A DNA stretch of 64,000 bases from Candidatus Bathyarchaeia archaeon (GTDB lineage: Archaea > Thermoproteota > Bathyarchaeia > Bathyarchaeales > Bathycorpusculaceae). A program made the position numbers and the translations under genes. This document shows, piece by piece, positions 1 to 64,000 of the stretch. The stretch spans positions 38,720 to 102,719 of the forward strand of contig JBEKTQ010000009.1 in the NCBI GenBank assembly GCA_049515895.1, in the 5' to 3' direction. Every line of letters starts with the position of its first letter. Positions within the stretch are counted from its first letter, which is position 1. Under the pieces are notes generated by a model. That model saw nothing but the letters and a program-made list of their open reading frames with translations. It had not been told where the DNA came from and searched no databases.

Positions 1-1388
1 GCGAGCTCGTTTAGTTCAAAAGCGAAATCCCATCCTAGAACATCGATGCCATTTGTTCTCGGTGCCTCTTTTCCTGTTCCGATTGACCGTTTGAACTCGG
101 CGACAATTTGTCCAACGTCCAGAGAAGAAACTGGCGAGTCAACCGAACCCACGTGAATGAACCGTTTTCCTTTGGTGCCGTGAAGCCAGAGGTACCCGTT
201 TAGAGGTTGAGCACCATACAATTTAAGAATAAAGCTGATGTAAGAACGGATCTTAGTTGCAGATTCTTCGCCAAATTCGGAGGTCTGCCAAGCTTGACGT
301 TCGTACTTACCAAGATTTTGAATTACAAATGGTTTCAGGCGGTCTATTTTTAGAAGCCGTTTTCGGGTTGTGTGAATTGAAAAACGGCTAAGGTCGCATG
401 CTATCCAACGGCGTTCGAGCTTTTCAGCAACTGCTGCACTTGTGCCGCTTCCTACGAAGCAATCCAAGACAAGGTCGCCCTTATTTGATGAGGCTTCGAT
501 AATGCGTTTCAGAATGGATTCAGGTTTTTGGGTCGCATAGCCGAGGTTTTCCGTTTTGTCTGCAGGTTGTAACATTGAAAGACGCCAAACGTCGTCAACC
601 ATCTTTTTATCAGATTCAATGTAAATGATGTTTCCTTGCTCATCACGAGCATTTACCAACATTTGTTTTTCTTTAGACCAGACTCTTTTTAGCAGCTTTA
701 CTTTTTCGGGGCGCTTTTCATATTGAGCTTGAAAAGTGTAATCTGGTGTTTTAGTATACCAAAAAATTACCTGATGGTCTGTAGCAAAGCGATTAATATT
801 TCCTTGTATCTTGTTGTAGAAATGCCATATAACCTCGTTTCTGAAATTCTGTTTTCCAAATACCTCGTCTAGAATGATTTTTGCGTAGTGCCCAACATGC
901 CAATCTAGGTGAACGTATATACTGCCCGTTGGCTTAAGCAATTTCTCAAGCAGAACGACTGTATCATAAAACCAATGAAGATAATTATCAAGGTGAGTTT
1001 CCTCTCCGCCCCATGTGTCTCGGTAAGCTTTCTGTTCAATTATGCTGGGCAGTTTGGTGAAGGAAGTTTCATTGACTTGATGGTCTGGAACCTCTACTCG
1101 ATAGGAGAAGTCTTCACCTGTGTCGAACGGTGGGTCAATGTAAATTAGGTCAACAGAATTTGCAAACTCGGTTATGAGACTGGGTAGGACGTACTTCTTG
1201 TCTCCCCATATTAGTCTGTTTCGCCATTCTGTTGCGCCTTGTCCAGATAGGAATGATTCCATAGACTTCTGACGTTGTTGTGAAGATTCATTTAGAGTTT
1301 CAATTGTCTGGAATGGCAAAGCAATTTGAAGTGGAGCATTTTTGTTGCCTGATTCATCATATTTACGGTCCCACGACAGTTCAACCAA
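1..1388 (-). CDS. Site-specific DNA methyltransferase (beta class, N6A/N4C; type III Mod-like), runs off left edge
   Basis: Manual translation from TTG at 1388 (absent from the ORF track because it is truncated): RNRLIWGD, catalytic IYIDPPF (~1136), then YATQKPE and SAM-binding VLDCFVGSGT (~470), all in one frame. DPPF precedes FxGxG, which is the beta order. Confidence 0.9.
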   Translation of the reverse strand, partial: MVELSWDRKYDESGNKNAPLQIALPFQTIETLNESSQQRQKSMESFLSGQGATEWRNRLIWGDKKYVLPSLITEFANSVDLIYIDPPFDTGEDFSYRVEVPDHQVNETSFTKLPSIIEQKAYRDTWGGEETHLDNYLHWFYDTVVLLEKLLKPTGSIYVHLDWHVGHYAKIILDEVFGKQNFRNEVIWHFYNKIQGNINRFATDHQVIFWYTKTPDYTFQAQYEKRPEKVKLLKRVWSKEKQMLVNARDEQGNIIYIESDKKMVDDVWRLSMLQPADKTENLGYATQKPESILKRIIEASSNKGDLVLDCFVGSGTSAAVAEKLERRWIACDLSRFSIHTTRKRLLKIDRLKPFVIQNLGKYERQAWQTSEFGEESATKIRSYISFILKLYGAQPLNGYLWLHGTKGKRFIHVGSVDSPVSSLDVGQIVAEFKRSIGTGKEAPRTNGIDVLGWDFAFELNEL

Positions 1389-1724
1389 TGTCAACGCCGA
1401 TGTAATTCATTATTGGATTTCCCTTAAAAGCTCTTGTATACAGCAGGAAATGTGCTTCACAGCGGAGGAATTCGTGACCCTGTGGACAATTCCATTTAGC
1501 GATTGCGTGTCTCTTGACTGCTGGAATGCACCAACCGTTTATGATATCTTGGAATTTATCACTTGTCAAGACACAAAAATGTCAGCAAAGAAGTCGTTAT
1601 TGAATACCTAAAGAAGCATTTTGCCTTAGAAAATGGATGATGATTAGCTTTCCTTGGGTTGTAATAACAAAGTTAAATGCTTATAAATTCAAGTAGCCAA
1701 TTACCAATATGCGGTCTTGAATAA

Positions 1725-2825
1725 TTGATGAAGACAGAATTGGCAGACCTAATCAAGGAACTGAAGTCTATGAAGAACTTGAACAACTTTGATGAAGCTG
1801 CCACTAAACAATTTATTATTTTAAGAGTTCTGGACAACTTAGGGTGGAATATATACGATATCAATGAAGTCAGACCTGAATATCCAGTTGACCCCAAGAA
1901 TACAAAAGAGAAAGTTGATTACGCGTTAGCTCAGAATACTGATAGCATGGTTTTTGTTGAGGCAAAGGCTGTCGGTGCAGACTTAGAAACGGAGCAAAAG
2001 CAATTTCTTAACTATTGCTTTTCGAACAACGTATCCTTGGGAGTTTTGACTAATGGCTTATCATGGTGGCTTTATTTGCCTAGAGAAAAGGGAAGCTGGT
2101 ATGAACGAAAGTTCTATTCCGTAGACCTTATTCAGCAAGATGTAAACACTATTGTCTCAAATTTTGAAGACTTTTTGTCTAAACAAAACATTTCTAATGG
2201 AAAGGCTTTGGAGAGTGCTAAGAAGACTCTTGAGTCCAAACAGAAAGACCAGAAAATTAAAACTGTTTTACCCCAAGCATGGAATACTCTGATTACTTCT
2301 GAAGACGAGTCTTTTGTAGAAGCTCTTAACAAAATGGTAGAAAAAATAAGCGGTTATCGCGCGCAGGATGAAGTGATATCAGAATTTTGGGAACAAAATA
2401 TTTCGAAGCTGCTTCTTAATGGTGAATTATCTGTACGGGCAACTGGATCAAAAATATCACAAAGGCAAAATGGGGAAGAAGAGACAGCAAAATATGTTAG
2501 AAAAGGCTTTACTGGAAAAGTGATTACCGCCTTTACATTTAATAAAGAAAGACATCCAACCAAATCTTGGAAAGAACTAATGCTTATTGTTTATGAAGAG
2601 GTGAGAAAATCACATTCGCAGGACTTTGACAAAGTTCTGTCTTTGAAGGGTAGAAAACGACCCTATTTTACCAAGAACTATGACGAATTAAGAAACCCCG
2701 AAAAAATTAAGGGAACAGACATATTTGTTGAAACTAATCTGAGCTCAAATGCTATAGTCAAACTATGTGAAGAAGTTTTGAGCTTGTTTGGATACAAAGG
2801 CGGTCTGAAAATTGAAACTGATTAG
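1725..2825 (+). CDS. HsdR-N-like PD-(D/E)XK restriction endonuclease with a C-terminal SeqA-C-like domain
   Basis: EAATKQFII..LGW..EVRPEY..VDYAL..FVEAK..GVLTNG..W is the HSDR_N pattern. The C-terminal GRKRPYF...IKGTDIFVETNLS resembles the SeqA DNA-binding domain. Confidence 0.75.
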   Translation: MMKTELADLIKELKSMKNLNNFDEAATKQFIILRVLDNLGWNIYDINEVRPEYPVDPKNTKEKVDYALAQNTDSMVFVEAKAVGADLETEQKQFLNYCFSNNVSLGVLTNGLSWWLYLPREKGSWYERKFYSVDLIQQDVNTIVSNFEDFLSKQNISNGKALESAKKTLESKQKDQKIKTVLPQAWNTLITSEDESFVEALNKMVEKISGYRAQDEVISEFWEQNISKLLLNGELSVRATGSKISQRQNGEEETAKYVRKGFTGKVITAFTFNKERHPTKSWKELMLIVYEEVRKSHSQDFDKVLSLKGRKRPYFTKNYDELRNPEKIKGTDIFVETNLSSNAIVKLCEEVLSLFGYKGGLKIETD

Positions 2826-2922
2826 ACCGCTAATTTAGGCATCTAAAGCTGGAAATAATCGAAGCCTTGTGTCTATTTCTCGAAAAGTGTTGACTTGAGG
2901 TTATAACAGCAAGTTATTTTGA

Positions 2923-3021
2923 CAATTGGTTGAACCAAAACAATCTAGTTACATAAGTGTCTCTGATACTGTAAAAGACGCTGTTAGAGAACTTCTTAGA
3001 AAGAACAAATTGCTAACTTAG
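2923..3021 (+). pseudogene. Ribbon-helix-helix (CopG/MetJ-like) gene fragment
   Basis: Translates as QLVEPKQSSYISVSDTVKDAVRELLRKNKLLT*, matching the Y-x-S-x-S-[DE]-x-V-[RK]-x-A-V-R RHH helix. An in-frame stop lies immediately upstream. Confidence 0.45.
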
Positions 3022-3129
3022 TTTAAAATGGACACACTCAATTGAAAAAATATTTCCTTATACCAAATTTGCGACGCGAAATTATACAAAACCTTAATTG
3101 TTTTTGGGGTATAATCTCATTTTAGAATA

Positions 3130-4004
3130 GTGAATCGAAGAATGAGCATAGATAAAGTAAGAACTAATGCTGTTGCTTTCTTTACTGAGGCAATTGTTAA
3201 ATGGAATGAATTGATTGGTTTGTTCAACATAATAAATAAAAGAAGTTTAGTTCCTAGCTATATCATAAAACAAGCAAACGACATCCTTGTGTGGTTTCAG
3301 GATAATTACGTCGGTCGAAGAAAATTTTCTAGTTTCAGCATAATTACGAATCTTGGTAATGGAAACCAAATAACGGAAGACCCCATTTTCAATGTCATTT
3401 ACGGTGGCGCTAACATAATGAACATAGTGAACGAACAAGAGCGCTACCTTCAGGACCTGAACGCGGGTTGTGCCGCTTTAAGGGGCATCTTGCATCTGTC
3501 AAAGAACTTGAAAATGTCCCCAAGATAAACCCAGAAACAGAAGCACTCTTGCGAATTAGGAAAGTACTTTCAAGGTTCAATATAGTTGTTGACCAGTTCA
3601 AACGAGTAAGAAAAGACAAGTGTCCATTTGAAGTTCAGGACGAATACGACATCCAGAATTTACTTCATGCCATTTTAAGAATAGATTTCAACGATGTAAG
3701 AAAAGAAGATGTTGCGCCAATTTGCGCAGGTTCTTCTTCAAGAATAGATTTAGTATTGAAGCAAGAAAGAATTCTTGTAGAAATCAAAAAAACTAGCTCA
3801 AGAATTCGAGAGAAAGAACTGGGTAATCAACTAATAGAGGATATTACTAGATACAAAGACTATCCTGATGCAAATATTTTAGTTTGTTTTATTTTTGACC
3901 CTGAGCACTGGATAGAAAATCCGGAAGGATTGAGACATGATCTAGAAAAACAATCGAGTCAAAGCCTAACGGTGGAAGTAATAATTTGCCCAAATAACCT
4001 ATAA
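3130..4004 (+). CDS. DpnII/MboI-like PD-(D/E)XK endonuclease, split by a probable 1-nt frameshift at ~3490
   Basis: ORFs 3130-3528 and 3468-4004 join as GCAALRGIL/ASVKELENVPK. The C-terminal part has EYDIQNLLHAIL, SSRIDLVL, LVEIKK and QLIEDITRY. Confidence 0.7.
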
Positions 4005-4213
4005 TTCTTATGGGATTTAGCTTATTTTCGGAAAATAAGAAAAAGTAATATAATTTATTTAACCTACAAGTTTAACTTACTCTACTGAAAACAAGATAAG
4101 AAGGGCATAACAAGAAATTTTGTAACCATGTCGGCGGAAACCGTCATTTAAGTATACTTTCTTACCAATTCTAAATAGCAAACGCGTCAAATTCAACCAC
4201 TGATTTTCCAAGT

Positions 4214-4291
4214 TTAAGGTTCGTTTTCAGGATTGTCTTCTTCGCTATCATCGTCGTCGAAGGGATCATAAGGCTCTTCTTCTGTTCTCAA
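4214..4291 (-). CDS. 25-aa highly acidic micro-peptide (MRTEEEPYDPFDDDDSEEDNPENEP)
   Basis: TTG start with GGAGGT 8 nt upstream; 13 of 25 residues are D/E; lies directly downstream of the 4320-4769 nuclease. Confidence 0.5.
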   Translation of the reverse strand: MRTEEEPYDPFDDDDSEEDNPENEP

Positions 4292-4319
4292 ATAATTTGA
4301 CCTCCGTAATCCTTAATTT

Positions 4320-4769
4320 TTATTCACTCTTTGTGTTTTTGAGAAAATCTTCAAATTTTTCCTGTTCACCAAGACAATTATAGAAAGCGTGCTCCAAGTA
4401 TTTTCTCGTCCGCGGAACCAGCGATGCTCTCTCTCTATCAGCCCACCAAACATACTCAATGTTATGAGTTTTCAATATGTCTTGTCTGGTTTTATTTTTA
4501 AGTAGGGCGCACTTAAGCGCAACTTCGCACATCGAACATTTGTCATTACATTTCCTGGGCACAGGCGTTAGTCCACAAGCTTTGCATTCAATAGCGACTT
4601 TAGCTTTAGGCACGTAGAAATCGATTACAGCATGAGGAAGAAATGGAAATCTAACCTGCTTTTGTATTTCCCAATTGGGAAACACTTTTTTCAAGATTTG
4701 AAATGTAATTTCTTCCCACGCATCACCACTTACTTTTGGGGACTTGTTTGAATAATGAGGACCGTACAT
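4320..4769 (-). CDS. Small PD-(D/E)XK nuclease with a Cys-rich insert
   Basis: GDAWEE...KQVRF...IDFYV...AIECK motifs, followed by CG...CNDKCSMC...C. Confidence 0.65.
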   Translation of the reverse strand: MYGPHYSNKSPKVSGDAWEEITFQILKKVFPNWEIQKQVRFPFLPHAVIDFYVPKAKVAIECKACGLTPVPRKCNDKCSMCEVALKCALLKNKTRQDILKTHNIEYVWWADRERASLVPRTRKYLEHAFYNCLGEQEKFEDFLKNTKSE

Positions 4770-4810
4770 TTCACGCTAACCTCGTCTCAGAACAATCTTA
4801 TTTTAGTGAG

Positions 4811-6097
4811 TTATTCTTTGTCTGTTATTTCTCGTCTAATACAATAGGTAATTTCTTTTATGTAAATTTTCAGCTTTGCCAAGTCATGAGGAGAAACATG
4901 CAGCCCTCTATGGACAATGTCGTTTCTTATCGGACTTGCCTCTCTCAGTTTAACCAGTATTCCTTGCCGGTCAGGAAAATACTCTTTGAAAACCTGTTTC
5001 CAGTTGTCCCTTTTTTCGATAATAGCAGCATAATCAGAGAAATCCGCGTAAAATATTGGATCAAGGTTTTCAATGTCCGTTAAAGCTCTTTTTTCGCGGA
5101 TTTCTTTTTTAACTTGGCAGCGTTCTACTACATCTGGTGGAACTTGTAGTTTCCACCAATCATGCCCAAACATTTTTTCCATTACTCTGCTTATAAAAAG
5201 CCTAAAGTTCTCTTCAAAGCCCGTGATCTCGCAATAGCCCTCGGTTGGAATCAACGACACCAGATTTCGGTCAGATGCATATTTTTCAAATTTGGCTTTT
5301 ACTTCACTAACTATATCAAGGTTGCTTATCGCAATTTCGAGTGATGGGTCTAACTGAATTGCTTTATTGAATTCCTTTTCCGCCAATTCAGGTTGATGGG
5401 TGTTTGCATATGCGGCGCCCAAGTTGTTATGAGACGCAGCCGAGTCCGGATCTAACTCAACCCATTCTAAATACTCGTCTCTTGCATTAATCCAAAGTCC
5501 GTTCTCAAAGAATATGTCGCCCAAGTTGGAGTGAAACAGCCAATTGTTTGGTTCAAGCTTTATAGCCTCTTTGAGCTCGCCAATGGCTTTTTCCTTTAGT
5601 CCGAGCTTTAGATGGATAAGTCCAAGTAAATTGCGGGCGAAAGCTGTAACTTTTATTTTCTTTGATTTCTCGAGGTACTCTTTTGCTTTTTTGGTGAAGC
5701 CTTTGTCAAATAGCGCTTTGCCCATGTTCGTAAGTAAAACATAGTCGTTTGGGTTGCGTTTTAATCCTTTCTCAAAATATTTGATAGCATTTGTGAAGTC
5801 GCCTTTTTCACTATAAAGTGTTCCGAGACGCTCGTATGCGATTTCATCTTTGGGCGCAGCTCTGATAGCTTTTCTGTAGTATTTTTCAGCTTTGCCTGTC
5901 AATCCCTTTTCATGATACGCCTGGCCTAAATTTGTGTAAATGTATGCGTCCCTAAATCCTAAAAAGACAAGCTGTTCAAAAATAATAATTGCTTCGTCAA
6001 GCATCCTTTTTTCTGCAAGTTCCGCGCCAACCTTTAACAGTTTTTTGCAAGCTATTGGAATTGCCAGATCAATTGGCACGTCTCGCCGATTTACCAT
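4811..6097 (-). CDS. TPR-repeat protein with C-terminal Swt1-like HEPN domain
   Basis: About 7 TPR motifs (YTNLGQAY, YERLGTLY, SHNNLGAAY). The C-terminal FEENFRLFI...WW...YADFSDY...W..F...RNDIVH carries the HEPN RxxxxH motif. Confidence 0.8.
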   Translation of the reverse strand: MVNRRDVPIDLAIPIACKKLLKVGAELAEKRMLDEAIIIFEQLVFLGFRDAYIYTNLGQAYHEKGLTGKAEKYYRKAIRAAPKDEIAYERLGTLYSEKGDFTNAIKYFEKGLKRNPNDYVLLTNMGKALFDKGFTKKAKEYLEKSKKIKVTAFARNLLGLIHLKLGLKEKAIGELKEAIKLEPNNWLFHSNLGDIFFENGLWINARDEYLEWVELDPDSAASHNNLGAAYANTHQPELAEKEFNKAIQLDPSLEIAISNLDIVSEVKAKFEKYASDRNLVSLIPTEGYCEITGFEENFRLFISRVMEKMFGHDWWKLQVPPDVVERCQVKKEIREKRALTDIENLDPIFYADFSDYAAIIEKRDNWKQVFKEYFPDRQGILVKLREASPIRNDIVHRGLHVSPHDLAKLKIYIKEITYCIRREITDKE

Positions 6098-6299
6098 TTA
6101 CCCTGATTCTTCCTATATTGAAGAAACGCCCTTATATCAATAAAAGCTTGCTCATCAAAGCGCGCCGAAAAATTGAGGTTTAGGCTCAAAGGTTATTCTT
6201 CTAGCCTGATGACAGCCTTGAAGCAATCTTACCACGCGCGGCAAATCTAAGGTTTTGCAGTTCTTGTTCCTGAAAATATTATAAGCGATTCATTATATA

Positions 6300-8282
6300 G
6301 TGAAACACATGGCAAAATGTGACCGTTGTGAAGCAGAAGCAACACTTCCTTTTGAGTGCCGCTTTTGCGGTGGTCACTTCTGTATGTCACATAGACTTCC
6401 AGAAAATCATCTTTGCCCTAATCCTCCTGGGAGTTCACCATTTGGTTCTTATGAGTCAAAGAAAAATATTATCGCCCCAAGTCAACAAAATGCAGCCCCA
6501 ATCGAATCAGAAGCTGATTTGCCTTTCAAAAAGAAACCACCATATTCACATAATCCCAAAAAGCGGAAATCATTTCCATATAGGAAAATGATTGGCGCAT
6601 CATTTTTAATAATAGTAATAATTATTTCAATTGTTGCTGCATTGGATTGGAGCAAGATATTAATTCTTCCCATAGGTTTTCAGTCGTCATCGAATCCTTC
6701 AGTGACCCCTCAACCATCTAAAGAGGGCAAAACCGCTTCAGATTACAGTCAGTCTGTTTTAACTATGAGCCCTCAGGGGATCACTATTACAAAGGATACC
6801 AGTTTTACACCTATTATCAACGTGGAATATGAGATCTTTGCAGACGGGCTACCTTTTGACCTAAATTCGATCCCAGACCCAAACGTAATTATTAACAGGC
6901 TAGATTGGAACGACTTCTCCATTACTCTTAATGGCAGTCCAATTCAGTTTGAACATAACGAATATTCCGCGTTGGTTTCGTGCGATCTCAGTTCCGTGAT
7001 AAACGATGCTGGTTCATCTCCTTTGAATATCATAGTCCGATATCGAGACAGCAGTATCTCCAAAGAACTTGTGACCACACGAAGCAGCTTCACAATATCT
7101 GACATAGACAATTACTGGAATAGCAGCACCATAACAATCGGAGCACAAGGGTCAGCGTATTCATCAATGCAACAAGTTTTTGACCAATATGCAACCGTAA
7201 TTTCAGGCTTCGTATTACTCCAAGATCACATTGGCGCGCTAAAAAATGACTTTACTTCACTTGACAACTGGTATTCTTGGCTGTACACCCTGCGAGAATC
7301 AACCTCACCCGAGGCAGCATGGACTTCGTTCCAGCAATATGTAAAATCAAACGGCGTAGAAGACCTAGTTGATAAGACATGGACCGAAATAAATGCCCTT
7401 ATCAAAGCAATTCCTCAATTGGAAAACATCACTGAGAATTATCCGGATGTTCTAAGCCAAGCGCTTGTAAATGTAGCTTTGCAGTCTGTATCTTCACCTT
7501 ATGCTTTGTTGTCTACGCTTAATACCTTAGAATCTAGTTCAAGTGGAAGCGACATAGAAAGCGCCGTTAATACAGCAACAACAGTTCTTCAGGCAGTTTA
7601 TGTTCAGCTCGCCTCCGACTTTTTCGGATGGGTAAAGAGCGCGTCACCATTCAGTTACGAAAGCGATGTAGCAAATGCTGCTCAGTTTTATATGGATAAT
7701 TTAAATGACATCCGAAGTCTGAAAGGCTTTTACGGAGTGTCTTTTGGTCCAATAATAGAAACTAACGAACAATTCCAGAATGTGGGGCAAAGAGGAGTAG
7801 CTTGGTGGCCTACAATCTACAGTGAGGTAATCATAGGATCAATGTCTGACGAGATGCCTTACTGCGCTTCACCTCAAGCTCCTACTGCCTTTCCGATGAC
7901 CGAGGTTCACTGGATCTACAACTTGGGGCCGAACTCGGGAACAACACAAGTCTTTACGGTTTACTTAGCCACAGAAAGTATAGTCCAGAATTATTTAACC
8001 GCAAATGGTTTTGTTGTCAGCAACTTACCCCCAACTGCGTCGGAAAATGCAAGCTTTGGACAGGAACGCTTAATTTCAAAGTATTTTCTTCAACAACTAA
8101 ATGAAAATGGAAATTGTTACATCGAAAACTCAAAACTTTCACAAGACATAATTAAACTATCGAACTTCTTCCATGACTTTAACTCAATTTCAAACGGAAT
8201 TGGGGTAGCAAGAGAATACGGTTCACCGGAAAACCTGCTGGCAGAATTAGACCAAAACACAGTTCAAATTAACCTTAGTTAA
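6300..8282 (+). CDS. AN1-type zinc finger membrane protein with large extracellular domain
   Basis: N-terminal CDRC...PFECRFCGGHFCMSHRLPENHLC is zf-AN1. One TM helix near aa 98-116. Likely start ATG 6309. Confidence 0.75.
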   Translation: MKHMAKCDRCEAEATLPFECRFCGGHFCMSHRLPENHLCPNPPGSSPFGSYESKKNIIAPSQQNAAPIESEADLPFKKKPPYSHNPKKRKSFPYRKMIGASFLIIVIIISIVAALDWSKILILPIGFQSSSNPSVTPQPSKEGKTASDYSQSVLTMSPQGITITKDTSFTPIINVEYEIFADGLPFDLNSIPDPNVIINRLDWNDFSITLNGSPIQFEHNEYSALVSCDLSSVINDAGSSPLNIIVRYRDSSISKELVTTRSSFTISDIDNYWNSSTITIGAQGSAYSSMQQVFDQYATVISGFVLLQDHIGALKNDFTSLDNWYSWLYTLRESTSPEAAWTSFQQYVKSNGVEDLVDKTWTEINALIKAIPQLENITENYPDVLSQALVNVALQSVSSPYALLSTLNTLESSSSGSDIESAVNTATTVLQAVYVQLASDFFGWVKSASPFSYESDVANAAQFYMDNLNDIRSLKGFYGVSFGPIIETNEQFQNVGQRGVAWWPTIYSEVIIGSMSDEMPYCASPQAPTAFPMTEVHWIYNLGPNSGTTQVFTVYLATESIVQNYLTANGFVVSNLPPTASENASFGQERLISKYFLQQLNENGNCYIENSKLSQDIIKLSNFFHDFNSISNGIGVAREYGSPENLLAELDQNTVQINLS

Positions 8283-8371
8283 AACAATAGCGCACGCACA
8301 AGTGACCTGTCGGTCAGGAACGCTCACTAACGTGCTAATGTGAATCATGTTCACCTTTTCGTTTATGAAGA

Positions 8372-8425
8372 TTTAAACTAAAATTTGTAAACCCGTATTT
8401 TTTCCTACTAAACGTGAATGTAAAC
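8372..8425 (+). repeat. 54-bp dispersed intergenic repeat, copy 1
   Basis: TTTAAACTAAAATTTGTAAACCCGTATTTTTTCCTACTAAACGTGAATGTAAAC; 52/54 identical to 16082-16135. Confidence 0.9.
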
Positions 8426-8542
8426 TAACCCTCATCGCTTAGTTCGATTTACAAATTAAGGCTTGATTATTGGTTATTTATGTAAATAGTTCCCAAAAGA
8501 TAGCCTTCGTCTTTATTTTTTTAATTTTTAAAATGAGTCAAA

Positions 8543-8570
8543 ACAAGTCTTAAACCTGCTTAGCATATAA
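8543..8570 (+). promoter_or_regulatory. Conserved extended promoter motif, copy 1
   Basis: ACAAGTCTTAAACCTGCTTAGCATATAA upstream of the 8617 CDS. Confidence 0.7.
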
Positions 8571-8616
8571 CAGCCTAATATCACAAAACATTAGGGGAAG
8601 TTGAACGTATTATCGG

Positions 8617-10056
8617 TTGGTACTTATGAAGAGAACAGCGTTAGCACTAGCATTCATCTTTGCCTTCCTAGCATCCACTATGATTGTAGTTACTACTGAA
8701 CATTTTGGATCAGCTCAAAGCGGCACAAACGTAAGCTACATAATCAGCACAGATACCACTTGGACTCAAGGAAACAGTCCATACAATTTTACAGGAAATG
8801 TACTTATCCCCACTGGAGTTACCTTAACAATAGGCAATGGTGCCACCATTGACCTCAACAACTATTACCTAGAAGTTAATGGCACATTAATTATTCAACC
8901 AGGAGCAACCATTAACATTGGGCTCATAGGAGATGGCATAGATGTTTATGGCACTATGTCCGCTGAAGGCACAAGCGCAAATCCAATTCAAATAATTGGC
9001 AGCGTGCAGGGTCACATTATTATTGCCTTCTATTCCGCTGTTACCTTCTTTCCCTCAAGTATTAGCTGGAACCCAGTGACAAACTCCGGCTCTCTTATAG
9101 AAAACACCATTTTTAACCAGACAGGATTGGAAGTGCAAAGCGGAACAAGAATTATCAACAGCACGTTCCTAAGTGGAGGATTAACGGTAGAAAGCGCCTC
9201 ACCCACAATCGTAAACAATGACATTGCAACTGGTCTGAGCGTTATTCAAAACCCTAACATCCCAACCAACGCCACTGCAATACAGCCTGAAATTTCAAAT
9301 AATACCATTGGAGGCGGTCTCTATGTCAGCGCTGGAGGCGGCATTGTCGACGATAATGTCATTTCTGGCCTAAATGTAAACGATGAATATGGAGCCCCTG
9401 TGTCAACTTTAATCATCCGTAACCTGATAACCAGCGCTACAACGGGAATTTCTTGCAGCATACAAAGCGCCTACAACAATAAAGCAACTATCGAGAACAA
9501 TACAGTCACAAATAATACGGTAGGAGTTCAGATAGGAAGCACAAACGTGCCATCCATAATTAACAATAACATTTATGGAAATTCATACAACGCAAAACTC
9601 TCTGGAGTATCCTCACAAATTAGTTTACCAAATAATTGGTGGGGAACAACCGATGTTCAAGCAATCAACCAAACAATGTACGACTTCAAATACGACTTCA
9701 CCCTTGGCATAATAAACTTCTTACCCATTTTAACCACCTCAAATCCCCAAGCCCTACCTAACCCAACTGCACCAACAACAACTCCAACAACTTCACCTAC
9801 TCCAACTCCAACAACTTCACCTACTCCAACTCCAACAACTTCACCTACTCCAACTACAACAGCAACCGCAACACCAACACCTCTCCAGACAGTAACTTCA
9901 TCCCCAACATCAACCTCAAGCCCAAGTTCTACACAATCCCCAACTTCAACCCCAACCGCTCCAGAGTTTCCAACTTTGGCAATTTTGCCGCTTTTCACAG
10001 TGATTATACTGCTATCAATCGTATTTGTAAGGAAGAGAATACCAAAAAATCGATGA
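8617..10056 (+). CDS. Cell-surface beta-helix (NosD/PbH1-like) glycoprotein with Thr/Pro linker and PEF-CTERM-like anchor
   Basis: Signal peptide; DTTWT..NSPY; NNTVTNN-type repeats; NNWWGT; PT-rich linker; C-terminal APEFP-TM-RKR. Confidence 0.85.
   Translation: MVLMKRTALALAFIFAFLASTMIVVTTEHFGSAQSGTNVSYIISTDTTWTQGNSPYNFTGNVLIPTGVTLTIGNGATIDLNNYYLEVNGTLIIQPGATINIGLIGDGIDVYGTMSAEGTSANPIQIIGSVQGHIIIAFYSAVTFFPSSISWNPVTNSGSLIENTIFNQTGLEVQSGTRIINSTFLSGGLTVESASPTIVNNDIATGLSVIQNPNIPTNATAIQPEISNNTIGGGLYVSAGGGIVDDNVISGLNVNDEYGAPVSTLIIRNLITSATTGISCSIQSAYNNKATIENNTVTNNTVGVQIGSTNVPSIINNNIYGNSYNAKLSGVSSQISLPNNWWGTTDVQAINQTMYDFKYDFTLGIINFLPILTTSNPQALPNPTAPTTTPTTSPTPTPTTSPTPTPTTSPTPTTTATATPTPLQTVTSSPTSTSSPSSTQSPTSTPTAPEFPTLAILPLFTVIILLSIVFVRKRIPKNR
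9781..9852 (+). repeat. 3 x 24-bp tandem repeat encoding (TPTTSPTP)3
   Basis: ACTCCAACAACTTCACCTACTCCA x3 inside the CDS. Confidence 0.9.
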
Positions 10057-10273
10057 TCCTCAAGGCTTTTGTGGCAAGTTCATGGATTTTGATGTGAGCC
10101 CAATTGAAGTGGATATTTTTAAGTAGCAAAAATCGCAAAGCAAACAACAGACGTTGCCACGACCGATCTTTCCAATAAAATACCCAATTTATCAGTAAAA
10201 TAACGCTAAGAATGAACAGTTTCAAAAGACTTAAATTAAAACTGTATCTATTCAGAATTAACGAGGGTTAGCG

Positions 10274-10669
10274 ATGAAAACAGAAACTATTGTTGTGAAT
10301 CTAAGACCTATCGACCCTGACAAGCTGGAAATAATAAAGGTACCTGAAACTAAAGAAACATTCAAGTTTAATTTATTATTAGACGCAGTGCCTGATTCTG
10401 TTTGGAAGGATTTCTTTAATGATGAATTACGGAAAAAACCGATACCGTTAGATTCCCAAATCGATTTTGGAGGAATGAGCATTTATATAGTCAGCACACC
10501 CAGCAAAATCAATGATATAATTGAGTTGGTAAAAAAGCTCGTGAATTCCACTAACGAGCACGTACAGCAGCACAACAAGAGATTGGCGGAAGGAAACGAG
10601 ATTGAGAGAAAAATGAATACGGATGACGGAGAAAAAATCAAACGGATGCGTGAAGCATTAAAGAAATAG
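10274..10669 (+). CDS. Hypothetical protein with C-terminal coiled coil
   Basis: 131-aa ORF with a promoter-like AAAAGACTTAAAT at 10224. Confidence 0.65.
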   Translation: MKTETIVVNLRPIDPDKLEIIKVPETKETFKFNLLLDAVPDSVWKDFFNDELRKKPIPLDSQIDFGGMSIYIVSTPSKINDIIELVKKLVNSTNEHVQQHNKRLAEGNEIERKMNTDDGEKIKRMREALKK

Positions 10670-10697
10670 AACAGATTTCTGACAGCCAAATCAGCCA

Positions 10698-10725
10698 AAA
10701 AGTCTTAAATCTACAAGTTACAGAA
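10698..10725 (+). promoter_or_regulatory. Conserved extended promoter motif
   Basis: AAAAGTCTTAAATCTACAAGTTACAGAA. Confidence 0.65.
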
Positions 10726-10747
10726 TAAAATTATTCAGGGTTTTGTA

Positions 10748-11095
10748 TTGGATACACAAGGAGTTGCTGTCGCTTTAGAAAAGACTTACGTGCTTGTTGT
10801 ACGAGTGGTTAATTTTCAAAGAAATATACCAATCAAGAATGTTAACGTTAAAGTTTTCAGATTGGAAAAGGCACCAATAGCGCTCCAACAATGGGCTGAA
10901 AATCTCAAAAATGGAGTTCCATTTAAAAAGTTGATGCTCTCGATGAATACCGATAATGATGGTAACGTAACTGCTGAACTTGCAGAGGGCTCTTATGAAG
11001 TGAAAGTCGAAAAATACGGTTTAATTAATCCTTTTGAATTAACGCAAAATGACAGAGTTCTCTTTATTGAACCGAAAAAGCATTGGTGGCAATAA
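10748..11095 (+). CDS. Carboxypeptidase-regulatory-like (Cna-B/prealbumin fold) domain protein
   Basis: PIKNVNVKV...TDNDGNV..L.EGSYEVKVEKYG. Confidence 0.6.
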   Translation: MDTQGVAVALEKTYVLVVRVVNFQRNIPIKNVNVKVFRLEKAPIALQQWAENLKNGVPFKKLMLSMNTDNDGNVTAELAEGSYEVKVEKYGLINPFELTQNDRVLFIEPKKHWWQ

Positions 11096-11119
11096 GTCTT
11101 AAATCTGTGTAGCGTAGGA
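11092..11119 (+). promoter_or_regulatory. Conserved extended promoter motif, overlapping the upstream stop codon
   Basis: ATAAGTCTTAAATCTGTGTAGCGTAGGA; its TAA is the stop codon of 10748-11095. Confidence 0.75.
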
Positions 11120-11141
11120 TAGAAGAACTGATACTATTAAA

Positions 11142-11474
11142 ATGCCAATAAATGAAGATGAACTAGAAAAGATTGAAGAACCTAAATGGAAGAGAGTTCT
11201 CGCTAAGATGGAAGAGGGAAAATTCTATTCAATAACAGAAATGAGCCACATGTTAGTTGGAATCCGTCTTTTTGAGGAAGATAGTTTTAAACAATATTTA
11301 CCTGAAAAGGTTCAAGGTAAGAAGAAATTATCGTTTGAAGAGGTTATTGAACCATTGGTCGAATTCTTAAGTGATACAACGTATATAGATTCTTTCCTAC
11401 AATCTCAAGTTGCAGTAGGGAATTTAATCGAAGGTTTCAAAGGCGATTTACCCTATTATGGGAAAAAAATGTAA
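11142..11474 (+). CDS. Hypothetical protein, possible winged helix
   Basis: 110-aa ORF; VLAKMEEGKFYSITEM...GNLIEG..GDLPYYG. Confidence 0.6.
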   Translation: MPINEDELEKIEEPKWKRVLAKMEEGKFYSITEMSHMLVGIRLFEEDSFKQYLPEKVQGKKKLSFEEVIEPLVEFLSDTTYIDSFLQSQVAVGNLIEGFKGDLPYYGKKM

Positions 11475-11538
11475 TTGAGAACACTACGACTATTATAAGA
11501 CTTTCTTACTCGCAGTATTAGCCCAGTTTTCATTGAAG

Positions 11539-11566
11539 ATAAGTCTTAAATCTGAATAGCATAGAA
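11539..11566 (+). promoter_or_regulatory. Conserved extended promoter motif
   Basis: ATAAGTCTTAAATCTGAATAGCATAGAA. Confidence 0.75.
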
Positions 11567-11582
11567 AGTGAACTGACTGATT

Positions 11583-11765
11583 ATGAAATGTCCTGCTTGC
11601 AATCAAATACTTCAACGAATAGAGGGTGTATGTGGCGAGTACTTCTGTATTAATCCTGAATGCCTTGAAAACAAGAAAATACACATGCAGGGATATGCAG
11701 AGTTTTACGGACTAACCCAAGCAGAAATATACGAAAACTATCATAGAGCACTCGCCAAAAAATAG
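11583..11765 (+). CDS. Small zinc-ribbon protein
   Basis: CPAC...YFCINPEC; 60 aa. Confidence 0.65.
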   Translation: MKCPACNQILQRIEGVCGEYFCINPECLENKKIHMQGYAEFYGLTQAEIYENYHRALAKK

Positions 11766-11831
11766 GAAGGAGAAATAGCCAAACACTAAAATAAGGTAAT
11801 TAAGATACAAATAAGGTTGAAAAAACAACCT

Positions 11832-11975
11832 GTGGAAAATTTGAATGACGATTTTTGTCCAAAGGGTCCTTATTGTGGTAGCGCTCGCCTTGAAGAAGAT
11901 GAAAATATCGTTAAGTGTCTTGATTGTGGCATGGGGACGTATAAGGCAGGTAAGCATAAGGCAGGTTCCAGATAA
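11832..11975 (+). CDS. 47-aa TFIIB-type zinc-ribbon-like peptide, possibly degenerate
   Basis: Manual translation: MENLNDDFCPKGPYCGSARLEEDENIVKCLDCGMGTYKAGKHKAGSR*; below the ORF-track length cutoff. Confidence 0.5.
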   Translation: MENLNDDFCPKGPYCGSARLEEDENIVKCLDCGMGTYKAGKHKAGSR

Positions 11976-12061
11976 TTACAAGAAAATGGCATCGTTTTCA
12001 TTGAGTTTGTTATTAATTGGCAAGGCACTACAGAGATATTTGGTTTCTTCTTCTAATTTTG

Positions 12062-12088
12062 ATAAGTCTTAGTCTGCACAGCGTAGAA
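12062..12088 (+). promoter_or_regulatory. Conserved extended promoter motif (1 nt shorter)
   Basis: ATAAGTCTTAGTCTGCACAGCGTAGAA. Confidence 0.65.
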
Positions 12089-12265
12089 ATAGCCCTATCA
12101 GCAAGACTTGTTAGACCTAATAGTATGGAGATGTGAACAAGCGAGTCAAAAAAAAATAGCGAGTAAATGGAAAAGAAGGACTTATTATCTTAATCGTTGA
12201 GTATAATGATGTGGATAATGCTGTTCGTAAGTTTTGTGAATGTAAGAATTGTTGGGTAGAGTGAT

Positions 12266-12484
12266 ATGGAAAACTTTGAGAGATTAAGTAACAAAGTTCT
12301 CATTAGAACCTGCCCCTGTGGCGTCGTATTCAAAACGTATGACCCAAAAAAAGCGTACCATGCAAACAGTTGTAGGATAATTTACGTTAGGAAAAGATTT
12401 AGAGCCATAGTCCAAAGAAGGAAACTAAAGCAAAAGAAGCTTGAAGAGAAAACTAACGCGGGCGCGATATGGTCTGTTGTTTAA
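12266..12484 (+). CDS. Small basic zinc-finger-like protein
   Basis: RTCPCGVVF....KKAYHANSCR followed by a basic tail. Confidence 0.55.
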   Translation: MENFERLSNKVLIRTCPCGVVFKTYDPKKAYHANSCRIIYVRKRFRAIVQRRKLKQKKLEEKTNAGAIWSVV

Positions 12485-12545
12485 TCGCTTTATAAGGAAG
12501 GTAGTGCAGTAGAGGGCAGTTGCGATGATTAAATGGTGATGGAAA

Positions 12546-12833
12546 ATGTCGGAAAAATCTAAAATTGTTTTCGTTGGAAATAAGATGCCTATGGACTATG
12601 TTCTGGCGATTATTACAGGGCTGTCGGCGAGTGATGATAAAGAGATAACTTTGAAGGCTAGAGGACAAGCAATAACTACAGCTGTTGACGCAGCTGAAAT
12701 AACGAGAAACCGCTTCCTAAAAGACCTGAAAGTACACAAAATTGTGATAGGAACAGAAGAGATGCCGCCAAGAGAGGGCGAAACCAGAGCACGGATGGTT
12801 TCAACAATTGAAATAATGCTTACAAAAGAGTAG
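12546..12833 (+). CDS. albA: DNA/RNA-binding protein Alba
   Basis: VFVGNK.PMDYV...ITLKARGQAITTAVDAAE...VSTIEI; GGTGA RBS upstream. Confidence 0.95.
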   Translation: MSEKSKIVFVGNKMPMDYVLAIITGLSASDDKEITLKARGQAITTAVDAAEITRNRFLKDLKVHKIVIGTEEMPPREGETRARMVSTIEIMLTKE

Positions 12834-12945
12834 GAAAACCTTCGAAACACGTGCTGCCCTTGTCACGATATTATGTGTTGAAGAATGTTGTCTAATTTGC
12901 CGAAGACCACAAATGGCAGGACAACTTCCTCTTAATCGGTGAGGG

Positions 12946-12998
12946 TTAAACTAAATTTGGTAAACCCGTAAACTTGCGGGCTAAATTAAAATTTAATC
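12946..12998 (+). repeat. 54-bp dispersed repeat, diverged copy 2
   Basis: First 25 bp are 23/25 identical to the other copies (TTAAACTAAATTTGGTAAACCCGTA). The central 10 bp differ, then CTAAA..AAT.TAA.C follows in register. Confidence 0.75.
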
Positions 12999-13147
12999 CC
13001 CAAACCCACAACACCAATACTGCACTACACCATACCACAAACCACAACGACACAAAACACACAAGCCAGTAGCTCCACGAGCGTCTCCCAGTCTGTCTGT
13101 CAATGTCCGTCAGCCTCTCCTATGTTCGGTAGAAAATTTTCGAGAAG

Positions 13148-13265
13148 ATAAGTCTTAAATTTGGACAGCTCAGAAAAAGTTTATGAAAAACTTATCGTTA
13201 GAAGGCGTGTAAGAATATCAATTCATTTCTTTAATTCATGAAACTTAAATCTGCACAGCATCTAA
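13148..13265 (+). promoter_or_regulatory. Two tandem copies of the conserved promoter motif (13148, 13238)
   Basis: ATAAGTCTTAAATTTGGACAGCTCAGAA and ATGAAACTTAAATCTGCACAGCATCTAA. Confidence 0.65.
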
Positions 13266-13305
13266 TAAACCAATCAGCGCTAATCCGTCAAGTGACAAGT
13301 GAGCT

Positions 13306-14490
13306 ATGCTAAACAGGAAAAAATTGGATTCGGACATATTTCATTTAGAAGTAAAGGACGATGAGCTATTTCTCGGAGACAAGATAGAGGGAACTTTAAG
13401 GATAATATCCAACCAAGAATTTGATATTGAAAAGATTTGGATTAATTTAAGATGCCAAGAAATCAAGGAAAAAAAGAATGCTGCTCTTTATGATGACGTT
13501 GTTCAGATTAGCGACAATGTGCACATCAGGCTTGGAGATAAAAAAGAATTCCTCTTCGCAATGAAGTTGCCGTTTGTTGGAAGAGAAACATTTGACAGCT
13601 TAAACCACAGTATCCAATGGTTAGTGTATGGGTACATTAAGATAAAAGGAAGCAAAGAACCCATAAGCGCAGAAGGCGGCGGTTTTATTCTTGTTGCCAA
13701 GCCAAGAGTATTAGTTAAAGAAGCGAGTTCCAATAGCACGAACGTAACCGAAACATTTCATATCGATTATGTTGGTGGTCAATGCTTCAAAAATGCTGAT
13801 TGCTTATTTGGAATTGTTAATGTTACAAAAGACATTTCCGCAGCAGTTGTCCGATTATACCCTCCTGGCACTATCCTTAAAATGAAGTCAGGAAAAAATA
13901 AACTCATAGCCGTGAAAGAGGCAATTATTGAAATTTCAACGGGAGCAAAATATGATTTTAAAGAATTGGGAATGTGGTCAAAGTGGCCAGAGCCCAGAAC
14001 AATCCATTACTCAGAACTTAAAAATAATAATGAGCACTCTCTAAATGTCTCTTCAGAAATTTCTTGTAAATTCGTACTTTTGGAATCCCCAACGTTTGTG
14101 GAGATAGTGTTTGAAAATGAATTAGTTTACAGTTTTTTCAGAAATAAATTTCTGAACAAATCTGTAAAAACTGGTGATACAATCGTTTTAAGTATTAGAG
14201 GACATAATTTGCCGTTTTATGTATGTTACTCTTATCCAGAAGAGTTCGTGAGGATTGATGGAAATACACATATCTCATACATAATTTCCAGCAATCAAAC
14301 TACGAAAATATATCCAACCCTTATTTCAAATAAGTACACAGTAAGAATGTATCCATTTCCACCTGAAGAATGCATGCCAAAGATTCCAAGTCGATATAAA
14401 GATATTGTCCAAGGTGGTCATGATAAACAATACGTGACGACAATCCAAGACCATCTCGATCTTAGTATACCTCTGGCGACAATAATTTGA
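13306..14490 (+). CDS. Arrestin/SpoOM-like N-domain fused to a CDC48 domain-2-like module; may extend to ~14641 via frameshift
   Basis: N-terminal GDKIEGTLRI...INLRCQE...KEFLFAMKLP...IQWLV. C-terminal LNKSVKTGDTIVL..RGHNLPFYV..SYPEEFVRIDGNTHI. An alternate frame after ~14486 continues FEYRSEHPF...WVKDV*. Confidence 0.55.
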   Translation: MLNRKKLDSDIFHLEVKDDELFLGDKIEGTLRIISNQEFDIEKIWINLRCQEIKEKKNAALYDDVVQISDNVHIRLGDKKEFLFAMKLPFVGRETFDSLNHSIQWLVYGYIKIKGSKEPISAEGGGFILVAKPRVLVKEASSNSTNVTETFHIDYVGGQCFKNADCLFGIVNVTKDISAAVVRLYPPGTILKMKSGKNKLIAVKEAIIEISTGAKYDFKELGMWSKWPEPRTIHYSELKNNNEHSLNVSSEISCKFVLLESPTFVEIVFENELVYSFFRNKFLNKSVKTGDTIVLSIRGHNLPFYVCYSYPEEFVRIDGNTHISYIISSNQTTKIYPTLISNKYTVRMYPFPPEECMPKIPSRYKDIVQGGHDKQYVTTIQDHLDLSIPLATII

Positions 14491-14685
14491 GTATCGCTCT
14501 GAGCACCCTTTCTCGAACGTTCTTTTGTCGACCGCTGAACAAACCGAAGAGAGCGTTTTTAATGCTTTAGGTTTGCCTGTACCAAGACCTGAGGAAAAAG
14601 ATGTTATTGGTGGCAAACCCATTTGGGTAAAAGATGTCTAACGATTTAGTTCAGAGTAAGACTTTTTCACGTCTTTTTGGCTAAA

Positions 14686-15006
14686 TTACCGGCAGTATTT
14701 ATAGAATTTTGCATAATCAGTTTCTGCAATCATTTTACCGTCTTTTTCAATTGCAACGCATGAAAAAATATAGTCTGTCCCTTCACAATTGAACCCTACT
14801 TCGGGTATTATTCCGCCGCAGTTTGGACAGTGTTCACCGGCGTTGACCTTTTCTTTGAGGAATTTTCTTATGAGCTCCACTATTTTCTTTGGCGCAACTG
14901 AATTGGGGCCATCCAAATAGAAAATTCTAATAAGGTGGTCTTCATCCTTTTCTTCAGCTTCTTGTTTTTCTTTCATAAGTGATATACTCCATGGAAGGTG
15001 TAACAA
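14686..15006 (-). CDS. Hypothetical protein with a CPNCGG motif
   Basis: ORF co-oriented and adjacent to 15012-15473. Confidence 0.5.
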   Translation of the reverse strand: MLHLPWSISLMKEKQEAEEKDEDHLIRIFYLDGPNSVAPKKIVELIRKFLKEKVNAGEHCPNCGGIIPEVGFNCEGTDYIFSCVAIEKDGKMIAETDYAKFYKYCR

Positions 15007-15011
15007 TTATG

Positions 15012-15473
15012 CTAGTTTTTGGATGTGTCGGAATTCTTCGACAGGACCAAAATCCAATCTGAGTTTATCTTTTTATGATTGTAATCTCTATCGACTATTT
15101 GTTTACATAGTTTTGGAAAAGCTTCATACGCATTTCTAAGAAGGAAAAGATACAAGTCTGAATTCGGGTGGTCGACAAAGGCATTGTTTATGTTTCGAGT
15201 TGAGCCGCACCTTAGTTCTACGCCTAATTCTCTTTCGCAATCTCTGACTATAATATCAGCGTCAAACCCAGTTTTTCCAATTACGCTAGCATAGATTTCT
15301 GAATCTATCAATGCCACTATTGTTTCCATTTGGAACCAAAGCTCGAACCCACCACCGAATTCAGCTATCATGTCTAGCTTATGCGCCATGTCAGGACTTG
15401 AAAAATGCTCACATACAATATTTAACAAATTCATTTCAAACTCATTCAAATAATTCTTTCCCCAAGGACTCAT
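15012..15473 (-). CDS. Hypothetical, PD-(D/E)XK-fold-like protein
   Basis: GFELWFQME...ADIIV...GVELR. Confidence 0.5.
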   Translation of the reverse strand: MSPWGKNYLNEFEMNLLNIVCEHFSSPDMAHKLDMIAEFGGGFELWFQMETIVALIDSEIYASVIGKTGFDADIIVRDCERELGVELRCGSTRNINNAFVDHPNSDLYLFLLRNAYEAFPKLCKQIVDRDYNHKKINSDWILVLSKNSDTSKN

Positions 15474-15505
15474 AATCCAGTTTCTTAATGGCAGGTCAAA
15501 CTGCG

Positions 15506-15868
15506 TTAAGGGTTTAGTGCGCGTTTTATGATTTTGGTTTCCTGGTTTTTCACTTCTTCGTAGGCATCGATAATATCTAAATCATTGCAGAGTTTTTTTA
15601 AAACGCTTTCAGAACCCAGTGTGGCGAGCCCTATCATTGCAAAAGCCACGAGCAGTTCATTGTAATCCAACTCCATATCATAGCGGCGCAAAAGGTCAGC
15701 CCTAAGAGACCTACGAAAAACAGTATCAAATGCCTTTGGAACAGTTATCGTCCTTTTAACTCTCTCTTTTCCAAACTTTCTTATAATTTCAGGAACGGCT
15801 TTTTTAACAGCTTCATAAAATTCGTCAATATTCTCGTATGGTACTATATCCTCTTGCATGACAGCCAA
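15506..15868 (-). CDS. Putative ribbon-helix-helix-like regulator
   Basis: KRTITVPKAFD...DYNELL strand-helix-helix pattern; palindromic TACGTACGTA upstream (~15886). Confidence 0.5.
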   Translation of the reverse strand: MAVMQEDIVPYENIDEFYEAVKKAVPEIIRKFGKERVKRTITVPKAFDTVFRRSLRADLLRRYDMELDYNELLVAFAMIGLATLGSESVLKKLCNDLDIIDAYEEVKNQETKIIKRALNP

Positions 15869-16081
15869 CTGCCATTAAGGTATATACGTACGTAGACGCG
15901 TACGGGTATTTACATCTTTCGAAGATTAACGTAAGGATTTACTCATTTTGTCTATGTCGACGATTCCGACATAATAGTTAAACGCCGCCAAAGTTAGTCC
16001 TGTCCAAGAGCGAACGGCTGCTATGCTCCAGCCTTCGTCAAAGAAGTTTAGCGCGCGGAACTTGTAGGCTCCTACCAATAG

Positions 16082-16135
16082 TTTAAACTAAAATTTGTAA
16101 ACCCGTATTTTTTCCCACTAAACTTGAATGTAAAC
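16082..16135 (+). repeat. 54-bp dispersed repeat, copy 3
   Basis: TTTAAACTAAAATTTGTAAACCCGTATTTTTTCCCACTAAACTTGAATGTAAAC. Confidence 0.9.
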
Positions 16136-16260
16136 CTCACTCTCCGCATCCATTATGGGGTTTCCTTGCATCTCGCGGAGTAACCGATCCAAAGTATGTC
16201 ATTGAAGGCCATTACTGACTGGCGCAAGCACTCGGCAAGTCGATCCTCATTGATTGGGAC

Positions 16261-16392
16261 TTATCTTTCGGACTGTAAAAACGACGCCTCTCTGAACTCT
16301 TTCAAAGCCTCGTCGTACGACTGCTGTTTATAAAATGCCTGACCCCTTTCAACATGGTCACTCGCGCTTTCGTTCGCTGACGAAGCTACCAT
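16261..16392 (-). pseudogene. Truncated TPR protein remnant
   Basis: MVASSANESASDHVERGQAFYKQQSYDEALKEFREASFLQSER*: one TPR, then a stop. Confidence 0.5.
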
Positions 16393-17086
16393 AGTAACCT
16401 GACCCAAAACATATTATTAGACTTGGCAGTTCTTATAACTTGTTTTCTCTGCAAGCCCGGGCCTTCTGTTGCTGGAAATTGGAGAAACAAAGCGCACGCA
16501 GAGCATATGCCATTTGACTACCGCGCGCTAACAAGAATTGAGTCCACCGGGAAGACCATACGAAACGTTTGGGAGTATTTTCGGTCCAACTCAATGGCAA
16601 GAAAACGGTTGAACGATTAGATTTCAGGGGCTTTCATGCGTGAAATTTAAACGTGAATTCACGTCTAACCAAGCAAGTCAAGTTTTCTTGAGACATTAAA
16701 CGGTTAGGCTTATCATAATGTACATTCAAAGTTTTTGTAATCCTGTGGTCTCTGAGAATGGCTCCAAAACTTTTTAACATCGAGACTGTTAACTAAAACA
16801 AAGGCGGAATGTGTTACGACAAAAAAAGGAAAAAAAGTTGTTATACTTCAACTTAATAGTCCAAGTACTTCATTTTTTCCCGACCAGTTGCAGCTGCGAA
16901 AATTTTAAACGGCATTCAAGTCTTTCGCTAACCATATAGAACTAAAATCGAAATATAGATACCCTTCATAGGAATGAGAGTTTAAACGCTCAAGTGAAAT
17001 CAAAACCTGCGCTTAAATCAAAGTCAATTTTCTACGCTTCTACGCGTAAAATGAGCGTAAACTGAGCTAAACTGATGGTTAGGGGA

Positions 17087-17204
17087 TGGTGCAGGGGGTG
17101 GGATTTGAACCCACGAACCTCTGGAGGATAGGCTCCTGAAGCATGCGCGCCGCTCTCTGGTAAAGGGCGGTTCTACGCCTTTGACCATGCTCGGCGACCC
17201 CTGC
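17087..17204 (-). tRNA. tRNA-Leu(CAG) with a 30-nt non-canonical intron at 29/30 (17143-17172); CCA encoded
   Basis: Acceptor GCAGGGG/CCCCTGC-ACCA and T-loop GTTCAAATC. Removing the intron restores the anticodon stem TAGGC-TTCAGGA-GCCTA. Long variable arm. Confidence 0.93.
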
Positions 17205-17230
17205 GTTGCATTGCTGTCAAGTTTGAGAAG

Positions 17231-17304
17231 GGCCGGGGCAGGGATTTGAACCCTGGCAAAAGGCTCCACAGGCCTCTAGGCTACCAAGCTACCTCACCCC
17301 GGCC
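17231..17304 (-). tRNA. tRNA-His(GTG) with encoded G-1
   Basis: G-GCCGGGG/CCCCGGC-C; anticodon arm GAGGC-CTGTGGA-GCCTT; GTTCAAATC. Confidence 0.95.
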
Positions 17305-17391
17305 GCAATCCCTAATATTTTCGGGTTTTTTTGACCTCGGCCACTTTTTGCTGCGATGAGCTTTGGCTTCTTTAGATTCATAGCATACACC

Positions 17392-17873
17392 TTATTTTCG
17401 TTTACGGAAGATTTTGCCGCCATCATTGTACTCTCCGGTAATGTACTCAAAACCTACGTCGACCAGTTTGCAGGCGTCTTCAGCAGTGAAGGCCAGGCGC
17501 GTTATGAATTGGTCGTTTGGCAGATCCATCACCCGTAACGGTCTTTGTTTCCGCCACAGCCCAAATTTTTCGCTCCTAAAGCGCATATTTGGCGAGTCCT
17601 GTTCTGTATTCTAACTCTAATATAATTTTCCGAGAATTTTTTGCCGCAGTCATTGCATGCGAAGGTCTGGGTTTCCTCGCCGGTGCTTAATCTTCTTGGG
17701 CCGTTAAGATCCATGCTTCTGCTGTTACAGTCGGGACATGATGGCCTGCGATCTGACTGAGATTCATTTGGGAGCGCTCCGAGGCCAGGAACGGATTCTC
17801 CGTTTCTGACTTCGGTATTGCCAAATATGCCTGTTGGAGCAAGCGCCTTTCCCCGATCCTCAGTCTTAATCAT
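17392..17873 (-). pseudogene. Tyrosine integrase remnant: N-terminal zinc ribbon plus C-terminal tail, catalytic core missing
   Basis: CPDCNS...FACNDCGKKFS...RQICALGAKNL joined out of frame to EDACKLVDVGFEYITGEYNDGGKIFRKRK, which I recognise as the terminus of archaeal (Bathyarchaeia-type) integrases. No R-H-R-Y core is present. Confidence 0.7.
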
Positions 17874-18177
17874 TTAATCACCCGCTTTCGGTAATTCATG
17901 GAGGGCGCGAGATGTCGTCTTCGCCGGTGACCGGATGCTTCACTTTGTCGTCCCAATTGATCACTTGATTTGTATGAACAGTTGAGCTGATGTCAACCAG
18001 GAGTGTCTTAGGCGATCAACGTTTGCCTTTTTTTTGGGGTCTATTTCTTTTGTTTACTCTCTTCCTAAAATTACATTAAAGGAAATGAGGCAAGAGAATT
18101 TACACCTTTTTTGCATCTTACAATTAATGCAAAGACGTAATCTTAAATTCTCTTTCTCAGTACTCTATTGCGAAGGA

Positions 18178-19065
18178 TTATGGTCTTGTTTCAAAGATCA
18201 TGTCGAACATGGTCTTAACTGTGCTGACAAACGCTCTAAGGTCGATCTTTTCTTGAAATTGTCTAAACATCCAGTCGCATGGAACGTGTAGTTGAGTCCA
18301 TCTATTGTCTCCTTGTGCGGCTCGTATGGTATGACCCCCCCCGCACCAGGCGCATCTTGGAGTGCTGTCTTTAACCATCGATATTCCTCTTTCATTAATG
18401 GTGAAGACGATCCAGCTAGTCTGATGGTTAACGCCCTTGACTGAAAATATCCTAAACAGTCTGGCAATCTCCGAACCTGTGTCGTCTATTTTGGTCTCGA
18501 AAATTCCATCAAACATGGTTTTAACTTTGCTCACAAACATACTGTCATGTGCCGATGGGATTAAGGTGAAGAAAGCCAGAGCATTCAGGCTTCTCATTTT
18601 GGCCGTGACTAATTGTAGAAACTTGAGAGTCGTATCTGAATTTGACTGGACATTCAGATCTGTAATTGAATCAAACACAAACCTTGGTTTCGACACATTT
18701 TGACAGATTTTCTGGCATGTGATCATCACTCTTAAGAGGTCTGCAGGGTTAACGGCCACGAATGGTTCGTCGCCCGTAGCGTCTCGAACTCGCCAGGAAT
18801 ACGCGTCAACAAGCCTAAGGTCACCTTTCATTCTGTCCTTTTCATCCATAAGATTTTGAATTGACGTTTGAATATCATGGCAATCTTCCTCAGTGGATAG
18901 GTATATCCCCGTTTCCTCGTTCGAAAGTCCTCTGGCTATGAAAGTTTTGCAGAAGGTTGTTTTCCCAGCCCCTGATGGGCCCGTGAGTAGGTATACGCCG
19001 CGAGGAACCTCTCCATGTATCAAGAAACTTGCGCCTGGAAAATCCTCCATTTGAACCGCCTTCAT
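18178..19065 (-). CDS. KaiC/RAD55-like RecA-family ATPase with C-terminal TRASH/YHS-like finger; frameshift in the G8 run at ~18335-18342
   Basis: Walker A GPSGAGKT; FVFDSI; RLFRIFSVKG. RCAWCGG continues in another frame as VIPYEPHKETIDGLNYTFHATGCLDNF. Confidence 0.8.
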   Translation of the reverse strand: MKAVQMEDFPGASFLIHGEVPRGVYLLTGPSGAGKTTFCKTFIARGLSNEETGIYLSTEEDCHDIQTSIQNLMDEKDRMKGDLRLVDAYSWRVRDATGDEPFVAVNPADLLRVMITCQKICQNVSKPRFVFDSITDLNVQSNSDTTLKFLQLVTAKMRSLNALAFFTLIPSAHDSMFVSKVKTMFDGIFETKIDDTGSEIARLFRIFSVKGVNHQTSWIVFTINERGISMVKDSTPRCAWCGGGHTIRAAQGDNRWTQLHVPCDWMFRQFQEKIDLRAFVSTVKTMFDMIFETRP

Positions 19066-19231
19066 CGTAAACTAATGGATAGAAACGTATAGGAGGTTTA
19101 CCGTTAAATCTTTTTTGCGTAATCATGTATCTTGTTAGAAAGTAGGAGCTTGTCCAGCATTAAAATCAAACTGTGTTATTTCCTTGCAAAGATGAAAGAT
19201 TCCTCTTTTCGTCCGCCTGCTGGCAACTATG

Positions 19232-19951
19232 CTATTTCTCTCGCGCACTGATTTGATTTATGCGTTCCATCGCTTCTAAAATCACCAGCTTCAAATCTCT
19301 GTGTTCAATTTTTTTTGTCTCTAAAACTGGGAGCCCAAAATTCAAGTCGTCTATATCTTTTAGGTTCTTCTCAGCTTCTCCAAGTGTATCAAAAAGCATA
19401 ATGCCCATTAGACCACTGAAAAACTGTCTAAAAGCGTCCTCATCCAAACCTTCCCGTCTCGCTTTATTCTTAAGATATTTGTAAAAATCTATCATGCCAG
19501 GATCCAGTAACAAAAGTTTATGAGTCGGGTCAGCATCAAAGAACTTGCCTTTCCCACCCAGCAAGCAGTCAATGCAAGTCACCGCGTCCACTTTAACTAC
19601 GCCAAATTCCTCAGCAAGCATTTTCATCTCATTATTTGGACCGAGGCACAGATCCCCATAAACCAAAACTACCCTTCCTGAAAAACGGGAGAGCGTTCGT
19701 TTTAGAACTTCGCGAAGATTCTTCTCCAAAAGAGCGTAATCTCCGTGGAAGAACTTGCTTACAAAAACCAAACCAGCATTAAGATCGCCTCTTTTCACGA
19801 GCTCCTGGATTTCCGCCTTCAAAGCACTGCAAGACACTAAACAAAACTTCTTGCCTGACTGAGCGTTACTTTCAAGCAAACTGTGAACCTGATTCTTCAC
19901 CTTTTGGGAACATTCCGCGCTTAAATCTGATAACTGTGCTTTAGAGGGCAT
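19232..19951 (-). CDS. DUF1638-like protein
   Basis: LVSCSALKAEI...FFHGD...VLVYGDLC...DAVTCIDCLLGG. Confidence 0.75.
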   Translation of the reverse strand: MPSKAQLSDLSAECSQKVKNQVHSLLESNAQSGKKFCLVSCSALKAEIQELVKRGDLNAGLVFVSKFFHGDYALLEKNLREVLKRTLSRFSGRVVLVYGDLCLGPNNEMKMLAEEFGVVKVDAVTCIDCLLGGKGKFFDADPTHKLLLLDPGMIDFYKYLKNKARREGLDEDAFRQFFSGLMGIMLFDTLGEAEKNLKDIDDLNFGLPVLETKKIEHRDLKLVILEAMERINQISAREK

Positions 19952-20306
19952 AGTCTCAATTTCCGAAAATATGATTATAGTAAATAAGTTTTTATAGGTT
20001 ACATTTTAGGGGGCTCTTTCTCCAAATTCCGATGGTTTGCTCTAAACAACTTATTTGTAAGTTTCCGTTTCGATTATGTTTGGCGCAAACAATTTGATTA
20101 ATAGACGAGAATAATGATTTGGGGATCATTAAAAGAACAGCGCGCACGCTAAAGATAGTTCCAAAAATATAGCCAACCCTAATTCTCATGCTACTCAAGT
20201 TTAGCAAATTTGTTTTACTATGCGACGTTTCTCAGTGTATTCACATTTAAGCTGATTTCTCTATAACCAATTTTCCATTTCCCAACGTTTTTAGTTGTAA
20301 GCGTTC

Positions 20307-20825
20307 TTAGCTTGTTTGAAAGAGTGAATCAGGCAGTTTCGGATTGACTGTGATGTTATAGATCAGCACAGGGTTTCCGTTTGATGAAGTATATGAATAG
20401 TCGCCTGTGCCACTCCAATTCTTAAGATTTGTCACAAAGCCGGTCCACACTGTGCCCCAAAAAGCCCAGTCGGATGTATAGTTGCCAGATACGTATGCGC
20501 CATAGTTGGTGCTATTCCAAGATTTTTCTTGACCTGTATCAAGGATGTAACTCCAGTTGCCAGCCTCTCCGCTCAAAACGTCAATTCGTACTGTGAGGTT
20601 TGATGTACCTATGTTTTTCCCATAGCAAGCATGTGTTACTACTATTGACCCTTGGGTAGTAACGTTGGCCATAAACTCCAAACTGGTAGCGTTTGCAACA
20701 CTTACTAATTGAGTATTACCGCCACCCTTACTCCCGCCATTGTAAACCCAAAGGCCACCAGCAACCGCAGCAACGACAATAACAATTAAGACCGCAACGA
20801 GAATGTATATTGTTTTTTTATTCAT
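20307..20825 (-). CDS. Membrane-anchored secreted protein
   Basis: N-terminal TM helix, many N-x-S/T sequons, C-terminal NPKLPDSLF. Confidence 0.7.
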   Translation of the reverse strand: MNKKTIYILVAVLIVIVVAAVAGGLWVYNGGSKGGGNTQLVSVANATSLEFMANVTTQGSIVVTHACYGKNIGTSNLTVRIDVLSGEAGNWSYILDTGQEKSWNSTNYGAYVSGNYTSDWAFWGTVWTGFVTNLKNWSGTGDYSYTSSNGNPVLIYNITVNPKLPDSLFQTS

Positions 20826-21772
20826 AAAGGTGCCAAGTTACTTATTTGACCAAATTTGATTTAAGCTTTTCCAAAAGTTCTTTAAGCAGACATTTTCCAA
20901 TTTCCGAAACGCTGATTTTGAGATAGACAGAATAGGTCAAAAATAACAGTGTAATGTTGATGTTTTTCGATGGTTAAATGGTAAAGTCGCATGGAACGCC
21001 AGGAGGCACCATTTGTGAAGTCGTCAGTGTAGGGCATTTTGTTTTGAGGTATGCTACAATGCACAGTGGGTATACTTGGAGTCACACTTTCACTTTCTCC
21101 AGGATCTCCGCGATGCCCTGGAAAGCCCTCGCTAAAGTCAGGTCTTCCATCCTTCAGAAACAAGAAGCCCCCTGCATTTCAACAATACACTTAGAAGAAA
21201 AAAAGAAGGAAGAGGTTACGAGTGATGAATAAAACGTTCCTAATTTGGCAGGACCTACCTCACCCCGGCCGCTTCGGCTGACTTCGCTTCTTTTTGTGCT
21301 TGGGTGAAACATTTACGTTTTTCTCAGCAATATTAACTTGTCTTTTTAGTAGGAAGGTTCAGTCACTAAACCTCGCCTGTTTTTCCAGTAGTAAATTTCA
21401 TGCTCGAAACGCCACCAATTGGTTTTAGTACAAAACGTAAACAATTACGGCTTGAAGAAATCTTGCAAAGAAAAATTCAATGATTTGTAGTTTAAACCTA
21501 CTCTCCGCTACCAATAAAATTCTATTCGAGCATTTTTGGCTCAAAAAGGTCGAGTAGTCAATTTTTAAGGTCATCATTTAGGCAGATAAAGCAGAAGAAG
21601 CAGAAGAAGAAGAGTGCTACCACAGCGTCTTCTTCTTTTAATGAACAGATTAATAGCACTTTTAACAGATCAGACTTGAGATTTTAGCCATACGCCAGAG
21701 ATTAATGAAACCTTTTTTTGATAAGCAAACTTTAATGCTTCCCCCATACAAATGACTGGTCACTGATCTAGT

Positions 21773-22048
21773 ATGGTTAGGCTAAAATGCAAGAAATGCG
21801 GAAACGTTTTCGAAATCGGTAATGCCTCAGCAGCCGCTCAAGGTTTTCTACTCCACGTTGGACCCTATCACCTGATAAAATGCCCCGCTTGCGGCAAAAG
21901 AAGTATGATGGATACTTGTTCTTCGGTAAAGGATCCAGTCACCTGGCCTCCAGAGGAAAAACAGCATGTGCCTGTTCTCGAGACTCAGCTCACTGAGGAA
22001 GAGCTGGAGAAAAAACCCATCGAAGAATCCAAATATGAAAAGCCTTAA
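21773..22048 (+). CDS. Zinc-ribbon protein
   Basis: CKKCG...KCPACG; first gene of the ABC operon. Confidence 0.7.
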   Translation: MVRLKCKKCGNVFEIGNASAAAQGFLLHVGPYHLIKCPACGKRSMMDTCSSVKDPVTWPPEEKQHVPVLETQLTEEELEKKPIEESKYEKP

Positions 22049-22059
22049 TTTTTCCAGCA

Positions 22060-23004
22060 TTGCAGGCGTCAGGCATGATCGACACTGAAAACTTAACACG
22101 AAAATTCGGCAGCCTAACAGCCGTCGAAAACGTTTCTCTTCATGTTGATGAAGGCGAAGTTTTCGGTTTTTTAGGACCCAACGGCGCTGGTAAAACCACG
22201 ACTATTCGGATGCTTTGCTGCCTGATAGGTAAAACCAGCGGGCGGGCTCGCATCGGCAACTTTTCTGTCGACAACGAGGATGATTGTCTCGCAATTAGAA
22301 AAAACATCGGTTTACTGCCTGAAAACGTGGGCTTATATGAGAGCTTGAGCGCTTACAAGAACTTGGATTTTTATGGCAAACTGTATGAAGTTCCAGCGCA
22401 GAAAAGACAGGAAAACATCGAGCGTTTGCTTAAGCTTCTGGGAATTTGGGAAAGGCGCGAAGATTTAGCAGGCACATTTAGTAAGGGGACAAAACAGAAA
22501 ATAGCGATCGCTAGAGCGTTAATTCACGAGCCGCAAGTGCTGTTTTTGGATGAGCCGACGGCAAATCTTGATCCTGAAGCGGCGAAAACGGTGAGAGACT
22601 TCATTTTGGATCTTAAAAAGGAGAAAAAAACGATTTTTCTTAACACTCATAATCTGGATGAAGCGGAACGGCTGTGCGATAGAATCGGTATCCTTAAAAC
22701 TAGGCTCGTGGCTGTGGATTCGCCGAAGAACCTGGAGCGTAGTCTTTACAATCGCAAGACCATCGTGCATTTGGCAAACGTCAGTGATGCAGTGTTGGCT
22801 GCGGTTAATAGGCTTGGCGCGGTTAAGAATGTGCGTACTAGCGACAACAAGTTGATTCTTGACATTGATAATCCTGAAGAGTCTAACCCTGAAGTTGTTA
22901 GAGCCATAGTTAGTGCAGGTGGCAACATCCAGTACGTCACCGAGCTGCGTTCTACACTTGAGGATGTTTACTTGAAGTTAATCAGGGAGGCTTCCTCGCA
23001 ATGA
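22060..23004 (+). CDS. ABC transporter ATP-binding protein
   Basis: GPNGAGKTT, FSKGTKQK, LDEPT. Likely start ATG 22075. Confidence 0.95.
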   Translation: MQASGMIDTENLTRKFGSLTAVENVSLHVDEGEVFGFLGPNGAGKTTTIRMLCCLIGKTSGRARIGNFSVDNEDDCLAIRKNIGLLPENVGLYESLSAYKNLDFYGKLYEVPAQKRQENIERLLKLLGIWERREDLAGTFSKGTKQKIAIARALIHEPQVLFLDEPTANLDPEAAKTVRDFILDLKKEKKTIFLNTHNLDEAERLCDRIGILKTRLVAVDSPKNLERSLYNRKTIVHLANVSDAVLAAVNRLGAVKNVRTSDNKLILDIDNPEESNPEVVRAIVSAGGNIQYVTELRSTLEDVYLKLIREASSQ

Positions 23005-23750
23005 GACTTTGGAAATCGTGGATTGTAACTCAAAAGGATTTAAGTGTAATCAGGAAAAACAAGTACGTCTTTTACTCGCTGATTGCAATGCCGGCGATAC
23101 TTGGTATTGTTCTTCCAGCCACTTTTGTCTTTGCGTTAAACGCGGAGTTGACGGCGCTTCCTCATGACCAGTTCATGGCGGCTGCCACCCAGCTCATAAA
23201 CATCTCAGCAACGTATCTGATTGTTATTTCGGCAGTTTTGCCGTCGATCATTGCTTCTTACAGCTTTGTCGGTGAAAAGGTTGAGAAAAGCCTTGAACCC
23301 TTATTGGCGACGCCTACTACGGATGGCGAGCTTTTGCTAGGGAAGAGTTTGGCAGCCTTCATTCCATGCGTCGGCGTAACTTTCCTTGCTGCCGCCATCT
23401 CTGCTTCAATAGTTGATGTTTGGTCGTACGTTCGCATAGGCACAGTTTTGGTGCCGACCTTGTTTTGGATTTTAGCTGTATTAGTCATCACTCCTTTAGC
23501 TTGCATCATGAGTGTCGAAGCAAACGTGATTGTGTCCTCCAGAGTTAATGACATACGGGCAGCGCAGCAGCTGGGCGGATTAGTTGTGTTGCCTATAGTT
23601 GGCTTGTTGATTCTCGTTGTTGTGGGAGCTGAACTGTCAACAGTGCTCGCGGTTCTTGTTACTGTTGTGTTAGTGGTCGCAGACGTCACTTTGTTCTACT
23701 TGAGCAAAGAGACTTTTCAAAGGGAAGAAATCCTGACAAAATGGAAATGA
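23001..23750 (+). CDS. ABC-2 type permease
   Basis: 6 TM helices; SFVGEKVEKSLEPLLATP. Confidence 0.9.
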   Translation: MRLWKSWIVTQKDLSVIRKNKYVFYSLIAMPAILGIVLPATFVFALNAELTALPHDQFMAAATQLINISATYLIVISAVLPSIIASYSFVGEKVEKSLEPLLATPTTDGELLLGKSLAAFIPCVGVTFLAAAISASIVDVWSYVRIGTVLVPTLFWILAVLVITPLACIMSVEANVIVSSRVNDIRAAQQLGGLVVLPIVGLLILVVVGAELSTVLAVLVTVVLVVADVTLFYLSKETFQREEILTKWK

Positions 23751-23807
23751 GCCGCGTAATTCTAAATTTAAAGTCATTCACTTTGACGAACCCTAAATTC
23801 TCTCTGC

Positions 23808-23942
23808 TCAGAGAAGTCGGTTAATTCCTTGTCCATCGATAGGTGCTTTCCATCTTAAAACGCCACCGATCACCTTTGGGACTTTGTACCGTGCTAGCAC
23901 TTTGAAGCGTGCAGTTAATGATACTTTTTCAGTTACGGGCAT
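23808..23942 (-). pseudogene. Degenerate AbrB/SpoVT-like regulator gene
   Basis: MPVTEKVSL..., which across frameshifts reads approximately LQSASTVQVPKVIRWRFKME. Confidence 0.4.
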
Positions 23943-23976
23943 TTTATTTCTCCCGTTTTTTAATCATTCAACTTTT

Positions 23977-24070
23977 GACTTTAGTTGACGTTTGTTGACG
24001 GTAATGGCCGCCTATTGACTTTAGTTGACGTTGGCTGACGTTAGTTGACTTTTGTTGACGTTAGTTGACG
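23977..24070. repeat. Degenerate 10-bp tandem repeats (GACKTTDGTT)
   Basis: GACTTTAGTT GACGTTTGTT GACG ... GACTTTAGTT GACGTTGGCT GACGTTAGTT GACTTTTGTT GACGTTAGTT GACG. Confidence 0.85.
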
Positions 24071-24190
24071 CAACCTGCAAACGCAGCAAGCTCCTAACCA
24101 AAAAACCAACCCAAAACACAAACAACAATTTTCTTCCCCACAAAACCTCCCGTAATAGCTCGCGTTTAGTTATCCCAAAGGAAAAAACGT

Positions 24191-24910
24191 TTAAGCAGGA
24201 GAACGCAGGTCAATGACAGTTGTTCCCGCGAATTTGTCAAAGTACCTCATGAACGTTGGGTTTTTCAGCCGCCACCCGATAAGCAAGTCAAAAGGCAACA
24301 GCGGCAAGACCTTTCCAAAGTTCCTAATCGCTGCGTGATCATAAGACATTTTTTTTCCGTCAGTCCGGACAACCTTTAATCCCGTAATACGTTTGCCTAT
24401 GCTTTGACCGTTAAAGCCTTCCAGCAATGTTGAGTAAAGCCAAAGCAGACCCACCGTGATGAAGAGCACAGTGCTTATTCCTCCACTGAGGACATTTTTT
24501 ATGGACATGGAGAGAACTTGCGGAATAAAAAAAATCGTTATTGTAATGGCTAATATTATTGCGAAATCAATCGCGAAGGCTGAAACTCTTTTCTTGAAAG
24601 ATGCGAGGGGAAGCTGGCTTTGTTTTCTCTGTATATCAGCGACTTCCGCCCACCCCTCGATGTCATGAACGATTCTTACTGCGTTTTCTCCAGCCCTGCT
24701 TAGCTTGTACTTGCCGGAGGGAGTTTGCTCTATGAAAGCTTCTAACGCCCGGAGGTGAAAACTTAGCTTTCCAGTATCGACCTTTAGAAGGTTCAGTAGA
24801 TCGGTGAAGGACGACTCTCCCTTTTCGCTAAGATTAAGTAGTATTTCTCTTCGCAAAGGATGCGAAAGGATCGAAAGTATCTTTGAAACGCTTTCTTGTT
24901 CTACTGACAT
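24191..24910 (-). CDS. ArsR-type wHTH fused to RDD membrane domain
   Basis: LSHPLRREIL...LSFHL; ASFKKRVSAFAID...GQSIGK..GLKVV...DKFAGT.V. Confidence 0.9.
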   Translation of the reverse strand: MSVEQESVSKILSILSHPLRREILLNLSEKGESSFTDLLNLLKVDTGKLSFHLRALEAFIEQTPSGKYKLSRAGENAVRIVHDIEGWAEVADIQRKQSQLPLASFKKRVSAFAIDFAIILAITITIFFIPQVLSMSIKNVLSGGISTVLFITVGLLWLYSTLLEGFNGQSIGKRITGLKVVRTDGKKMSYDHAAIRNFGKVLPLLPFDLLIGWRLKNPTFMRYFDKFAGTTVIDLRSPA

Positions 24911-25069
24911 GTTTCAAAACCATACATCATAGTGCATTGCAACCGCTTTTGTCGTGCATTTCATAAACATGCATTTGCTTTTATATAAGTCCAACCCACT
25001 AAACACAGTAATTTTAAACCGGGATACGAGAGATAGGCTTTAAAGTGGAAAAGCAGCGCAATACCTTGT

Positions 25070-25969
25070 ATGTCGAGCGCTGAAATGGCTGTCAAGGTTT
25101 TCCGTGAACTGGAAAATGAAGATTTCAGAATACTCCAAATTATTGAAACGGCAATGAGCAAACGCGATTTTGTACCCATCGAGCAGATACAAAAATATGC
25201 TAAGCTGCCGATGGACCGCATACTCTATACTCTTGGCAGGCTGAACAAGCTGGGTTTGATTTACAGGTCAAAAGGCTCCTATGTAGGGCACAAGCTAAAC
25301 TATGCAGGCTACGATTCCCTTGCCATAAACGCCCTTGTGAAAGCTGGGATAATCGAATCTTTCGGCCAAATCTTAGGCGTTGGAAAAGAAGCCGATGTTT
25401 ACGACGCATTAACCCCCAGCGGCGAACGAATTGCCGTTAAGTTTCACAGGTTAGGCAGAATAAGTTTTAGGCAAACCAGAAGAAAGCGTGGATATATTCG
25501 AGAGCATTCGACTTGGCTTTTCCAGTCGCACCTCGCAGCTGAGAAAGAGTTCCAAGCTTTGGGACTTGTTTATAGAAATGGGGTTTCAGTGCCGAAGCCC
25601 ATTAGCCAGAACAGGCATGTTATCGCAATGGGTATGATTGAAGGCGGCGAATTGGGGAAGTACAAAGATATCGGTGAACCGAAGAAAGTTTTGAAGGAGA
25701 TTTTGCGCAATGTAAGGAAGACTTACTTAAAAGCGCATGTTATTCACGCTGACCTAAGCGAGTACAACATAATCTTGAAGCCTGACGGGCACATCCTTAT
25801 CATAGATTGGCCTCAATACGTTGCGGCTGACCACGCTAACGCAGAGGATCTTCTTATGCGTGATCTAAAGAATGTGCTTGTTTATTTTAGCCGCAAGTTC
25901 AACGTTGATTTGGCTGTTGGTGAAGCCTGCGACTACGTGACTGGGAAAGTTAGAAGCTTAGCGGTTTAA
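25070..25969 (+). CDS. rio2: RIO2-type serine/threonine kinase
   Basis: N-terminal wHTH; GVGKEADVY, AVKFHRLG, IHADLSEYNI, IIDWPQ. Confidence 0.95.
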   Translation: MSSAEMAVKVFRELENEDFRILQIIETAMSKRDFVPIEQIQKYAKLPMDRILYTLGRLNKLGLIYRSKGSYVGHKLNYAGYDSLAINALVKAGIIESFGQILGVGKEADVYDALTPSGERIAVKFHRLGRISFRQTRRKRGYIREHSTWLFQSHLAAEKEFQALGLVYRNGVSVPKPISQNRHVIAMGMIEGGELGKYKDIGEPKKVLKEILRNVRKTYLKAHVIHADLSEYNIILKPDGHILIIDWPQYVAADHANAEDLLMRDLKNVLVYFSRKFNVDLAVGEACDYVTGKVRSLAV

Positions 25970-26211
25970 TGTTTGTCGGCGTCTAAGACAACATAGAGTA
26001 TGTTGTTTCCACGCAGCAGCACATTGCCGTAGTTTGTCATCAGCTGTTCGTCTTTGAGTTCGTTTGCGCCTTCAAGCAGGATGTTCATGTGGCCGTCGCA
26101 TTTGATCATTTTTCCCTTGTATTCATAACCGTTTTTTAGGACAACCTCAATGTTTCCGTGCAGTTGCTTTATGAGAACGTTTAGGGGTTTTTTACTTGGT
26201 TCCATCATCAT
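25966..26211 (-). CDS. Sm-like (SmAP/Lsm) RNA-binding protein
   Basis: VVLKNG..YKG....DGHMNILL...LLRGNNI. Confidence 0.95.
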   Translation of the reverse strand: MMMEPSKKPLNVLIKQLHGNIEVVLKNGYEYKGKMIKCDGHMNILLEGANELKDEQLMTNYGNVLLRGNNILYVVLDADKH

Positions 26212-26385
26212 ACTTTATCGTGTCCTTGTAATAATGCTTGTATTATCCATGAACCCATCACCAAATATAAAAGGCTTATGAAAGGGGTTGTCAACTATCG
26301 TTTCACAGCACAAGTTCTAAGGGACGCTAATTCGGCTAAGTCAAGTCTGCTGGAATTAGATGGTAAGAAAAAGGTTTTGAAAGCT

Positions 26386-26637
26386 TTAGATTTTGGATGC
26401 TAATGATATGAGCGCAACTACAACGAAGGCGATGCCGGTCCATAACAGGTCGCCGGTTAGAAAGTATACAATTGCGGCGATAATGATTGCAGGTATCAGG
26501 ATCACGAACAGTTTTATGAGGACTATTATTATCAAGCCGATTATCACGAGAACGACGAGCAATGGCAGACTAAGCCACCCGAGTCCCAAGCTGCTAAGAA
26601 TAGAATATATTATTGGCAGGAAGAGAGCAAAATTCAT
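26386..26637 (-). CDS. Small hydrophobic membrane protein
   Basis: 83 aa, almost entirely TM; GAGGA RBS. Confidence 0.6.
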   Translation of the reverse strand: MNFALFLPIIYSILSSLGLGWLSLPLLVVLVIIGLIIIVLIKLFVILIPAIIIAAIVYFLTGDLLWTGIAFVVVALISLASKI

Positions 26638-26689
26638 TGTTTATCCTCAATCAAACTGTGGGGCAATCGAGTAAATAACATTTTTGCTG

Positions 26690-27631
26690 CTAAAACGTGA
26701 TGCCGCTGACTTCTGCGATTATTAAATAAAATGCAGCTAACCCTTTGCATCGTCCCCACGCCTCAGCGATTTCCCGTGCCTCAGCGATTTCCCGTGCCTC
26801 AGCGGCTTTAATCGGTCTACCCTCACAGTAGTAAGTTGAAATCACCCTCCGAATCCCGAAGTCGTCCGCGGGAAAAGCATCCAATCTCTGCATACCCCGC
26901 AGCATTGTCAACTCAGCCGTCCAAACCCCGATGCCCCTCACTGCGTCGAGCTTCGGGATGATTTCTTGCGCGTTTTTCCGGCTTTCCAGGCGTTCAAGGT
27001 CCAACTTTCCAGCGGCTATCAATTCTGCGGCTTCATGAATATACTCGGCTTTGCGCCCGCTTAATCCAATCTGCTGGATCTCATTTACTCTAATGCCGGC
27101 AAGGGTTTGAGGTGTCGGGAAGGCAAAGTAAATTTCGCCATCAATGTCGAGGTGTTCGCCAAATTTTTTTATAAGCTTTTCTTCTAAGCCAATTGCAACT
27201 TTGATCGAAATTTGTTGCTCAATGATCGAGTCAACGAGCGATTCGAAAACAGTCGGAGTTGTCGGGTTCTTCAGTCCATACAATTGCTTGGTAACCTCGG
27301 TCATTACGCGGTCAGCCTTGACATCCCTATAGAAAGAACAAAGATCAAAGTCCAAGTTGAAAATGAATCGGACTGCTTCTTCCGCTTTTTGCTTGTCTCC
27401 AGAAGTTAAAGAGTTGTGTGGTTTCAACTCAACACTTAATTTTGGCTGATCCAAACTTCCCACCGAAGCTACTCGAACTAGAGCCAGTTGACCGTCGAGT
27501 TTAAGCACTACACTAAAAAATCCGTCTCGGAAAGTCCGGATTTGTCTGTCACCATTTCGAAATATTTGAGCAGTCAAATCGAAATTGAACGGGGCAACTG
27601 CCTTAACTTGAAAAGATTCGGTAAATGCCAA
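26690..27631 (-). CDS. alkA: DNA-3-methyladenine glycosylase (AlkA/HhH-GPD)
   Basis: FESLVDSIIEQQIS, FPTP, HhH GIGVWTAE, FPADD. Confidence 0.9.
   Translation of the reverse strand: MAFTESFQVKAVAPFNFDLTAQIFRNGDRQIRTFRDGFFSVVLKLDGQLALVRVASVGSLDQPKLSVELKPHNSLTSGDKQKAEEAVRFIFNLDFDLCSFYRDVKADRVMTEVTKQLYGLKNPTTPTVFESLVDSIIEQQISIKVAIGLEEKLIKKFGEHLDIDGEIYFAFPTPQTLAGIRVNEIQQIGLSGRKAEYIHEAAELIAAGKLDLERLESRKNAQEIIPKLDAVRGIGVWTAELTMLRGMQRLDAFPADDFGIRRVISTYYCEGRPIKAAEAREIAEAREIAEAWGRCKGLAAFYLIIAEVSGITF
26760..26804. repeat. 18-bp tandem duplication in alkA (AEAREI x2.5)
   Basis: GCCTCAGCGATTTCCCGT x2 + GCCTCAGCG. Confidence 0.9.
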
Positions 27632-27727
27632 CGTGCCTCAACTGGAGCATTGGCTTTAATGCGGCTTAGTGATATTAAAGATTTTTAACCTGAGGTTGCA
27701 TTGTAAGCAACAAAAGGATGGTAAACT

Positions 27728-28402
27728 ATGCGCTTGGTCGTGCGTTTGGGCGGCTCGGTGGTTGCTTCTCCGGTTAACACTGAACTTATGGGCAAATACG
27801 CTGACTTGATTAAAGCAGTGAAGTCCCAGGGTCACGAGGTAGCTGTAGTTATCGGGGGAGGCGCGTTGGCAAGGGAATTCATTGGAATTGCGAAAGATCT
27901 CGGTTTGGACATGCAGGGGCAGGATGAGCTTGCAATTTCGGTGTCTCGATTGTACGCACAACTATTCCTAAAGCGTCTAGGGGAAGCGGGCTGCAACAAA
28001 GTGGCTATCACGCTCGAAGATGCCGCGCAGTGCCTTGGCGAAGGGAAGGTTGTCGTGATGGGTGGGTTGAAGCCAGGAATCACCACGGACGCGGTTGCGG
28101 CATTGGTCGCTGAAAGGCTAAAAGCGGATTTGATGGTGAAGGGCACGGATCAAGAAGGCGTTTATGACAAAGACCCGAGAAAACACAAGGATGTAGTCAA
28201 GCTGGACACTTTGGCATTTGAGGATTTACCGAAGATTTTTGAGGAAAGCACACATAAAGCAGGTATACATCAAATTATCGATCCTGAAGCCATCAAAGTC
28301 CTGAAGCGACACCGCGTTAAACTCATCGTCGTGAACGGCTTTAAACCCGAAAACATTTTGGCAGCGGTCAACGGCGAGAAAGTTGGAACATTGATTAGTT
28401 AG
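27728..28402 (+). CDS. pyrH: UMP kinase
   Basis: VVRLGGS, VIGGGALAREFI, GGLKPGITTD, VYDKDP. Confidence 0.93.
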   Translation: MRLVVRLGGSVVASPVNTELMGKYADLIKAVKSQGHEVAVVIGGGALAREFIGIAKDLGLDMQGQDELAISVSRLYAQLFLKRLGEAGCNKVAITLEDAAQCLGEGKVVVMGGLKPGITTDAVAALVAERLKADLMVKGTDQEGVYDKDPRKHKDVVKLDTLAFEDLPKIFEESTHKAGIHQIIDPEAIKVLKRHRVKLIVVNGFKPENILAAVNGEKVGTLIS

Positions 28403-28449
28403 TTCTATTTCATTTCTTGAAGTTTTTTCTGTCTTTTGCAACAAGTTTA

Positions 28450-28515
28450 AATATCACTATTGATATCGCATATGAAGTCATAATCGATATCGTTAATGAT
28501 ATCGAAGGTGATATC
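28450..28515. promoter_or_regulatory. Phased GATATC boxes, candidate PadR operator
   Basis: GATATC at 28462, 28486, 28498 and 28510, plus AATATC 28450 and GAAGTC 28474: an exact 12-bp period next to the TATA box TTTAAATA. Confidence 0.65.
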
Positions 28516-29134
28516 AATGGATAAAGAAGCAAAACAAGAAAAGAAGCAAATAAAAGAAGAAATGCGTGAAGAAAAACACATCATGTTTCACAGGCGAAAC
28601 TGGCTACGGCACAACGCAATGGTCCCGAAAGGATTCCTCCGTTACCACGTGCTCGAAGCCCTTAACGAGCAGCCGATGTCAGGCTCGGAGCTTATGGATC
28701 AAATCGGGAAACACACAGATGGAGCGTGGAAACCCAGTCCAGGTTCAATCTACCCCCTGCTCGCATGGCTACAAGACAACCGTTACGTTAAGGAACTCCC
28801 GACAGAAAACGGGTTCAAACGGTATGAGTTAACGCAAAGTGGCAAAGATTTTTTTGAAGAACAGACGAAAATCAGAGAAAAATTTAGTCAAAACTCGGGT
28901 TTTCTCGCAAGCCCCTTTTTCGATAGATTCTTTGGAAACATTCCAGAGGAGAAGTCAAATCAAATTCGCAACTCAATGAGACACCTATTCGTGTCATCAA
29001 TTAAACTAGGCAAATCTCTAAGGGAAAACTACTCGGAAAAAGAATTAGATGACGCATTAAAGGTTCTCGATGAAGCATCAGCGAAGCTCGAGGAAATAAG
29101 GAACAGGGTAAAAGGAGAAAAAAGCGATGAGTGA
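28496..29134 (+). CDS. PadR family transcriptional regulator
   Basis: GFLRYHVL..L..QPMSG...WKPSPGSIYPLL...YELTQSG. Likely start ATG 28517. Confidence 0.92.
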   Translation: MISKVISMDKEAKQEKKQIKEEMREEKHIMFHRRNWLRHNAMVPKGFLRYHVLEALNEQPMSGSELMDQIGKHTDGAWKPSPGSIYPLLAWLQDNRYVKELPTENGFKRYELTQSGKDFFEEQTKIREKFSQNSGFLASPFFDRFFGNIPEEKSNQIRNSMRHLFVSSIKLGKSLRENYSEKELDDALKVLDEASAKLEEIRNRVKGEKSDE

Positions 29135-30136
29135 AAACGAAGATATCATTAAGGTTGAAGGTTTAACAAAAGTCTACAACGCACCCTAACCGCCGTGGAC
29201 CACATAAACTTCAGCGTCAAACACGGGGAAATCTTCGGTTTTTTGGGGCCTAACGGGGCAGGCAAAACCACCACCATCAGCATGCTGATAACCGTTACAA
29301 AACCAACTGAAGGTAAAGCCACGGTTTTAGGCGGCGACATTTCGAAGCAAAGCATGGATGTACGAGGCGCAATCGGCGTTGTCCCCCAAGAATACACTGC
29401 GGACGAGGACTTAACAGGATACGAAAACATCCTGTTATGCGCAGACCTTTACGGCATCCCACGTTCGGTTTCGAAAAAGCGTGCGATGGATCTTCTCAAT
29501 CTAGTCGAGTTAACCGGGTTCAAAGACAAACTAGTTCAAACTTATTCTGGCGGCTTGCGTCGAAGATTAGAGTTGGCGTGCGGGTTAATCAACCGGCCAA
29601 AAGTTCTATTTCTAGATGAGCCCACATTGGGTTTAGACGTGCAAACCTGAGCTGCAACCTGGAACTACGTCAAAATGCTCAAGAAAGAATTCGGCATGAC
29701 CCTCTTTTTGACAACGCATTACCTTGAAGAAGCAGACGCGCTATGCGACCGCATCGCAATTATTGATCATGGAAAAATCGTTGTTATAGGCAACCCAACA
29801 GACCTAAAAGACAGCTTAGGCGGAGACATAATAACGTTAGCCATCCAGAAAGACGAGGACATCACCGATTTAGTCAGCAAGGTTGAGCATGTTAAATCAG
29901 TCAAAAAGGAAAATGGATCATACATAATAAAATCTTCCAACGGAGAACTAACTGCGCCGCTAATAATTGAAGCGCTGCGGAAAAGTGGACTCGTCGTCAC
30001 AAAGCTTTCACTGGCGAAGCCAACACTTAACGAGGTTTATTTGCAATATACTGGAAAATCTATGCGTGATGCTGAGGAGTCACGTGAAAACGTTATGCAG
30101 CAACGGGTAGCCATGAGGAGGGCTAGAGCTCGATGA
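29127..30136 (+). pseudogene. DrrA-like ABC ATPase disrupted by a frameshift (~29181) and a TGA at 29648
   Basis: MSENEDIIKVEGLTKVYN/TLTAVDH..GPNGAGKTT..LDEPTLGLDVQT*AATWNYVKML; both lesions are visible. Confidence 0.8.
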
Positions 30137-31044
30137 GCAACGAGGAAACGAGAGTTTCAAAAAGTAGGTTCCATGGACTCTGGGCGCTAACTAACCGAGA
30201 CCTCAAAAAATGGTACCAGAACCCAATTGTCCTATTCATAGGCATAATTCAGCCGATTCTGTGGCTGGCTCTTCTTGGAAAAGCTATGAACATCGGCGCC
30301 ATGTTTACCGCGTCTTCTCTGCCGGCGTTGCCAGCTTTGAATCCGCCTTTGACAGTAGCGCAGCTTAGCGTTTTGGGCCATTACTTCTCTGGTATGCAAG
30401 GCAACATTATGCAGTCGACTTTTGGTACGTCAAATTACTTCTCGTTCATGGCTATGAGCATGGTTGCGTTCGTCACGGTCTTCACAACTGCTTTCGTAGG
30501 CATGTCTGTAGTTTGGGATAGACGCCTGGGCTTCATGAACAAGGTACTAAGCACTCCTGTCTCGCGGTCAGTCATAATAACATCCAAAGTCATCTCGGCA
30601 AGCATTCGCTCAGTATTCCAAGCGGGCATCGTCACAGTCATTGCTTTCATACTCGGCCTCCAGTTAGGAGCAAACTTCACTGCATTCAGCATACTTGGGG
30701 TGTTTGCAATGGTTTTCCTAATCGGCTTCGGGTTGTCGTCGCTATTCACCGCGATTACTTTGAGGACAACAAGAATGGAAACGCCACAAGCCATCTTCAA
30801 CCTAGTAACTCTGCCATTGATGTTTGCCAGCAGTGCCTATTTCCCGACTAAACTAATGCCGAACTGGTTGCAGGCAATTGCATCCGTAAACCCCATATCA
30901 TACACGATTGACGCGGTTAGAAGACTAATGATATTCAGCGATGGATACGGACCCTTGCCACTTGACTTCGCCTACGTCGGCGCCTTCGCAGTTGTGGTAA
31001 CAATCGTATGCGTGGTTCTTTCATGGCGTTACCTGAACAAATAA
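30133..31044 (+). CDS. ABC-2 type permease (DrrB-like)
   Basis: VVWDRRLGFMNKVLSTPV, NPISY. Confidence 0.9.
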   Translation: MSNEETRVSKSRFHGLWALTNRDLKKWYQNPIVLFIGIIQPILWLALLGKAMNIGAMFTASSLPALPALNPPLTVAQLSVLGHYFSGMQGNIMQSTFGTSNYFSFMAMSMVAFVTVFTTAFVGMSVVWDRRLGFMNKVLSTPVSRSVIITSKVISASIRSVFQAGIVTVIAFILGLQLGANFTAFSILGVFAMVFLIGFGLSSLFTAITLRTTRMETPQAIFNLVTLPLMFASSAYFPTKLMPNWLQAIASVNPISYTIDAVRRLMIFSDGYGPLPLDFAYVGAFAVVVTIVCVVLSWRYLNK

Positions 31045-31074
31045 ATACATGCATGGTTTAACCAACGGAAACGC

Positions 31075-31782
31075 ATGTTGAGGAAAAAGAACATGACAGC
31101 GCTAGTTGAAGCAATAGACTTGAAGAAAACGTACATGCTTGGAAAAGTCCCAGTTGAGGCAGTCCGCGGAGTAAACATGAAAGTTGAAGCCGGCGACTTC
31201 GTCTCCATACTTGGGCCCTCAGGCAGCGGGAAATCAACCATGCTAAACCTGATTGGCGCTTTAGACAAGCCAACCTCGGGGCAGCTGCTAATCGACGGCG
31301 AGGACATCTCCAAACTCAACGACAACCAACTAACCGATTTGCGCCGACGGATTGGCTTTGTTTTCCAATTTTTTAATTTAATTCCCAGATTAACCGCAAG
31401 GGACAACGTTGAATTGGCAATGTCAATTGCAGATATGGTAAAGTCTGAAAGAAAACAGAGAGCGGCAGAGCTACTTGAAAAAGTGGGACTAAAAGACAGG
31501 GTAAACCACAAGCCAGCTGAATTAAGCGGTGGACAACAGCAGCGTGTAGCGATTGCTCGAGCGTTAGCAAACAACCCGAAATTCCTGCTACTGGACGAAC
31601 CGACTGGTAACATTGATTCAAGAACGGCGGCTGAAATTGTTGGGTTGCTGAAGAAACTCAACATTGAAAATCATGTTAGCATCATTATGGTTACTCATGA
31701 CCAGCATCTGGCGAGAGAAGCAAACCGGATTTTGGAGATGTTTGACGGTCAATTAATATCTGAAGTGGTGAATCAACAATGA
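31075..31782 (+). CDS. MacB/LolD-type ABC ATPase
   Basis: GPSGSGKST, IGFVFQFFNL, LSGGQQQRV, DEPTGNID. Confidence 0.95.
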   Translation: MLRKKNMTALVEAIDLKKTYMLGKVPVEAVRGVNMKVEAGDFVSILGPSGSGKSTMLNLIGALDKPTSGQLLIDGEDISKLNDNQLTDLRRRIGFVFQFFNLIPRLTARDNVELAMSIADMVKSERKQRAAELLEKVGLKDRVNHKPAELSGGQQQRVAIARALANNPKFLLLDEPTGNIDSRTAAEIVGLLKKLNIENHVSIIMVTHDQHLAREANRILEMFDGQLISEVVNQQ

Positions 31783-33122
31783 AAACCTACGACATTCTAG
31801 GTTACTCTTTTAGCGCAATAAAACTCCGCAAACTCCGCGCAGCATTAACCACCTTGGGCGTAATCATAGGCATCGCCGCAATAGTTGCATTGCTCTCAAT
31901 CACCCAAGGTTTGCAAGTAAGCATAACTAACGATCTTAACCGAGGTCTATCATCGACCTCTTTGATAGTTGTGCCGGGAAGCAACGCTTTAGGAGCTGTG
32001 GGCGGGGGCGCCGGCTTTGGCGGTGGCGGCGGCAGGGCGGCCAGAGCAACGGGCACAACGGGCATAAACTTGGGCGGATCCGGTGCGGCTAGTTCTGGTT
32101 TCGCGTTATACGATAATTATACTAGTCAAATTGACGCTTTGTCGCCTTTGATTACTTCTTCGATGGCTGTTATCGAGCGAGCTGGCTACGTTGACGCTGG
32201 CGGCTTGAACAATTCCGCTACCTTTTACGGAATAAATTTCAGCCAGTACGTGCAGCAGTACCCCACTACGTTTGTTGCGGCCTCAGGAGCCATTCCAACT
32301 AACCCAAGCAACAATGACATAGTTGTGGGCGCACGGGTAAATGATCCCAGAGAGAACGGCACAATTCTCTTTAGTGCAGGCGACAAGGTCGGAATCGTAT
32401 GGACCAACGCGACAACACCACCGATAATAATAAACGAAACCTACACGGCACAGGTTTCAGGAGTGCTCCAAAAGGTCGGTGGCTTCGGATTCGGAGGACC
32501 CTCAGACAACGGCGTTTACATGCCTTTGAGCCAAGCAGTGAGCTTTTTCGGAACAAACCAATGTGACTACATAATCGTTCAGCTTAAAGACAGCAGCAAC
32601 GCCACTATCTCAAACGTCTCCAAACTCATAACCGACCACTTCGACGGCCAAGTAACCGTCATATCCTCAACCGCAGTTCTCAGCTTACTTTCAACCATCT
32701 TCGGTACAATCCAATTGTTCCTCGGCGGAATAGCCGCTATCTCACTCCTCGTCGCAGGCATCGGAATAATGAACATCATGATTGTTTCGCTTATTGAACG
32801 CACACGCGAAATCGGTATCCTAAAAGCTCTAGGAATGAAAAGCAGAACAGTACTTTCAATTTTCCTTGGCGAATCAGCAATTATAGGCTTAATCGGTGCT
32901 TTACTTGGCATACTTTCAGGCTGGATCTTAGCAAACATCACTGCAAGACTTCTTGCTTCAGGGGCATTCGGAGGAACCGGTTTCAAAGTAACGCCGCTGT
33001 TGACTCCCGAAGTTTTCGCTGGATCTTTAGCTTTCGGCATAGGAATCAGCATAATATTCGCCCTTTACCCAGCGTGGCGTGCATCTAAACTTAAGCCAGT
33101 AGAAGCTTTAAGATACGAGTAA
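31779..33122 (+). CDS. MacB/FtsX-like ABC permease
   Basis: GIGIMNIM..S..ERTREIG..KALG; PAWRASKL.PVEALRYE. Confidence 0.93.
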   Translation: MKTYDILGYSFSAIKLRKLRAALTTLGVIIGIAAIVALLSITQGLQVSITNDLNRGLSSTSLIVVPGSNALGAVGGGAGFGGGGGRAARATGTTGINLGGSGAASSGFALYDNYTSQIDALSPLITSSMAVIERAGYVDAGGLNNSATFYGINFSQYVQQYPTTFVAASGAIPTNPSNNDIVVGARVNDPRENGTILFSAGDKVGIVWTNATTPPIIINETYTAQVSGVLQKVGGFGFGGPSDNGVYMPLSQAVSFFGTNQCDYIIVQLKDSSNATISNVSKLITDHFDGQVTVISSTAVLSLLSTIFGTIQLFLGGIAAISLLVAGIGIMNIMIVSLIERTREIGILKALGMKSRTVLSIFLGESAIIGLIGALLGILSGWILANITARLLASGAFGGTGFKVTPLLTPEVFAGSLAFGIGISIIFALYPAWRASKLKPVEALRYE

Positions 33123-33152
33123 CAATAGCAACTAGCAGAGGCGTTTTCACCT

Positions 33153-33596
33153 GTGAAGCGGTTGTACCCTGACCAACCTATCGTAGGAGTCGGCGCAGTG
33201 ATAATCAAAGACGGCAAAATTGCGCTTATAAAACGGGGAAACGAGCCAGCGAGGGGCAAATGGACGATTCCAGGCGGCTTGGTTGAGCTCGGTGAAAGCC
33301 CGGAGAAGGCAGTTGTCCGCGAGGCGAAAGAGGAAACTGGCCTCGACGTTGAGAACCCAGGGTTAGTTGACGTGGTAAGCAATGTTGACCTAGACGAGAA
33401 TGGCAAAGTCAAATACCACTACGTTATCATCGATTACCTTGTTCATGTGACTGCCGGCGACGCTGAAGCAGGAAGTGACGCCGTGGAATTGCGGTGGATT
33501 CAGTTTGACGAAGTGGAAAAGTTTGATTTGACGGCTTCGTTTCGCATGTTTTTTAGACATAACAGGAAAAAACTGGAAAAAGCCAGTTCGTATTGA
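33153..33596 (+). CDS. NUDIX hydrolase
   Basis: Nudix box GGLVELGESPEKAVVREAKEETG. Confidence 0.95.
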   Translation: MKRLYPDQPIVGVGAVIIKDGKIALIKRGNEPARGKWTIPGGLVELGESPEKAVVREAKEETGLDVENPGLVDVVSNVDLDENGKVKYHYVIIDYLVHVTAGDAEAGSDAVELRWIQFDEVEKFDLTASFRMFFRHNRKKLEKASSY

Positions 33597-33627
33597 TCTC
33601 CAAATGATACCTCAAGTTTTGGAGCAG

Positions 33628-35088
33628 CTAGTTTATTTCCCTGAAGAAAAGTCGTGTTTCTCCCATTGTCTTGATGTCTAAGGCTCTCACGCGTGCGACA
33701 ATCGGGAAATCACTTACGACTTTGCCAAGTGTTAGGCAGTGATGCGGCGGCAAATCATGGGCTATTGAACGCACAGTCTCTGCGTCTACTCGTGCTGCTC
33801 GGCTCACAACATCAAGATCATGCTCGTTAGTGAAGTTGAAGAGGAAGATGTTGTCTGCTTGGCGGTAAATCGTTTCCTGGATGGTGTCAGGCTGGTTGGT
33901 AATGAAAGTGGTGAAGATGCCGAAGTGGCGCATGCGGGTCACGATGTCGTCCCAGTAGGTTTCGCGAAGGTAAAGGTGGGCTTCTTCCGCAAAGAGAAAA
34001 ACAGCTTTGAGCTTCCAATTTGACAGGGAATCGACCAGTTTGCCCAATGCGTATTCGACCACGATTTGGCGGTCGATGTTCGAGGTGTTTTTCAGGTTGA
34101 TGACGATGGCGCCTCCTTGGTCTCTGGATTTTATGAGGCTCTCATCTAACAGGGTTGCTTCCCCTGGTGAATCGGTGAAAAAGCCTGAGTTGGATAGGGA
34201 ATGGAAGCGTGAAGCTAAAGCATCGCGTACATGCTGGTTGCAGTTTAAATTACGAATCTCTTCGCCTAGTTCTAGCAAGTTTAGTTTTCCTTTTTCCTTA
34301 AGCATTTTCCATATTCGACGAAATTCGCGGGCTGAGGTTCCAGGCAAGTGCAGTGCGTTTACAAGAATGCCCATTATGGTGTTCAGGTGGAGCTGATCAA
34401 GAGCTACTTTGAAGTTCATCCCGGGCGTTAGGGCGTGGATTTTGTCGTAGTATATGTTTCTTTTGCCGTCGTTGCTCATGCCTAAGCTCGTGTATTCGCC
34501 GTTGAGGTCGAAGATGACTACGGTGGCTTTGTACCCGACCAGGTTAACCATTAGGAGTTTGGATAGGTGGGATTTGCCGCATCCTTTCTTGCCCGTTATA
34601 ATGTTTAACGTGCCATCTATTGCTGACGCGTCAATCGTTAAAAGCGATGAATCTTTGGTGCCACCTAAAACTATCGGGAGTTTCCCGTCGACTTTCGCCA
34701 GCTTCATAAGCATGGGAATAGAAAGTTTTTTGATTGTGGATTGAGAGCGGCTGGGAAGCCAACTACTACTTGGGCTCAACATGTCATTTTCCAATGTAGC
34801 CCTTATTTTGCAGATCAGCAAGCTGGCATCTTGAATGTAAGTTATGTGGGGCGCGATTTCCATCGGGTCAATATCCTCGCCCTGCAGAGGTTCGCCTCCA
34901 TCCGGAAGCGTGCGCAAAAGCTCCTCGAGCACCCCTGGGACAGCGGCGAATTGCACATCAATGACTTGTGCGATTAAGGCTTTTCCAGCATCTTGGTCCT
35001 CAACCAGGAGATAATCGCCTTTTTCAGCGCTTTCCATTGGGAAGCTGATGACTTGAAGGACGTTTCCTTCTTTCTTGTAGAGTTTCAT
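33628..35088 (-). CDS. herA: HerA/FtsK-like ATPase (DUF87)
   Basis: Real start MKLYKKEG at 35088 (ATGA overlap with nurA). Walker A GKKGCGKS, FDLNGEY, LFAEEAH, RMRHFG, TNQP. Confidence 0.85.
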   Translation of the reverse strand: MKLYKKEGNVLQVISFPMESAEKGDYLLVEDQDAGKALIAQVIDVQFAAVPGVLEELLRTLPDGGEPLQGEDIDPMEIAPHITYIQDASLLICKIRATLENDMLSPSSSWLPSRSQSTIKKLSIPMLMKLAKVDGKLPIVLGGTKDSSLLTIDASAIDGTLNIITGKKGCGKSHLSKLLMVNLVGYKATVVIFDLNGEYTSLGMSNDGKRNIYYDKIHALTPGMNFKVALDQLHLNTIMGILVNALHLPGTSAREFRRIWKMLKEKGKLNLLELGEEIRNLNCNQHVRDALASRFHSLSNSGFFTDSPGEATLLDESLIKSRDQGGAIVINLKNTSNIDRQIVVEYALGKLVDSLSNWKLKAVFLFAEEAHLYLRETYWDDIVTRMRHFGIFTTFITNQPDTIQETIYRQADNIFLFNFTNEHDLDVVSRAARVDAETVRSIAHDLPPHHCLTLGKVVSDFPIVARVRALDIKTMGETRLFFREIN

Positions 35089-36164
35089 GCGTAGATTTCT
35101 CCCTTGCCAAATGGCCCAAAAAGCAGCCTGTGCATGTCGGGGCGATTGACGATTTCTATCCCATGCTTGCGGGTAATGAAGTGCTTGATAGCTAAAACCT
35201 CGTTTGCAGTGAAAGTGCACAGAATATGCGAGAGCCGCAGAGTTTCTGGGTAGCTTTGCGTGTAGAGGTCGTTACCTACTAGTTTTTGCATGGCTCCGAT
35301 TTTTTGGTCGTCAGTTGTTTCTTTGTCAATGTCTAAGCGGAACGCGAAACTCTCCCTATTAAGCCGCGCCACGTAAACGTCGCCCAGCAGCATAATCGGA
35401 GGCTTAGAATGCAGACCCGTGGTTTCAAGCAGGTAAGGCGGTTCATGATTGGGAAGCTGCTCAGTTATTAGAATCCCGTTTGCCCTAAGCGTGGTGGCTT
35501 TTGAAAAGGCGAGGACGGTGCTGCTATTTCTTCTCGCATAGCAGAGAATTTCCCGAAGGCGCTGGGTTGGCGTGTCGACGGTTCCAGATGTGAGTGAGCC
35601 ATCGAATAGGATTACGCCGCCTTTCACGGTTTTCGCAAGCATCGTTTGCATCCAACGCTCCAGCAGGCTGGCGAGCCGCGTGGGCATTTGCATAAGGTTC
35701 GGGGCTGATTGATGCATGCTGCTGTATGTGGTACTGAAGTAGGCGTGCTCCAAAGTGTTGTAGACGGTATTCTTGTTGTCTTCTGTTATATGAAAGATGA
35801 ATGGACCTAGCCGCGTGTACTTATAGCTGTGGATTTGGCGCCATGTGATTGCTCCCCGTATGGCGACGATGATGCCGGTGCTTGTCTCGCCGATTTTCAT
35901 GGTTGAGGTGTCGACTGCTGCGATCAGGGTTTCCTGGTGGTCTGCTTTTATCGGTATTGGCTGTGGTCTTATTTGTATGCTTGATGGGCACTGTTCGGTT
36001 ATAGTGGGTTGGTGGAGGTTCTGGGGGTTCAGCTGGAAGGCTTGATGTTGAACTTGTTTTAGTGAGTTTAGGCTTTGCTCCAAAAATCGTTGTGGTAGCG
36101 CTGTGTCGATGTTTGGTTGTGGAAAGTTATATTTGTTAGTAATTGTATATTGTTCAATCACCAT
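35085..36164 (-). CDS. nurA: NurA-family nuclease
   Basis: IAAVDTS, ILFDGSL, AFSK, YPETLRLSHILC. Confidence 0.8.
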   Translation of the reverse strand: MVIEQYTITNKYNFPQPNIDTALPQRFLEQSLNSLKQVQHQAFQLNPQNLHQPTITEQCPSSIQIRPQPIPIKADHQETLIAAVDTSTMKIGETSTGIIVAIRGAITWRQIHSYKYTRLGPFIFHITEDNKNTVYNTLEHAYFSTTYSSMHQSAPNLMQMPTRLASLLERWMQTMLAKTVKGGVILFDGSLTSGTVDTPTQRLREILCYARRNSSTVLAFSKATTLRANGILITEQLPNHEPPYLLETTGLHSKPPIMLLGDVYVARLNRESFAFRLDIDKETTDDQKIGAMQKLVGNDLYTQSYPETLRLSHILCTFTANEVLAIKHFITRKHGIEIVNRPDMHRLLFGPFGKGEIYA

Positions 36165-36253
36165 GATTCACCAATATTCAACAACATGTTGGTGAAATAT
36201 TTAAGTATTGTGCATGCGCATCTTGTACAATACAATAGACAACAAGTGAGAAC

Positions 36254-36661
36254 TTGACAGAAAAACCGCAAAAACCACCAATCAAAGTAAAAATGAAAAT
36301 CGGCGACATAGAATTCGAAATAGAATCCCAAGAGGACCAAATCCAAAGCACCGTAGACAAAATACTCGCCACAGTCACCGAACGCCTAAAAAACACCAAC
36401 CTCAGCCAAGTCGCCGAACGACCGGCCCCCCCGCCAAGAGCAGAAACATGCAAAGGACTCATCCAAAAACTCTGGGAAGAAAACTGGTTTGGCGAACCAA
36501 AAGGCTTAGACGACGTTCACACCGAACTAGCGCGCAGAGGCTTCCACTACGACCGCACAGCCGTAGCTCACGCACTAGTCGATCTGGTCAAAGACAACAT
36601 ACTCACGCGCATTGGCAAACCGCGAAGGTATCAGTACGCTCAAAAAAGACCGCCTGCCTAA
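36254..36661 (+). CDS. Hypothetical protein with C-terminal winged helix
   Basis: KIGDIEFEIE...WFGEPKGLDDV..EL..RG.HY....V...L..LV....LTR...RYQY. Confidence 0.7.
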   Translation: MTEKPQKPPIKVKMKIGDIEFEIESQEDQIQSTVDKILATVTERLKNTNLSQVAERPAPPPRAETCKGLIQKLWEENWFGEPKGLDDVHTELARRGFHYDRTAVAHALVDLVKDNILTRIGKPRRYQYAQKRPPA

Positions 36662-36717
36662 GCTTCAGCGAAGTCGTTGTTCACCTTGCAAAAAAAATTT
36701 ATACCAAATTTTTCTCT

Positions 36718-37077
36718 CTAAATTTTTTTGTAAAAATTCTTCAATTGAGCCAATTCCTTAGATTTTTTTCTCAAGAAGAATATGATGGTAAGTAGACTCC
36801 CATAGGATACTGCGTAAAACAGCGTCACCGGCACTGGGTAAACTAGAATCATGACGATTGAGCCATAAAATGGAGTAAAGATTAGCATCCAAAACACGTT
36901 CAATAGACTTCCTGCGTAAAAGAGAGAATAGACGAAAGGGACTATCCAGATTAGAAAGGCAGTCACTTTGAAACGATGAAATTTGAAAGACTTTGCTAGG
37001 AACCAAGCCAGAGACAAATACATTACCGCATTGGCTGATGCAAGAATTAAGTAGCCGCCGACATCGATAGCTGACAC
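36718..37077 (-). CDS. Membrane protein
   Basis: 3-4 hydrophobic segments. Confidence 0.55.
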   Translation of the reverse strand: MSAIDVGGYLILASANAVMYLSLAWFLAKSFKFHRFKVTAFLIWIVPFVYSLFYAGSLLNVFWMLIFTPFYGSIVMILVYPVPVTLFYAVSYGSLLTIIFFLRKKSKELAQLKNFYKKI

Positions 37078-37396
37078 GCAGGCACCCTTACGCCATTTCG
37101 ATTATCGCCTTAAAAGATTTGCGAATTTGGCAACATTCTGGTTTATAGTGCCTTGCACATTGAGGTGAGTTGATTTTTCTAAAACATCTTTGATGATTAG
37201 ATAACGGGTTTTTCAAATTAACAAGGGGACTAAGTTGGGCCACGGGAAGTATATAGAACCCTGCACAGTCGGACAGCGTTGAATTTTTTTGGCTTCTCGC
37301 AGCATCATATGTCCATGCTTAAGAGATTTGATTTTAGTAGAACCCAACTTTTCCTCCTCTTAAGTTTTAAATATCAATGCTAACATACGCAATCCC

Positions 37397-37885
37397 ATGC
37401 AAATTGTTGAGTTAATTCGTTACAATCATGCCGTACGCGGTTTGTATTTTGATGCTATGGCGAAATTGCCTTGGGCGCAGGTTGTTGAGCCTCGCGGTTT
37501 GAGTTTTGATTCAATGCGTGACGTGTTTTTGCACTTAACACTTGTTGAAGACAGGTGGATAAGCTACGTTATAATTGGGCGGTTTAAGGAGTGGGCTGAC
37601 CTTGACTTTGACGCTTTCACGGATCTAGACGCGTTGAAAAAATATATGCAAAAGACAGCTGAAAACACGGAAGATTATTTGGCAAAACTTTCTGACCAAG
37701 AACTAAGCAGGAAAGTTGTAATTCCGTGGGGCGACAAGCCAGGCTCGAAAATCAGTGTGGAAACGGCTTTGACGCATATGGTTATCGAGGACATGATTCA
37801 CTACGGCGAGCTATCAGCCGCGTTTTGGCAGATGGGTTTGGATGCGCCCTACATGGGTTTTTGGCGGTACAAATTTACGCATTAA
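37397..37885 (+). CDS. DinB/YfiT family protein
   Basis: SMRDVFLH...EDRW; H.....HYGEL. Confidence 0.85.
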   Translation: MQIVELIRYNHAVRGLYFDAMAKLPWAQVVEPRGLSFDSMRDVFLHLTLVEDRWISYVIIGRFKEWADLDFDAFTDLDALKKYMQKTAENTEDYLAKLSDQELSRKVVIPWGDKPGSKISVETALTHMVIEDMIHYGELSAAFWQMGLDAPYMGFWRYKFTH

Positions 37886-37951
37886 TCGAGTTAGCAAAGG
37901 TTTATACTATTATTTTTTCATTGTATCTCTGTAGTTTTTGAAGAAGTTTAG

Positions 37952-38407
37952 TTGGAGGTGAAAATTTTGGCGGATATTGTTGATACTGCCATGTCTTCAG
38001 ACATGTTTAAGACTCTTGTAACAGCCATAAAAGCAGCGGGGTTGGTTGATACGCTTAAGGGTCCAGGTCCTTTCACGGTTTTTGCGCCCACTGACGAAGC
38101 ATTCGCTAAACTGCCTAAAGGAGCACTTGACATGCTGCTCAAAGATCCAATGAAACTGAAAGATGTTTTAACTTTCCACGTGGCTTCAGGGAAAATGATG
38201 GCGGCAGATTTGGCCCAGCACGAATATTTAATGGCGCTTAACGGAGGAGAATTAAGGATAGACGCGAAACGTTGGCACCTACATAAAAACATGAAAGTCA
38301 ACGGAGCAAACATCATCAAACCCGACTTAATGGTGGATAACGGAGTTTGCCATGCCATAGACATGGTGTTAATGCCGAAGATGGCAATGACGGATCAAAA
38401 AATGTAA
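37952..38407 (+). CDS. Fasciclin (FAS1) domain protein
   Basis: GPFTVFAPTDEAF, LTFHV, NGVCHAIDMVL. Confidence 0.93.
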   Translation: MEVKILADIVDTAMSSDMFKTLVTAIKAAGLVDTLKGPGPFTVFAPTDEAFAKLPKGALDMLLKDPMKLKDVLTFHVASGKMMAADLAQHEYLMALNGGELRIDAKRWHLHKNMKVNGANIIKPDLMVDNGVCHAIDMVLMPKMAMTDQKM

Positions 38408-38550
38408 GCGATACCGCACTCTTGCGGCAGACTCATTTTTTTTGAAAAAATGCTTCTTGAACTTATGTTAAATTTGTCTTTAAAGTACCTTTGCCACGTA
38501 AATTTTCGTTAATTTCAAAACATAAAAAAGGGAAGACTGCGTGTAAGAGC

Positions 38551-38748
38551 TTATTTCTTGGGTTTAGGGCTCGGTTTAGCTGTGCTTGTTTTAGGTTTTG
38601 CCTTTTGAGAACCTGAAACAGGCTTCATAGGCGTTCCGCAGCAAACTATTTCGCAGGGTTCGCAACCGCATGGCTCATCAACCAAAAGTACTAGCCCGCA
38701 GTCTTCGCATTGGTATTTGTCGCCTTTTTTATTTGCCAAAAATACCAC
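38551..38748 (-). CDS. Desulforedoxin-like small Cys-rich metal-binding protein
   Basis: YQCEDCG...CGC..C..VCCGTPM. Confidence 0.7.
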   Translation of the reverse strand: MVFLANKKGDKYQCEDCGLVLLVDEPCGCEPCEIVCCGTPMKPVSGSQKAKPKTSTAKPSPKPKK

Positions 38749-38866
38749 CTACCTAAAAATACCGCTACATTATTCTAGCATTTTCATTCTTATAAGAATA
38801 TCCAAAACTGTTCCTATACTCTTTCAGCGTCAATTCTGCAGAGTAATCTTTAGAATGCTCGTTGAA

Positions 38867-39139
38867 TTATAGCAGCTTAAATTCGCCGAAGCCGTCGCAT
38901 TCTTCGCAAACCTGCCCGTTAATTGCCAAACGGTAATCTTTGCCTCTGCCAGAGCATGTGGGGCATTTTTCTACTTTTCCTTCTGGAAACATTCGCCAGC
39001 CTGTTCCGTTGCATTTTTGACAAAGGACGCCTATTACGGAATTGCTTCTGTCTCTGCCTGTTCCGAAGCAAATCTTGCATTTGACCCGTTTGTACTTGAT
39101 TTGTAAGTTTGTGGGTGAAGGCTCCAACGTTCTTTTCAT
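38867..39139 (-). CDS. Stand-alone DnaJ-type zinc finger protein
   Basis: Four CxxCxGxG repeats. Confidence 0.8.
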   Translation of the reverse strand: MKRTLEPSPTNLQIKYKRVKCKICFGTGRDRSNSVIGVLCQKCNGTGWRMFPEGKVEKCPTCSGRGKDYRLAINGQVCEECDGFGEFKLL

Positions 39140-39230
39140 TGGATGTACCAGAAAGTATCAATTTATGGTTTTCTCGTATTAAAGATTTATTGCTTTACAA
39201 TTTTGATGCGTAATCAAATAGCTTATTCTT

Positions 39231-39653
39231 TTAAAGTTTTTCTTTAATTTTATCTGCCATTTTGTCAAGTTTGTGTCTTTCAACCTCTTTGAGCTCGCCG
39301 TAACGTGGCAGTTTTTGCCCCTTAAACCTTGGAACAACGTGTGTGTGAAAATGGAAAATTTCTTGGCCCGCAGCTCTGCCGTTTTGCTGAATAACGCTTA
39401 TGCCATCAGCCTCCGTGGCTTGCTTAATAGGCAGAGAGATTTTTTTGGCGACTATTTGAATTTGGGTTAGCAGTTTGTCTGGGATGTCGAAGATGTCTAC
39501 AAAGTGAGCTTTGGGTATTACAAGCGTGTGACCCATGTTTAAAGGCCTTATGTCAAGGAAAACCATCACATCTTGGTCTTCATAAATTATGCTTGCTGGC
39601 AGTTGCTTTCTCACTATCTTGCAGAACACACAGGAGTCATCAGCAGCAACCAA
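39231..39653 (-). CDS. HIT family hydrolase
   Basis: CVFCKI, GHTLVIPK, HFHTH. Confidence 0.95.
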   Translation of the reverse strand: MVAADDSCVFCKIVRKQLPASIIYEDQDVMVFLDIRPLNMGHTLVIPKAHFVDIFDIPDKLLTQIQIVAKKISLPIKQATEADGISVIQQNGRAAGQEIFHFHTHVVPRFKGQKLPRYGELKEVERHKLDKMADKIKEKL

Positions 39654-39744
39654 ACCGTGTCACCATTAAACGGCCTAAACTTTTGCAATCAGGTTTATAT
39701 GCGATGCCAATTCATATTTCTTTTCAGCAATTGAGGTTTACAAA

Positions 39745-40032
39745 ATGAGCAAGTTAGAAGATCAAGTACGTGAAGAAGTCGGCAAAGTGCAAGACCCGGA
39801 AACAGGACAAAGCTTCGCTGAAATGCAGATGATCCAAAGCGTCAAAGAAACAGAACCTGGTACAGTCACCGTTGAGTTTGTCCCGACAAGCCCGTTCTGC
39901 CCTATCGCGTTCAAACTTGCAGCTGACATAAAAGCCGCCGCAAAATCAGTTCCCGGAGTCAAGAAAGCGATGGTTTTCTGCCGTGGACACGCGATGGAAC
40001 AGCAAATAAACGAAATGACCAACAAGCAGTAA
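39745..40032 (+). CDS. DUF59 / SufT-like Fe-S assembly protein
   Basis: V.DPE, TSPFCP. Confidence 0.88.
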   Translation: MSKLEDQVREEVGKVQDPETGQSFAEMQMIQSVKETEPGTVTVEFVPTSPFCPIAFKLAADIKAAAKSVPGVKKAMVFCRGHAMEQQINEMTNKQ

Positions 40033-40222
40033 AAAAGTTTTTTTCTTTTATTTCTTTTTCCAATTTTTAAGCAAACCTAACGAGGGCTAAACTGAATAGC
40101 AATCTTAGACAGAAGCGTTGCTGGATTTTAGCTAGAAATTCAGTCGTGAACAATAGGTTTCCTCCGTTTTTTACCTGCGATTATCAAGCTAATCCTTTGA
40201 AGGCAAAAAAAGTAAGCGGGCT

Positions 40223-40591
40223 TTATCTTGCGTAGCTGCATCTTCCGCTGCGGTGTGAACCCTCAGCATCCATGGGATCGCTATAGTCGCGAAAGCCTGT
40301 GTGAAGTTTCGCCCTTATCTCAAAGCGGACCCTGGAAATGTTTTTCGCCCAACTTTTCATCATCAGCACTATCCTATAGAAGTTCATTTGCCTGGCAATC
40401 GACAAGAAAGCAATCATGCTGATTGAAGCCAGCAAAACCATTAGAGGACTAATTGCAGCTGCCAGCAAACCTGCTGTAGCAACCAAGGCAACATAAATCA
40501 TGCTTCTTAACTTTCGCATATTTGTCACCAATGATTGATACGATGTTAGTTGCTTAAAGGCTTTATTATGGCTCAAAATCCCACTTAACAA
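40223..40591 (-). CDS. Hypothetical membrane protein
   Basis: Two TM helices; likely start at MRKLRSM. Confidence 0.5.
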   Translation of the reverse strand: MLSGILSHNKAFKQLTSYQSLVTNMRKLRSMIYVALVATAGLLAAAISPLMVLLASISMIAFLSIARQMNFYRIVLMMKSWAKNISRVRFEIRAKLHTGFRDYSDPMDAEGSHRSGRCSYAR

Positions 40592-40667
40592 AGCCTTAGG
40601 AAAATAAACATAAAATAGGATTGTTACTAGCCTTGCTGAAAAAAAATAAGACTGAAAAAAGGGTTTG

Positions 40668-41438
40668 CTACTTCATTCGGCTGAATGCCCATGTGCCTAT
40701 GACAACCATAATTCCATCGAATAACGCAACAACTCCGATATCAACCCATAATGATTGTACCTGAAATGGAGTCCATACAGCGCCCAAAGTGACGTGTCTA
40801 AGCGCGTCGATGCCGTAAGTTAACGGGTTCCATACGGCTACATCTGTCAGCCAGTTTGGAAGGCCGCCGCCTTTAAGGAGGAACAAAGCGCCGCTTAGAA
40901 AGAATAATGGCAGGTTAACAAATGTTTGGATGGCGCCGAAGCCCTCAAGGTTGCCCATGAAGCTTGCTATCGTTAATCCAATACTTACCAAGCCAAAAGT
41001 GACAAGCAGCATTACGGGGAGCGCGTATAGAACCGTTATTGGGCTTATTGGGATACCGATGGCTAAGCCGATGACGAAAACAATTATGCCCTGCATGAAA
41101 GCATCGGTGCTGTCCCCCACCATTTTTCCCAGAAAAATTGTTAATCTTGAAACGGGTGCGACTAGTGTTTCTTTCATGAATCCGAATTCTTTGTCCCAGA
41201 TTACGTTGATGCCCATGAACATGGCTGTGAAAAGCAATGTCTGACCGACTATGCCTGGAAGTAGTACTTGTTGGTAGTTTAAACCTGGCGGCAACGCGAT
41301 CCGCGCGGCGAAAGCTGCACCAAATATTATGAGCCACAGCAGAGGCTGAACGAAGCTGGTTACAAGCCGTGTTCTGTCACGGATGAACCGTTTGATTTCT
41401 CGAAGCCACAGACTATAGAAGCCGCGGGTTTCGCTCAT
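40668..41438 (-). CDS. ABC-2 type permease
   Basis: WDKEFGFMKETLVAPVSR, NPLTY. Confidence 0.92.
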   Translation of the reverse strand: MSETRGFYSLWLREIKRFIRDRTRLVTSFVQPLLWLIIFGAAFAARIALPPGLNYQQVLLPGIVGQTLLFTAMFMGINVIWDKEFGFMKETLVAPVSRLTIFLGKMVGDSTDAFMQGIIVFVIGLAIGIPISPITVLYALPVMLLVTFGLVSIGLTIASFMGNLEGFGAIQTFVNLPLFFLSGALFLLKGGGLPNWLTDVAVWNPLTYGIDALRHVTLGAVWTPFQVQSLWVDIGVVALFDGIMVVIGTWAFSRMK

Positions 41439-42421
41439 TTTATCGCCCTCCTGCGTGCGGCTGCTGCTCCATGTAGTTCTTTGGTTGTGTCTTCCCTGAT
41501 GTTTCTTCCCGTGTAATGCAAGAATACATCTTCAAGGTTAGGTTCACGTAACAGCAAAGATTCAACGTAGATGTTGTTTTGGGTTGCCAACTCCATGATT
41601 CTCGGCATCACAGTTTTGCCGTTGCGCACGGTTATTTCCAATGTGCCGTCTACGATTTGTTTGTTGCTAAACCCTAACGATTTAGTGACGAGCTCGGAAA
41701 GCTCATCAATTTTGTTTGTTCTAATTACCACAACGTCGCCTTCAAGCGTGTCCTTAAGCTTGGGCGGCGTGTCCAAAATAACAATCTTGCCGTGGTCCAT
41801 GATGCCGATGCGATCGGAAAGCCTATCCGCCTCATCCATGTAATGGGTAGTTAAGACCACTGTAATATCATGTGCTTTCTTAAGCTCTAGAATATACTTC
41901 CAAATGTGATCCCTTGTCTGGGGGTCAAGACCGACTGTTGGTTCGTCCAGAAACAGCACTTTAGGGTAATGAATCAAGCCGCGACCCAACTCCAGCCTAC
42001 GTCTCATTCCACCTGAGTAAGTACGCATTAAATCGTCTGCTCTGTCCTCCAGTTCAATAAGTTTTAAAATGCGCTCTATGCGTTCTTTCTGCTCTGAGGC
42101 TGGAACACCGTACAGGTTAGCGTGTATGTACAGGTTCTCTCTGCCTGTTAAACGGTCGTCGATGCTTGGATCCTGGAAAACAATACCTATTGATCTACGA
42201 ACCTGATTTGCTTCCTTAACTATGTCAAAGCCGTTAATGCTCGCGGTGCCAGATGTCGGCTTGAGAATGGTGCAAAGCATCGATATGACAGTCGTTTTGC
42301 CCGCCCCGTTAGGTCCGAGCAACCCAAAGATTTCGCCCGACTCGACTGTTATGTTTAGGTTGTCAACTGCCTTAAATGAGTTGTATGCTTTAGTTAATTG
42401 GCGGGTTTCGATGACTGGCAT
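41435..42421 (-). CDS. DrrA-like ABC ATPase
   Basis: GPNGAGKTT, YSGGMRRR, DEPTVGLDPQTR. Confidence 0.95.
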   Translation of the reverse strand: MPVIETRQLTKAYNSFKAVDNLNITVESGEIFGLLGPNGAGKTTVISMLCTILKPTSGTASINGFDIVKEANQVRRSIGIVFQDPSIDDRLTGRENLYIHANLYGVPASEQKERIERILKLIELEDRADDLMRTYSGGMRRRLELGRGLIHYPKVLFLDEPTVGLDPQTRDHIWKYILELKKAHDITVVLTTHYMDEADRLSDRIGIMDHGKIVILDTPPKLKDTLEGDVVVIRTNKIDELSELVTKSLGFSNKQIVDGTLEITVRNGKTVMPRIMELATQNNIYVESLLLREPNLEDVFLHYTGRNIREDTTKELHGAAAARRRAIK

Positions 42422-42574
42422 TTTTTAGGTTTCTCTTTTAGCAATTGGAACGTCAGCAAGATTTAAAGTTTAATAGCTTATTGAGTGAAAGAAAGCCGAA
42501 TTTAAAATTGTTGCTACACACGCATAGCCACAAACATTAATGTGCACAGGAGGCTCCATGAGAATAGGTGAATT

Positions 42575-43466
42575 TTGTTGCAAACTCAAGCCTCAACAGA
42601 AACTGTGCATTTCAAAATGTCCGACGGCTTCAATATTTTTGTTAGAAAATGGCCCTCCTCTGAACCGTATGAAAGAGCTGTGATTTTCCTGCATGGAATC
42701 GAGGTGCATTCAGGAGCCTTTGGCTTCATGGGACCCGAACTGGCAAACATGGGCAGCGGGGTGTACGGTTTCGATCGAAGAGGCATGGGAAACTCGAAGG
42801 AGCCTGATTTGCCAAGAAGGCGACACCAAAAGCTTTGAGCGACACCTAGAGGACATTGACGAGGTTGTTGATTTTGTGTGCAAAGCGCAGTCCGGAAAAA
42901 AGGTGTACCTTTTCGGTCACAGCATAGGCTGCGCCTACGCTCTCTGGTACGCCGCAAAAAACCCTGAGAAAACTGACGGGTTAATTTTGGCGGCTCCTCC
43001 AGTGAAAGAGGGTTTCAAGCTTCCCTTCGGAGACACGTTGAGGCTGATTCTTTCCCCTGCGTTTTCGCATCACTCAATGTACAACTTGGTTGACGAGTGG
43101 CCTCAGGCTTTCAAGGAAACCGAAGAATACAAGCTGATAACTGGAGACGAGCTGAGCACGAAGGAATTTGGGTTGGGTTTTCTTTTCGACGTTCAGACAA
43201 AGGTTGTAAACGCGATGTCTCACAACGCATCTAAAGTTAAAAAACCAGTTTTTTTGGTTCATGGAAACCAGGATGTCATAGCTTTGCCTGAAAGTTCAAA
43301 GATAATGTTGGATAAACTTGGTTCAGAAGACAAAACACTGCAAATGTTCCCTGGCGCCGACCACTTTTTTTATCAGAGCATAATTCCAAGAATGGGGTTA
43401 AAATATGATTTGGATAGGAAAAAAACGGTTTCGAACGCAGTGAATGATTGGCTAAAGAAACATTAG
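42575..43466 (+). CDS. Alpha/beta hydrolase (lysophospholipase-like), frameshift at ~42817
   Basis: FLHGIEVHS...FDRRGMGNS..DLPR/GDTKSF...GHSIG...HGNQD...DH. Confidence 0.85.
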
Positions 43467-43579
43467 CCGGGTTTGTCGGGATTTCAAAAATCCCTCTCTA
43501 AAATGAAATCTTATCTAAAGCTCCTTTGCAGTTCCGTAACGTTAAAATTTCCTTCTTACAATGTTGCTAGTGGTGAATT

Positions 43580-44020
43580 TTGTTGCCAGAATTGAATTTT
43601 GAAGGAACCGCAAGTTGGAAAGGCGGAACCGAATGTCAGCTATCCGTAAAAGGCAAAGACCTCGTTACAGTGAGTCCACCCCCGATGTTCGGAGGCAAAG
43701 AAGGCTACTGCGTGCCCGAAGACATTTTCGCTGCTGCTTTAGCGTCATGCATCAACACGCTGTTTCTGCTGATAGCAAACAACAGCCAACTGGGGCTTAA
43801 AAGTTTGGACACAAAAGCGACCGTTAAGATGAATATTGAAGGCATGGAGAAACTGATTTTCACGAACGTGCATTTCGAGATGAACGTGGGCTTGCAAACT
43901 GATAATGAGCGCGAACGCAAAAAAGCCAACGCTGTCTACGTGATGGCTCAGAAGATCTGCCCGATAAGGCAATCTTGGGGCGAAGCCGTTCCAATAAGCT
44001 TTGAGCTTTGTTTCAAGTAA
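43580..44020 (+). CDS. OsmC family protein
   Basis: PPMFGG....PEDIF..ALASC...CPI. Confidence 0.88.
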   Translation: MLPELNFEGTASWKGGTECQLSVKGKDLVTVSPPPMFGGKEGYCVPEDIFAAALASCINTLFLLIANNSQLGLKSLDTKATVKMNIEGMEKLIFTNVHFEMNVGLQTDNERERKKANAVYVMAQKICPIRQSWGEAVPISFELCFK

Positions 44021-44185
44021 CACAAGAGCTCTTTGGTGAGTCTTTTCTTCCTGACTTGCTATTTTTTTACTTTAACGTTTTGACGATTTTTTGGAAGTAA
44101 TGCCCATGTGGAAGCTGCTGGCAGCCGCGCATTAACCTTAAATACTGATTGCTTTCTACTGTTGCAATAACTGGGGCGACTTGGC

Positions 44186-44959
44186 ATGTATACTCAGACG
44201 GCGGTTGAGCTAAGAGATGTCACGAAACGCTACAACGAAATCGTTGCGGTAAACAACTTTAGCCTATCAATAGGCACAGGCGAGATATTCGGGCTTTTGG
44301 GACCTAACGGCTCAGGGAAATCAACTACGCTTAAAATGCTGCTGGGTTTAGTCACGCCTGACAAAGGCAACGTCACCGTTTTAGGATTAGACGTTACGAA
44401 GGATGCTGTAGAAATTAAACGTCTTACAGGTTACGTTCCTGAAGCAGCCAACATATACGAGTTCCTGACTGGAATAGAGTATTTGGATTTCATAGCTGAC
44501 GTTTACAGTGTACCCGCTGCGGAGAAGAAACAGCGAATAACCGAGTATCTTAAAGCCCTCCAGCTGGAAGGTCGGGAAGGCGACATGATCAACAGTTACT
44601 CGGACGGAATGAAGAAGAAAATCAGTTTAATCTCCGCTTTCATTCACAAGCCCAAGTTGCTGTTGCTTGATGAGCCGCTTAACGCTTTGGATCCCAGGTC
44701 AGCGAGGATAGTTAAGGATTTTCTGCATGAACTCAAGGGGCAAGGCGTCACCACGATCATGACGACTCATGTGCTTGAAATTGCGGAAGCGATATGCGAC
44801 CGCATCGGCATAATGTATCAGGGGCAGCTGCTAGCTTTAGGCAACATGGATGAGCTAAGAAAAACGGCGAGCCTACCTGGTTCAGATTTGGAGGATGTTT
44901 TCCTCAAGTTGACGGGCACGGAAGATTTGAGAGCTGTTGTTGAGGAACTCATGAAATGA
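44186..44959 (+). CDS. ABC transporter ATP-binding protein
   Basis: GPNGSGKST, YSDGMKKK, LDEP. Confidence 0.95.
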   Translation: MYTQTAVELRDVTKRYNEIVAVNNFSLSIGTGEIFGLLGPNGSGKSTTLKMLLGLVTPDKGNVTVLGLDVTKDAVEIKRLTGYVPEAANIYEFLTGIEYLDFIADVYSVPAAEKKQRITEYLKALQLEGREGDMINSYSDGMKKKISLISAFIHKPKLLLLDEPLNALDPRSARIVKDFLHELKGQGVTTIMTTHVLEIAEAICDRIGIMYQGQLLALGNMDELRKTASLPGSDLEDVFLKLTGTEDLRAVVEELMK

Positions 44960-46638
44960 ACTGGAAGAACGTCCTCTTCCTGCTCCGGGTGGAACGCAAA
45001 TCTGGCAGGCTAATCAGAGGAATAAAAGCTACAAGGTACAGAGAAACCAGTTTCATCGCGTATTGGCCTTACTGGGTCGCTGCAATACTCGGAGTTACAG
45101 GTGGCTTTCTAGCTGGCTATCTAGTAAATCTTTACTATTCCCAAACGACTAACACTGGATTACAGCCTCTAAGTACCGAAGCAGTTAGTTTCTTCTCTGT
45201 ATTGCCAACTCTTGTTTTAGGTATCAGCATAGTATTCACGTTATTTCAGCAAGTCCAGTTGGCTGGAAAGGCGTCAAGTCAAGTGATGTATTGGTTGCCA
45301 GTCACCTGGCAGGAGCACACTTTAGCTTCAATTTTGGCTAACTTGCTAGGGTTGCCGGCAGCATTTGTTGTAGGCTTAAGTTCTGGACTGATTGTATTTG
45401 CAGCATTTACCGGATTAATTCTACAAGCACTATTAACAATCGTCATTCTGGTTGCTGCGGCTTTTTTGGCTAGTTCGATAACAGAAATCCTGAGAGTTTT
45501 GCAAACGCGTTTTACCGGCGCTGTCTATAAATCGAGCGGAAGAGCAGCTATTTGGTTGCGACTTATAGGCTCATTAGTGGTCGTCGTAATATTCTACATT
45601 ATCTATTTTTACGCGATCTCAGGAACTAACACTTTCATTTCAAGCCTGACGGCTGCCCAGAACGGAGCATGGTATGTACCTTTCGTTTGGCCAGCCCTAA
45701 TAATTTCATACATCGCCAAGAGCTTGTTTCTTCAAAGCCTTCTTTACGCAGCTTTGTCAGCCTTTCTCATTGCAGGTTTGTATTACCTTGCTGTCGAATT
45801 AAACACGCGGTTCGGTCTCTATGAGCCGCCGGCGATCACGCTGCAAAAAAGCGGCGTTTACGCACCGAAGGTCGGGGTACTCGGGAAACTTGGTTTTTCC
45901 AGTGTTGAAGCTGCTTTAATTCGAAAGGATTTGAGAGGGTTCACCAGGCGGCGGGAGCTAATTGGCATCTATTTCTTGCCCATTATTTTGGTTATAGTTT
46001 CAATTTTCTATTCGTTCAGCGGCACAACTAATAGTGGAGGAACAGCATCTGCAAACATCATGATTTGGTCGGGCATAATTTTTTTGGTACCTGCCAGCGG
46101 AATGGCAATGCTTCTCGGACAAGTCTTGATAGGTGAGGAAGGGCAAGCAGTCTGGCGGATTTTTGCGTCCCCAATTTCAGCCAAAAACTTGGTTAAGAGT
46201 AAGTTCTTCTTAATCATGCTTTTTTCAGTCGCCGTTTTAGTGGTAACTGAGGCTATAGGCATATTTGTTTTTCATCCGAGTCTGCGAAAAGCAGTCATAT
46301 CTGTGCTTGAGGCCTTCTTTATGACACTAGCTATAGGATCGGTTTCGCTTCAGATTGGTTTTAAAGGTCCTGACTTTTCAGGGACAAGAAGGGCCAGGAT
46401 GGTTCGGCAGGAATGGTCACTATTAGGTTCTGTCGTCGGAGTAATTACTGGAGTAGGGGTCTTTGCGCCTGTGCTTGCACAATACGCTTTTGGGTTATTG
46501 TCTAAGGTATCCGTAAGTACAACAAACTACGCCATTGGCGTTGCAATAAGCGCTGCAATCTCAATCGCCGTCACCGTTATCTTCTATAGAGTCAACCTTG
46601 GTAGTGCGCAAGAGTTTTTGCGCAAAGCGGAAATTTAA
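44956..46638 (+). CDS. Multi-pass ABC permease
   Basis: About 12 TM helices; ATGA overlap with the ATPase. Confidence 0.8.
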   Translation: MNWKNVLFLLRVERKSGRLIRGIKATRYRETSFIAYWPYWVAAILGVTGGFLAGYLVNLYYSQTTNTGLQPLSTEAVSFFSVLPTLVLGISIVFTLFQQVQLAGKASSQVMYWLPVTWQEHTLASILANLLGLPAAFVVGLSSGLIVFAAFTGLILQALLTIVILVAAAFLASSITEILRVLQTRFTGAVYKSSGRAAIWLRLIGSLVVVVIFYIIYFYAISGTNTFISSLTAAQNGAWYVPFVWPALIISYIAKSLFLQSLLYAALSAFLIAGLYYLAVELNTRFGLYEPPAITLQKSGVYAPKVGVLGKLGFSSVEAALIRKDLRGFTRRRELIGIYFLPIILVIVSIFYSFSGTTNSGGTASANIMIWSGIIFLVPASGMAMLLGQVLIGEEGQAVWRIFASPISAKNLVKSKFFLIMLFSVAVLVVTEAIGIFVFHPSLRKAVISVLEAFFMTLAIGSVSLQIGFKGPDFSGTRRARMVRQEWSLLGSVVGVITGVGVFAPVLAQYAFGLLSKVSVSTTNYAIGVAISAAISIAVTVIFYRVNLGSAQEFLRKAEI

Positions 46639-47816
46639 GAAAAACTTGTCTGGCAGAACCTTTTGCCGCGCAACCTTCGGCTAATCGGGCTACCCAGACC
46701 TTCAGGTAGGGATTGCAGCAATCTCTTTCTTATAACAACAATGCAAAAGAGGCAAATTGTAATGGAAAACACAGATGTCGGATTAGTAGTGAGCGCAGCA
46801 TCCTCAGTGGCAGGTGGGAGCATTGGCGGATATGAGGAGGCGGGAAATTCTATATGTAGCAAAAGCGTGAGAGCCAGGACTGAAGTATGCCAATTCGAGC
46901 TGTCTGTTGTATTGCTTGAAGGTGACCATCCGCCGTCATAATTCTGAGTTGCGACGACCCGTTGTACAAAGGCATCGTTGACAAGTGTGCCTTGTCCTGC
47001 CAGATAAAGAAATGCTGCGGCTTCCCCTTCAAGATCAGTAACGATTGAACCATTGCCTATTAGCGCAGCGTTTGCTTGATACAGTGATTCTTCAAAATTG
47101 AGGGGCATTTGAAGGCTACAGTGATTGTCTTGAAGCCAAATGGTCGCCAGCAGCGCGTGCGTCAACAAATAGTCCCCGCTGTTCTCCGCATCAGTTAGCA
47201 TGGACAAATAATTGTCTGGCAAAGGTAATCGGTCGGAGTACAGGGCGGGAACCGTCAGGCGATCGATGTCGCTGGTTACCGCTTTGAAATCCGTTGGCTG
47301 CACCATGGAGTTAGAGTAATCAGCCATCCGACGGAATACTCGCAACAGAGCATTTTCTGGGTTCGACAATAGTTGTTCGTCGTAGGTTTGTAATGAATCT
47401 TTGAATTCTGTTATTCCAAAGCGTCGGTGAAGTACATTTAGCATCAGCAGTGCGTAGGGATCCTGGGTCTGCGCTAAGTAGTTAGTTGCGTTTCCAACCG
47501 CTTGTTCGAGCGTGCGATTGGTTCGTTGTTGAGCGTCTGCGGGAGGTGGTTGCGGAGTGTTTTGAGGTGTACTTTGGGGAAGTGTCGGCTCTGGGTTGAC
47601 TTGCGGATTTGTCTGTGAGAATAATTGTTGCATTAACGATAAGGGTCTTGGCGAAGTCGCATGCAGAGTAGGTTGCGGGGTTGGCAGTAAGATGCTCTTT
47701 GGAATCGTTTTTGGCTCACTCTGAGAAGCAGGCGGCGCTGGCTTTAGTAGCAGCGGTGCCGCCAAGAGACTGCAAGTTATGATTACACAGAAGACAACTA
47801 CAAGCAGCTTCTTCAT
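46635..47816 (-). CDS. Secreted/membrane-anchored protein with a prenyltransferase-like repeat
   Basis: Signal peptide, P/T/Q linker, QNYDGGW motif, C-terminal TM. Confidence 0.6.
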   Translation of the reverse strand: MKKLLVVVFCVIITCSLLAAPLLLKPAPPASQSEPKTIPKSILLPTPQPTLHATSPRPLSLMQQLFSQTNPQVNPEPTLPQSTPQNTPQPPPADAQQRTNRTLEQAVGNATNYLAQTQDPYALLMLNVLHRRFGITEFKDSLQTYDEQLLSNPENALLRVFRRMADYSNSMVQPTDFKAVTSDIDRLTVPALYSDRLPLPDNYLSMLTDAENSGDYLLTHALLATIWLQDNHCSLQMPLNFEESLYQANAALIGNGSIVTDLEGEAAAFLYLAGQGTLVNDAFVQRVVATQNYDGGWSPSSNTTDSSNWHTSVLALTLLLHIEFPASSYPPMLPPATEDAALTTNPTSVFSITICLFCIVVIRKRLLQSLPEGLGSPISRRLRGKRFCQTSFS

Positions 47817-47895
47817 ACACTTCCTAATTGCTCGTTTGCGTTTTTATGGTTTAGCATTTTGAGAGGTTTTCCACGACTTCTATGAGCTTTTGGGG

Positions 47896-48258
47896 TTACC
47901 TTTTGATTCTATATTGGAATATTGATAGTAAAACTACTGCCAAAGGAATGAAGATCATTAGCTGTTGGATGCTGTATTTGCGATTGTAATGTTTATCCTG
48001 TGCAAGTCCATCTGCGACTTCATTTGCCGCTGTCTTTGCCCTAACAATATGTATCGCGTAAATCAGTAGAGGGATATAGTTTATTCCTGTCAAGAATAAG
48101 TACAGACCTAATAAGAAGACGCCGTTAAACATCAACCCTAAACCGACGGCTACGATTGCTGGAGTTCCTATGCCAAACTCTGCCAATATGAATTTTGAGC
48201 CGTGAAGTGTGATATCAAGGGCAACGAGTTTGCGGATATTAATTAGTTTGCCTTCCAA
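47896..48258 (-). CDS. Membrane protein
   Basis: 3 TM segments. Confidence 0.65.
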   Translation of the reverse strand: MEGKLINIRKLVALDITLHGSKFILAEFGIGTPAIVAVGLGLMFNGVFLLGLYLFLTGINYIPLLIYAIHIVRAKTAANEVADGLAQDKHYNRKYSIQQLMIFIPLAVVLLSIFQYRIKR

Positions 48259-48434
48259 TTCTACTACCTAAGTGTGTAATGTCAAAACATTTGATTTTAC
48301 TATTCTTAGCTTTTGCTATATTTGCTTAGGTGAAGCTTATTCCTTTTCTTGGAGCTGTCCCGTGTTTTCAGGTTAATTTTGGGTTAAATTTAGAAGCAAT
48401 TAATGAGAGAACGTTAACCTGTTCGGTGATTAGT

Positions 48435-48623
48435 TTGGGCAATGAGGGGAAAGGAACGATATTTCGGCGCAAAGACAACAGGTACTTGCTTTATTTGCCT
48501 GTGCGCGTGGTTGACGACAGTATGTTCCCCTTGAGATGTACCGGTTCGATGCCAGTCAAAGTGAGTTTTAGCCCGAACAGTGGCAAGTTAATCGTGGAGA
48601 GATGGGAAGAGCAAAAAACCTGA
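48435..48623 (+). CDS. Small AbrB-like hypothetical protein
   Basis: GNEGKGTIFRRKDNRYLLYLP...DSMFP; GGTGA upstream. The ORF-track start at 48330 is probably too early. Confidence 0.5.
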   Translation: MGNEGKGTIFRRKDNRYLLYLPVRVVDDSMFPLRCTGSMPVKVSFSPNSGKLIVERWEEQKT

Positions 48624-48682
48624 AACCTTGCTTTGCAACTGTTTATTTATCAGTTTAACCAATTCTTTTTTAGTGAAGTTTT

Positions 48683-49123
48683 ATGGCAGATTTGATAGTT
48701 AAGAGTCCAGCTTTTGAGCAAGGGAAGCTTATCCCGAGGAAATACTCTTGCGACGGACAAGACGTCAACCCTCCATTGACCATTGCAGGCATTCCTAAAG
48801 AGGCAAAAACGCTTGTTTTAGCTTTAGACGACCCTGACGCGCCAAGCGGAACTTTTGATCATTGGATAGTCTGGAACATCCCACCGTCAACAAACAAGAT
48901 AGATGAAAACTCGGTGCCTGGAAAAGAAGGATTCAACAGCGCTAAGCAAACGGGTTACATGGGTCCTTGTCCCCCTTCTGGCACGCACAGGTACTTCTTC
49001 AAGGTCTACGCTTTGGATACCGAACTCGGCTTGGGGATAGGCTCGAGAAAGAAAGACGCTGAAAAAGCAATGCAGGGACACGTTCTGGCTAAAGGCGAAT
49101 TAATGGGCATATACCGCAGGTAA
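48683..49123 (+). CDS. YbhB/YbcL (PEBP, Raf kinase inhibitor-like) protein
   Basis: DDPDAP, HW..WNI, GPCPP.G.HRYFF. Confidence 0.93.
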   Translation: MADLIVKSPAFEQGKLIPRKYSCDGQDVNPPLTIAGIPKEAKTLVLALDDPDAPSGTFDHWIVWNIPPSTNKIDENSVPGKEGFNSAKQTGYMGPCPPSGTHRYFFKVYALDTELGLGIGSRKKDAEKAMQGHVLAKGELMGIYRR

Positions 49124-49192
49124 ATGCGGGACAGAAATTTTAATGGTTAGCTGATGTGCTAATTTGATGGCGTAACCTCATGGCTGGTTGAC

Positions 49193-50411
49193 ATGGCTTT
49201 GAACCGAAGATATCTCATTTTAGCTGCCGCGTTGCTTATTGCTTTGATTTCTGTTTCGCTTTTTCTAAGCCTTAACCCCAGCAAGCAGGTTTCGAGTAAG
49301 CCTTTCTATCTTGGGGTTGAATTTGCTTACGGCAGCCAATTCTCACAGGTTAAAGCCTTAGTTGACAAAGTTAAGAGTTACACGAATCTTTTGGTCATAG
49401 GCTCAGTTCTTTTGACGTTTAACAGGACGGCTCTGGACGAGTCTTGTGACTACATTGACAAGTCAGGATTGAACTTCATTGTTTTGATTACCAGCTATCC
49501 AATGTACAACAGCACCTTTGGATATCCAGGAAACGACACGATTTTTGACTGGATGGGCAATGCCACACAGAAATATGGCAATCATCTGCTGGGCTTCTAC
49601 AGGTACGATGAGCCGGGCGGAAACCAGATCGATAACGCAAAGTTTCAACTTGTCCACAGCGCATCAAGTCAAGATGAGGCATCCGACGAGTACGTTTACA
49701 ATTTAGGAGGGATAATTCACTTTTATGCAGCCTATGGCGGCAGGATTGCAGTGACTCATGCGAAGATTTTCACCTCGGACTATGGCTTTACTGGTTCGAT
49801 TACGCATCGGGGTACAAGCGCTGTTTTCGGTGAGTTCGTGGGAAACCAAAGCAGGCAGACCACTATCGCGTTGGACAGAGGTGCAGCCAAATCTTTTGGG
49901 AAGCCTTGGGGCGTCATTATAACTTGGAAATACAATAATAATCCGTTCCTGGAATCGAATTATTCCATGTACGTTGATCTTGCACAAGCTTACAGCGCCG
50001 GAGCCCACTTACGAGGTGGTTTTTAGCTACCCCAATGTGACCGTTCCTGGCCACATCAACGAAACAGTCCCCGACTCTTATGGCACATTAACCCCAGAGG
50101 ACCTAAACACCCTGCAAAAGTTCTGGACAGACATCTACACGAACCCAGGGCAGTTCGGATCAAACCCCGCTGACGCAGCATATGTGGTGCCTAACAACTT
50201 TGGGTTCGGCTTCCGAAGTGAAGGCGACACAATCTGGGGGCTATTCCCAGCCGCTAGTGACTCGTACACTGCTAAAATATGGGGCGACACCCAGTTTTTG
50301 ATGATGAAGTACCCTGACCAGCTGAACATCATTTACGATAACCAAACAATTATCAAGCCCACGCTGAAGGCATACACAAAAGTGTTCTACTACAATCATA
50401 ACGCAATGTGA
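49193..50411 (+). CDS. Membrane-anchored hypothetical protein with frameshifts
   Basis: 49193-50026 and 49974-50411 join at AYSAGA/TYEVVF. An apparent compensating double shift at ~49785-49820 hides LYWFDY. Confidence 0.65.
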
Positions 50412-50451
50412 TTTTTGGGCGAGACCCGCTTTACGGATAAAGCCTTTAAAC

Positions 50452-53400
50452 TTGAATGATTCATTTAAGCAACCTGTCAATTGGTTCGTGAGAGCTGGGG
50501 TCTGCATATTGGATGAGAAATCACATGTTTCAGTTGAGCCTTTAAGCAATTGGCCTTCGCTTGACGCATCGGGCATAGCTGAGTACATCCGCTTCGACTG
50601 CTGCCCCCGCTATTTTAAGCTCCGCTTTGAAGGCAAAGAAGAAAGCAGCCACAAATGGCCTGAAGCCTTTAAGCCTCTTAGCCCCTTGCTGTACGGCGCA
50701 GGGAAAGAGCTGGAAGACAAAACTGTCCAAATCCTAAAGGCCAAAGCAGCCAGCTATGAAGACCTCCAACGCATCAGTCCAAGAGAAGAGCGGTGGGAAC
50801 GTGCTTGGGAGGCATCTCTCCAAGTCCTGACTCATCTTGTTGAAGAGGCACTGTTCGCTCGGCCTGACGCGGAGTACAAGCCTGCACTGGTTTATCAAGC
50901 TCCCATGATGGGTCACATTGGCAAGTGGCAGGTAAAAGGTATAGCTGACCTAATTGGGGTGTGGCCAAGCAGGAATGGGAAAGTTAAGGTTCGGATTTTT
51001 GAAGTAAAATCCTCCTGGAAAGAGCAGACAGCCCACCGCGTACAGGTCGCAATCTACGTGCTACTTTTGACAGCAGGCTTAGGAAACCTCGCGTCAAACA
51101 TTGAATTTGAAGGCTGCGTAATCAACAAAGAATCGGATTTAGAAAAAGCTAATCCTGAAAGCCTCGCTCCCTTTAGGCTTGACCCACTAATCCAAGATGT
51201 GCAAAGGCTCCTGGGCGAAAACGGCGAGCTCTACAGAATCCACAACACAGCATTGTCAGAGGTGGGGTATCAGCTTTCGTGGCGATGCGACAATTGCGGC
51301 TTTAATGAATGCTGCATCGTCCGCGCCGTCGAGAAAGAAAGCGTTGCGTTATTAAACCTGAGCCGAGGAGAACAGAAAGCGTTAAGCCAATACGGCATCT
51401 CACGTTTAGCTGACCTAGCATGCCTCAAGCTCGTGCCAAAAGCCGATGACCAGCGCCCTTACAACTTTAAAGAAATTCCCGCTTTAAACCCTAAAAAAGT
51501 CCAAGCGCTCTCCGCTGACCCCGTAATAGGACCGAAACTTGACAAGTTAATCCAGCGAGCACAGTTCATGCTCTACGGAATACGACCAAGCAGTCCGTGC
51601 GCCAACAAGGTTACAAAGATGCCATGGCTCACGGGAACAGGGTACGGAACATTGCCTGAAGACAGCCCTCAGCTCGGCGCCGACACCGCGTTATCTTTTA
51701 GGCCTGAAAGCATGATCCGCGTTTACTTCCACATTGAATGGGACTACATGCAAGACATTGTCTCGATGATAAGCGCAAGAGTAAGCTGCACCCGCTACAG
51801 AGGAGAGCCAAAAACAACCTCAAAAATTATCAGTCGACTCCCCGAAACACGGGAAGAATGCATAGCTGAAGAACGCATCATGCTCGAGGAGTTCTTCGTC
51901 GACCTCACCAAAAATATCCGCGACATGGCTGCCGAAGTCGGCAGCCCCGATGAAGCCCCCATGCACCTTTACTTCTACACCCGACGCGAACGTGACCAGC
52001 TTATGGATTCAGTGCGCCGCCACTCTTCCCTCATAACAGCCCGCGCAGTACAGGATCTTTTAGGACTCAGGCAGGCAATTGATCAGCCCATGTTCAGTAT
52101 TATACAAGACGAAGTTCTGCTGCGCAAAGCTGTCGGGTACCACAGCACGGGGCTCCTGCCTACTCTCAATCAATGCGGCTTCTTCGAGAACCAACAGTGG
52201 ACCGTAAAACGGAAAGATGGATCAACGCTGAATCTCCGCCTAGTCTTCCGCGACGGCTTCTTCAACTTTGAAATGCCCTACACCAGAAACCCAGACGGTT
52301 CAATGTCATTTCTGCTTGGATCCGAAGACACCCGGCACCGTGAAGGCTACTACCCAGCGCGAGCCCGGTTCGCAAACCAGCTTCCCATAGAATACATTTG
52401 GGCTGCCAAAGGTCGGCTTGACAGCACTAAAGAGAAGGGTTTCGCGAAAGTCATGATTGAAAAGCGAACATGGTGCGATTACCCACAAAACACCCGCAGA
52501 ATCAGCGACGAAGACCTAACGCTTCTCGGCTCAAATTTGTGTTTGGCTCTGGAGCACATAGAGCGGTCACTTAGCATTCGCAACCGCCGCCTAGGCAAAA
52601 AACCAATACCTATCCCGCAAATCCCCCAGTTCACGCTTGGACGCGCAACGCTGGAGCGGAGTTGCCGTGAATTCTTGGATTTGGAGTACTTTGCGAGGCG
52701 CCAAGAACTCTATCAACACTACGCTTTGCTTCCCAGCCAGCGGGTAGCAACTGGGCGGTCGGTGATTTTTCAATGCTTAGGCGTAGAGGAAACTGAGAAG
52801 GATTTTATTGTCAAGGGAAAACTGGTTTATGAGTCTCTTGGGCTGCCGAAGTCGGAATGCACCGTAAACGCTTGTCGAGTGAAGGGGTCTGACGATTCAG
52901 GCTCGGGCGACTGGATGATCGCCACTGAAGTCCGCCATAACGAGCAAGGGCAGTATGAAGAAACGAGGCGTAAGTCGCCATCCGACGTGGAAAAATCTGC
53001 ACGCGTCATCGTTGAACGAGTTGACCTGCGAAAGATGGAGCTAACTATCAAAGCCATTAATTGGCCTAGTGGCAAAAGCAGACGATACAGCACGTGGCAT
53101 AACCATCCAACCAGCGACAGAGAAACAGCTGAAAACAGCAAGCACATGCAGCTTTTCGAAGTGGGACGCACGTACATTTTAGACCAATTAGCTGACGACA
53201 TCATCTCAGAGCGGGCAGCCACATGCCTAGACTACGCAGCCGACAACGAACTATACCGCTTGCTCGAAGCCTTCTTAACCGGCACCAGCAAGCCTTCGCA
53301 ACGCAAAGCGCTGAGCAAAGACTCCGCCGAGAAATTCGCAAGTTGGGTAGCAAGCACCAGATTCCCCCCCACCTCCGAGCAAAATCAATTCATCCAACGA

Positions 53401-54843
53401 GTTTTCGGCAACGAGCAAGTTGTCATGCTCCAAGGTCCACCTGGAACAGGAAAAACTGAAACGTTGCAGCTTGCTGTGCTAACCCACGTTGCCGCACACA
53501 GAGCCTCATCCAAATGCCGCGTACTGATGGTTGCACCAACTCACAAGGCAATCCACGAATTCGTTAACAAACTGGCTAAGACATGGCGGGCTTACTGCAA
53601 CGAAGGTGGCAGCAGCTTAGCGGACCTTCGGATCTACCGCGTTGTAAATGATGTGTCCACGGTTAAAGCTGTTGAAGGCGTTAAATACGTGAACTACAAT
53701 GAAGATGAAGCGGCTGTCGCGGAAATAAGAGACGCTTTGTCCAGCCAAGGCAAACTGGTTTCGGACGCGGCAGATATTTTCCCTCTAATTTTATGCGTTA
53801 CACCGCCCGGCTTGTATGGTCTCATGAAAAAGATCGGCGGGAAAGAGCCCTCTTGGAATGAAGGGTACTTTGACTTGCTTGTAGTCGATGAGGCAAGCAT
53901 GATGCGGCTTCCCGAATTGATTCTTTCAGGCGCCTTCATCGACAAGAACGCACAGGTTTTGGTGGCAGGGGACCATCGGCAGCTGCCCCCCATACAAGCG
54001 CACAATTGGGAAAAAGAAGACCGACGAACCATAGAAGAGATGGCATCATTTTTGTCAGCCATGGATTTCCTGCGTTTGCTTCGACAAGAAGACCTAGGGA
54101 TAGAGCACGTTAAATCCCAGCACAAAGCCGACATTCCAACTGAACGACTGTGCGAAACCCACAGGTGCCACCGAGTCGTGGCAAGTTTCCTCAAGGAATG
54201 GATTTACCACAAAGACGGCATCGACTTCCGCTCTGACCAAACCCAAACTCTGACTTCCGTGGCTCCTCCAACTGATGGGTTGAAGTTTGTTCTGAAACCG
54301 GAGAACGTTTTCGTGCTGATTTTGCATGATGAGGCGGAAAGTTTTCAGTCTAATTTGGTTGAAGCAAAAATCGTAGACGCCTTAGTGCGCAGCGTGCCGC
54401 CAGAAACCGTCGGCGTCGTAACCCCGCATAACGCTCAACGGGGCGTAGTGAAGAATCTGCTGCTTGACCACCTGAACCTGCGGGTTGACACGGTTGAGCG
54501 GTACCAAGGCGGCGAAGCCGACTTCATAATAATATCCTCAACTGTGAGCGATCCTGACTACGTGCGCATAGAAAGCGACTTTTTGCTCAACTTGAACCGC
54601 GTAAACGTTGCCATCTCACGAATGAAAAAGAAGCTTGTAATAGTCGCCAGCCGATCAATTTTCGAGTTCATGCCGCAAGACGCTAAAGACTATGACAAAG
54701 CTCTGCTCTGGAAAGGCATAGCTCAAACCGTAGGCTTCACCGCCAATGGCAAACCAAAATGGAGTGGAATGTTGAGGGACTTTTTAGGGAGACCCGCCGA
54801 AGAAGTGGAAATTCAAGTTTACACTCAGCAGTCCGGTGGCTGA
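50452..54843 (+). CDS. Cas4/RecB-like Fe-S nuclease fused to an SF1B (Dna2/Upf1-like) helicase
   Basis: Nuclease: CCPR, GIADLI, FEVKS, QVAIY, CDNCGFNECC. Helicase: QGPPGTGKT, VVDEASM, GDHRQLPP, TPHNAQ, DTVERYQGGE, NVAISR. Likely start TTG 50509. Confidence 0.88.
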   Translation: MNDSFKQPVNWFVRAGVCILDEKSHVSVEPLSNWPSLDASGIAEYIRFDCCPRYFKLRFEGKEESSHKWPEAFKPLSPLLYGAGKELEDKTVQILKAKAASYEDLQRISPREERWERAWEASLQVLTHLVEEALFARPDAEYKPALVYQAPMMGHIGKWQVKGIADLIGVWPSRNGKVKVRIFEVKSSWKEQTAHRVQVAIYVLLLTAGLGNLASNIEFEGCVINKESDLEKANPESLAPFRLDPLIQDVQRLLGENGELYRIHNTALSEVGYQLSWRCDNCGFNECCIVRAVEKESVALLNLSRGEQKALSQYGISRLADLACLKLVPKADDQRPYNFKEIPALNPKKVQALSADPVIGPKLDKLIQRAQFMLYGIRPSSPCANKVTKMPWLTGTGYGTLPEDSPQLGADTALSFRPESMIRVYFHIEWDYMQDIVSMISARVSCTRYRGEPKTTSKIISRLPETREECIAEERIMLEEFFVDLTKNIRDMAAEVGSPDEAPMHLYFYTRRERDQLMDSVRRHSSLITARAVQDLLGLRQAIDQPMFSIIQDEVLLRKAVGYHSTGLLPTLNQCGFFENQQWTVKRKDGSTLNLRLVFRDGFFNFEMPYTRNPDGSMSFLLGSEDTRHREGYYPARARFANQLPIEYIWAAKGRLDSTKEKGFAKVMIEKRTWCDYPQNTRRISDEDLTLLGSNLCLALEHIERSLSIRNRRLGKKPIPIPQIPQFTLGRATLERSCREFLDLEYFARRQELYQHYALLPSQRVATGRSVIFQCLGVEETEKDFIVKGKLVYESLGLPKSECTVNACRVKGSDDSGSGDWMIATEVRHNEQGQYEETRRKSPSDVEKSARVIVERVDLRKMELTIKAINWPSGKSRRYSTWHNHPTSDRETAENSKHMQLFEVGRTYILDQLADDIISERAATCLDYAADNELYRLLEAFLTGTSKPSQRKALSKDSAEKFASWVASTRFPPTSEQNQFIQRVFGNEQVVMLQGPPGTGKTETLQLAVLTHVAAHRASSKCRVLMVAPTHKAIHEFVNKLAKTWRAYCNEGGSSLADLRIYRVVNDVSTVKAVEGVKYVNYNEDEAAVAEIRDALSSQGKLVSDAADIFPLILCVTPPGLYGLMKKIGGKEPSWNEGYFDLLVVDEASMMRLPELILSGAFIDKNAQVLVAGDHRQLPPIQAHNWEKEDRRTIEEMASFLSAMDFLRLLRQEDLGIEHVKSQHKADIPTERLCETHRCHRVVASFLKEWIYHKDGIDFRSDQTQTLTSVAPPTDGLKFVLKPENVFVLILHDEAESFQSNLVEAKIVDALVRSVPPETVGVVTPHNAQRGVVKNLLLDHLNLRVDTVERYQGGEADFIIISSTVSDPDYVRIESDFLLNLNRVNVAISRMKKKLVIVASRSIFEFMPQDAKDYDKALLWKGIAQTVGFTANGKPKWSGMLRDFLGRPAEEVEIQVYTQQSGG

Positions 54844-54896
54844 AAAACCCTGCGCGACTAAAATGGAATATCCTAAAGAAAAAAAAGAGGGGCTGT

Positions 54897-56966
54897 TTAG
54901 TTTAGGTTTAATTGTGCTATTTGCGTCAGGTCGCTTAGGTTGGTCAGTTTGACTTCGGCGTTTGAGATTGTATAGAGTATGTTACCGATGTAGAGTGATC
55001 TGGTTATGATGTCGTTTTGCATGTCGTAGTAGCTTGTGCCTTCATTGTAGAATCCCTGGCTGTTCAGCTGAGTTGCGTTGAGGTTGGTAACTGTGCCTCT
55101 GAGCGTGAATCCGGTTGCTGGGTCGACGTTGAAGAGGTATGCTCCCTGCCAGGACTCCTCGTTCATGATGAATATTGGTGGACTAATCACAGGCGCAGAT
55201 CCCGGAGAAGATCCTGAAGAAGACCCTGCAACTCCAGTTGTTGGCACTGGAACCGGGGAGTTATTGGGTTCAACTGATGTTTGTTCAAAGTTTGTTATTG
55301 AAACGGGGATAACCAGCAAATGCTTTTCTAAGCTAAAGAGAAACGCGTGGGGGTCATTTTGCGCTAATGACGAGGTGTAGTTGCCGCTGACAAGGTAGTT
55401 TGCTACTTCCGTCGGGTTGTTTATGTTTGAGACGTCGAAGAGCGAGAGCTTGAGGTTGATGTTTTCACTGCCGTTTTCGATTGTGGTTTGTGATCCCACT
55501 CCGATTACGTGGTTTGCGTCATACGGGTAAAGGTAGCTTGAGTAGCCTGGGATTTTCAGTTCGCCTGCAACTGTGGGTGCCTGTGGGTTGCTGAGGTCAA
55601 TTACGAAGAACGGGTCAGTTTGATGGAACGTGACGAGGTAACATGTGTCATCTATGAAGCGGGCTGCATAGATGTTTTCGCCTGGCGCCATGTTTTCTAG
55701 TTTGCCGACGACGGTCATGTTCATGTTCAGCACGTAGAGGTTGTTTTGCTCGTTTTGCGAAAAGAATGAACCTGATGATGTTGTGGTTGCCACTCTAAAG
55801 TGGCCGTTGTACTCGTCCATGGAGTACTGGTTGATGACGTAGCCTGGCACTGAACCCGTGGCTTCGAAGCTTAGGTTTTGCCCGTTAATTCCTACTCGGT
55901 AGATTGTTGTTGTATCTTGACCGTTTTGGTCAGGGCAGGTTATGTACATGTTATCTTGGGAAACGAACATGTTGCTTGTGCCGCCCATCATGATAGTCAT
56001 GTTTGATGGTGCCTGAGAAGTATCTGCAATGTTTAGGCCCACAAAAGTTGTGTAAGTGAAGTAAGTGTCGTTTAGGTCCGTATAGTAGATGCTAGTGGGC
56101 ATAATGGTAGTGGCTACAGCGTTGTTGTAGACGGAGGGCAAGACAACGGTCCCGTTGTACAAGTTCGCGGGTTGACTGATAACCATGTAAACTTCATCGC
56201 CTATCATTCTAGAGTCAAAGTAACTCCCACTCATCGTGTAATTGTATTCGAGAACCGGCGATGCCTTGTCCGTTACGTCGTAGATGTAAATGAAACTGGA
56301 CACCCCGTAGTTAGCGTACCCGGGGTAGTAGGGCATTTGGCCGCCGGCAATCATAACCATTGGATAAGCAATCAAGTTGCCATAGTTGCTTCCAACTACC
56401 GCTAAGGTGTCGCCGTTTTGGCTCAGATACATGCCAGCCAAGCTTGTGTTGTTCCCCAAGGGAATCTTTGAAGCTACCGTTGGATCCTGCGGATTAGCGC
56501 TCACGACGTAAATGTTGTTTTGGGATTGTGCAGTCCAATCCTGGTTTATGACATAGATGTACTGGCCGTCGGTCTTAACCGTGTCAGCTTCGTCAACACC
56601 AGCAACTTGAACGTTCGTGGTCGAGTAGCTGGAAAGCTGATTTCCGCTGGAAGTTCCCGTGGCTGGAGCCGCCGCAGGAGCAGCTAGGCCAGTACCTGCT
56701 GGACTTGGAATTGGTGTAGTGCCATAATATTGAGAATCTAAAGGTCCACCCGTGAAGGTGTTGGAAACTTTTGCGTTAGCGATAAGGAAATTCTTCATTT
56801 CTGCGATGGAAGTGAATGCTTTGAGGGGTGAAACGTTTGAGGTCGAAACGAAAACTCTTGTTGAGTTGTTGCCGATAGTATAGATTGCCGAAACCAAGAC
56901 TATGGCTGAGAGAATTGCGATCAATGCGTAGATTCTTGTTTTGTTCTTTATTTCTTTTTGAACCAT
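54897..56966 (-). CDS. Secreted beta-propeller domain protein
   Basis: YSTTNVQVAGVDEADTVKTDG, NQYSMDEY, GELKIPGYSSYL, RSLYIG..LYTIS. Confidence 0.9.
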   Translation of the reverse strand: MVQKEIKNKTRIYALIAILSAIVLVSAIYTIGNNSTRVFVSTSNVSPLKAFTSIAEMKNFLIANAKVSNTFTGGPLDSQYYGTTPIPSPAGTGLAAPAAAPATGTSSGNQLSSYSTTNVQVAGVDEADTVKTDGQYIYVINQDWTAQSQNNIYVVSANPQDPTVASKIPLGNNTSLAGMYLSQNGDTLAVVGSNYGNLIAYPMVMIAGGQMPYYPGYANYGVSSFIYIYDVTDKASPVLEYNYTMSGSYFDSRMIGDEVYMVISQPANLYNGTVVLPSVYNNAVATTIMPTSIYYTDLNDTYFTYTTFVGLNIADTSQAPSNMTIMMGGTSNMFVSQDNMYITCPDQNGQDTTTIYRVGINGQNLSFEATGSVPGYVINQYSMDEYNGHFRVATTTSSGSFFSQNEQNNLYVLNMNMTVVGKLENMAPGENIYAARFIDDTCYLVTFHQTDPFFVIDLSNPQAPTVAGELKIPGYSSYLYPYDANHVIGVGSQTTIENGSENINLKLSLFDVSNINNPTEVANYLVSGNYTSSLAQNDPHAFLFSLEKHLLVIPVSITNFEQTSVEPNNSPVPVPTTGVAGSSSGSSPGSAPVISPPIFIMNEESWQGAYLFNVDPATGFTLRGTVTNLNATQLNSQGFYNEGTSYYDMQNDIITRSLYIGNILYTISNAEVKLTNLSDLTQIAQLNLN

Positions 56967-57038
56967 ACTTTTTTCTCCACTTAACTGTTATGGCAGCTTG
57001 TTATTTGATGCTAAGCTCGCGAACAGCTGTTCTAACAA

Positions 57039-57485
57039 TTAGAATGGCCGCATGTTCCATACGCGGTAGGCCTCATACCAGAAGATAGTGCAGACGATAG
57101 CTCCAAACGAAAGTATAAACAGGTTACTGCGGGTGAAACCGTCGAACAAAACCGCCACGTAAAGAGCAAGGAACACGGTCGAGAACAAGGCATAGAAAAA
57201 GAATCTTGGGAAAAGCAGCCTACCCAACTTTACGAAGTGACGAACCACGCCGATTTTTACTTCACCAACCAACAAGTAGCGACCGCTAACCTCCTCTTTC
57301 TGCACCAAACCCAACTCACGCAACTGCTCCAAATGATGGAAAGCGACGCTGGGACTGCTAAAATGAAGGGCACGCTGAACCTCTCGTACCCCCGCAGGGC
57401 CGCCGTTTTTTAGCAAAAACCAGTAAACCTGCCAGGCTTTGCCTCGCAAAGAGTACTCAAGCTCAGTTCCGTCACTATTATTCAA
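57039..57485 (-). CDS. Membrane-anchored wHTH regulator
   Basis: GVREVQRAL.FSSPSVA.HHL..L...GLV followed by 2 TM helices. Confidence 0.8.
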   Translation of the reverse strand: MNNSDGTELEYSLRGKAWQVYWFLLKNGGPAGVREVQRALHFSSPSVAFHHLEQLRELGLVQKEEVSGRYLLVGEVKIGVVRHFVKLGRLLFPRFFFYALFSTVFLALYVAVLFDGFTRSNLFILSFGAIVCTIFWYEAYRVWNMRPF

Positions 57486-57802
57486 TCCGCTGAACCTTCA
57501 ATGCAACATAGTACAAGATGGGAACATATAAGTCCAAGCATTAGAACAGAATGGCGCATAAGGTTTTTCCGTAAGAGTAGTTGAATCAAAGTTTAGAACA
57601 GGTGTCATTGCCCGCTAGTTTGGGACTTCACTTTGTAGTCACAAGCCAATATTAAGGTGCACTCAAAAATAATAACCAAGAAGTCGATTTATTTTTGGCG
57701 CGCGCGTGTGTGTTTGACCCCGTGAAGTTAGTTTTAACGAGAGTAAGGTGGATGGCGTGGATTTATGAAAATTAAGATTTTCATTATTCCGGAAGTGTTT
57801 TC

Positions 57803-60800
57803 ATGAAGGGATTAGTCGTTAGTTTGATGTTGCTTTTGCTGGCTGTTGCTTCGGTGAGCAGCGTCCTGGGAGCCAGCTCCTATGTCGCTGATTCCAGTTC
57901 CAATGCACCCCAGCCTCTTTCAGGCTATGTTCTTCAGGGTCAAGCGCCGGGAGACCTCCCTGTACTTGTTAACATTGCGATTCCTTTGAGAAACGAGGGC
58001 CTTCTCAGTTCTATGGTCGAGCAAGTTTCGGACCCCTCATCGCCTCTGTTTAGGCACTTCTTGACTCATACTCAGATTCAGCAAGAGTTCCTGCCAACGA
58101 ATGCGTGCAATTCGATGCTTGCTTATCTCAAGAGTGTCGGGTTGCAGGTTGTGAAGCAATCTATGGACTCCATGATAATTGTTCAGGCTAATGCTGCTCA
58201 GGTTAATCAGTATCTGGGTGCACGTGTAAACATTTACTCAAATGGTACTGACTCTTATTATGTGACTTGTGGGGGTTCTTTGTTTGAGGGCGCTTATTTC
58301 GTAGCATCGAACGCCACCGCCCTCATGGTCCAACCCCATGTGGCAACTTCTCCTGCGCCGCAAGCGAACGCAAACGTAACCTTCTCAGAAGGAGCATTTT
58401 CTGCGATGGCTCTTCAGGCCGTCTATAATGCAACCTCTCTCTACGCGCAGGGCTACAGAGGTGAAGGCCAGACGATTGGTCTACTCGAATTCTTTGGCTC
58501 CCCGACCATCAATCAGGATCTGCAGCTGTTCGATGCACAATTCGGGTTCTCAAATCCGAGTTTCTTTGTCACACCTATTGTGCCTTACAACCCCAACCTT
58601 GGCGTTTCCACGGGCTGGAGCACCGAGGTGTCCCTTGATGTTGAGTTATCGCATGCAATGGCTCCAGAAGCTGCTATTGACATGTACGTGACTACTGGCG
58701 CACCAAGTTTTGCGTATGATATTGCACAAATAGTGGGCGATGACACTGTGACTACCCTTTCGATGAGCTTTTCTGTTGCCCCCGAATGGCAGGATTCTGT
58801 TATTGGCGGATCATTGTTTTATTTTAACATGTTTCTCCCCGACCAGTACTTCATGCTGGGCTCGCTTGAGGGAATCACCTTCCTAAGCTCTACAGGCGAT
58901 GGGGGAGGAAGTGGCTACAGCTCGGGTCCAGCAGGCAACTTAGGAAACCCAGATAATTCACCATACGTCACCGCTGTGGGAGGCACCCAAACTTACTTCT
59001 ACACCCAACCAAACGGATCTGAAACATCCGTCCAAACAGCATGGTCTAGCGAGGGGTACGTGCCGAACATGGTCAATTCTGGCGGAGGCGGAGGTGGGGT
59101 AAGCTTCGTGGAGCCCAAGCCATGGTATCAGCAAAGTCAGCAGACACCTCCCTCTTATCCAAACGGAAGAATGGAACCAGACCTTTCTTTACAGGCTGGT
59201 GTTGATCCAGGCACTTACATAGTGGATTCAGGCTCAGTTATACCGGTAGGTGGCACATCAGAATCTGTCCAGCTTCTCTCAGGGCTTCTTACGTTGGTAG
59301 CCGAGTCAGCGGGAGGTCCGCTTGGTCTCATCAACCCGTTCCTTTACAGCCTCGGCAACAACGCCGCTGCTTATAACAAAGCTTTCACTCCAATCACGTT
59401 TGGCTACAACATCCCATGGACTTCATCTTATGGTTACAATCTTGCAACAGGATGGGGCAGTCCCAACCTCGGCGAGATTGCTTCTCTATACAACACCCAA
59501 AATCTCCAGCCTAATCTTATCGTTTCGGTTGGAGTCGCTAACTCCACAGGCGGGTCCCAACTTGAATTCACTCCGGGCCAAACTGTTCAAGTAACCGCGT
59601 CTATCTATAACGGAATTCAATTCACGCCCATAACTAGTGGAAGTTTTACAGCCAGCCTCGACACCCTTAACGGGATTTCCCAAGTCACCCCTATGAATTT
59701 CAACAGCACAATCGGGTTTTGGAATGCTTCCTTTATCATGGGGCAGCAGTCCGGCGTTGCATACGTCAACGTCAATGGCACATCGGTAGGAATTTCGGGC
59801 GCGAGTTTCGCCGAGATTTTCGCCGGTTACCTCGCAACCTTCACCAGTCCAACTCCAATAGACCCATGGACAACGGCCAAAGGCTTGCAAGTGAACGTCA
59901 CTTCTTCGGACCTCTACGGCAAACAAGCCCCCTTGCAACCGCTCACAATGCAAGTGAATTCATATTCGATTCTCAATAATCTTTACAGCGCTCAAGGCAC
60001 GGTGACGCTCGAACCCACCAGTGTATCAGGAGTGAACGCGACTGAAGCAACGCTAACATCACCTTATCCAGCCGGTCCTATCGACTTAATGCTGCAGGGG
60101 AGCACGTATGGATTTCTGCCGTTTACCAATGGGATTTACCTGCAGACCGCCGTCATGCTTCCTGAGGTGGCAGTGGAACCTGGGGCGATAGCGCCTGGAC
60201 AATCACTTACTATCGTTGTCTCTCCTGTTGCCCCAGTCAACGTTGCAAAGATGACTTCGTATGACACTGGCGCAACAATCGGTTCCGACGTAGCCAGCGG
60301 CTCTAACGTTGACGCCCTTCTAATAAACCCGTCAGGCCAAACAGTTGCAAGCACAAGTCTATACTTCCAAAATTCAGAAATGGTCGGCCTGCTCACGGCT
60401 CCCTCCAACGCGGTACCTGGGCTCTACACGATTTTGCTTCAGGCAAACTACGGCTCTTTGACTCTTGGATACACACTCAATGGCGCCTTCTACGGCCAAG
60501 TACTCGTTTCGAACGGCACAATAACCCCAGAGATAACACTTTCACCATCAACTCTGTATATGGGACAAACAGCACAGGTAACTGCCGACATTCACTATCC
60601 GAATGGTCAAGAAGTTACGCAAGGTGAATACACGGCTGTCATTTATCCGTATGAACTGCAGAATAAATACACAGCCATAATTTATGCAGAGTACCAGAAT
60701 TTTGAGTTGACGCCATTGCTGTACAATCCGATGCTGAACAGGTGGACCGCCAACATCACGCTGCCTTCGCCTTACAATGCCGGCGTTCTATCACCAATTA

Positions 60801-62017
60801 ATAATGACTTGCTCAACTATGCGGGTCCCTACGAGGTCTATGTGACAGGGATCTCCTACGTTGGTTTCCCCACGACCACCGCGCTCTCTGCCCAGCAAGC
60901 CTTCTCGATACAGCCGTACATGTACCTCTCAAACCAGCAAATCACCACGTTCCAGCAGAGTTCAGGGCTAGCGTTAAGCGGGGTCAACGTGACAACATCG
61001 GTCAACCTACCAAACGATATCTTCATTGGCTCAAACTGGTTCACTTCAGGCACAACCATCATCTCAGACTCGTTTGTAAATGGAACCATCTTTGCAAGCG
61101 GCACCAACCTAACCCTTTGGAGTGTGCAGGGTGGCAACATTGTCGCTTTAAACAGCAGCATTAACTTAGTCAACACTAACCTAAACTCCCTTACTCTTGT
61201 CAACTCGAACCTTTCTTTGACATCATCAAGCTATCAGAGTATCTCCCCCTCTTCACCGATAATCCAGATTCTTTCACCCGCCAACGATGGCAGCTACACT
61301 GGCAACGTATCCGGAAGCGTAACCGTCTCTGGAAACAGCATTGGCTCCATCGTAGTTTACCTTAACTATCAGCCGATCGAAACGTTCGGCAACAACGGAA
61401 CTCTTAGCTTCAATGTAAACAGCGCCAATTATGCTGACGGTGGCTACTCGTTACTGATAGTGGCAACCCAGACCGACGGCGTCAGCTCCGGCGCCAACTC
61501 GACGGTTTACTTCCAGAACCAATTAAACTCAGAAATTTCCAGCCAGCAAAACACCTTGAGCTCCCTTCAGTCTCAGCAAAGTCAGATCAATAGTCTTACA
61601 AGTAGCCTTCAGTCTCAGCAAAGTCAGGCCAATGGTCTTGCAAGTAGCTTGAACAGCTTAAAGTCGTCTCAGGCGTATGAACAGAACCAGATTAACAGTT
61701 TGGGAGGAGACCTAAATAGTCTCAATTCTTCTGAAACATCACTGCAAAACCAGACCAGCAGTCTCGGGAATAGCCTGAACGCTTCCCAAGCCGCATTGCA
61801 AAACCAAGTCAGCAGTCTCAAGGCCAGCCTGAACAGAGCATACGACTACGCCTATGCAGGAATCGGAATAGGCGTGGCGGGAGTCGCTGTCGCTGCCGTG
61901 GCAATCTTGTGGAAGCGCTCAAAGAGTTCGCCTCTACCTTCTCCAACTCCAGAACCGGTTTCCTCGTCCAAAACGAAAGAGACAGAAGGGGAAACTCCTC
62001 TCAAAAGTGGTACTTAA
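57803..62017 (+). CDS. S53 (sedolisin/kumamolisin-like) protease with pro-domain, coiled-coil stalk and C-terminal TM anchor
   Basis: Pro-domain DPSSPLFRHFLT; EVSLDVE (Glu/Asp), STGDGG, GGTSES (Ser), GYNLATGWGSP. Confidence 0.92.
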   Translation: MKGLVVSLMLLLLAVASVSSVLGASSYVADSSSNAPQPLSGYVLQGQAPGDLPVLVNIAIPLRNEGLLSSMVEQVSDPSSPLFRHFLTHTQIQQEFLPTNACNSMLAYLKSVGLQVVKQSMDSMIIVQANAAQVNQYLGARVNIYSNGTDSYYVTCGGSLFEGAYFVASNATALMVQPHVATSPAPQANANVTFSEGAFSAMALQAVYNATSLYAQGYRGEGQTIGLLEFFGSPTINQDLQLFDAQFGFSNPSFFVTPIVPYNPNLGVSTGWSTEVSLDVELSHAMAPEAAIDMYVTTGAPSFAYDIAQIVGDDTVTTLSMSFSVAPEWQDSVIGGSLFYFNMFLPDQYFMLGSLEGITFLSSTGDGGGSGYSSGPAGNLGNPDNSPYVTAVGGTQTYFYTQPNGSETSVQTAWSSEGYVPNMVNSGGGGGGVSFVEPKPWYQQSQQTPPSYPNGRMEPDLSLQAGVDPGTYIVDSGSVIPVGGTSESVQLLSGLLTLVAESAGGPLGLINPFLYSLGNNAAAYNKAFTPITFGYNIPWTSSYGYNLATGWGSPNLGEIASLYNTQNLQPNLIVSVGVANSTGGSQLEFTPGQTVQVTASIYNGIQFTPITSGSFTASLDTLNGISQVTPMNFNSTIGFWNASFIMGQQSGVAYVNVNGTSVGISGASFAEIFAGYLATFTSPTPIDPWTTAKGLQVNVTSSDLYGKQAPLQPLTMQVNSYSILNNLYSAQGTVTLEPTSVSGVNATEATLTSPYPAGPIDLMLQGSTYGFLPFTNGIYLQTAVMLPEVAVEPGAIAPGQSLTIVVSPVAPVNVAKMTSYDTGATIGSDVASGSNVDALLINPSGQTVASTSLYFQNSEMVGLLTAPSNAVPGLYTILLQANYGSLTLGYTLNGAFYGQVLVSNGTITPEITLSPSTLYMGQTAQVTADIHYPNGQEVTQGEYTAVIYPYELQNKYTAIIYAEYQNFELTPLLYNPMLNRWTANITLPSPYNAGVLSPINNDLLNYAGPYEVYVTGISYVGFPTTTALSAQQAFSIQPYMYLSNQQITTFQQSSGLALSGVNVTTSVNLPNDIFIGSNWFTSGTTIISDSFVNGTIFASGTNLTLWSVQGGNIVALNSSINLVNTNLNSLTLVNSNLSLTSSSYQSISPSSPIIQILSPANDGSYTGNVSGSVTVSGNSIGSIVVYLNYQPIETFGNNGTLSFNVNSANYADGGYSLLIVATQTDGVSSGANSTVYFQNQLNSEISSQQNTLSSLQSQQSQINSLTSSLQSQQSQANGLASSLNSLKSSQAYEQNQINSLGGDLNSLNSSETSLQNQTSSLGNSLNASQAALQNQVSSLKASLNRAYDYAYAGIGIGVAGVAVAAVAILWKRSKSSPLPSPTPEPVSSSKTKETEGETPLKSGT
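61564..61647 (+). repeat. 2 x 42-bp tandem repeat (two heptads each) in the protease stalk
   Basis: CCTTCAGTCTCAGCAAAGTCAG..CAAT.GTCTT.CAAGTAG twice. Confidence 0.85.
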
Positions 62018-62223
62018 GCAGCGCTAGCATGATTTGCCAGCGTTTTAGATGCGTTTCTAATCTGAGTTTGCGGAGTCGGCTTTGCGATTAACGCTATTAA
62101 ACAACATACCCTCTCTGTATTTTGTTTTGCTTTGTAGGTTTGGTCTCAAACGGCCTTTGTTGGTTGTCGTACCGAAATAAGCCATTTCCAAAATGTTATA
62201 TCCCAAATGAAACATAGGGCTAT

Positions 62224-62829
62224 TTGCGGGGGGTTTTAGTGTATAGAAGCGTACGCGTTCTCCTTTTGATCGTAGTCAGTATCTTGGCTATTATTCCACC
62301 GGTAAGGGCATTTTCAGAGACAATTCCATTATCAGTTAGTTCTGCACTTGATGATCATTCCGTCACAAAAACAGTTGAACTGAATCAGGGCGAGAGAATT
62401 ACTGGAAATTTTACTTTTTCAAATATTCCAGTTTTCAAGGCGGGTGGAGCTTCCAATATGACATACGCACATTTGATTTATTTCTACAATCCAAAGGGAG
62501 ACACAATTTTTACGTATTTTGATATTGACCATGCGTCGTTTGACTATATTGCTTTGTACTCGGGTGTCTACAAGTTTTGGATTAATCTTGAACAAACTAG
62601 TGTTTACCGTGATCCTGCGGAAATTGCAAAAGCCGAGATAACTCTAAATTATAACACAGCCGGACCCATGCCAGTACCCACTCAAAATGGTCAATCGATG
62701 TTTCTAAGTTATCTAATTGTGTCAATAATAGCTGTTATAGTCGTTGTTGGTTGCTTTATAGCGGCATATCATTTTTACCATAAAGAGAAGCGAGGAGCAA
62801 CAGGAACTATTTCTATTTTTGCAATATGA
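62224..62829 (+). CDS. Secreted membrane-anchored protein (GOLD-like beta sandwich possible)
   Basis: Signal peptide, LNQGERITGNF..YNPKG..SGVYKF, C-terminal TM. Confidence 0.6.
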   Translation: MRGVLVYRSVRVLLLIVVSILAIIPPVRAFSETIPLSVSSALDDHSVTKTVELNQGERITGNFTFSNIPVFKAGGASNMTYAHLIYFYNPKGDTIFTYFDIDHASFDYIALYSGVYKFWINLEQTSVYRDPAEIAKAEITLNYNTAGPMPVPTQNGQSMFLSYLIVSIIAVIVVVGCFIAAYHFYHKEKRGATGTISIFAI

Positions 62830-63026
62830 GGTTCAGCAAAACTTGCATTCATCAGGACTTTGCAGTGAGGTTTGTTAACGCTCTGGGAATTAAGGAAGAA
62901 ATGAAAATGCTTCGATGACTTTAGCTTAAACGTGAACTTAACTGAAACCTACTCAGCCTGAATCTCTTCTACTTTGACTTGAAGTATAAAAAAGGGGAAG
63001 AATTGTTTTGTTTTTGCGACTTTAGT

Positions 63027-64000
63027 CTATGGCCGTTTTCTGTTGAGCATCAGCATGATTGCGGCGCCGATTATGATTATCACTATGATGATTGCGATGC
63101 CTATGTATTCGAGTGTAGTTTGTGTGGCGACGCCGCTGAGCGGGGTTGCTGTTGGTGCGGGTGTTGCTGCTGGCGAGCTTACGATCATAGTTGTTTGTGC
63201 ACTGGATAGGAAGTAACCGTTTGTGCCAGCGAATGTTGCCGTAACGGTGTATTTGCCTGGAACATTTGGCGGCGTCCACTGGTAGTTGCATAGTCCATAC
63301 GCGTTGGTTGTGGCTTGGCCGATGGTGATAGTGTTGTTGTTTGGATCGAGAGCGGTCAACGTTACAGTAACGCCTATGAAATTGGTCGGCTCTGCCTGTT
63401 GCTGGTAAACGTAGCCCATCCATGCCTCCATTATAGCGTCAGATGCACATGGAACTCCATTTGGAAAGTTTGCTTTAGGTGCCGTCTGCTGTGTGCCGGC
63501 GGAAGTGTCCATCACTGTACCCTGTATGGCTACGGTTGTTCCGGCTGATATCGAGGTCAACGGTGCCTGTACCGTGGTTGCGCTGGGTCCTCTGCCTACA
63601 GAGTAGATTTGACCGTCGTACCCGTTAAAGAATGTCAAGTAGCCATCTGCAACAGCAAGTGCGGAACCGGTCGCGGCCCACTCGCTTGGGTAGCCTGAAA
63701 GCCTCCATATTTGTTGTCCTGTGGTAGCGTTAATGGCGGCTAATGTTGAACCCACGTAAATTGGGTTGGTTACAGTGTGTTCATCGGTTGCAAGGTATAC
63801 GACTCCATTAGCGACATTTTGTATTTGGGTTGGATAGACACCGTAAGGCCCGTTAAAGCCTGCGTAAGTACTGTTGTTTGGTTGAGATGGTCCACCGTTG
63901 CCCCAGGTGAATATTAGTTTTCCAGTTTGATCGTTATAGGCGTAGCATATTCCGCTGTATGAACAGCTGTAGAGCGTACCGTAAGCAAGGAAGGCTTGCA
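63027..64000 (-). CDS. PQQ-like beta-propeller surface protein (C-terminal part; begins beyond the window)
   Basis: AINATTGQQIW, ADGYL..N.YDGQIYS.G.GPSATTV, C-terminal TM-RKR; the frame appears to continue to the window edge. Confidence 0.85.
   Translation of the reverse strand, partial: QAFLAYGTLYSCSYSGICYAYNDQTGKLIFTWGNGGPSQPNNSTYAGFNGPYGVYPTQIQNVANGVVYLATDEHTVTNPIYVGSTLAAINATTGQQIWRLSGYPSEWAATGSALAVADGYLTFFNGYDGQIYSVGRGPSATTVQAPLTSISAGTTVAIQGTVMDTSAGTQQTAPKANFPNGVPCASDAIMEAWMGYVYQQQAEPTNFIGVTVTLTALDPNNNTITIGQATTNAYGLCNYQWTPPNVPGKYTVTATFAGTNGYFLSSAQTTMIVSSPAATPAPTATPLSGVATQTTLEYIGIAIIIVIIIIGAAIMLMLNRKRP

Follow-up and report, generated by a model that had tools for sequence, protein, structure and literature searches.

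A lineage-specific archaeal core promoter as a candidate portable expression head for small gene cassettes in a genus of Bathyarchaeia

A 31-base repeat that recurs in one orientation in a 64,000-nucleotide stretch of a Candidatus Bathyarchaeia archaeon genome (the window) is, judged from its sequence, a complete lineage-specific archaeal core promoter. We consider it rather likely that small accessory genes circulate as a floating pool of cassettes with this promoter as their portable "expression head," and it probably also serves as recombination homology; the promoter itself appears to be the point at which these units of promoter and gene are shuffled and exchanged between species. Features observed in silico were the geometry and orientation of the head, its restriction to one genus, the varied genes that follow it and the way in which homology breakpoints and metagenome contig joints coincide with it.

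The consensus head, GATAAGTC-TTAAATCT-GCATAGCGTA-GAAATAG, was divided into segments that read as a BRE, a TATA box, a conserved spacer and an element near -10. Positions within the head count the first T of TTAAAT as 0:

-8 to -1: putative BRE, GATAAGTC
0 to 7: putative TATA box, TTAAATCT
8 to 17: conserved spacer, GNANAGCRTA
18 to 24: A/T-rich element, GAAATAG

Conservation was confined to -8 to +28 and took in the spacer and the element near -10, in support of the original prediction of an extended promoter conserved beyond BRE and TATA. Since the center of a TATA box precedes the start site by ~27 nt, transcription is predicted to start near +30, and this geometry agrees with archaeal promoter positions as given in the available part of the published account (TATA, ~-27; BRE, ~-33; PPE, ~-10; PMC5316973). 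Start codons peaked at 31 to 32 nt past the TATA box or at 36 to 46 nt behind a GAGGTGA ribosome site. Heads of the first class (ATG at +31/32; ..AGCCTAAACATGG) are predicted to give leaderless mRNAs, those of the other class carried the ribosome site near +30 to +34 with ATG at +36 to +46, and homologous genes bore heads of either type. In this genome, 24 of 46 heads had a start codon 29 to 49 nt downstream that began an ORF of 35 aa or more, as did 54 of 97 heads in six relatives; starts at less than 29 nt numbered 0/46 and 4/97, respectively. An ATG at +31/32 was present in 23% of 191 distinct instances of the head versus 2.4% of 1949 other TTAAAT sites. Spacer halves were joined to a TATA half in 19 of 22 cases, and the head had no dyad symmetry pointing to a classical dimeric regulator. 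A generic promoter, common upstream of housekeeping genes, was tested as an explanation and did not account for the head: housekeeping genes had no strong copy, and tRNA genes had looser AAAGC/TTTAAATA-type boxes.

The original prediction listed eight copies of a 28-mer in the window, and the repeat proved not to be due to chance. With up to three mismatches, the 28-mer matched at 11092, 11539 and 13148, against 0.00 matches expected. Its 14-mer core, AAGTCTTAAATCTG, with up to two mismatches, matched the plus strand five times (8545, 10700, 11094, 11541 and 13150), compared with a mean of 0.71 in shuffles, none of 100 of which reached 5. Window sites were scored with a 32-nt PWM made from the copies in the genome, and six of the eight predicted copies were recovered. 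That at 12062 is real and degenerate, with a 1-nt deletion that ruins the TATA box (TTAGTCTG) and a spacer (CTGCACAGCGTAGAAATA) that has one mismatch to the consensus. The copy at 10224, already described as weak, falls outside the family because it has only a generic BRE/TATA in common with it and scored below 15, and two proposed partial minus-strand copies were under every threshold applied. The PWM scan found no copy in the remainder of the window; confinement of the motif to this block did not hold at the scale of the genome, where copies lay on 16 contigs. Start codons lay 43 (10698), 43 (11092), 37 (11539) and 44 nt (10224) past the first T of TTAAAT, near the 33 to 40 nt predicted. The features of the block were as follows:

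8542 to 8573, plus strand: motif copy 1, a diverged head (AACAAGTCTTAAACCTGCTTAGCATATAACAG; PWM score, 30.4) preceding the 479-aa gene
8617 to 10056, plus strand: 479-aa secreted surface protein (signal peptide, NosD-like beta-helix, Pro/Thr linker, C-terminal PEFP and TM anchor)
10224 to 10250, plus strand: generic BRE/TATA-like site, not a family member, with only AAAGACTTAAAT in common
10697 to 10728, plus strand: variant head with spacer ACAAGTTACAGAATAA (PWM score, 28.9), inherited with the 115-aa gene
10748 to 11095, plus strand: 115-aa beta-sandwich-like protein
11091 to 11122, plus strand: motif copy (PWM score, 35.9; ATG at +43)
11142 to 11474, plus strand: orphan protein of 110 aa, for which a poor model (AF2 pLDDT, 53) is all-helical
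11538 to 11569, plus strand: best motif copy of the window (PWM score, 42.8; 0 mismatches to the predicted pattern)
11583 to 11975, plus strand: two zinc-ribbon microproteins of 60 aa (11583 to 11765) and 52 aa (11817 to 11975)
12016 to 12109, plus strand: 94-bp segment missing from the paralogous locus on contig C6 (pairwise alignment), with the degenerate copy at 12061 to 12091
12266 to 12484, plus strand: ORF for a 72-aa zinc-ribbon protein, ~200 nt past the degenerate head
12546 to 12833, plus strand: accessory Alba paralogue, motif-less, within the block
13147 to 13178, plus strand: upstream one of two tandem motif copies 90 nt apart (PWM score, 36.6), not followed by an ORF
13237 to 13268, plus strand: weak copy of the motif, preceding the 394-aa gene (PWM score, 21.5; ATG at +61)
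13306 to 14490, plus strand: 394-aa protein, function unassigned

The start codon behind copy 1 lies 67 nt past the TATA box, and the head at 11091, within which the stop codon of the 115-aa gene falls, has a short leader (..GAAGAACTGATACT..ATG) without the GAGG ribosome site that SD-type heads carry. The 52-aa zinc-ribbon gene has no head of its own. The site at 10224 precedes a 131-aa gene (10274 to 10669).

This genome held ~45 to 50 copies of the motif in ~18 places; at a PWM score of at least 21 there were 45 matches, versus 0 in the shuffled genome. The motif was restricted, as seen in silico, to one peat-dwelling Bathyarchaeia genus. Of 24 further species searched in that genus, 14 had matches, as did 1 of 16 genomes from other families, and the reversed motif gave 0 matches in all genomes searched. 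Among 185,579 species genomes there were at least 117 loci, and all 80 titles listed were Bathyarchaeota/Bathyarchaeia MAGs. The copies are chromosomal and spread over the genome, numbering 30 to 50 per genome. The proteins encoded downstream were diverse: 94 proteins (median length, 115 aa) fell into 76 sequence clusters, 63 of them singletons, and only five passed a Pfam cutoff. A TM-like segment was present in 49 of the 94, and dN/dS values were mostly 0.2 to 0.7 (0.37 to 0.76 for the 115-aa gene).

One alternative within the original prediction, that of self-contained promoter-plus-gene cassettes, fits the data well and agrees with the geometry, with the ends of homologous blocks and with joints in metagenome contigs. 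The 5' ends of homologous blocks fell at -20 to -1 of the head in 30 of 83 cases and the 3' ends at 0 to +39 of the next head in 24 of 85; the loci were picked around heads, and ends near heads are partly expected because the heads, being all alike, extend any alignment that reaches them. Contigs from peat metagenomes also parted from the window exactly at head edges, and head-to-head joints were detected at 11093>11541 (14 letters shared), 11122>11537, 11567>11094, 13121>11535 and 11567>8572; the Logan contigs, at 90% likeness, are perhaps paralogous or from other strains, and a joint therefore denotes an arrangement and not an event. The joint at 13121 puts the zinc-ribbon cassette at the 13147 copy, and the last of the five fuses a consensus head straight onto 8572. 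Many loose contig ends lay exactly at 11567 and at 11525 to 11534 around the 11538 head, which had ~10-fold-greater depth in its bin. A further contig (X2) follows the window to 12065 and then runs into an intact TTAAAT head.

Some cassettes were much closer between species than core DNA. Identities were 89 to 93% between genomes G000 and G003 and 94% between G019 and G004, whereas syntenic core DNA was 71 to 77% identical, a figure that covers the G000-G003 pair alone; the cassettes of that pair were not syntenic. The 115-aa gene had a synonymous divergence (pS) of 0.098, and its cassette (10698 to 11122) was 95.5%, 89% and 93% identical to those of C7, C24 and G003, respectively. The zinc-ribbon cassette was 88% identical to C6 and 89% to G003; its 60-aa protein was present in only 3 of 41 genomes (G000, G003 and G021), with a motif match directly upstream in both G003 and G021. 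The 72-aa gene was 83% identical to both C6 and G004. Only 7 of 26 cross-species alignments reached 85% identity, the remainder having diverged like core genes. In old gene families the spacer had drifted (44 to 62% identity within one family with a pS of ~0.6), so that its conservation may reflect recent copying more than a binding factor.

Under the expression-head explanation, TBP and TFB of ordinary type would bind the BRE/TATA half, since the tRNA-Ser promoter box is nearly identical, and one putative sequence-specific factor would read the noncanonical spacer between TATA and -10, so that the cassettes would be coregulated. A search for a candidate regulator covering TFB copy number, which does not follow motif number across genomes, and the motif-headed zinc-ribbon protein of 3 of 41 genomes found none. 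The invariant 14 to 16 nt of the head would provide homology for deletion, duplication, reordering and replacement of cassettes, and these would include DNA coming in from related species within the genus, possibly carried by viruses. An identity of 14 to 16 nt is short for homologous recombination; archaea are able to use identities of this length.

An early or anti-defense regulon of an integrated virus or plasmid, with a strong early promoter joined to an operator for a repressor that the element itself encodes (as Aca8 does in SIRV2) and with small genes for anti-CRISPR or anti-defense proteins, is an unlikely source of these arrays. The architecture agrees with that of SIRV2 and other archaeal viruses, in which, according to the available part of one account (PMC11065993), highly conserved regulatory sequence flanks the near-identical BRE/TATA elements of numerous single genes that are small, unannotated and unrelated to one another, and a dedicated repressor on the flanks is suspected. 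The cargo is likewise small and dark, the window array adjoins an R-M system and a TPR-HEPN gene, one islet of G003 adjoins a TIR gene, and three IMG/VR contigs (two classed as provirus) carry one copy each before a 245-aa membrane ORF. That ORF runs opposite to its neighbors, and a single copy per viral contig indicates that the head is not the virus's own promoter set. Here, unlike in those viruses, the copies are chromosomal and common to many species of a cellular genus, virus context was seen for single copies only, and no Aca-like regulator was identified. Regulation by one mobile element was also not supported by the scatter over 16 contigs: in a complete one-contig relative, cassettes stand between thermosome, SerRS, S26e, MDH and OTCase genes, with integrase, transposase and capsid genes absent within ~8 kb. 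None of 12 tyrosine-recombinase matches in this genome adjoined a motif cluster (the nearest was 22 kb off), and the INPHARED phage and PLSDB plasmid collections held no motif match. Positive evidence for an anti-defense role was lacking, with 0 of 85 cargo proteins matched by PADLOC and 8 of 82 by PHROGs, mostly Ig-like or glycosyltransferase; about half of the cargo is membrane bound or secreted and includes large surface proteins, unlike known Acrs.

An ordinary vertically inherited regulon, in which a chromosomal transcription factor of the subclade binds the spacer, selection holds the sites and the genes just happen to evolve fast, without cassette mobility, is quite unlikely. Archaeal repressors usually act at the position that the spacer occupies. 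The motif is seemingly clade structured: at one 3-kb core locus, motif-rich genomes were 77 to 82% identical to G000 and motif-less G008 was 74% identical, while three other motif-less genomes gave no match. The diverged head at 10697 has also been passed on stably with the 115-aa gene and precedes the orthologue in G003 as well as the C7 and C24 paralogues. Independent origin of a 31-nt site with ~25 fixed positions before 76 unrelated families is, however, implausible, and the breakpoints and contig joints at the head, the patchiness of cassettes, their lack of synteny between G000 and G003 and the closeness of some between species all argue against it.

A miniature mobile promoter element (Correia- or MITE-like), nonautonomous and transposing an outward promoter before genes or random DNA, seems very unlikely. 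It would suit the 94-bp head-bearing segment missing from C6, the tandem "empty" heads at 13147/13237 and C9:287/511 and the putative mobile promoters documented in prokaryotes (PMC3575422). Conservation ends sharply at -8 and at +28 or ATG, however, with no terminal inverted repeats, hairpin (folding z-scores, +0.3 to +0.9) or associated transposase, and the 94-bp segment showed no clear target duplication in the pairwise alignment with C6 and no match elsewhere in the genome for its remainder. The promoters described by Matus-Garcia, Nijveen and van Passel (PMC3575422) were defined by an identity of 80% or more across 50 nt or more at -150 to -50, and their families are mostly pairs. They resemble the head in that near-identical sequences precede nonhomologous genes, both in a single genome and among related taxa; the unit here is archaeal, 31 to 45 nt long, present in dozens of copies per genome, and extends to the start codon with its translation start signals.

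An integron-like site, at which a dedicated recombinase would cut the repeat as an attC/attI analogue and promoter activity would be secondary, is highly improbable: co-oriented tandem arrays of one small, mostly unknown and unrelated gene per repeat, a patchy cassette pool, junctions within the repeat and the reporting of integrons in Archaea (in the available part of 10.1101/2022.02.06.479319) fit it, but no IntI or tyrosine recombinase adjoins any array, the repeat has neither the attC single-strand hairpin nor dyad symmetry, many copies are solitary, and the repeat lies at promoter distance 5', not 3', of each gene. As the head precedes the gene on its 5' side and doubles as the promoter, each cassette would be expression ready, unlike in integrons. 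The portable-head explanation also has a counterpart in the erp/ospEF-related lipoprotein genes of Borrelia, where a promoter-containing upstream homology box, thought to be shuffled by recombination, precedes unrelated surface-protein genes on many replicons. That box is longer, bacterial and borne by prophages and plasmids, whereas the genes here are far more diverse and chromosomal.

Labels given earlier to individual products of the block fared unevenly. The 479-aa protein has a NosD match below the cutoff (18.1 bits) and relatives with the same head (a NosD/Beta_helix protein of G003 and C23:53400). Behind the "Cna-B-like" and "arrestin-like" labels there were only subthreshold matches, to CarboxypepD_reg for the 115-aa protein and to Spo0M for the 394-aa protein, which also had a CDC48_2 match under the cutoff. 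The N-terminal third of the latter was all-beta in a poor model (AF2 pLDDT, 48), and most of its nine homologue clusters spanned ~60% of the protein. The 110-aa protein had no match in Pfam, PHROG or PADLOC and five homologue clusters among 5.8 billion proteins, and an inverted, rearranged copy of its gene lies on C7. The CxxC pairs of the zinc ribbons were visible, and the Alba assignment was confirmed (PF01918; E = 7e-14), this gene being 89% identical to a G003 copy and 85% to a G002 copy, compared with 71 to 77% for other Alba genes.

The promoter repeat in which the original prediction saw eight co-oriented copies proved to be real. Its 28-mer, searched with up to 3 mismatches, matched at 11092, 11539 and 13148, with 0.00 matches predicted from shuffles. 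A 14-nt core, AAGTCTTAAATCTG (up to 2 mismatches), had five plus-strand sites (8545, 10700, 11094, 11541 and 13150); the mean in shuffled sequences was 0.71, and five sites were reached in 0 of 100 shuffles. A 32-nt PWM trained on the genome's copies of this ~31-nt repeat, hereafter the head, detected the following sites and no others in the whole 64-kb window.

8542, plus strand, head copy, PWM score 30.4
10697, plus strand, head copy, PWM score 28.9
11091, plus strand, head copy, PWM score 35.9
11538, plus strand, head copy, PWM score 42.8
13147, plus strand, head copy, PWM score 36.6
13237, plus strand, head copy, PWM score 21.5

The proposed copy at 12062 was also genuine, with a TATA box one base short (TTAGTCTG) and a spacer one mismatch off consensus. 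The supposed weak copy at 10224 had only a generic BRE/TATA in common with the heads and is not a member of the family, and two partial copies claimed for the minus strand were below threshold throughout. A search of window positions 6000-18000 against Rfam with an E-value threshold returned only a tRNA-His and a weak match to a tmRNA model and left the motif itself unmatched.

The source assembly consists of 3.18 Mb in 53 contigs, with the window on contig C9. Five contigs of 2.7-3.7 kb (C48 and C50-C53) had a G+C content of 55-60%, compared to 40-47% in the other 48, and are probably mis-binned. The exact 14-mer occurred 20 times across the genome. At a PWM score of at least 12, 67 matches were detected versus 9 in a block-shuffled genome, and at a score of at least 21 there were 45 versus 0. 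Matches scoring at least 15 were spread over 16 contigs, often as 2 to 4 in tandem and often close to contig ends. The head family is not local to the window. AAGTC was the commonest 5-mer ahead of TTAAAT (32 of 2035 sites), and the downstream half of the head, CTGCATAGCGTAGAAATA (up to 3 mismatches), was attached to the TATA half in 19 of its 22 matches; the remaining 3 had a different TATA-like box in the same leaderless layout. The two halves of the head belong together.

Promoter anatomy was examined in 191 distinct head instances from the source genome, six relatives and Bathyarchaeia MAG loci, which were picked on the core and hence have inflated frequencies. With offsets counted from the first T of TTAAAT as 0, information content was high from -8 to +28 and near zero beyond. 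The consensus was GATAAGTC TTAAATCT GCATAGCGTA GAAATAG, in which the 8-bp A/T-rich TATA box, TTAAATCT, was conserved at 97-100% per position and the BRE directly 5' of it, GATAAGTC, at 55-99%, both values being inflated by core selection. The positions that had been called variable from the window copies (GnAnAGCrTAGAA) were exactly the variable ones among these instances. In published maps of archaeal promoters, the TATA centre lies at about -27, the BRE at about -33 and an A/T-rich proximal element at about -10 (PMC5316973). With the TATA centre ~27 nt before the start site, coding starts would not be expected less than ~29 nt away, and leaderless starts would fall at about +30. On the scale of those maps, a predicted start at about +30 would make heads with an ATG at +31/32 leaderless and give the other class a leader; the A/T-rich GAAATA at +18 to +23 would lie at -13 to -8 for a start at +31.

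The positions of start codons were in line with this geometry. In the source genome, the first start codon of an ORF of 35 aa or more was located 29-49 nt past the TATA box in 24 of 46 heads. In relatives this was so for 54 of 97 heads; the distances there peaked sharply at 31-32 and showed a hump at 36-46. An ATG at +31/32 was present in 23% of head instances compared to 2.4% of 1949 other TTAAAT sites, while an ATG at +20 to +28 was depleted (7.9% versus 15.1%). Heads of the leaderless class run on as ..GAAATAGCCTAAACATGG. Those of the second class, with a predicted 6- to 15-nt leader carrying a Shine-Dalgarno (SD) site, run on as ..GAAGAACTGAGGTGA-N-ATG. The only part of the head lacking a canonical role was the ~10-nt GCATAGCGTA between the TATA box and the -10 region. 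The generic promoter, taken from upstream regions of 36 tRNA genes of the source genome, had looser AAAGC/TTTAAATA-type boxes; a tRNA-Ser gene on contig C12 carries AATAAGTCTAAATCAGG at the usual distance, which places the BRE/TATA half of the head within the range of the ordinary machinery. Three features of archaeal core promoters were found in the head, namely a TATA box with BRE, the TATA-to-start distance and a proximal element near -10. Judged by these signals, the head appears to be a complete, lineage-specific core promoter with built-in translation-start signals. To our knowledge, nothing is known from experiment about the transcription signals of Bathyarchaeia. A sharply defined promoter with two translation-start flavours could become a genetic part.

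Bathyarchaeia are abundant and uncultured, and the distribution of the motif was examined in genome collections. Of the 24 other species searched in the genus, 14 contained a 20-mer pattern (up to 2 mismatches), with 39 matches in G019, 16 in G016, 15 in G020, 12 in G013, 11 in G003, 8 in G004 and 1-4 in the rest. Among genomes of other families of the order, a single weak match was detected in 1 of 16, and a reversed control pattern had 0 matches in all 41 genomes. An exact 26-nt IUPAC pattern, searched in one genome per species for 185,579 species, had at least 117 loci; among the matches listed, all 80 of 80 titles were Candidatus Bathyarchaeota or Bathyarchaeia MAGs. A 40-nt head had no match in the phage collection INPHARED or the plasmid collection PLSDB. 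Core identity to the source genome was measured for G003, G016, G019, G013 and G008. At one 3-kb core locus, identity was 77-82% for motif-rich genomes and 74% for motif-less G008, and the locus was unmatched in three other motif-less genomes. This single core locus hints that the motif may mark a subclade.

The genes behind the heads were examined in a set of 94 cargo proteins (25 from the source genome and 69 from relatives) that start no more than 75 nt after a head and are 40 aa or longer. Their median length was 115 aa, and 55 of the 94 were no longer than 120 aa. TM-like segments were detected in 49 of 94, compared to 36% of the 2332 ORFs (150 aa or longer) that served as controls. Clustering by BLAST produced 76 clusters, 63 of them singletons. 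Five proteins passed the curated Pfam cut-off, with matches to NosD/beta-helix (1 of 69) and to PKD, GT2, BsuPI and NOV_C (4 of 20); none of the 5 cargo proteins of the window did so. PHROGs gave any match for 8 of 82 cargo proteins and PADLOC for 0 of 85. For the 110-aa window protein, termed wHTH-like, a search of 5.8 billion proteins gave five homologue clusters, and its structure model had a pLDDT of 53 (6-row alignment); that of the 394-aa protein, termed arrestin-like, had a pLDDT of 48 (9-row alignment). For the 131-aa protein, the ESM Atlas yielded nothing but unnamed clusters, at 0.93. Values of dN/dS were 0.17-0.76 in 17 of 21 paralogue or orthologue pairs and 1.4 in one, with three pairs saturated, which argues that the cargo genes are real but weakly constrained.

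Some heads appeared empty, at C9:1-560 and C26:8891-9521 (paralogous loci L085 and L093). Behind them lie an SD-led micro-ORF of 32 aa and a leaderless one of 20 aa, both identical between the two loci, which differ by a 39-bp indel ending at the 5' boundary of a head. At the other extreme of size, large motif-headed surface proteins (window 9960-10056; C26:41335; C23:53400) have a Pro/Thr-rich linker followed by PEFP, a hydrophobic helix and a basic tail, a C terminus that we take to resemble an archaeosortase-type sorting signal. The motif flags real small genes in unannotated dark matter, namely micro-proteins of 20-60 aa, membrane peptides and surface proteins.

Comparison of related arrays indicated where shared DNA begins and ends. 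The segment 10698-11122, comprising a head, a 115-aa gene and the next head, was repeated on contigs C7 (95.5%) and C24 (89%); in both, the likeness ended where the second head ends, with a different gene beyond in each place. Contig C6 matched 11534-12018 and 12110-12452 and was missing the intervening 94 bp with the 12062 head; the flanks of this indel are TTGTTA-like and ambiguous as a target-site duplication. A gene beginning MSENN on C6 and C24 had different upstream neighbours, with the joint again at a head. At C7:65937-66222, a rearranged 110-aa cassette (head plus gene) had an inverted part (94% to 11282-11490) beside a direct part (99% to 11203-11283). An all-versus-all comparison of 85 loci gave 96 alignments with a length of 150 bp or more. 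Internal 5' alignment ends were located at -20 to -1 of a head in 30 of 83 cases, and 3' ends at 0 to +39 of the next head in 24 of 85, compared to a roughly estimated random expectation of ~2% per such bin, in loci that were centred on heads and with head likeness itself lengthening alignments.

A search for sequencing runs containing window positions 8400-14600 listed no RNA run. Contigs of four peat/wetland metagenome runs, all DNA, were aligned to window positions 6000-17500. One joint, 11093>11541, skipped the 110-aa cassette with 14 shared letters, and further joints were 11122>11537, 11567>11094, 13121>11535 and 11567>8572. Many contigs had loose ends exactly at 11567, at 11525-11534 and at 11092, and summed depth was ~10-fold higher in the bin 11376-11759. 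These joints represent arrangements existing somewhere in those communities and not events observed. Overall, the boundaries of shared DNA coincide with the head, and the cargo consists of very diverse, patchy, small accessory genes.

Exchange between species was examined by comparison with G003, a relative assembled as one contig, in which the window cassettes were scattered and non-syntenic. Identity was 93% for the 115-aa cassette (at 2.10 Mb), 89% for the zinc-ribbon cassette (1.25 Mb) and 89% for the accessory Alba gene (1.74 Mb); 20 kb of syntenic core DNA of the window was 71-77% identical, apart from a 376-bp stretch at 84%. For the 115-aa gene, synonymous divergence (pS) between source genome and G003 was 0.098. 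Seven of 26 cross-species locus alignments were at least 85% identical (maximum, 93.8%, G019-G004) and the others were 63-82% identical, indicating that some cassettes moved recently and others are as old as the species. Homologous genes differed between genomes in the type of head they carry, leaderless or SD, indicating that heads are exchangeable independently of the gene.

Heads in G003 were located in islets of 1-4 genes without a Pfam match. Neighbours of these islets were thermosome, amidohydrolase and TIR-domain genes; CBS, DUF4438, S26e, Alba and SerRS genes; and MDH, OTCase and methyltransferase genes. Three such neighbourhoods contained 50 ORFs, 18 of them without a family and the motif-headed ones among these, and no integrase, transposase or capsid families were detected there. 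Three IMG/VR contigs had one head each, ahead of a 245-aa membrane ORF opposite in direction to its neighbours (positions 1501-2274 of contig L012), and the same gene was found on contig C30 of G020 (L061). PHROGs gave 1 weak match for 4 proteins neighbouring the IMG/VR copy, and "provirus", the class given to contigs with this ORF, is IMG/VR's own label. The placement of this ORF is moron-like, and these contigs are a possible cassette vehicle.

The closest described system is that of Sulfolobales viruses, whose early and anti-defence genes share a regulatory sequence (PMC11065993). As in this SIRV2/Aca8 type, the sequence common to the heads surrounds a near-identical BRE/TATA and stands in front of single small genes that are unrelated to one another. 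Unlike that type, the heads were not seen to mark most early genes of a virus or plasmid; they are present as one copy on each of 3 IMG/VR contigs and in chromosomal islets among housekeeping genes. The general concept is that of promoter reuse by putative mobile promoters, defined as stretches of 50 nt or more that share at least 80% identity within -150 to -50 of nonhomologous genes (PMC3575422); that concept fits, whereas the formal definition does not, as the head spans 31 nt (up to ~45 with start signals) at -45 to -1. Integrons are similar in array layout only. An attC site consists of imperfect inverted repeats that fold as a single-strand hairpin 3' of its gene, whereas heads are 5' of genes and show no folding advantage over shuffled sequences (z, +0.33 to +0.88), and no IntI-type tyrosine recombinase was found beside arrays, either in the three G003 neighbourhoods or in the source genome, where 0 of 12 PF00589 matches adjoined a head cluster. 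Unlike MITEs and Correia-like mobile promoter elements, the heads have no terminal inverted repeats. In a limited search of the literature on Bathyarchaeia promoters, no paper among the matches listed mentioned Bathyarchaeia, and we know of no earlier description of the motif. What is distinctive here is a chromosomal, genus-wide promoter, with dozens of copies per genome and start codon or ribosome site included, that shows signs of also being an exchange site. If it is, the heads would provide a recombinase-free analogue of integron cassettes and a mechanism for the spread, and perhaps the origin, of orphan genes in archaeal populations.

A mechanism can be proposed in steps of decreasing confidence. 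The head would fire at about +30 through ordinary TBP/TFB, the step of which we are most confident. Promoter-plus-gene units would, secondly, be what is duplicated, lost, reordered and laterally exchanged; the invariant 14-16 nt of the head would supply the putative crossover homology. Least confidently, a single putative factor may read the spacer and co-regulate all cassettes; counter to this, the spacer has no dyad symmetry and has drifted in old families (44-62% identity where pS is ~0.6). The combined proposal is an integron-like cassette economy without an integron, in which a 31- to 45-nt unit would serve as promoter, translation start and recombination site and whole cassettes would be swapped between chromosomes, viruses and species by short-homology recombination, under one putative spacer-binding factor; in this complete form we think it rather unlikely. 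Were it true, DNA placed behind a head would be expressed at once, and the system would be both a currency of lateral exchange and a nursery for new small, often membrane, proteins.

Candidate regulators were also considered. A dedicated TFB paralogue was rejected: TFIIB repeats were present in all 41 genomes, and G019, with 39 motifs, equalled motif-less G005 at 4 repeat matches (~2 genes). The 60-aa zinc-ribbon protein was rejected as well, having been found in only 3 of 41 genomes. For the 110-aa protein, a candidate for a motif-headed, Aca-like DNA-binding regulator, the structure model was too poor to use.

A second repeat family (..TTTAAACTAAATTTGTAAACC.GTA.TTTTT....TAAACGTGAATGTAAAC..) had ~9 copies in the source genome, located as follows.

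Window 8363-8425, second repeat
Window 16082-16135, second repeat
Window 12945-12975, variant of the second repeat
C6:128119-128149, second repeat
C24:19560-19623, second repeat
C24:25449-25577, second repeat
C21, C32 and C12, further copies

Two direct copies, 96% identical over 54 bp, flank the window array on both sides; other copies lie beside the C6 and C24 arrays, and metagenome contigs break there. No excision joint between copies of this repeat was seen. At two loci, a C/A-rich, nearly G-free tract of ~100-150 nt (window 12980-13100; C6 ~127905-128110) is located after the second repeat and before the heads.

Other features were observed around the window array. Upstream of it, positions 3-6097 encode defence-like proteins (an N6/N4 DNA methylase, an HSDR_N/SeqA-like protein, a DpnII/MboI-type restriction enzyme and a TPR protein with a Swt1-like HEPN domain). 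An AN1 zinc finger stands at the start of the 660-aa gene product of 6300-8282, and a motif head lies 164 nt ahead of another AN1 protein, on C7. The third Alba paralogue, an accessory gene lacking the motif, is located at 12546-12833. It is 89% identical to a G003 copy and 85% identical to a G002 copy, compared to 71-77% for the other Alba genes; like the cassettes, it thus seems to be laterally mobile. On the minus strand, 17087-17204 is probably an intron-containing tRNA-Leu missed by ARAGORN; its ends match the tRNA-Leu of C2 and C11, the only Rfam match over it is the weak one to the tmRNA model, and it adjoins the tRNA-His at 17230-17303. No att-like repeat of tRNA genes was found near the integrase at C9:24520, the only repeat being one of 18 nt on the other side of the tRNA-His. 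This sequence, at 21255-21272, is an exact direct repeat of the tRNA-His 5' end region (17289-17306), 4 kb away; the pair brackets KaiC-like ATPase and DUF1638 genes and could be an att-like remnant.
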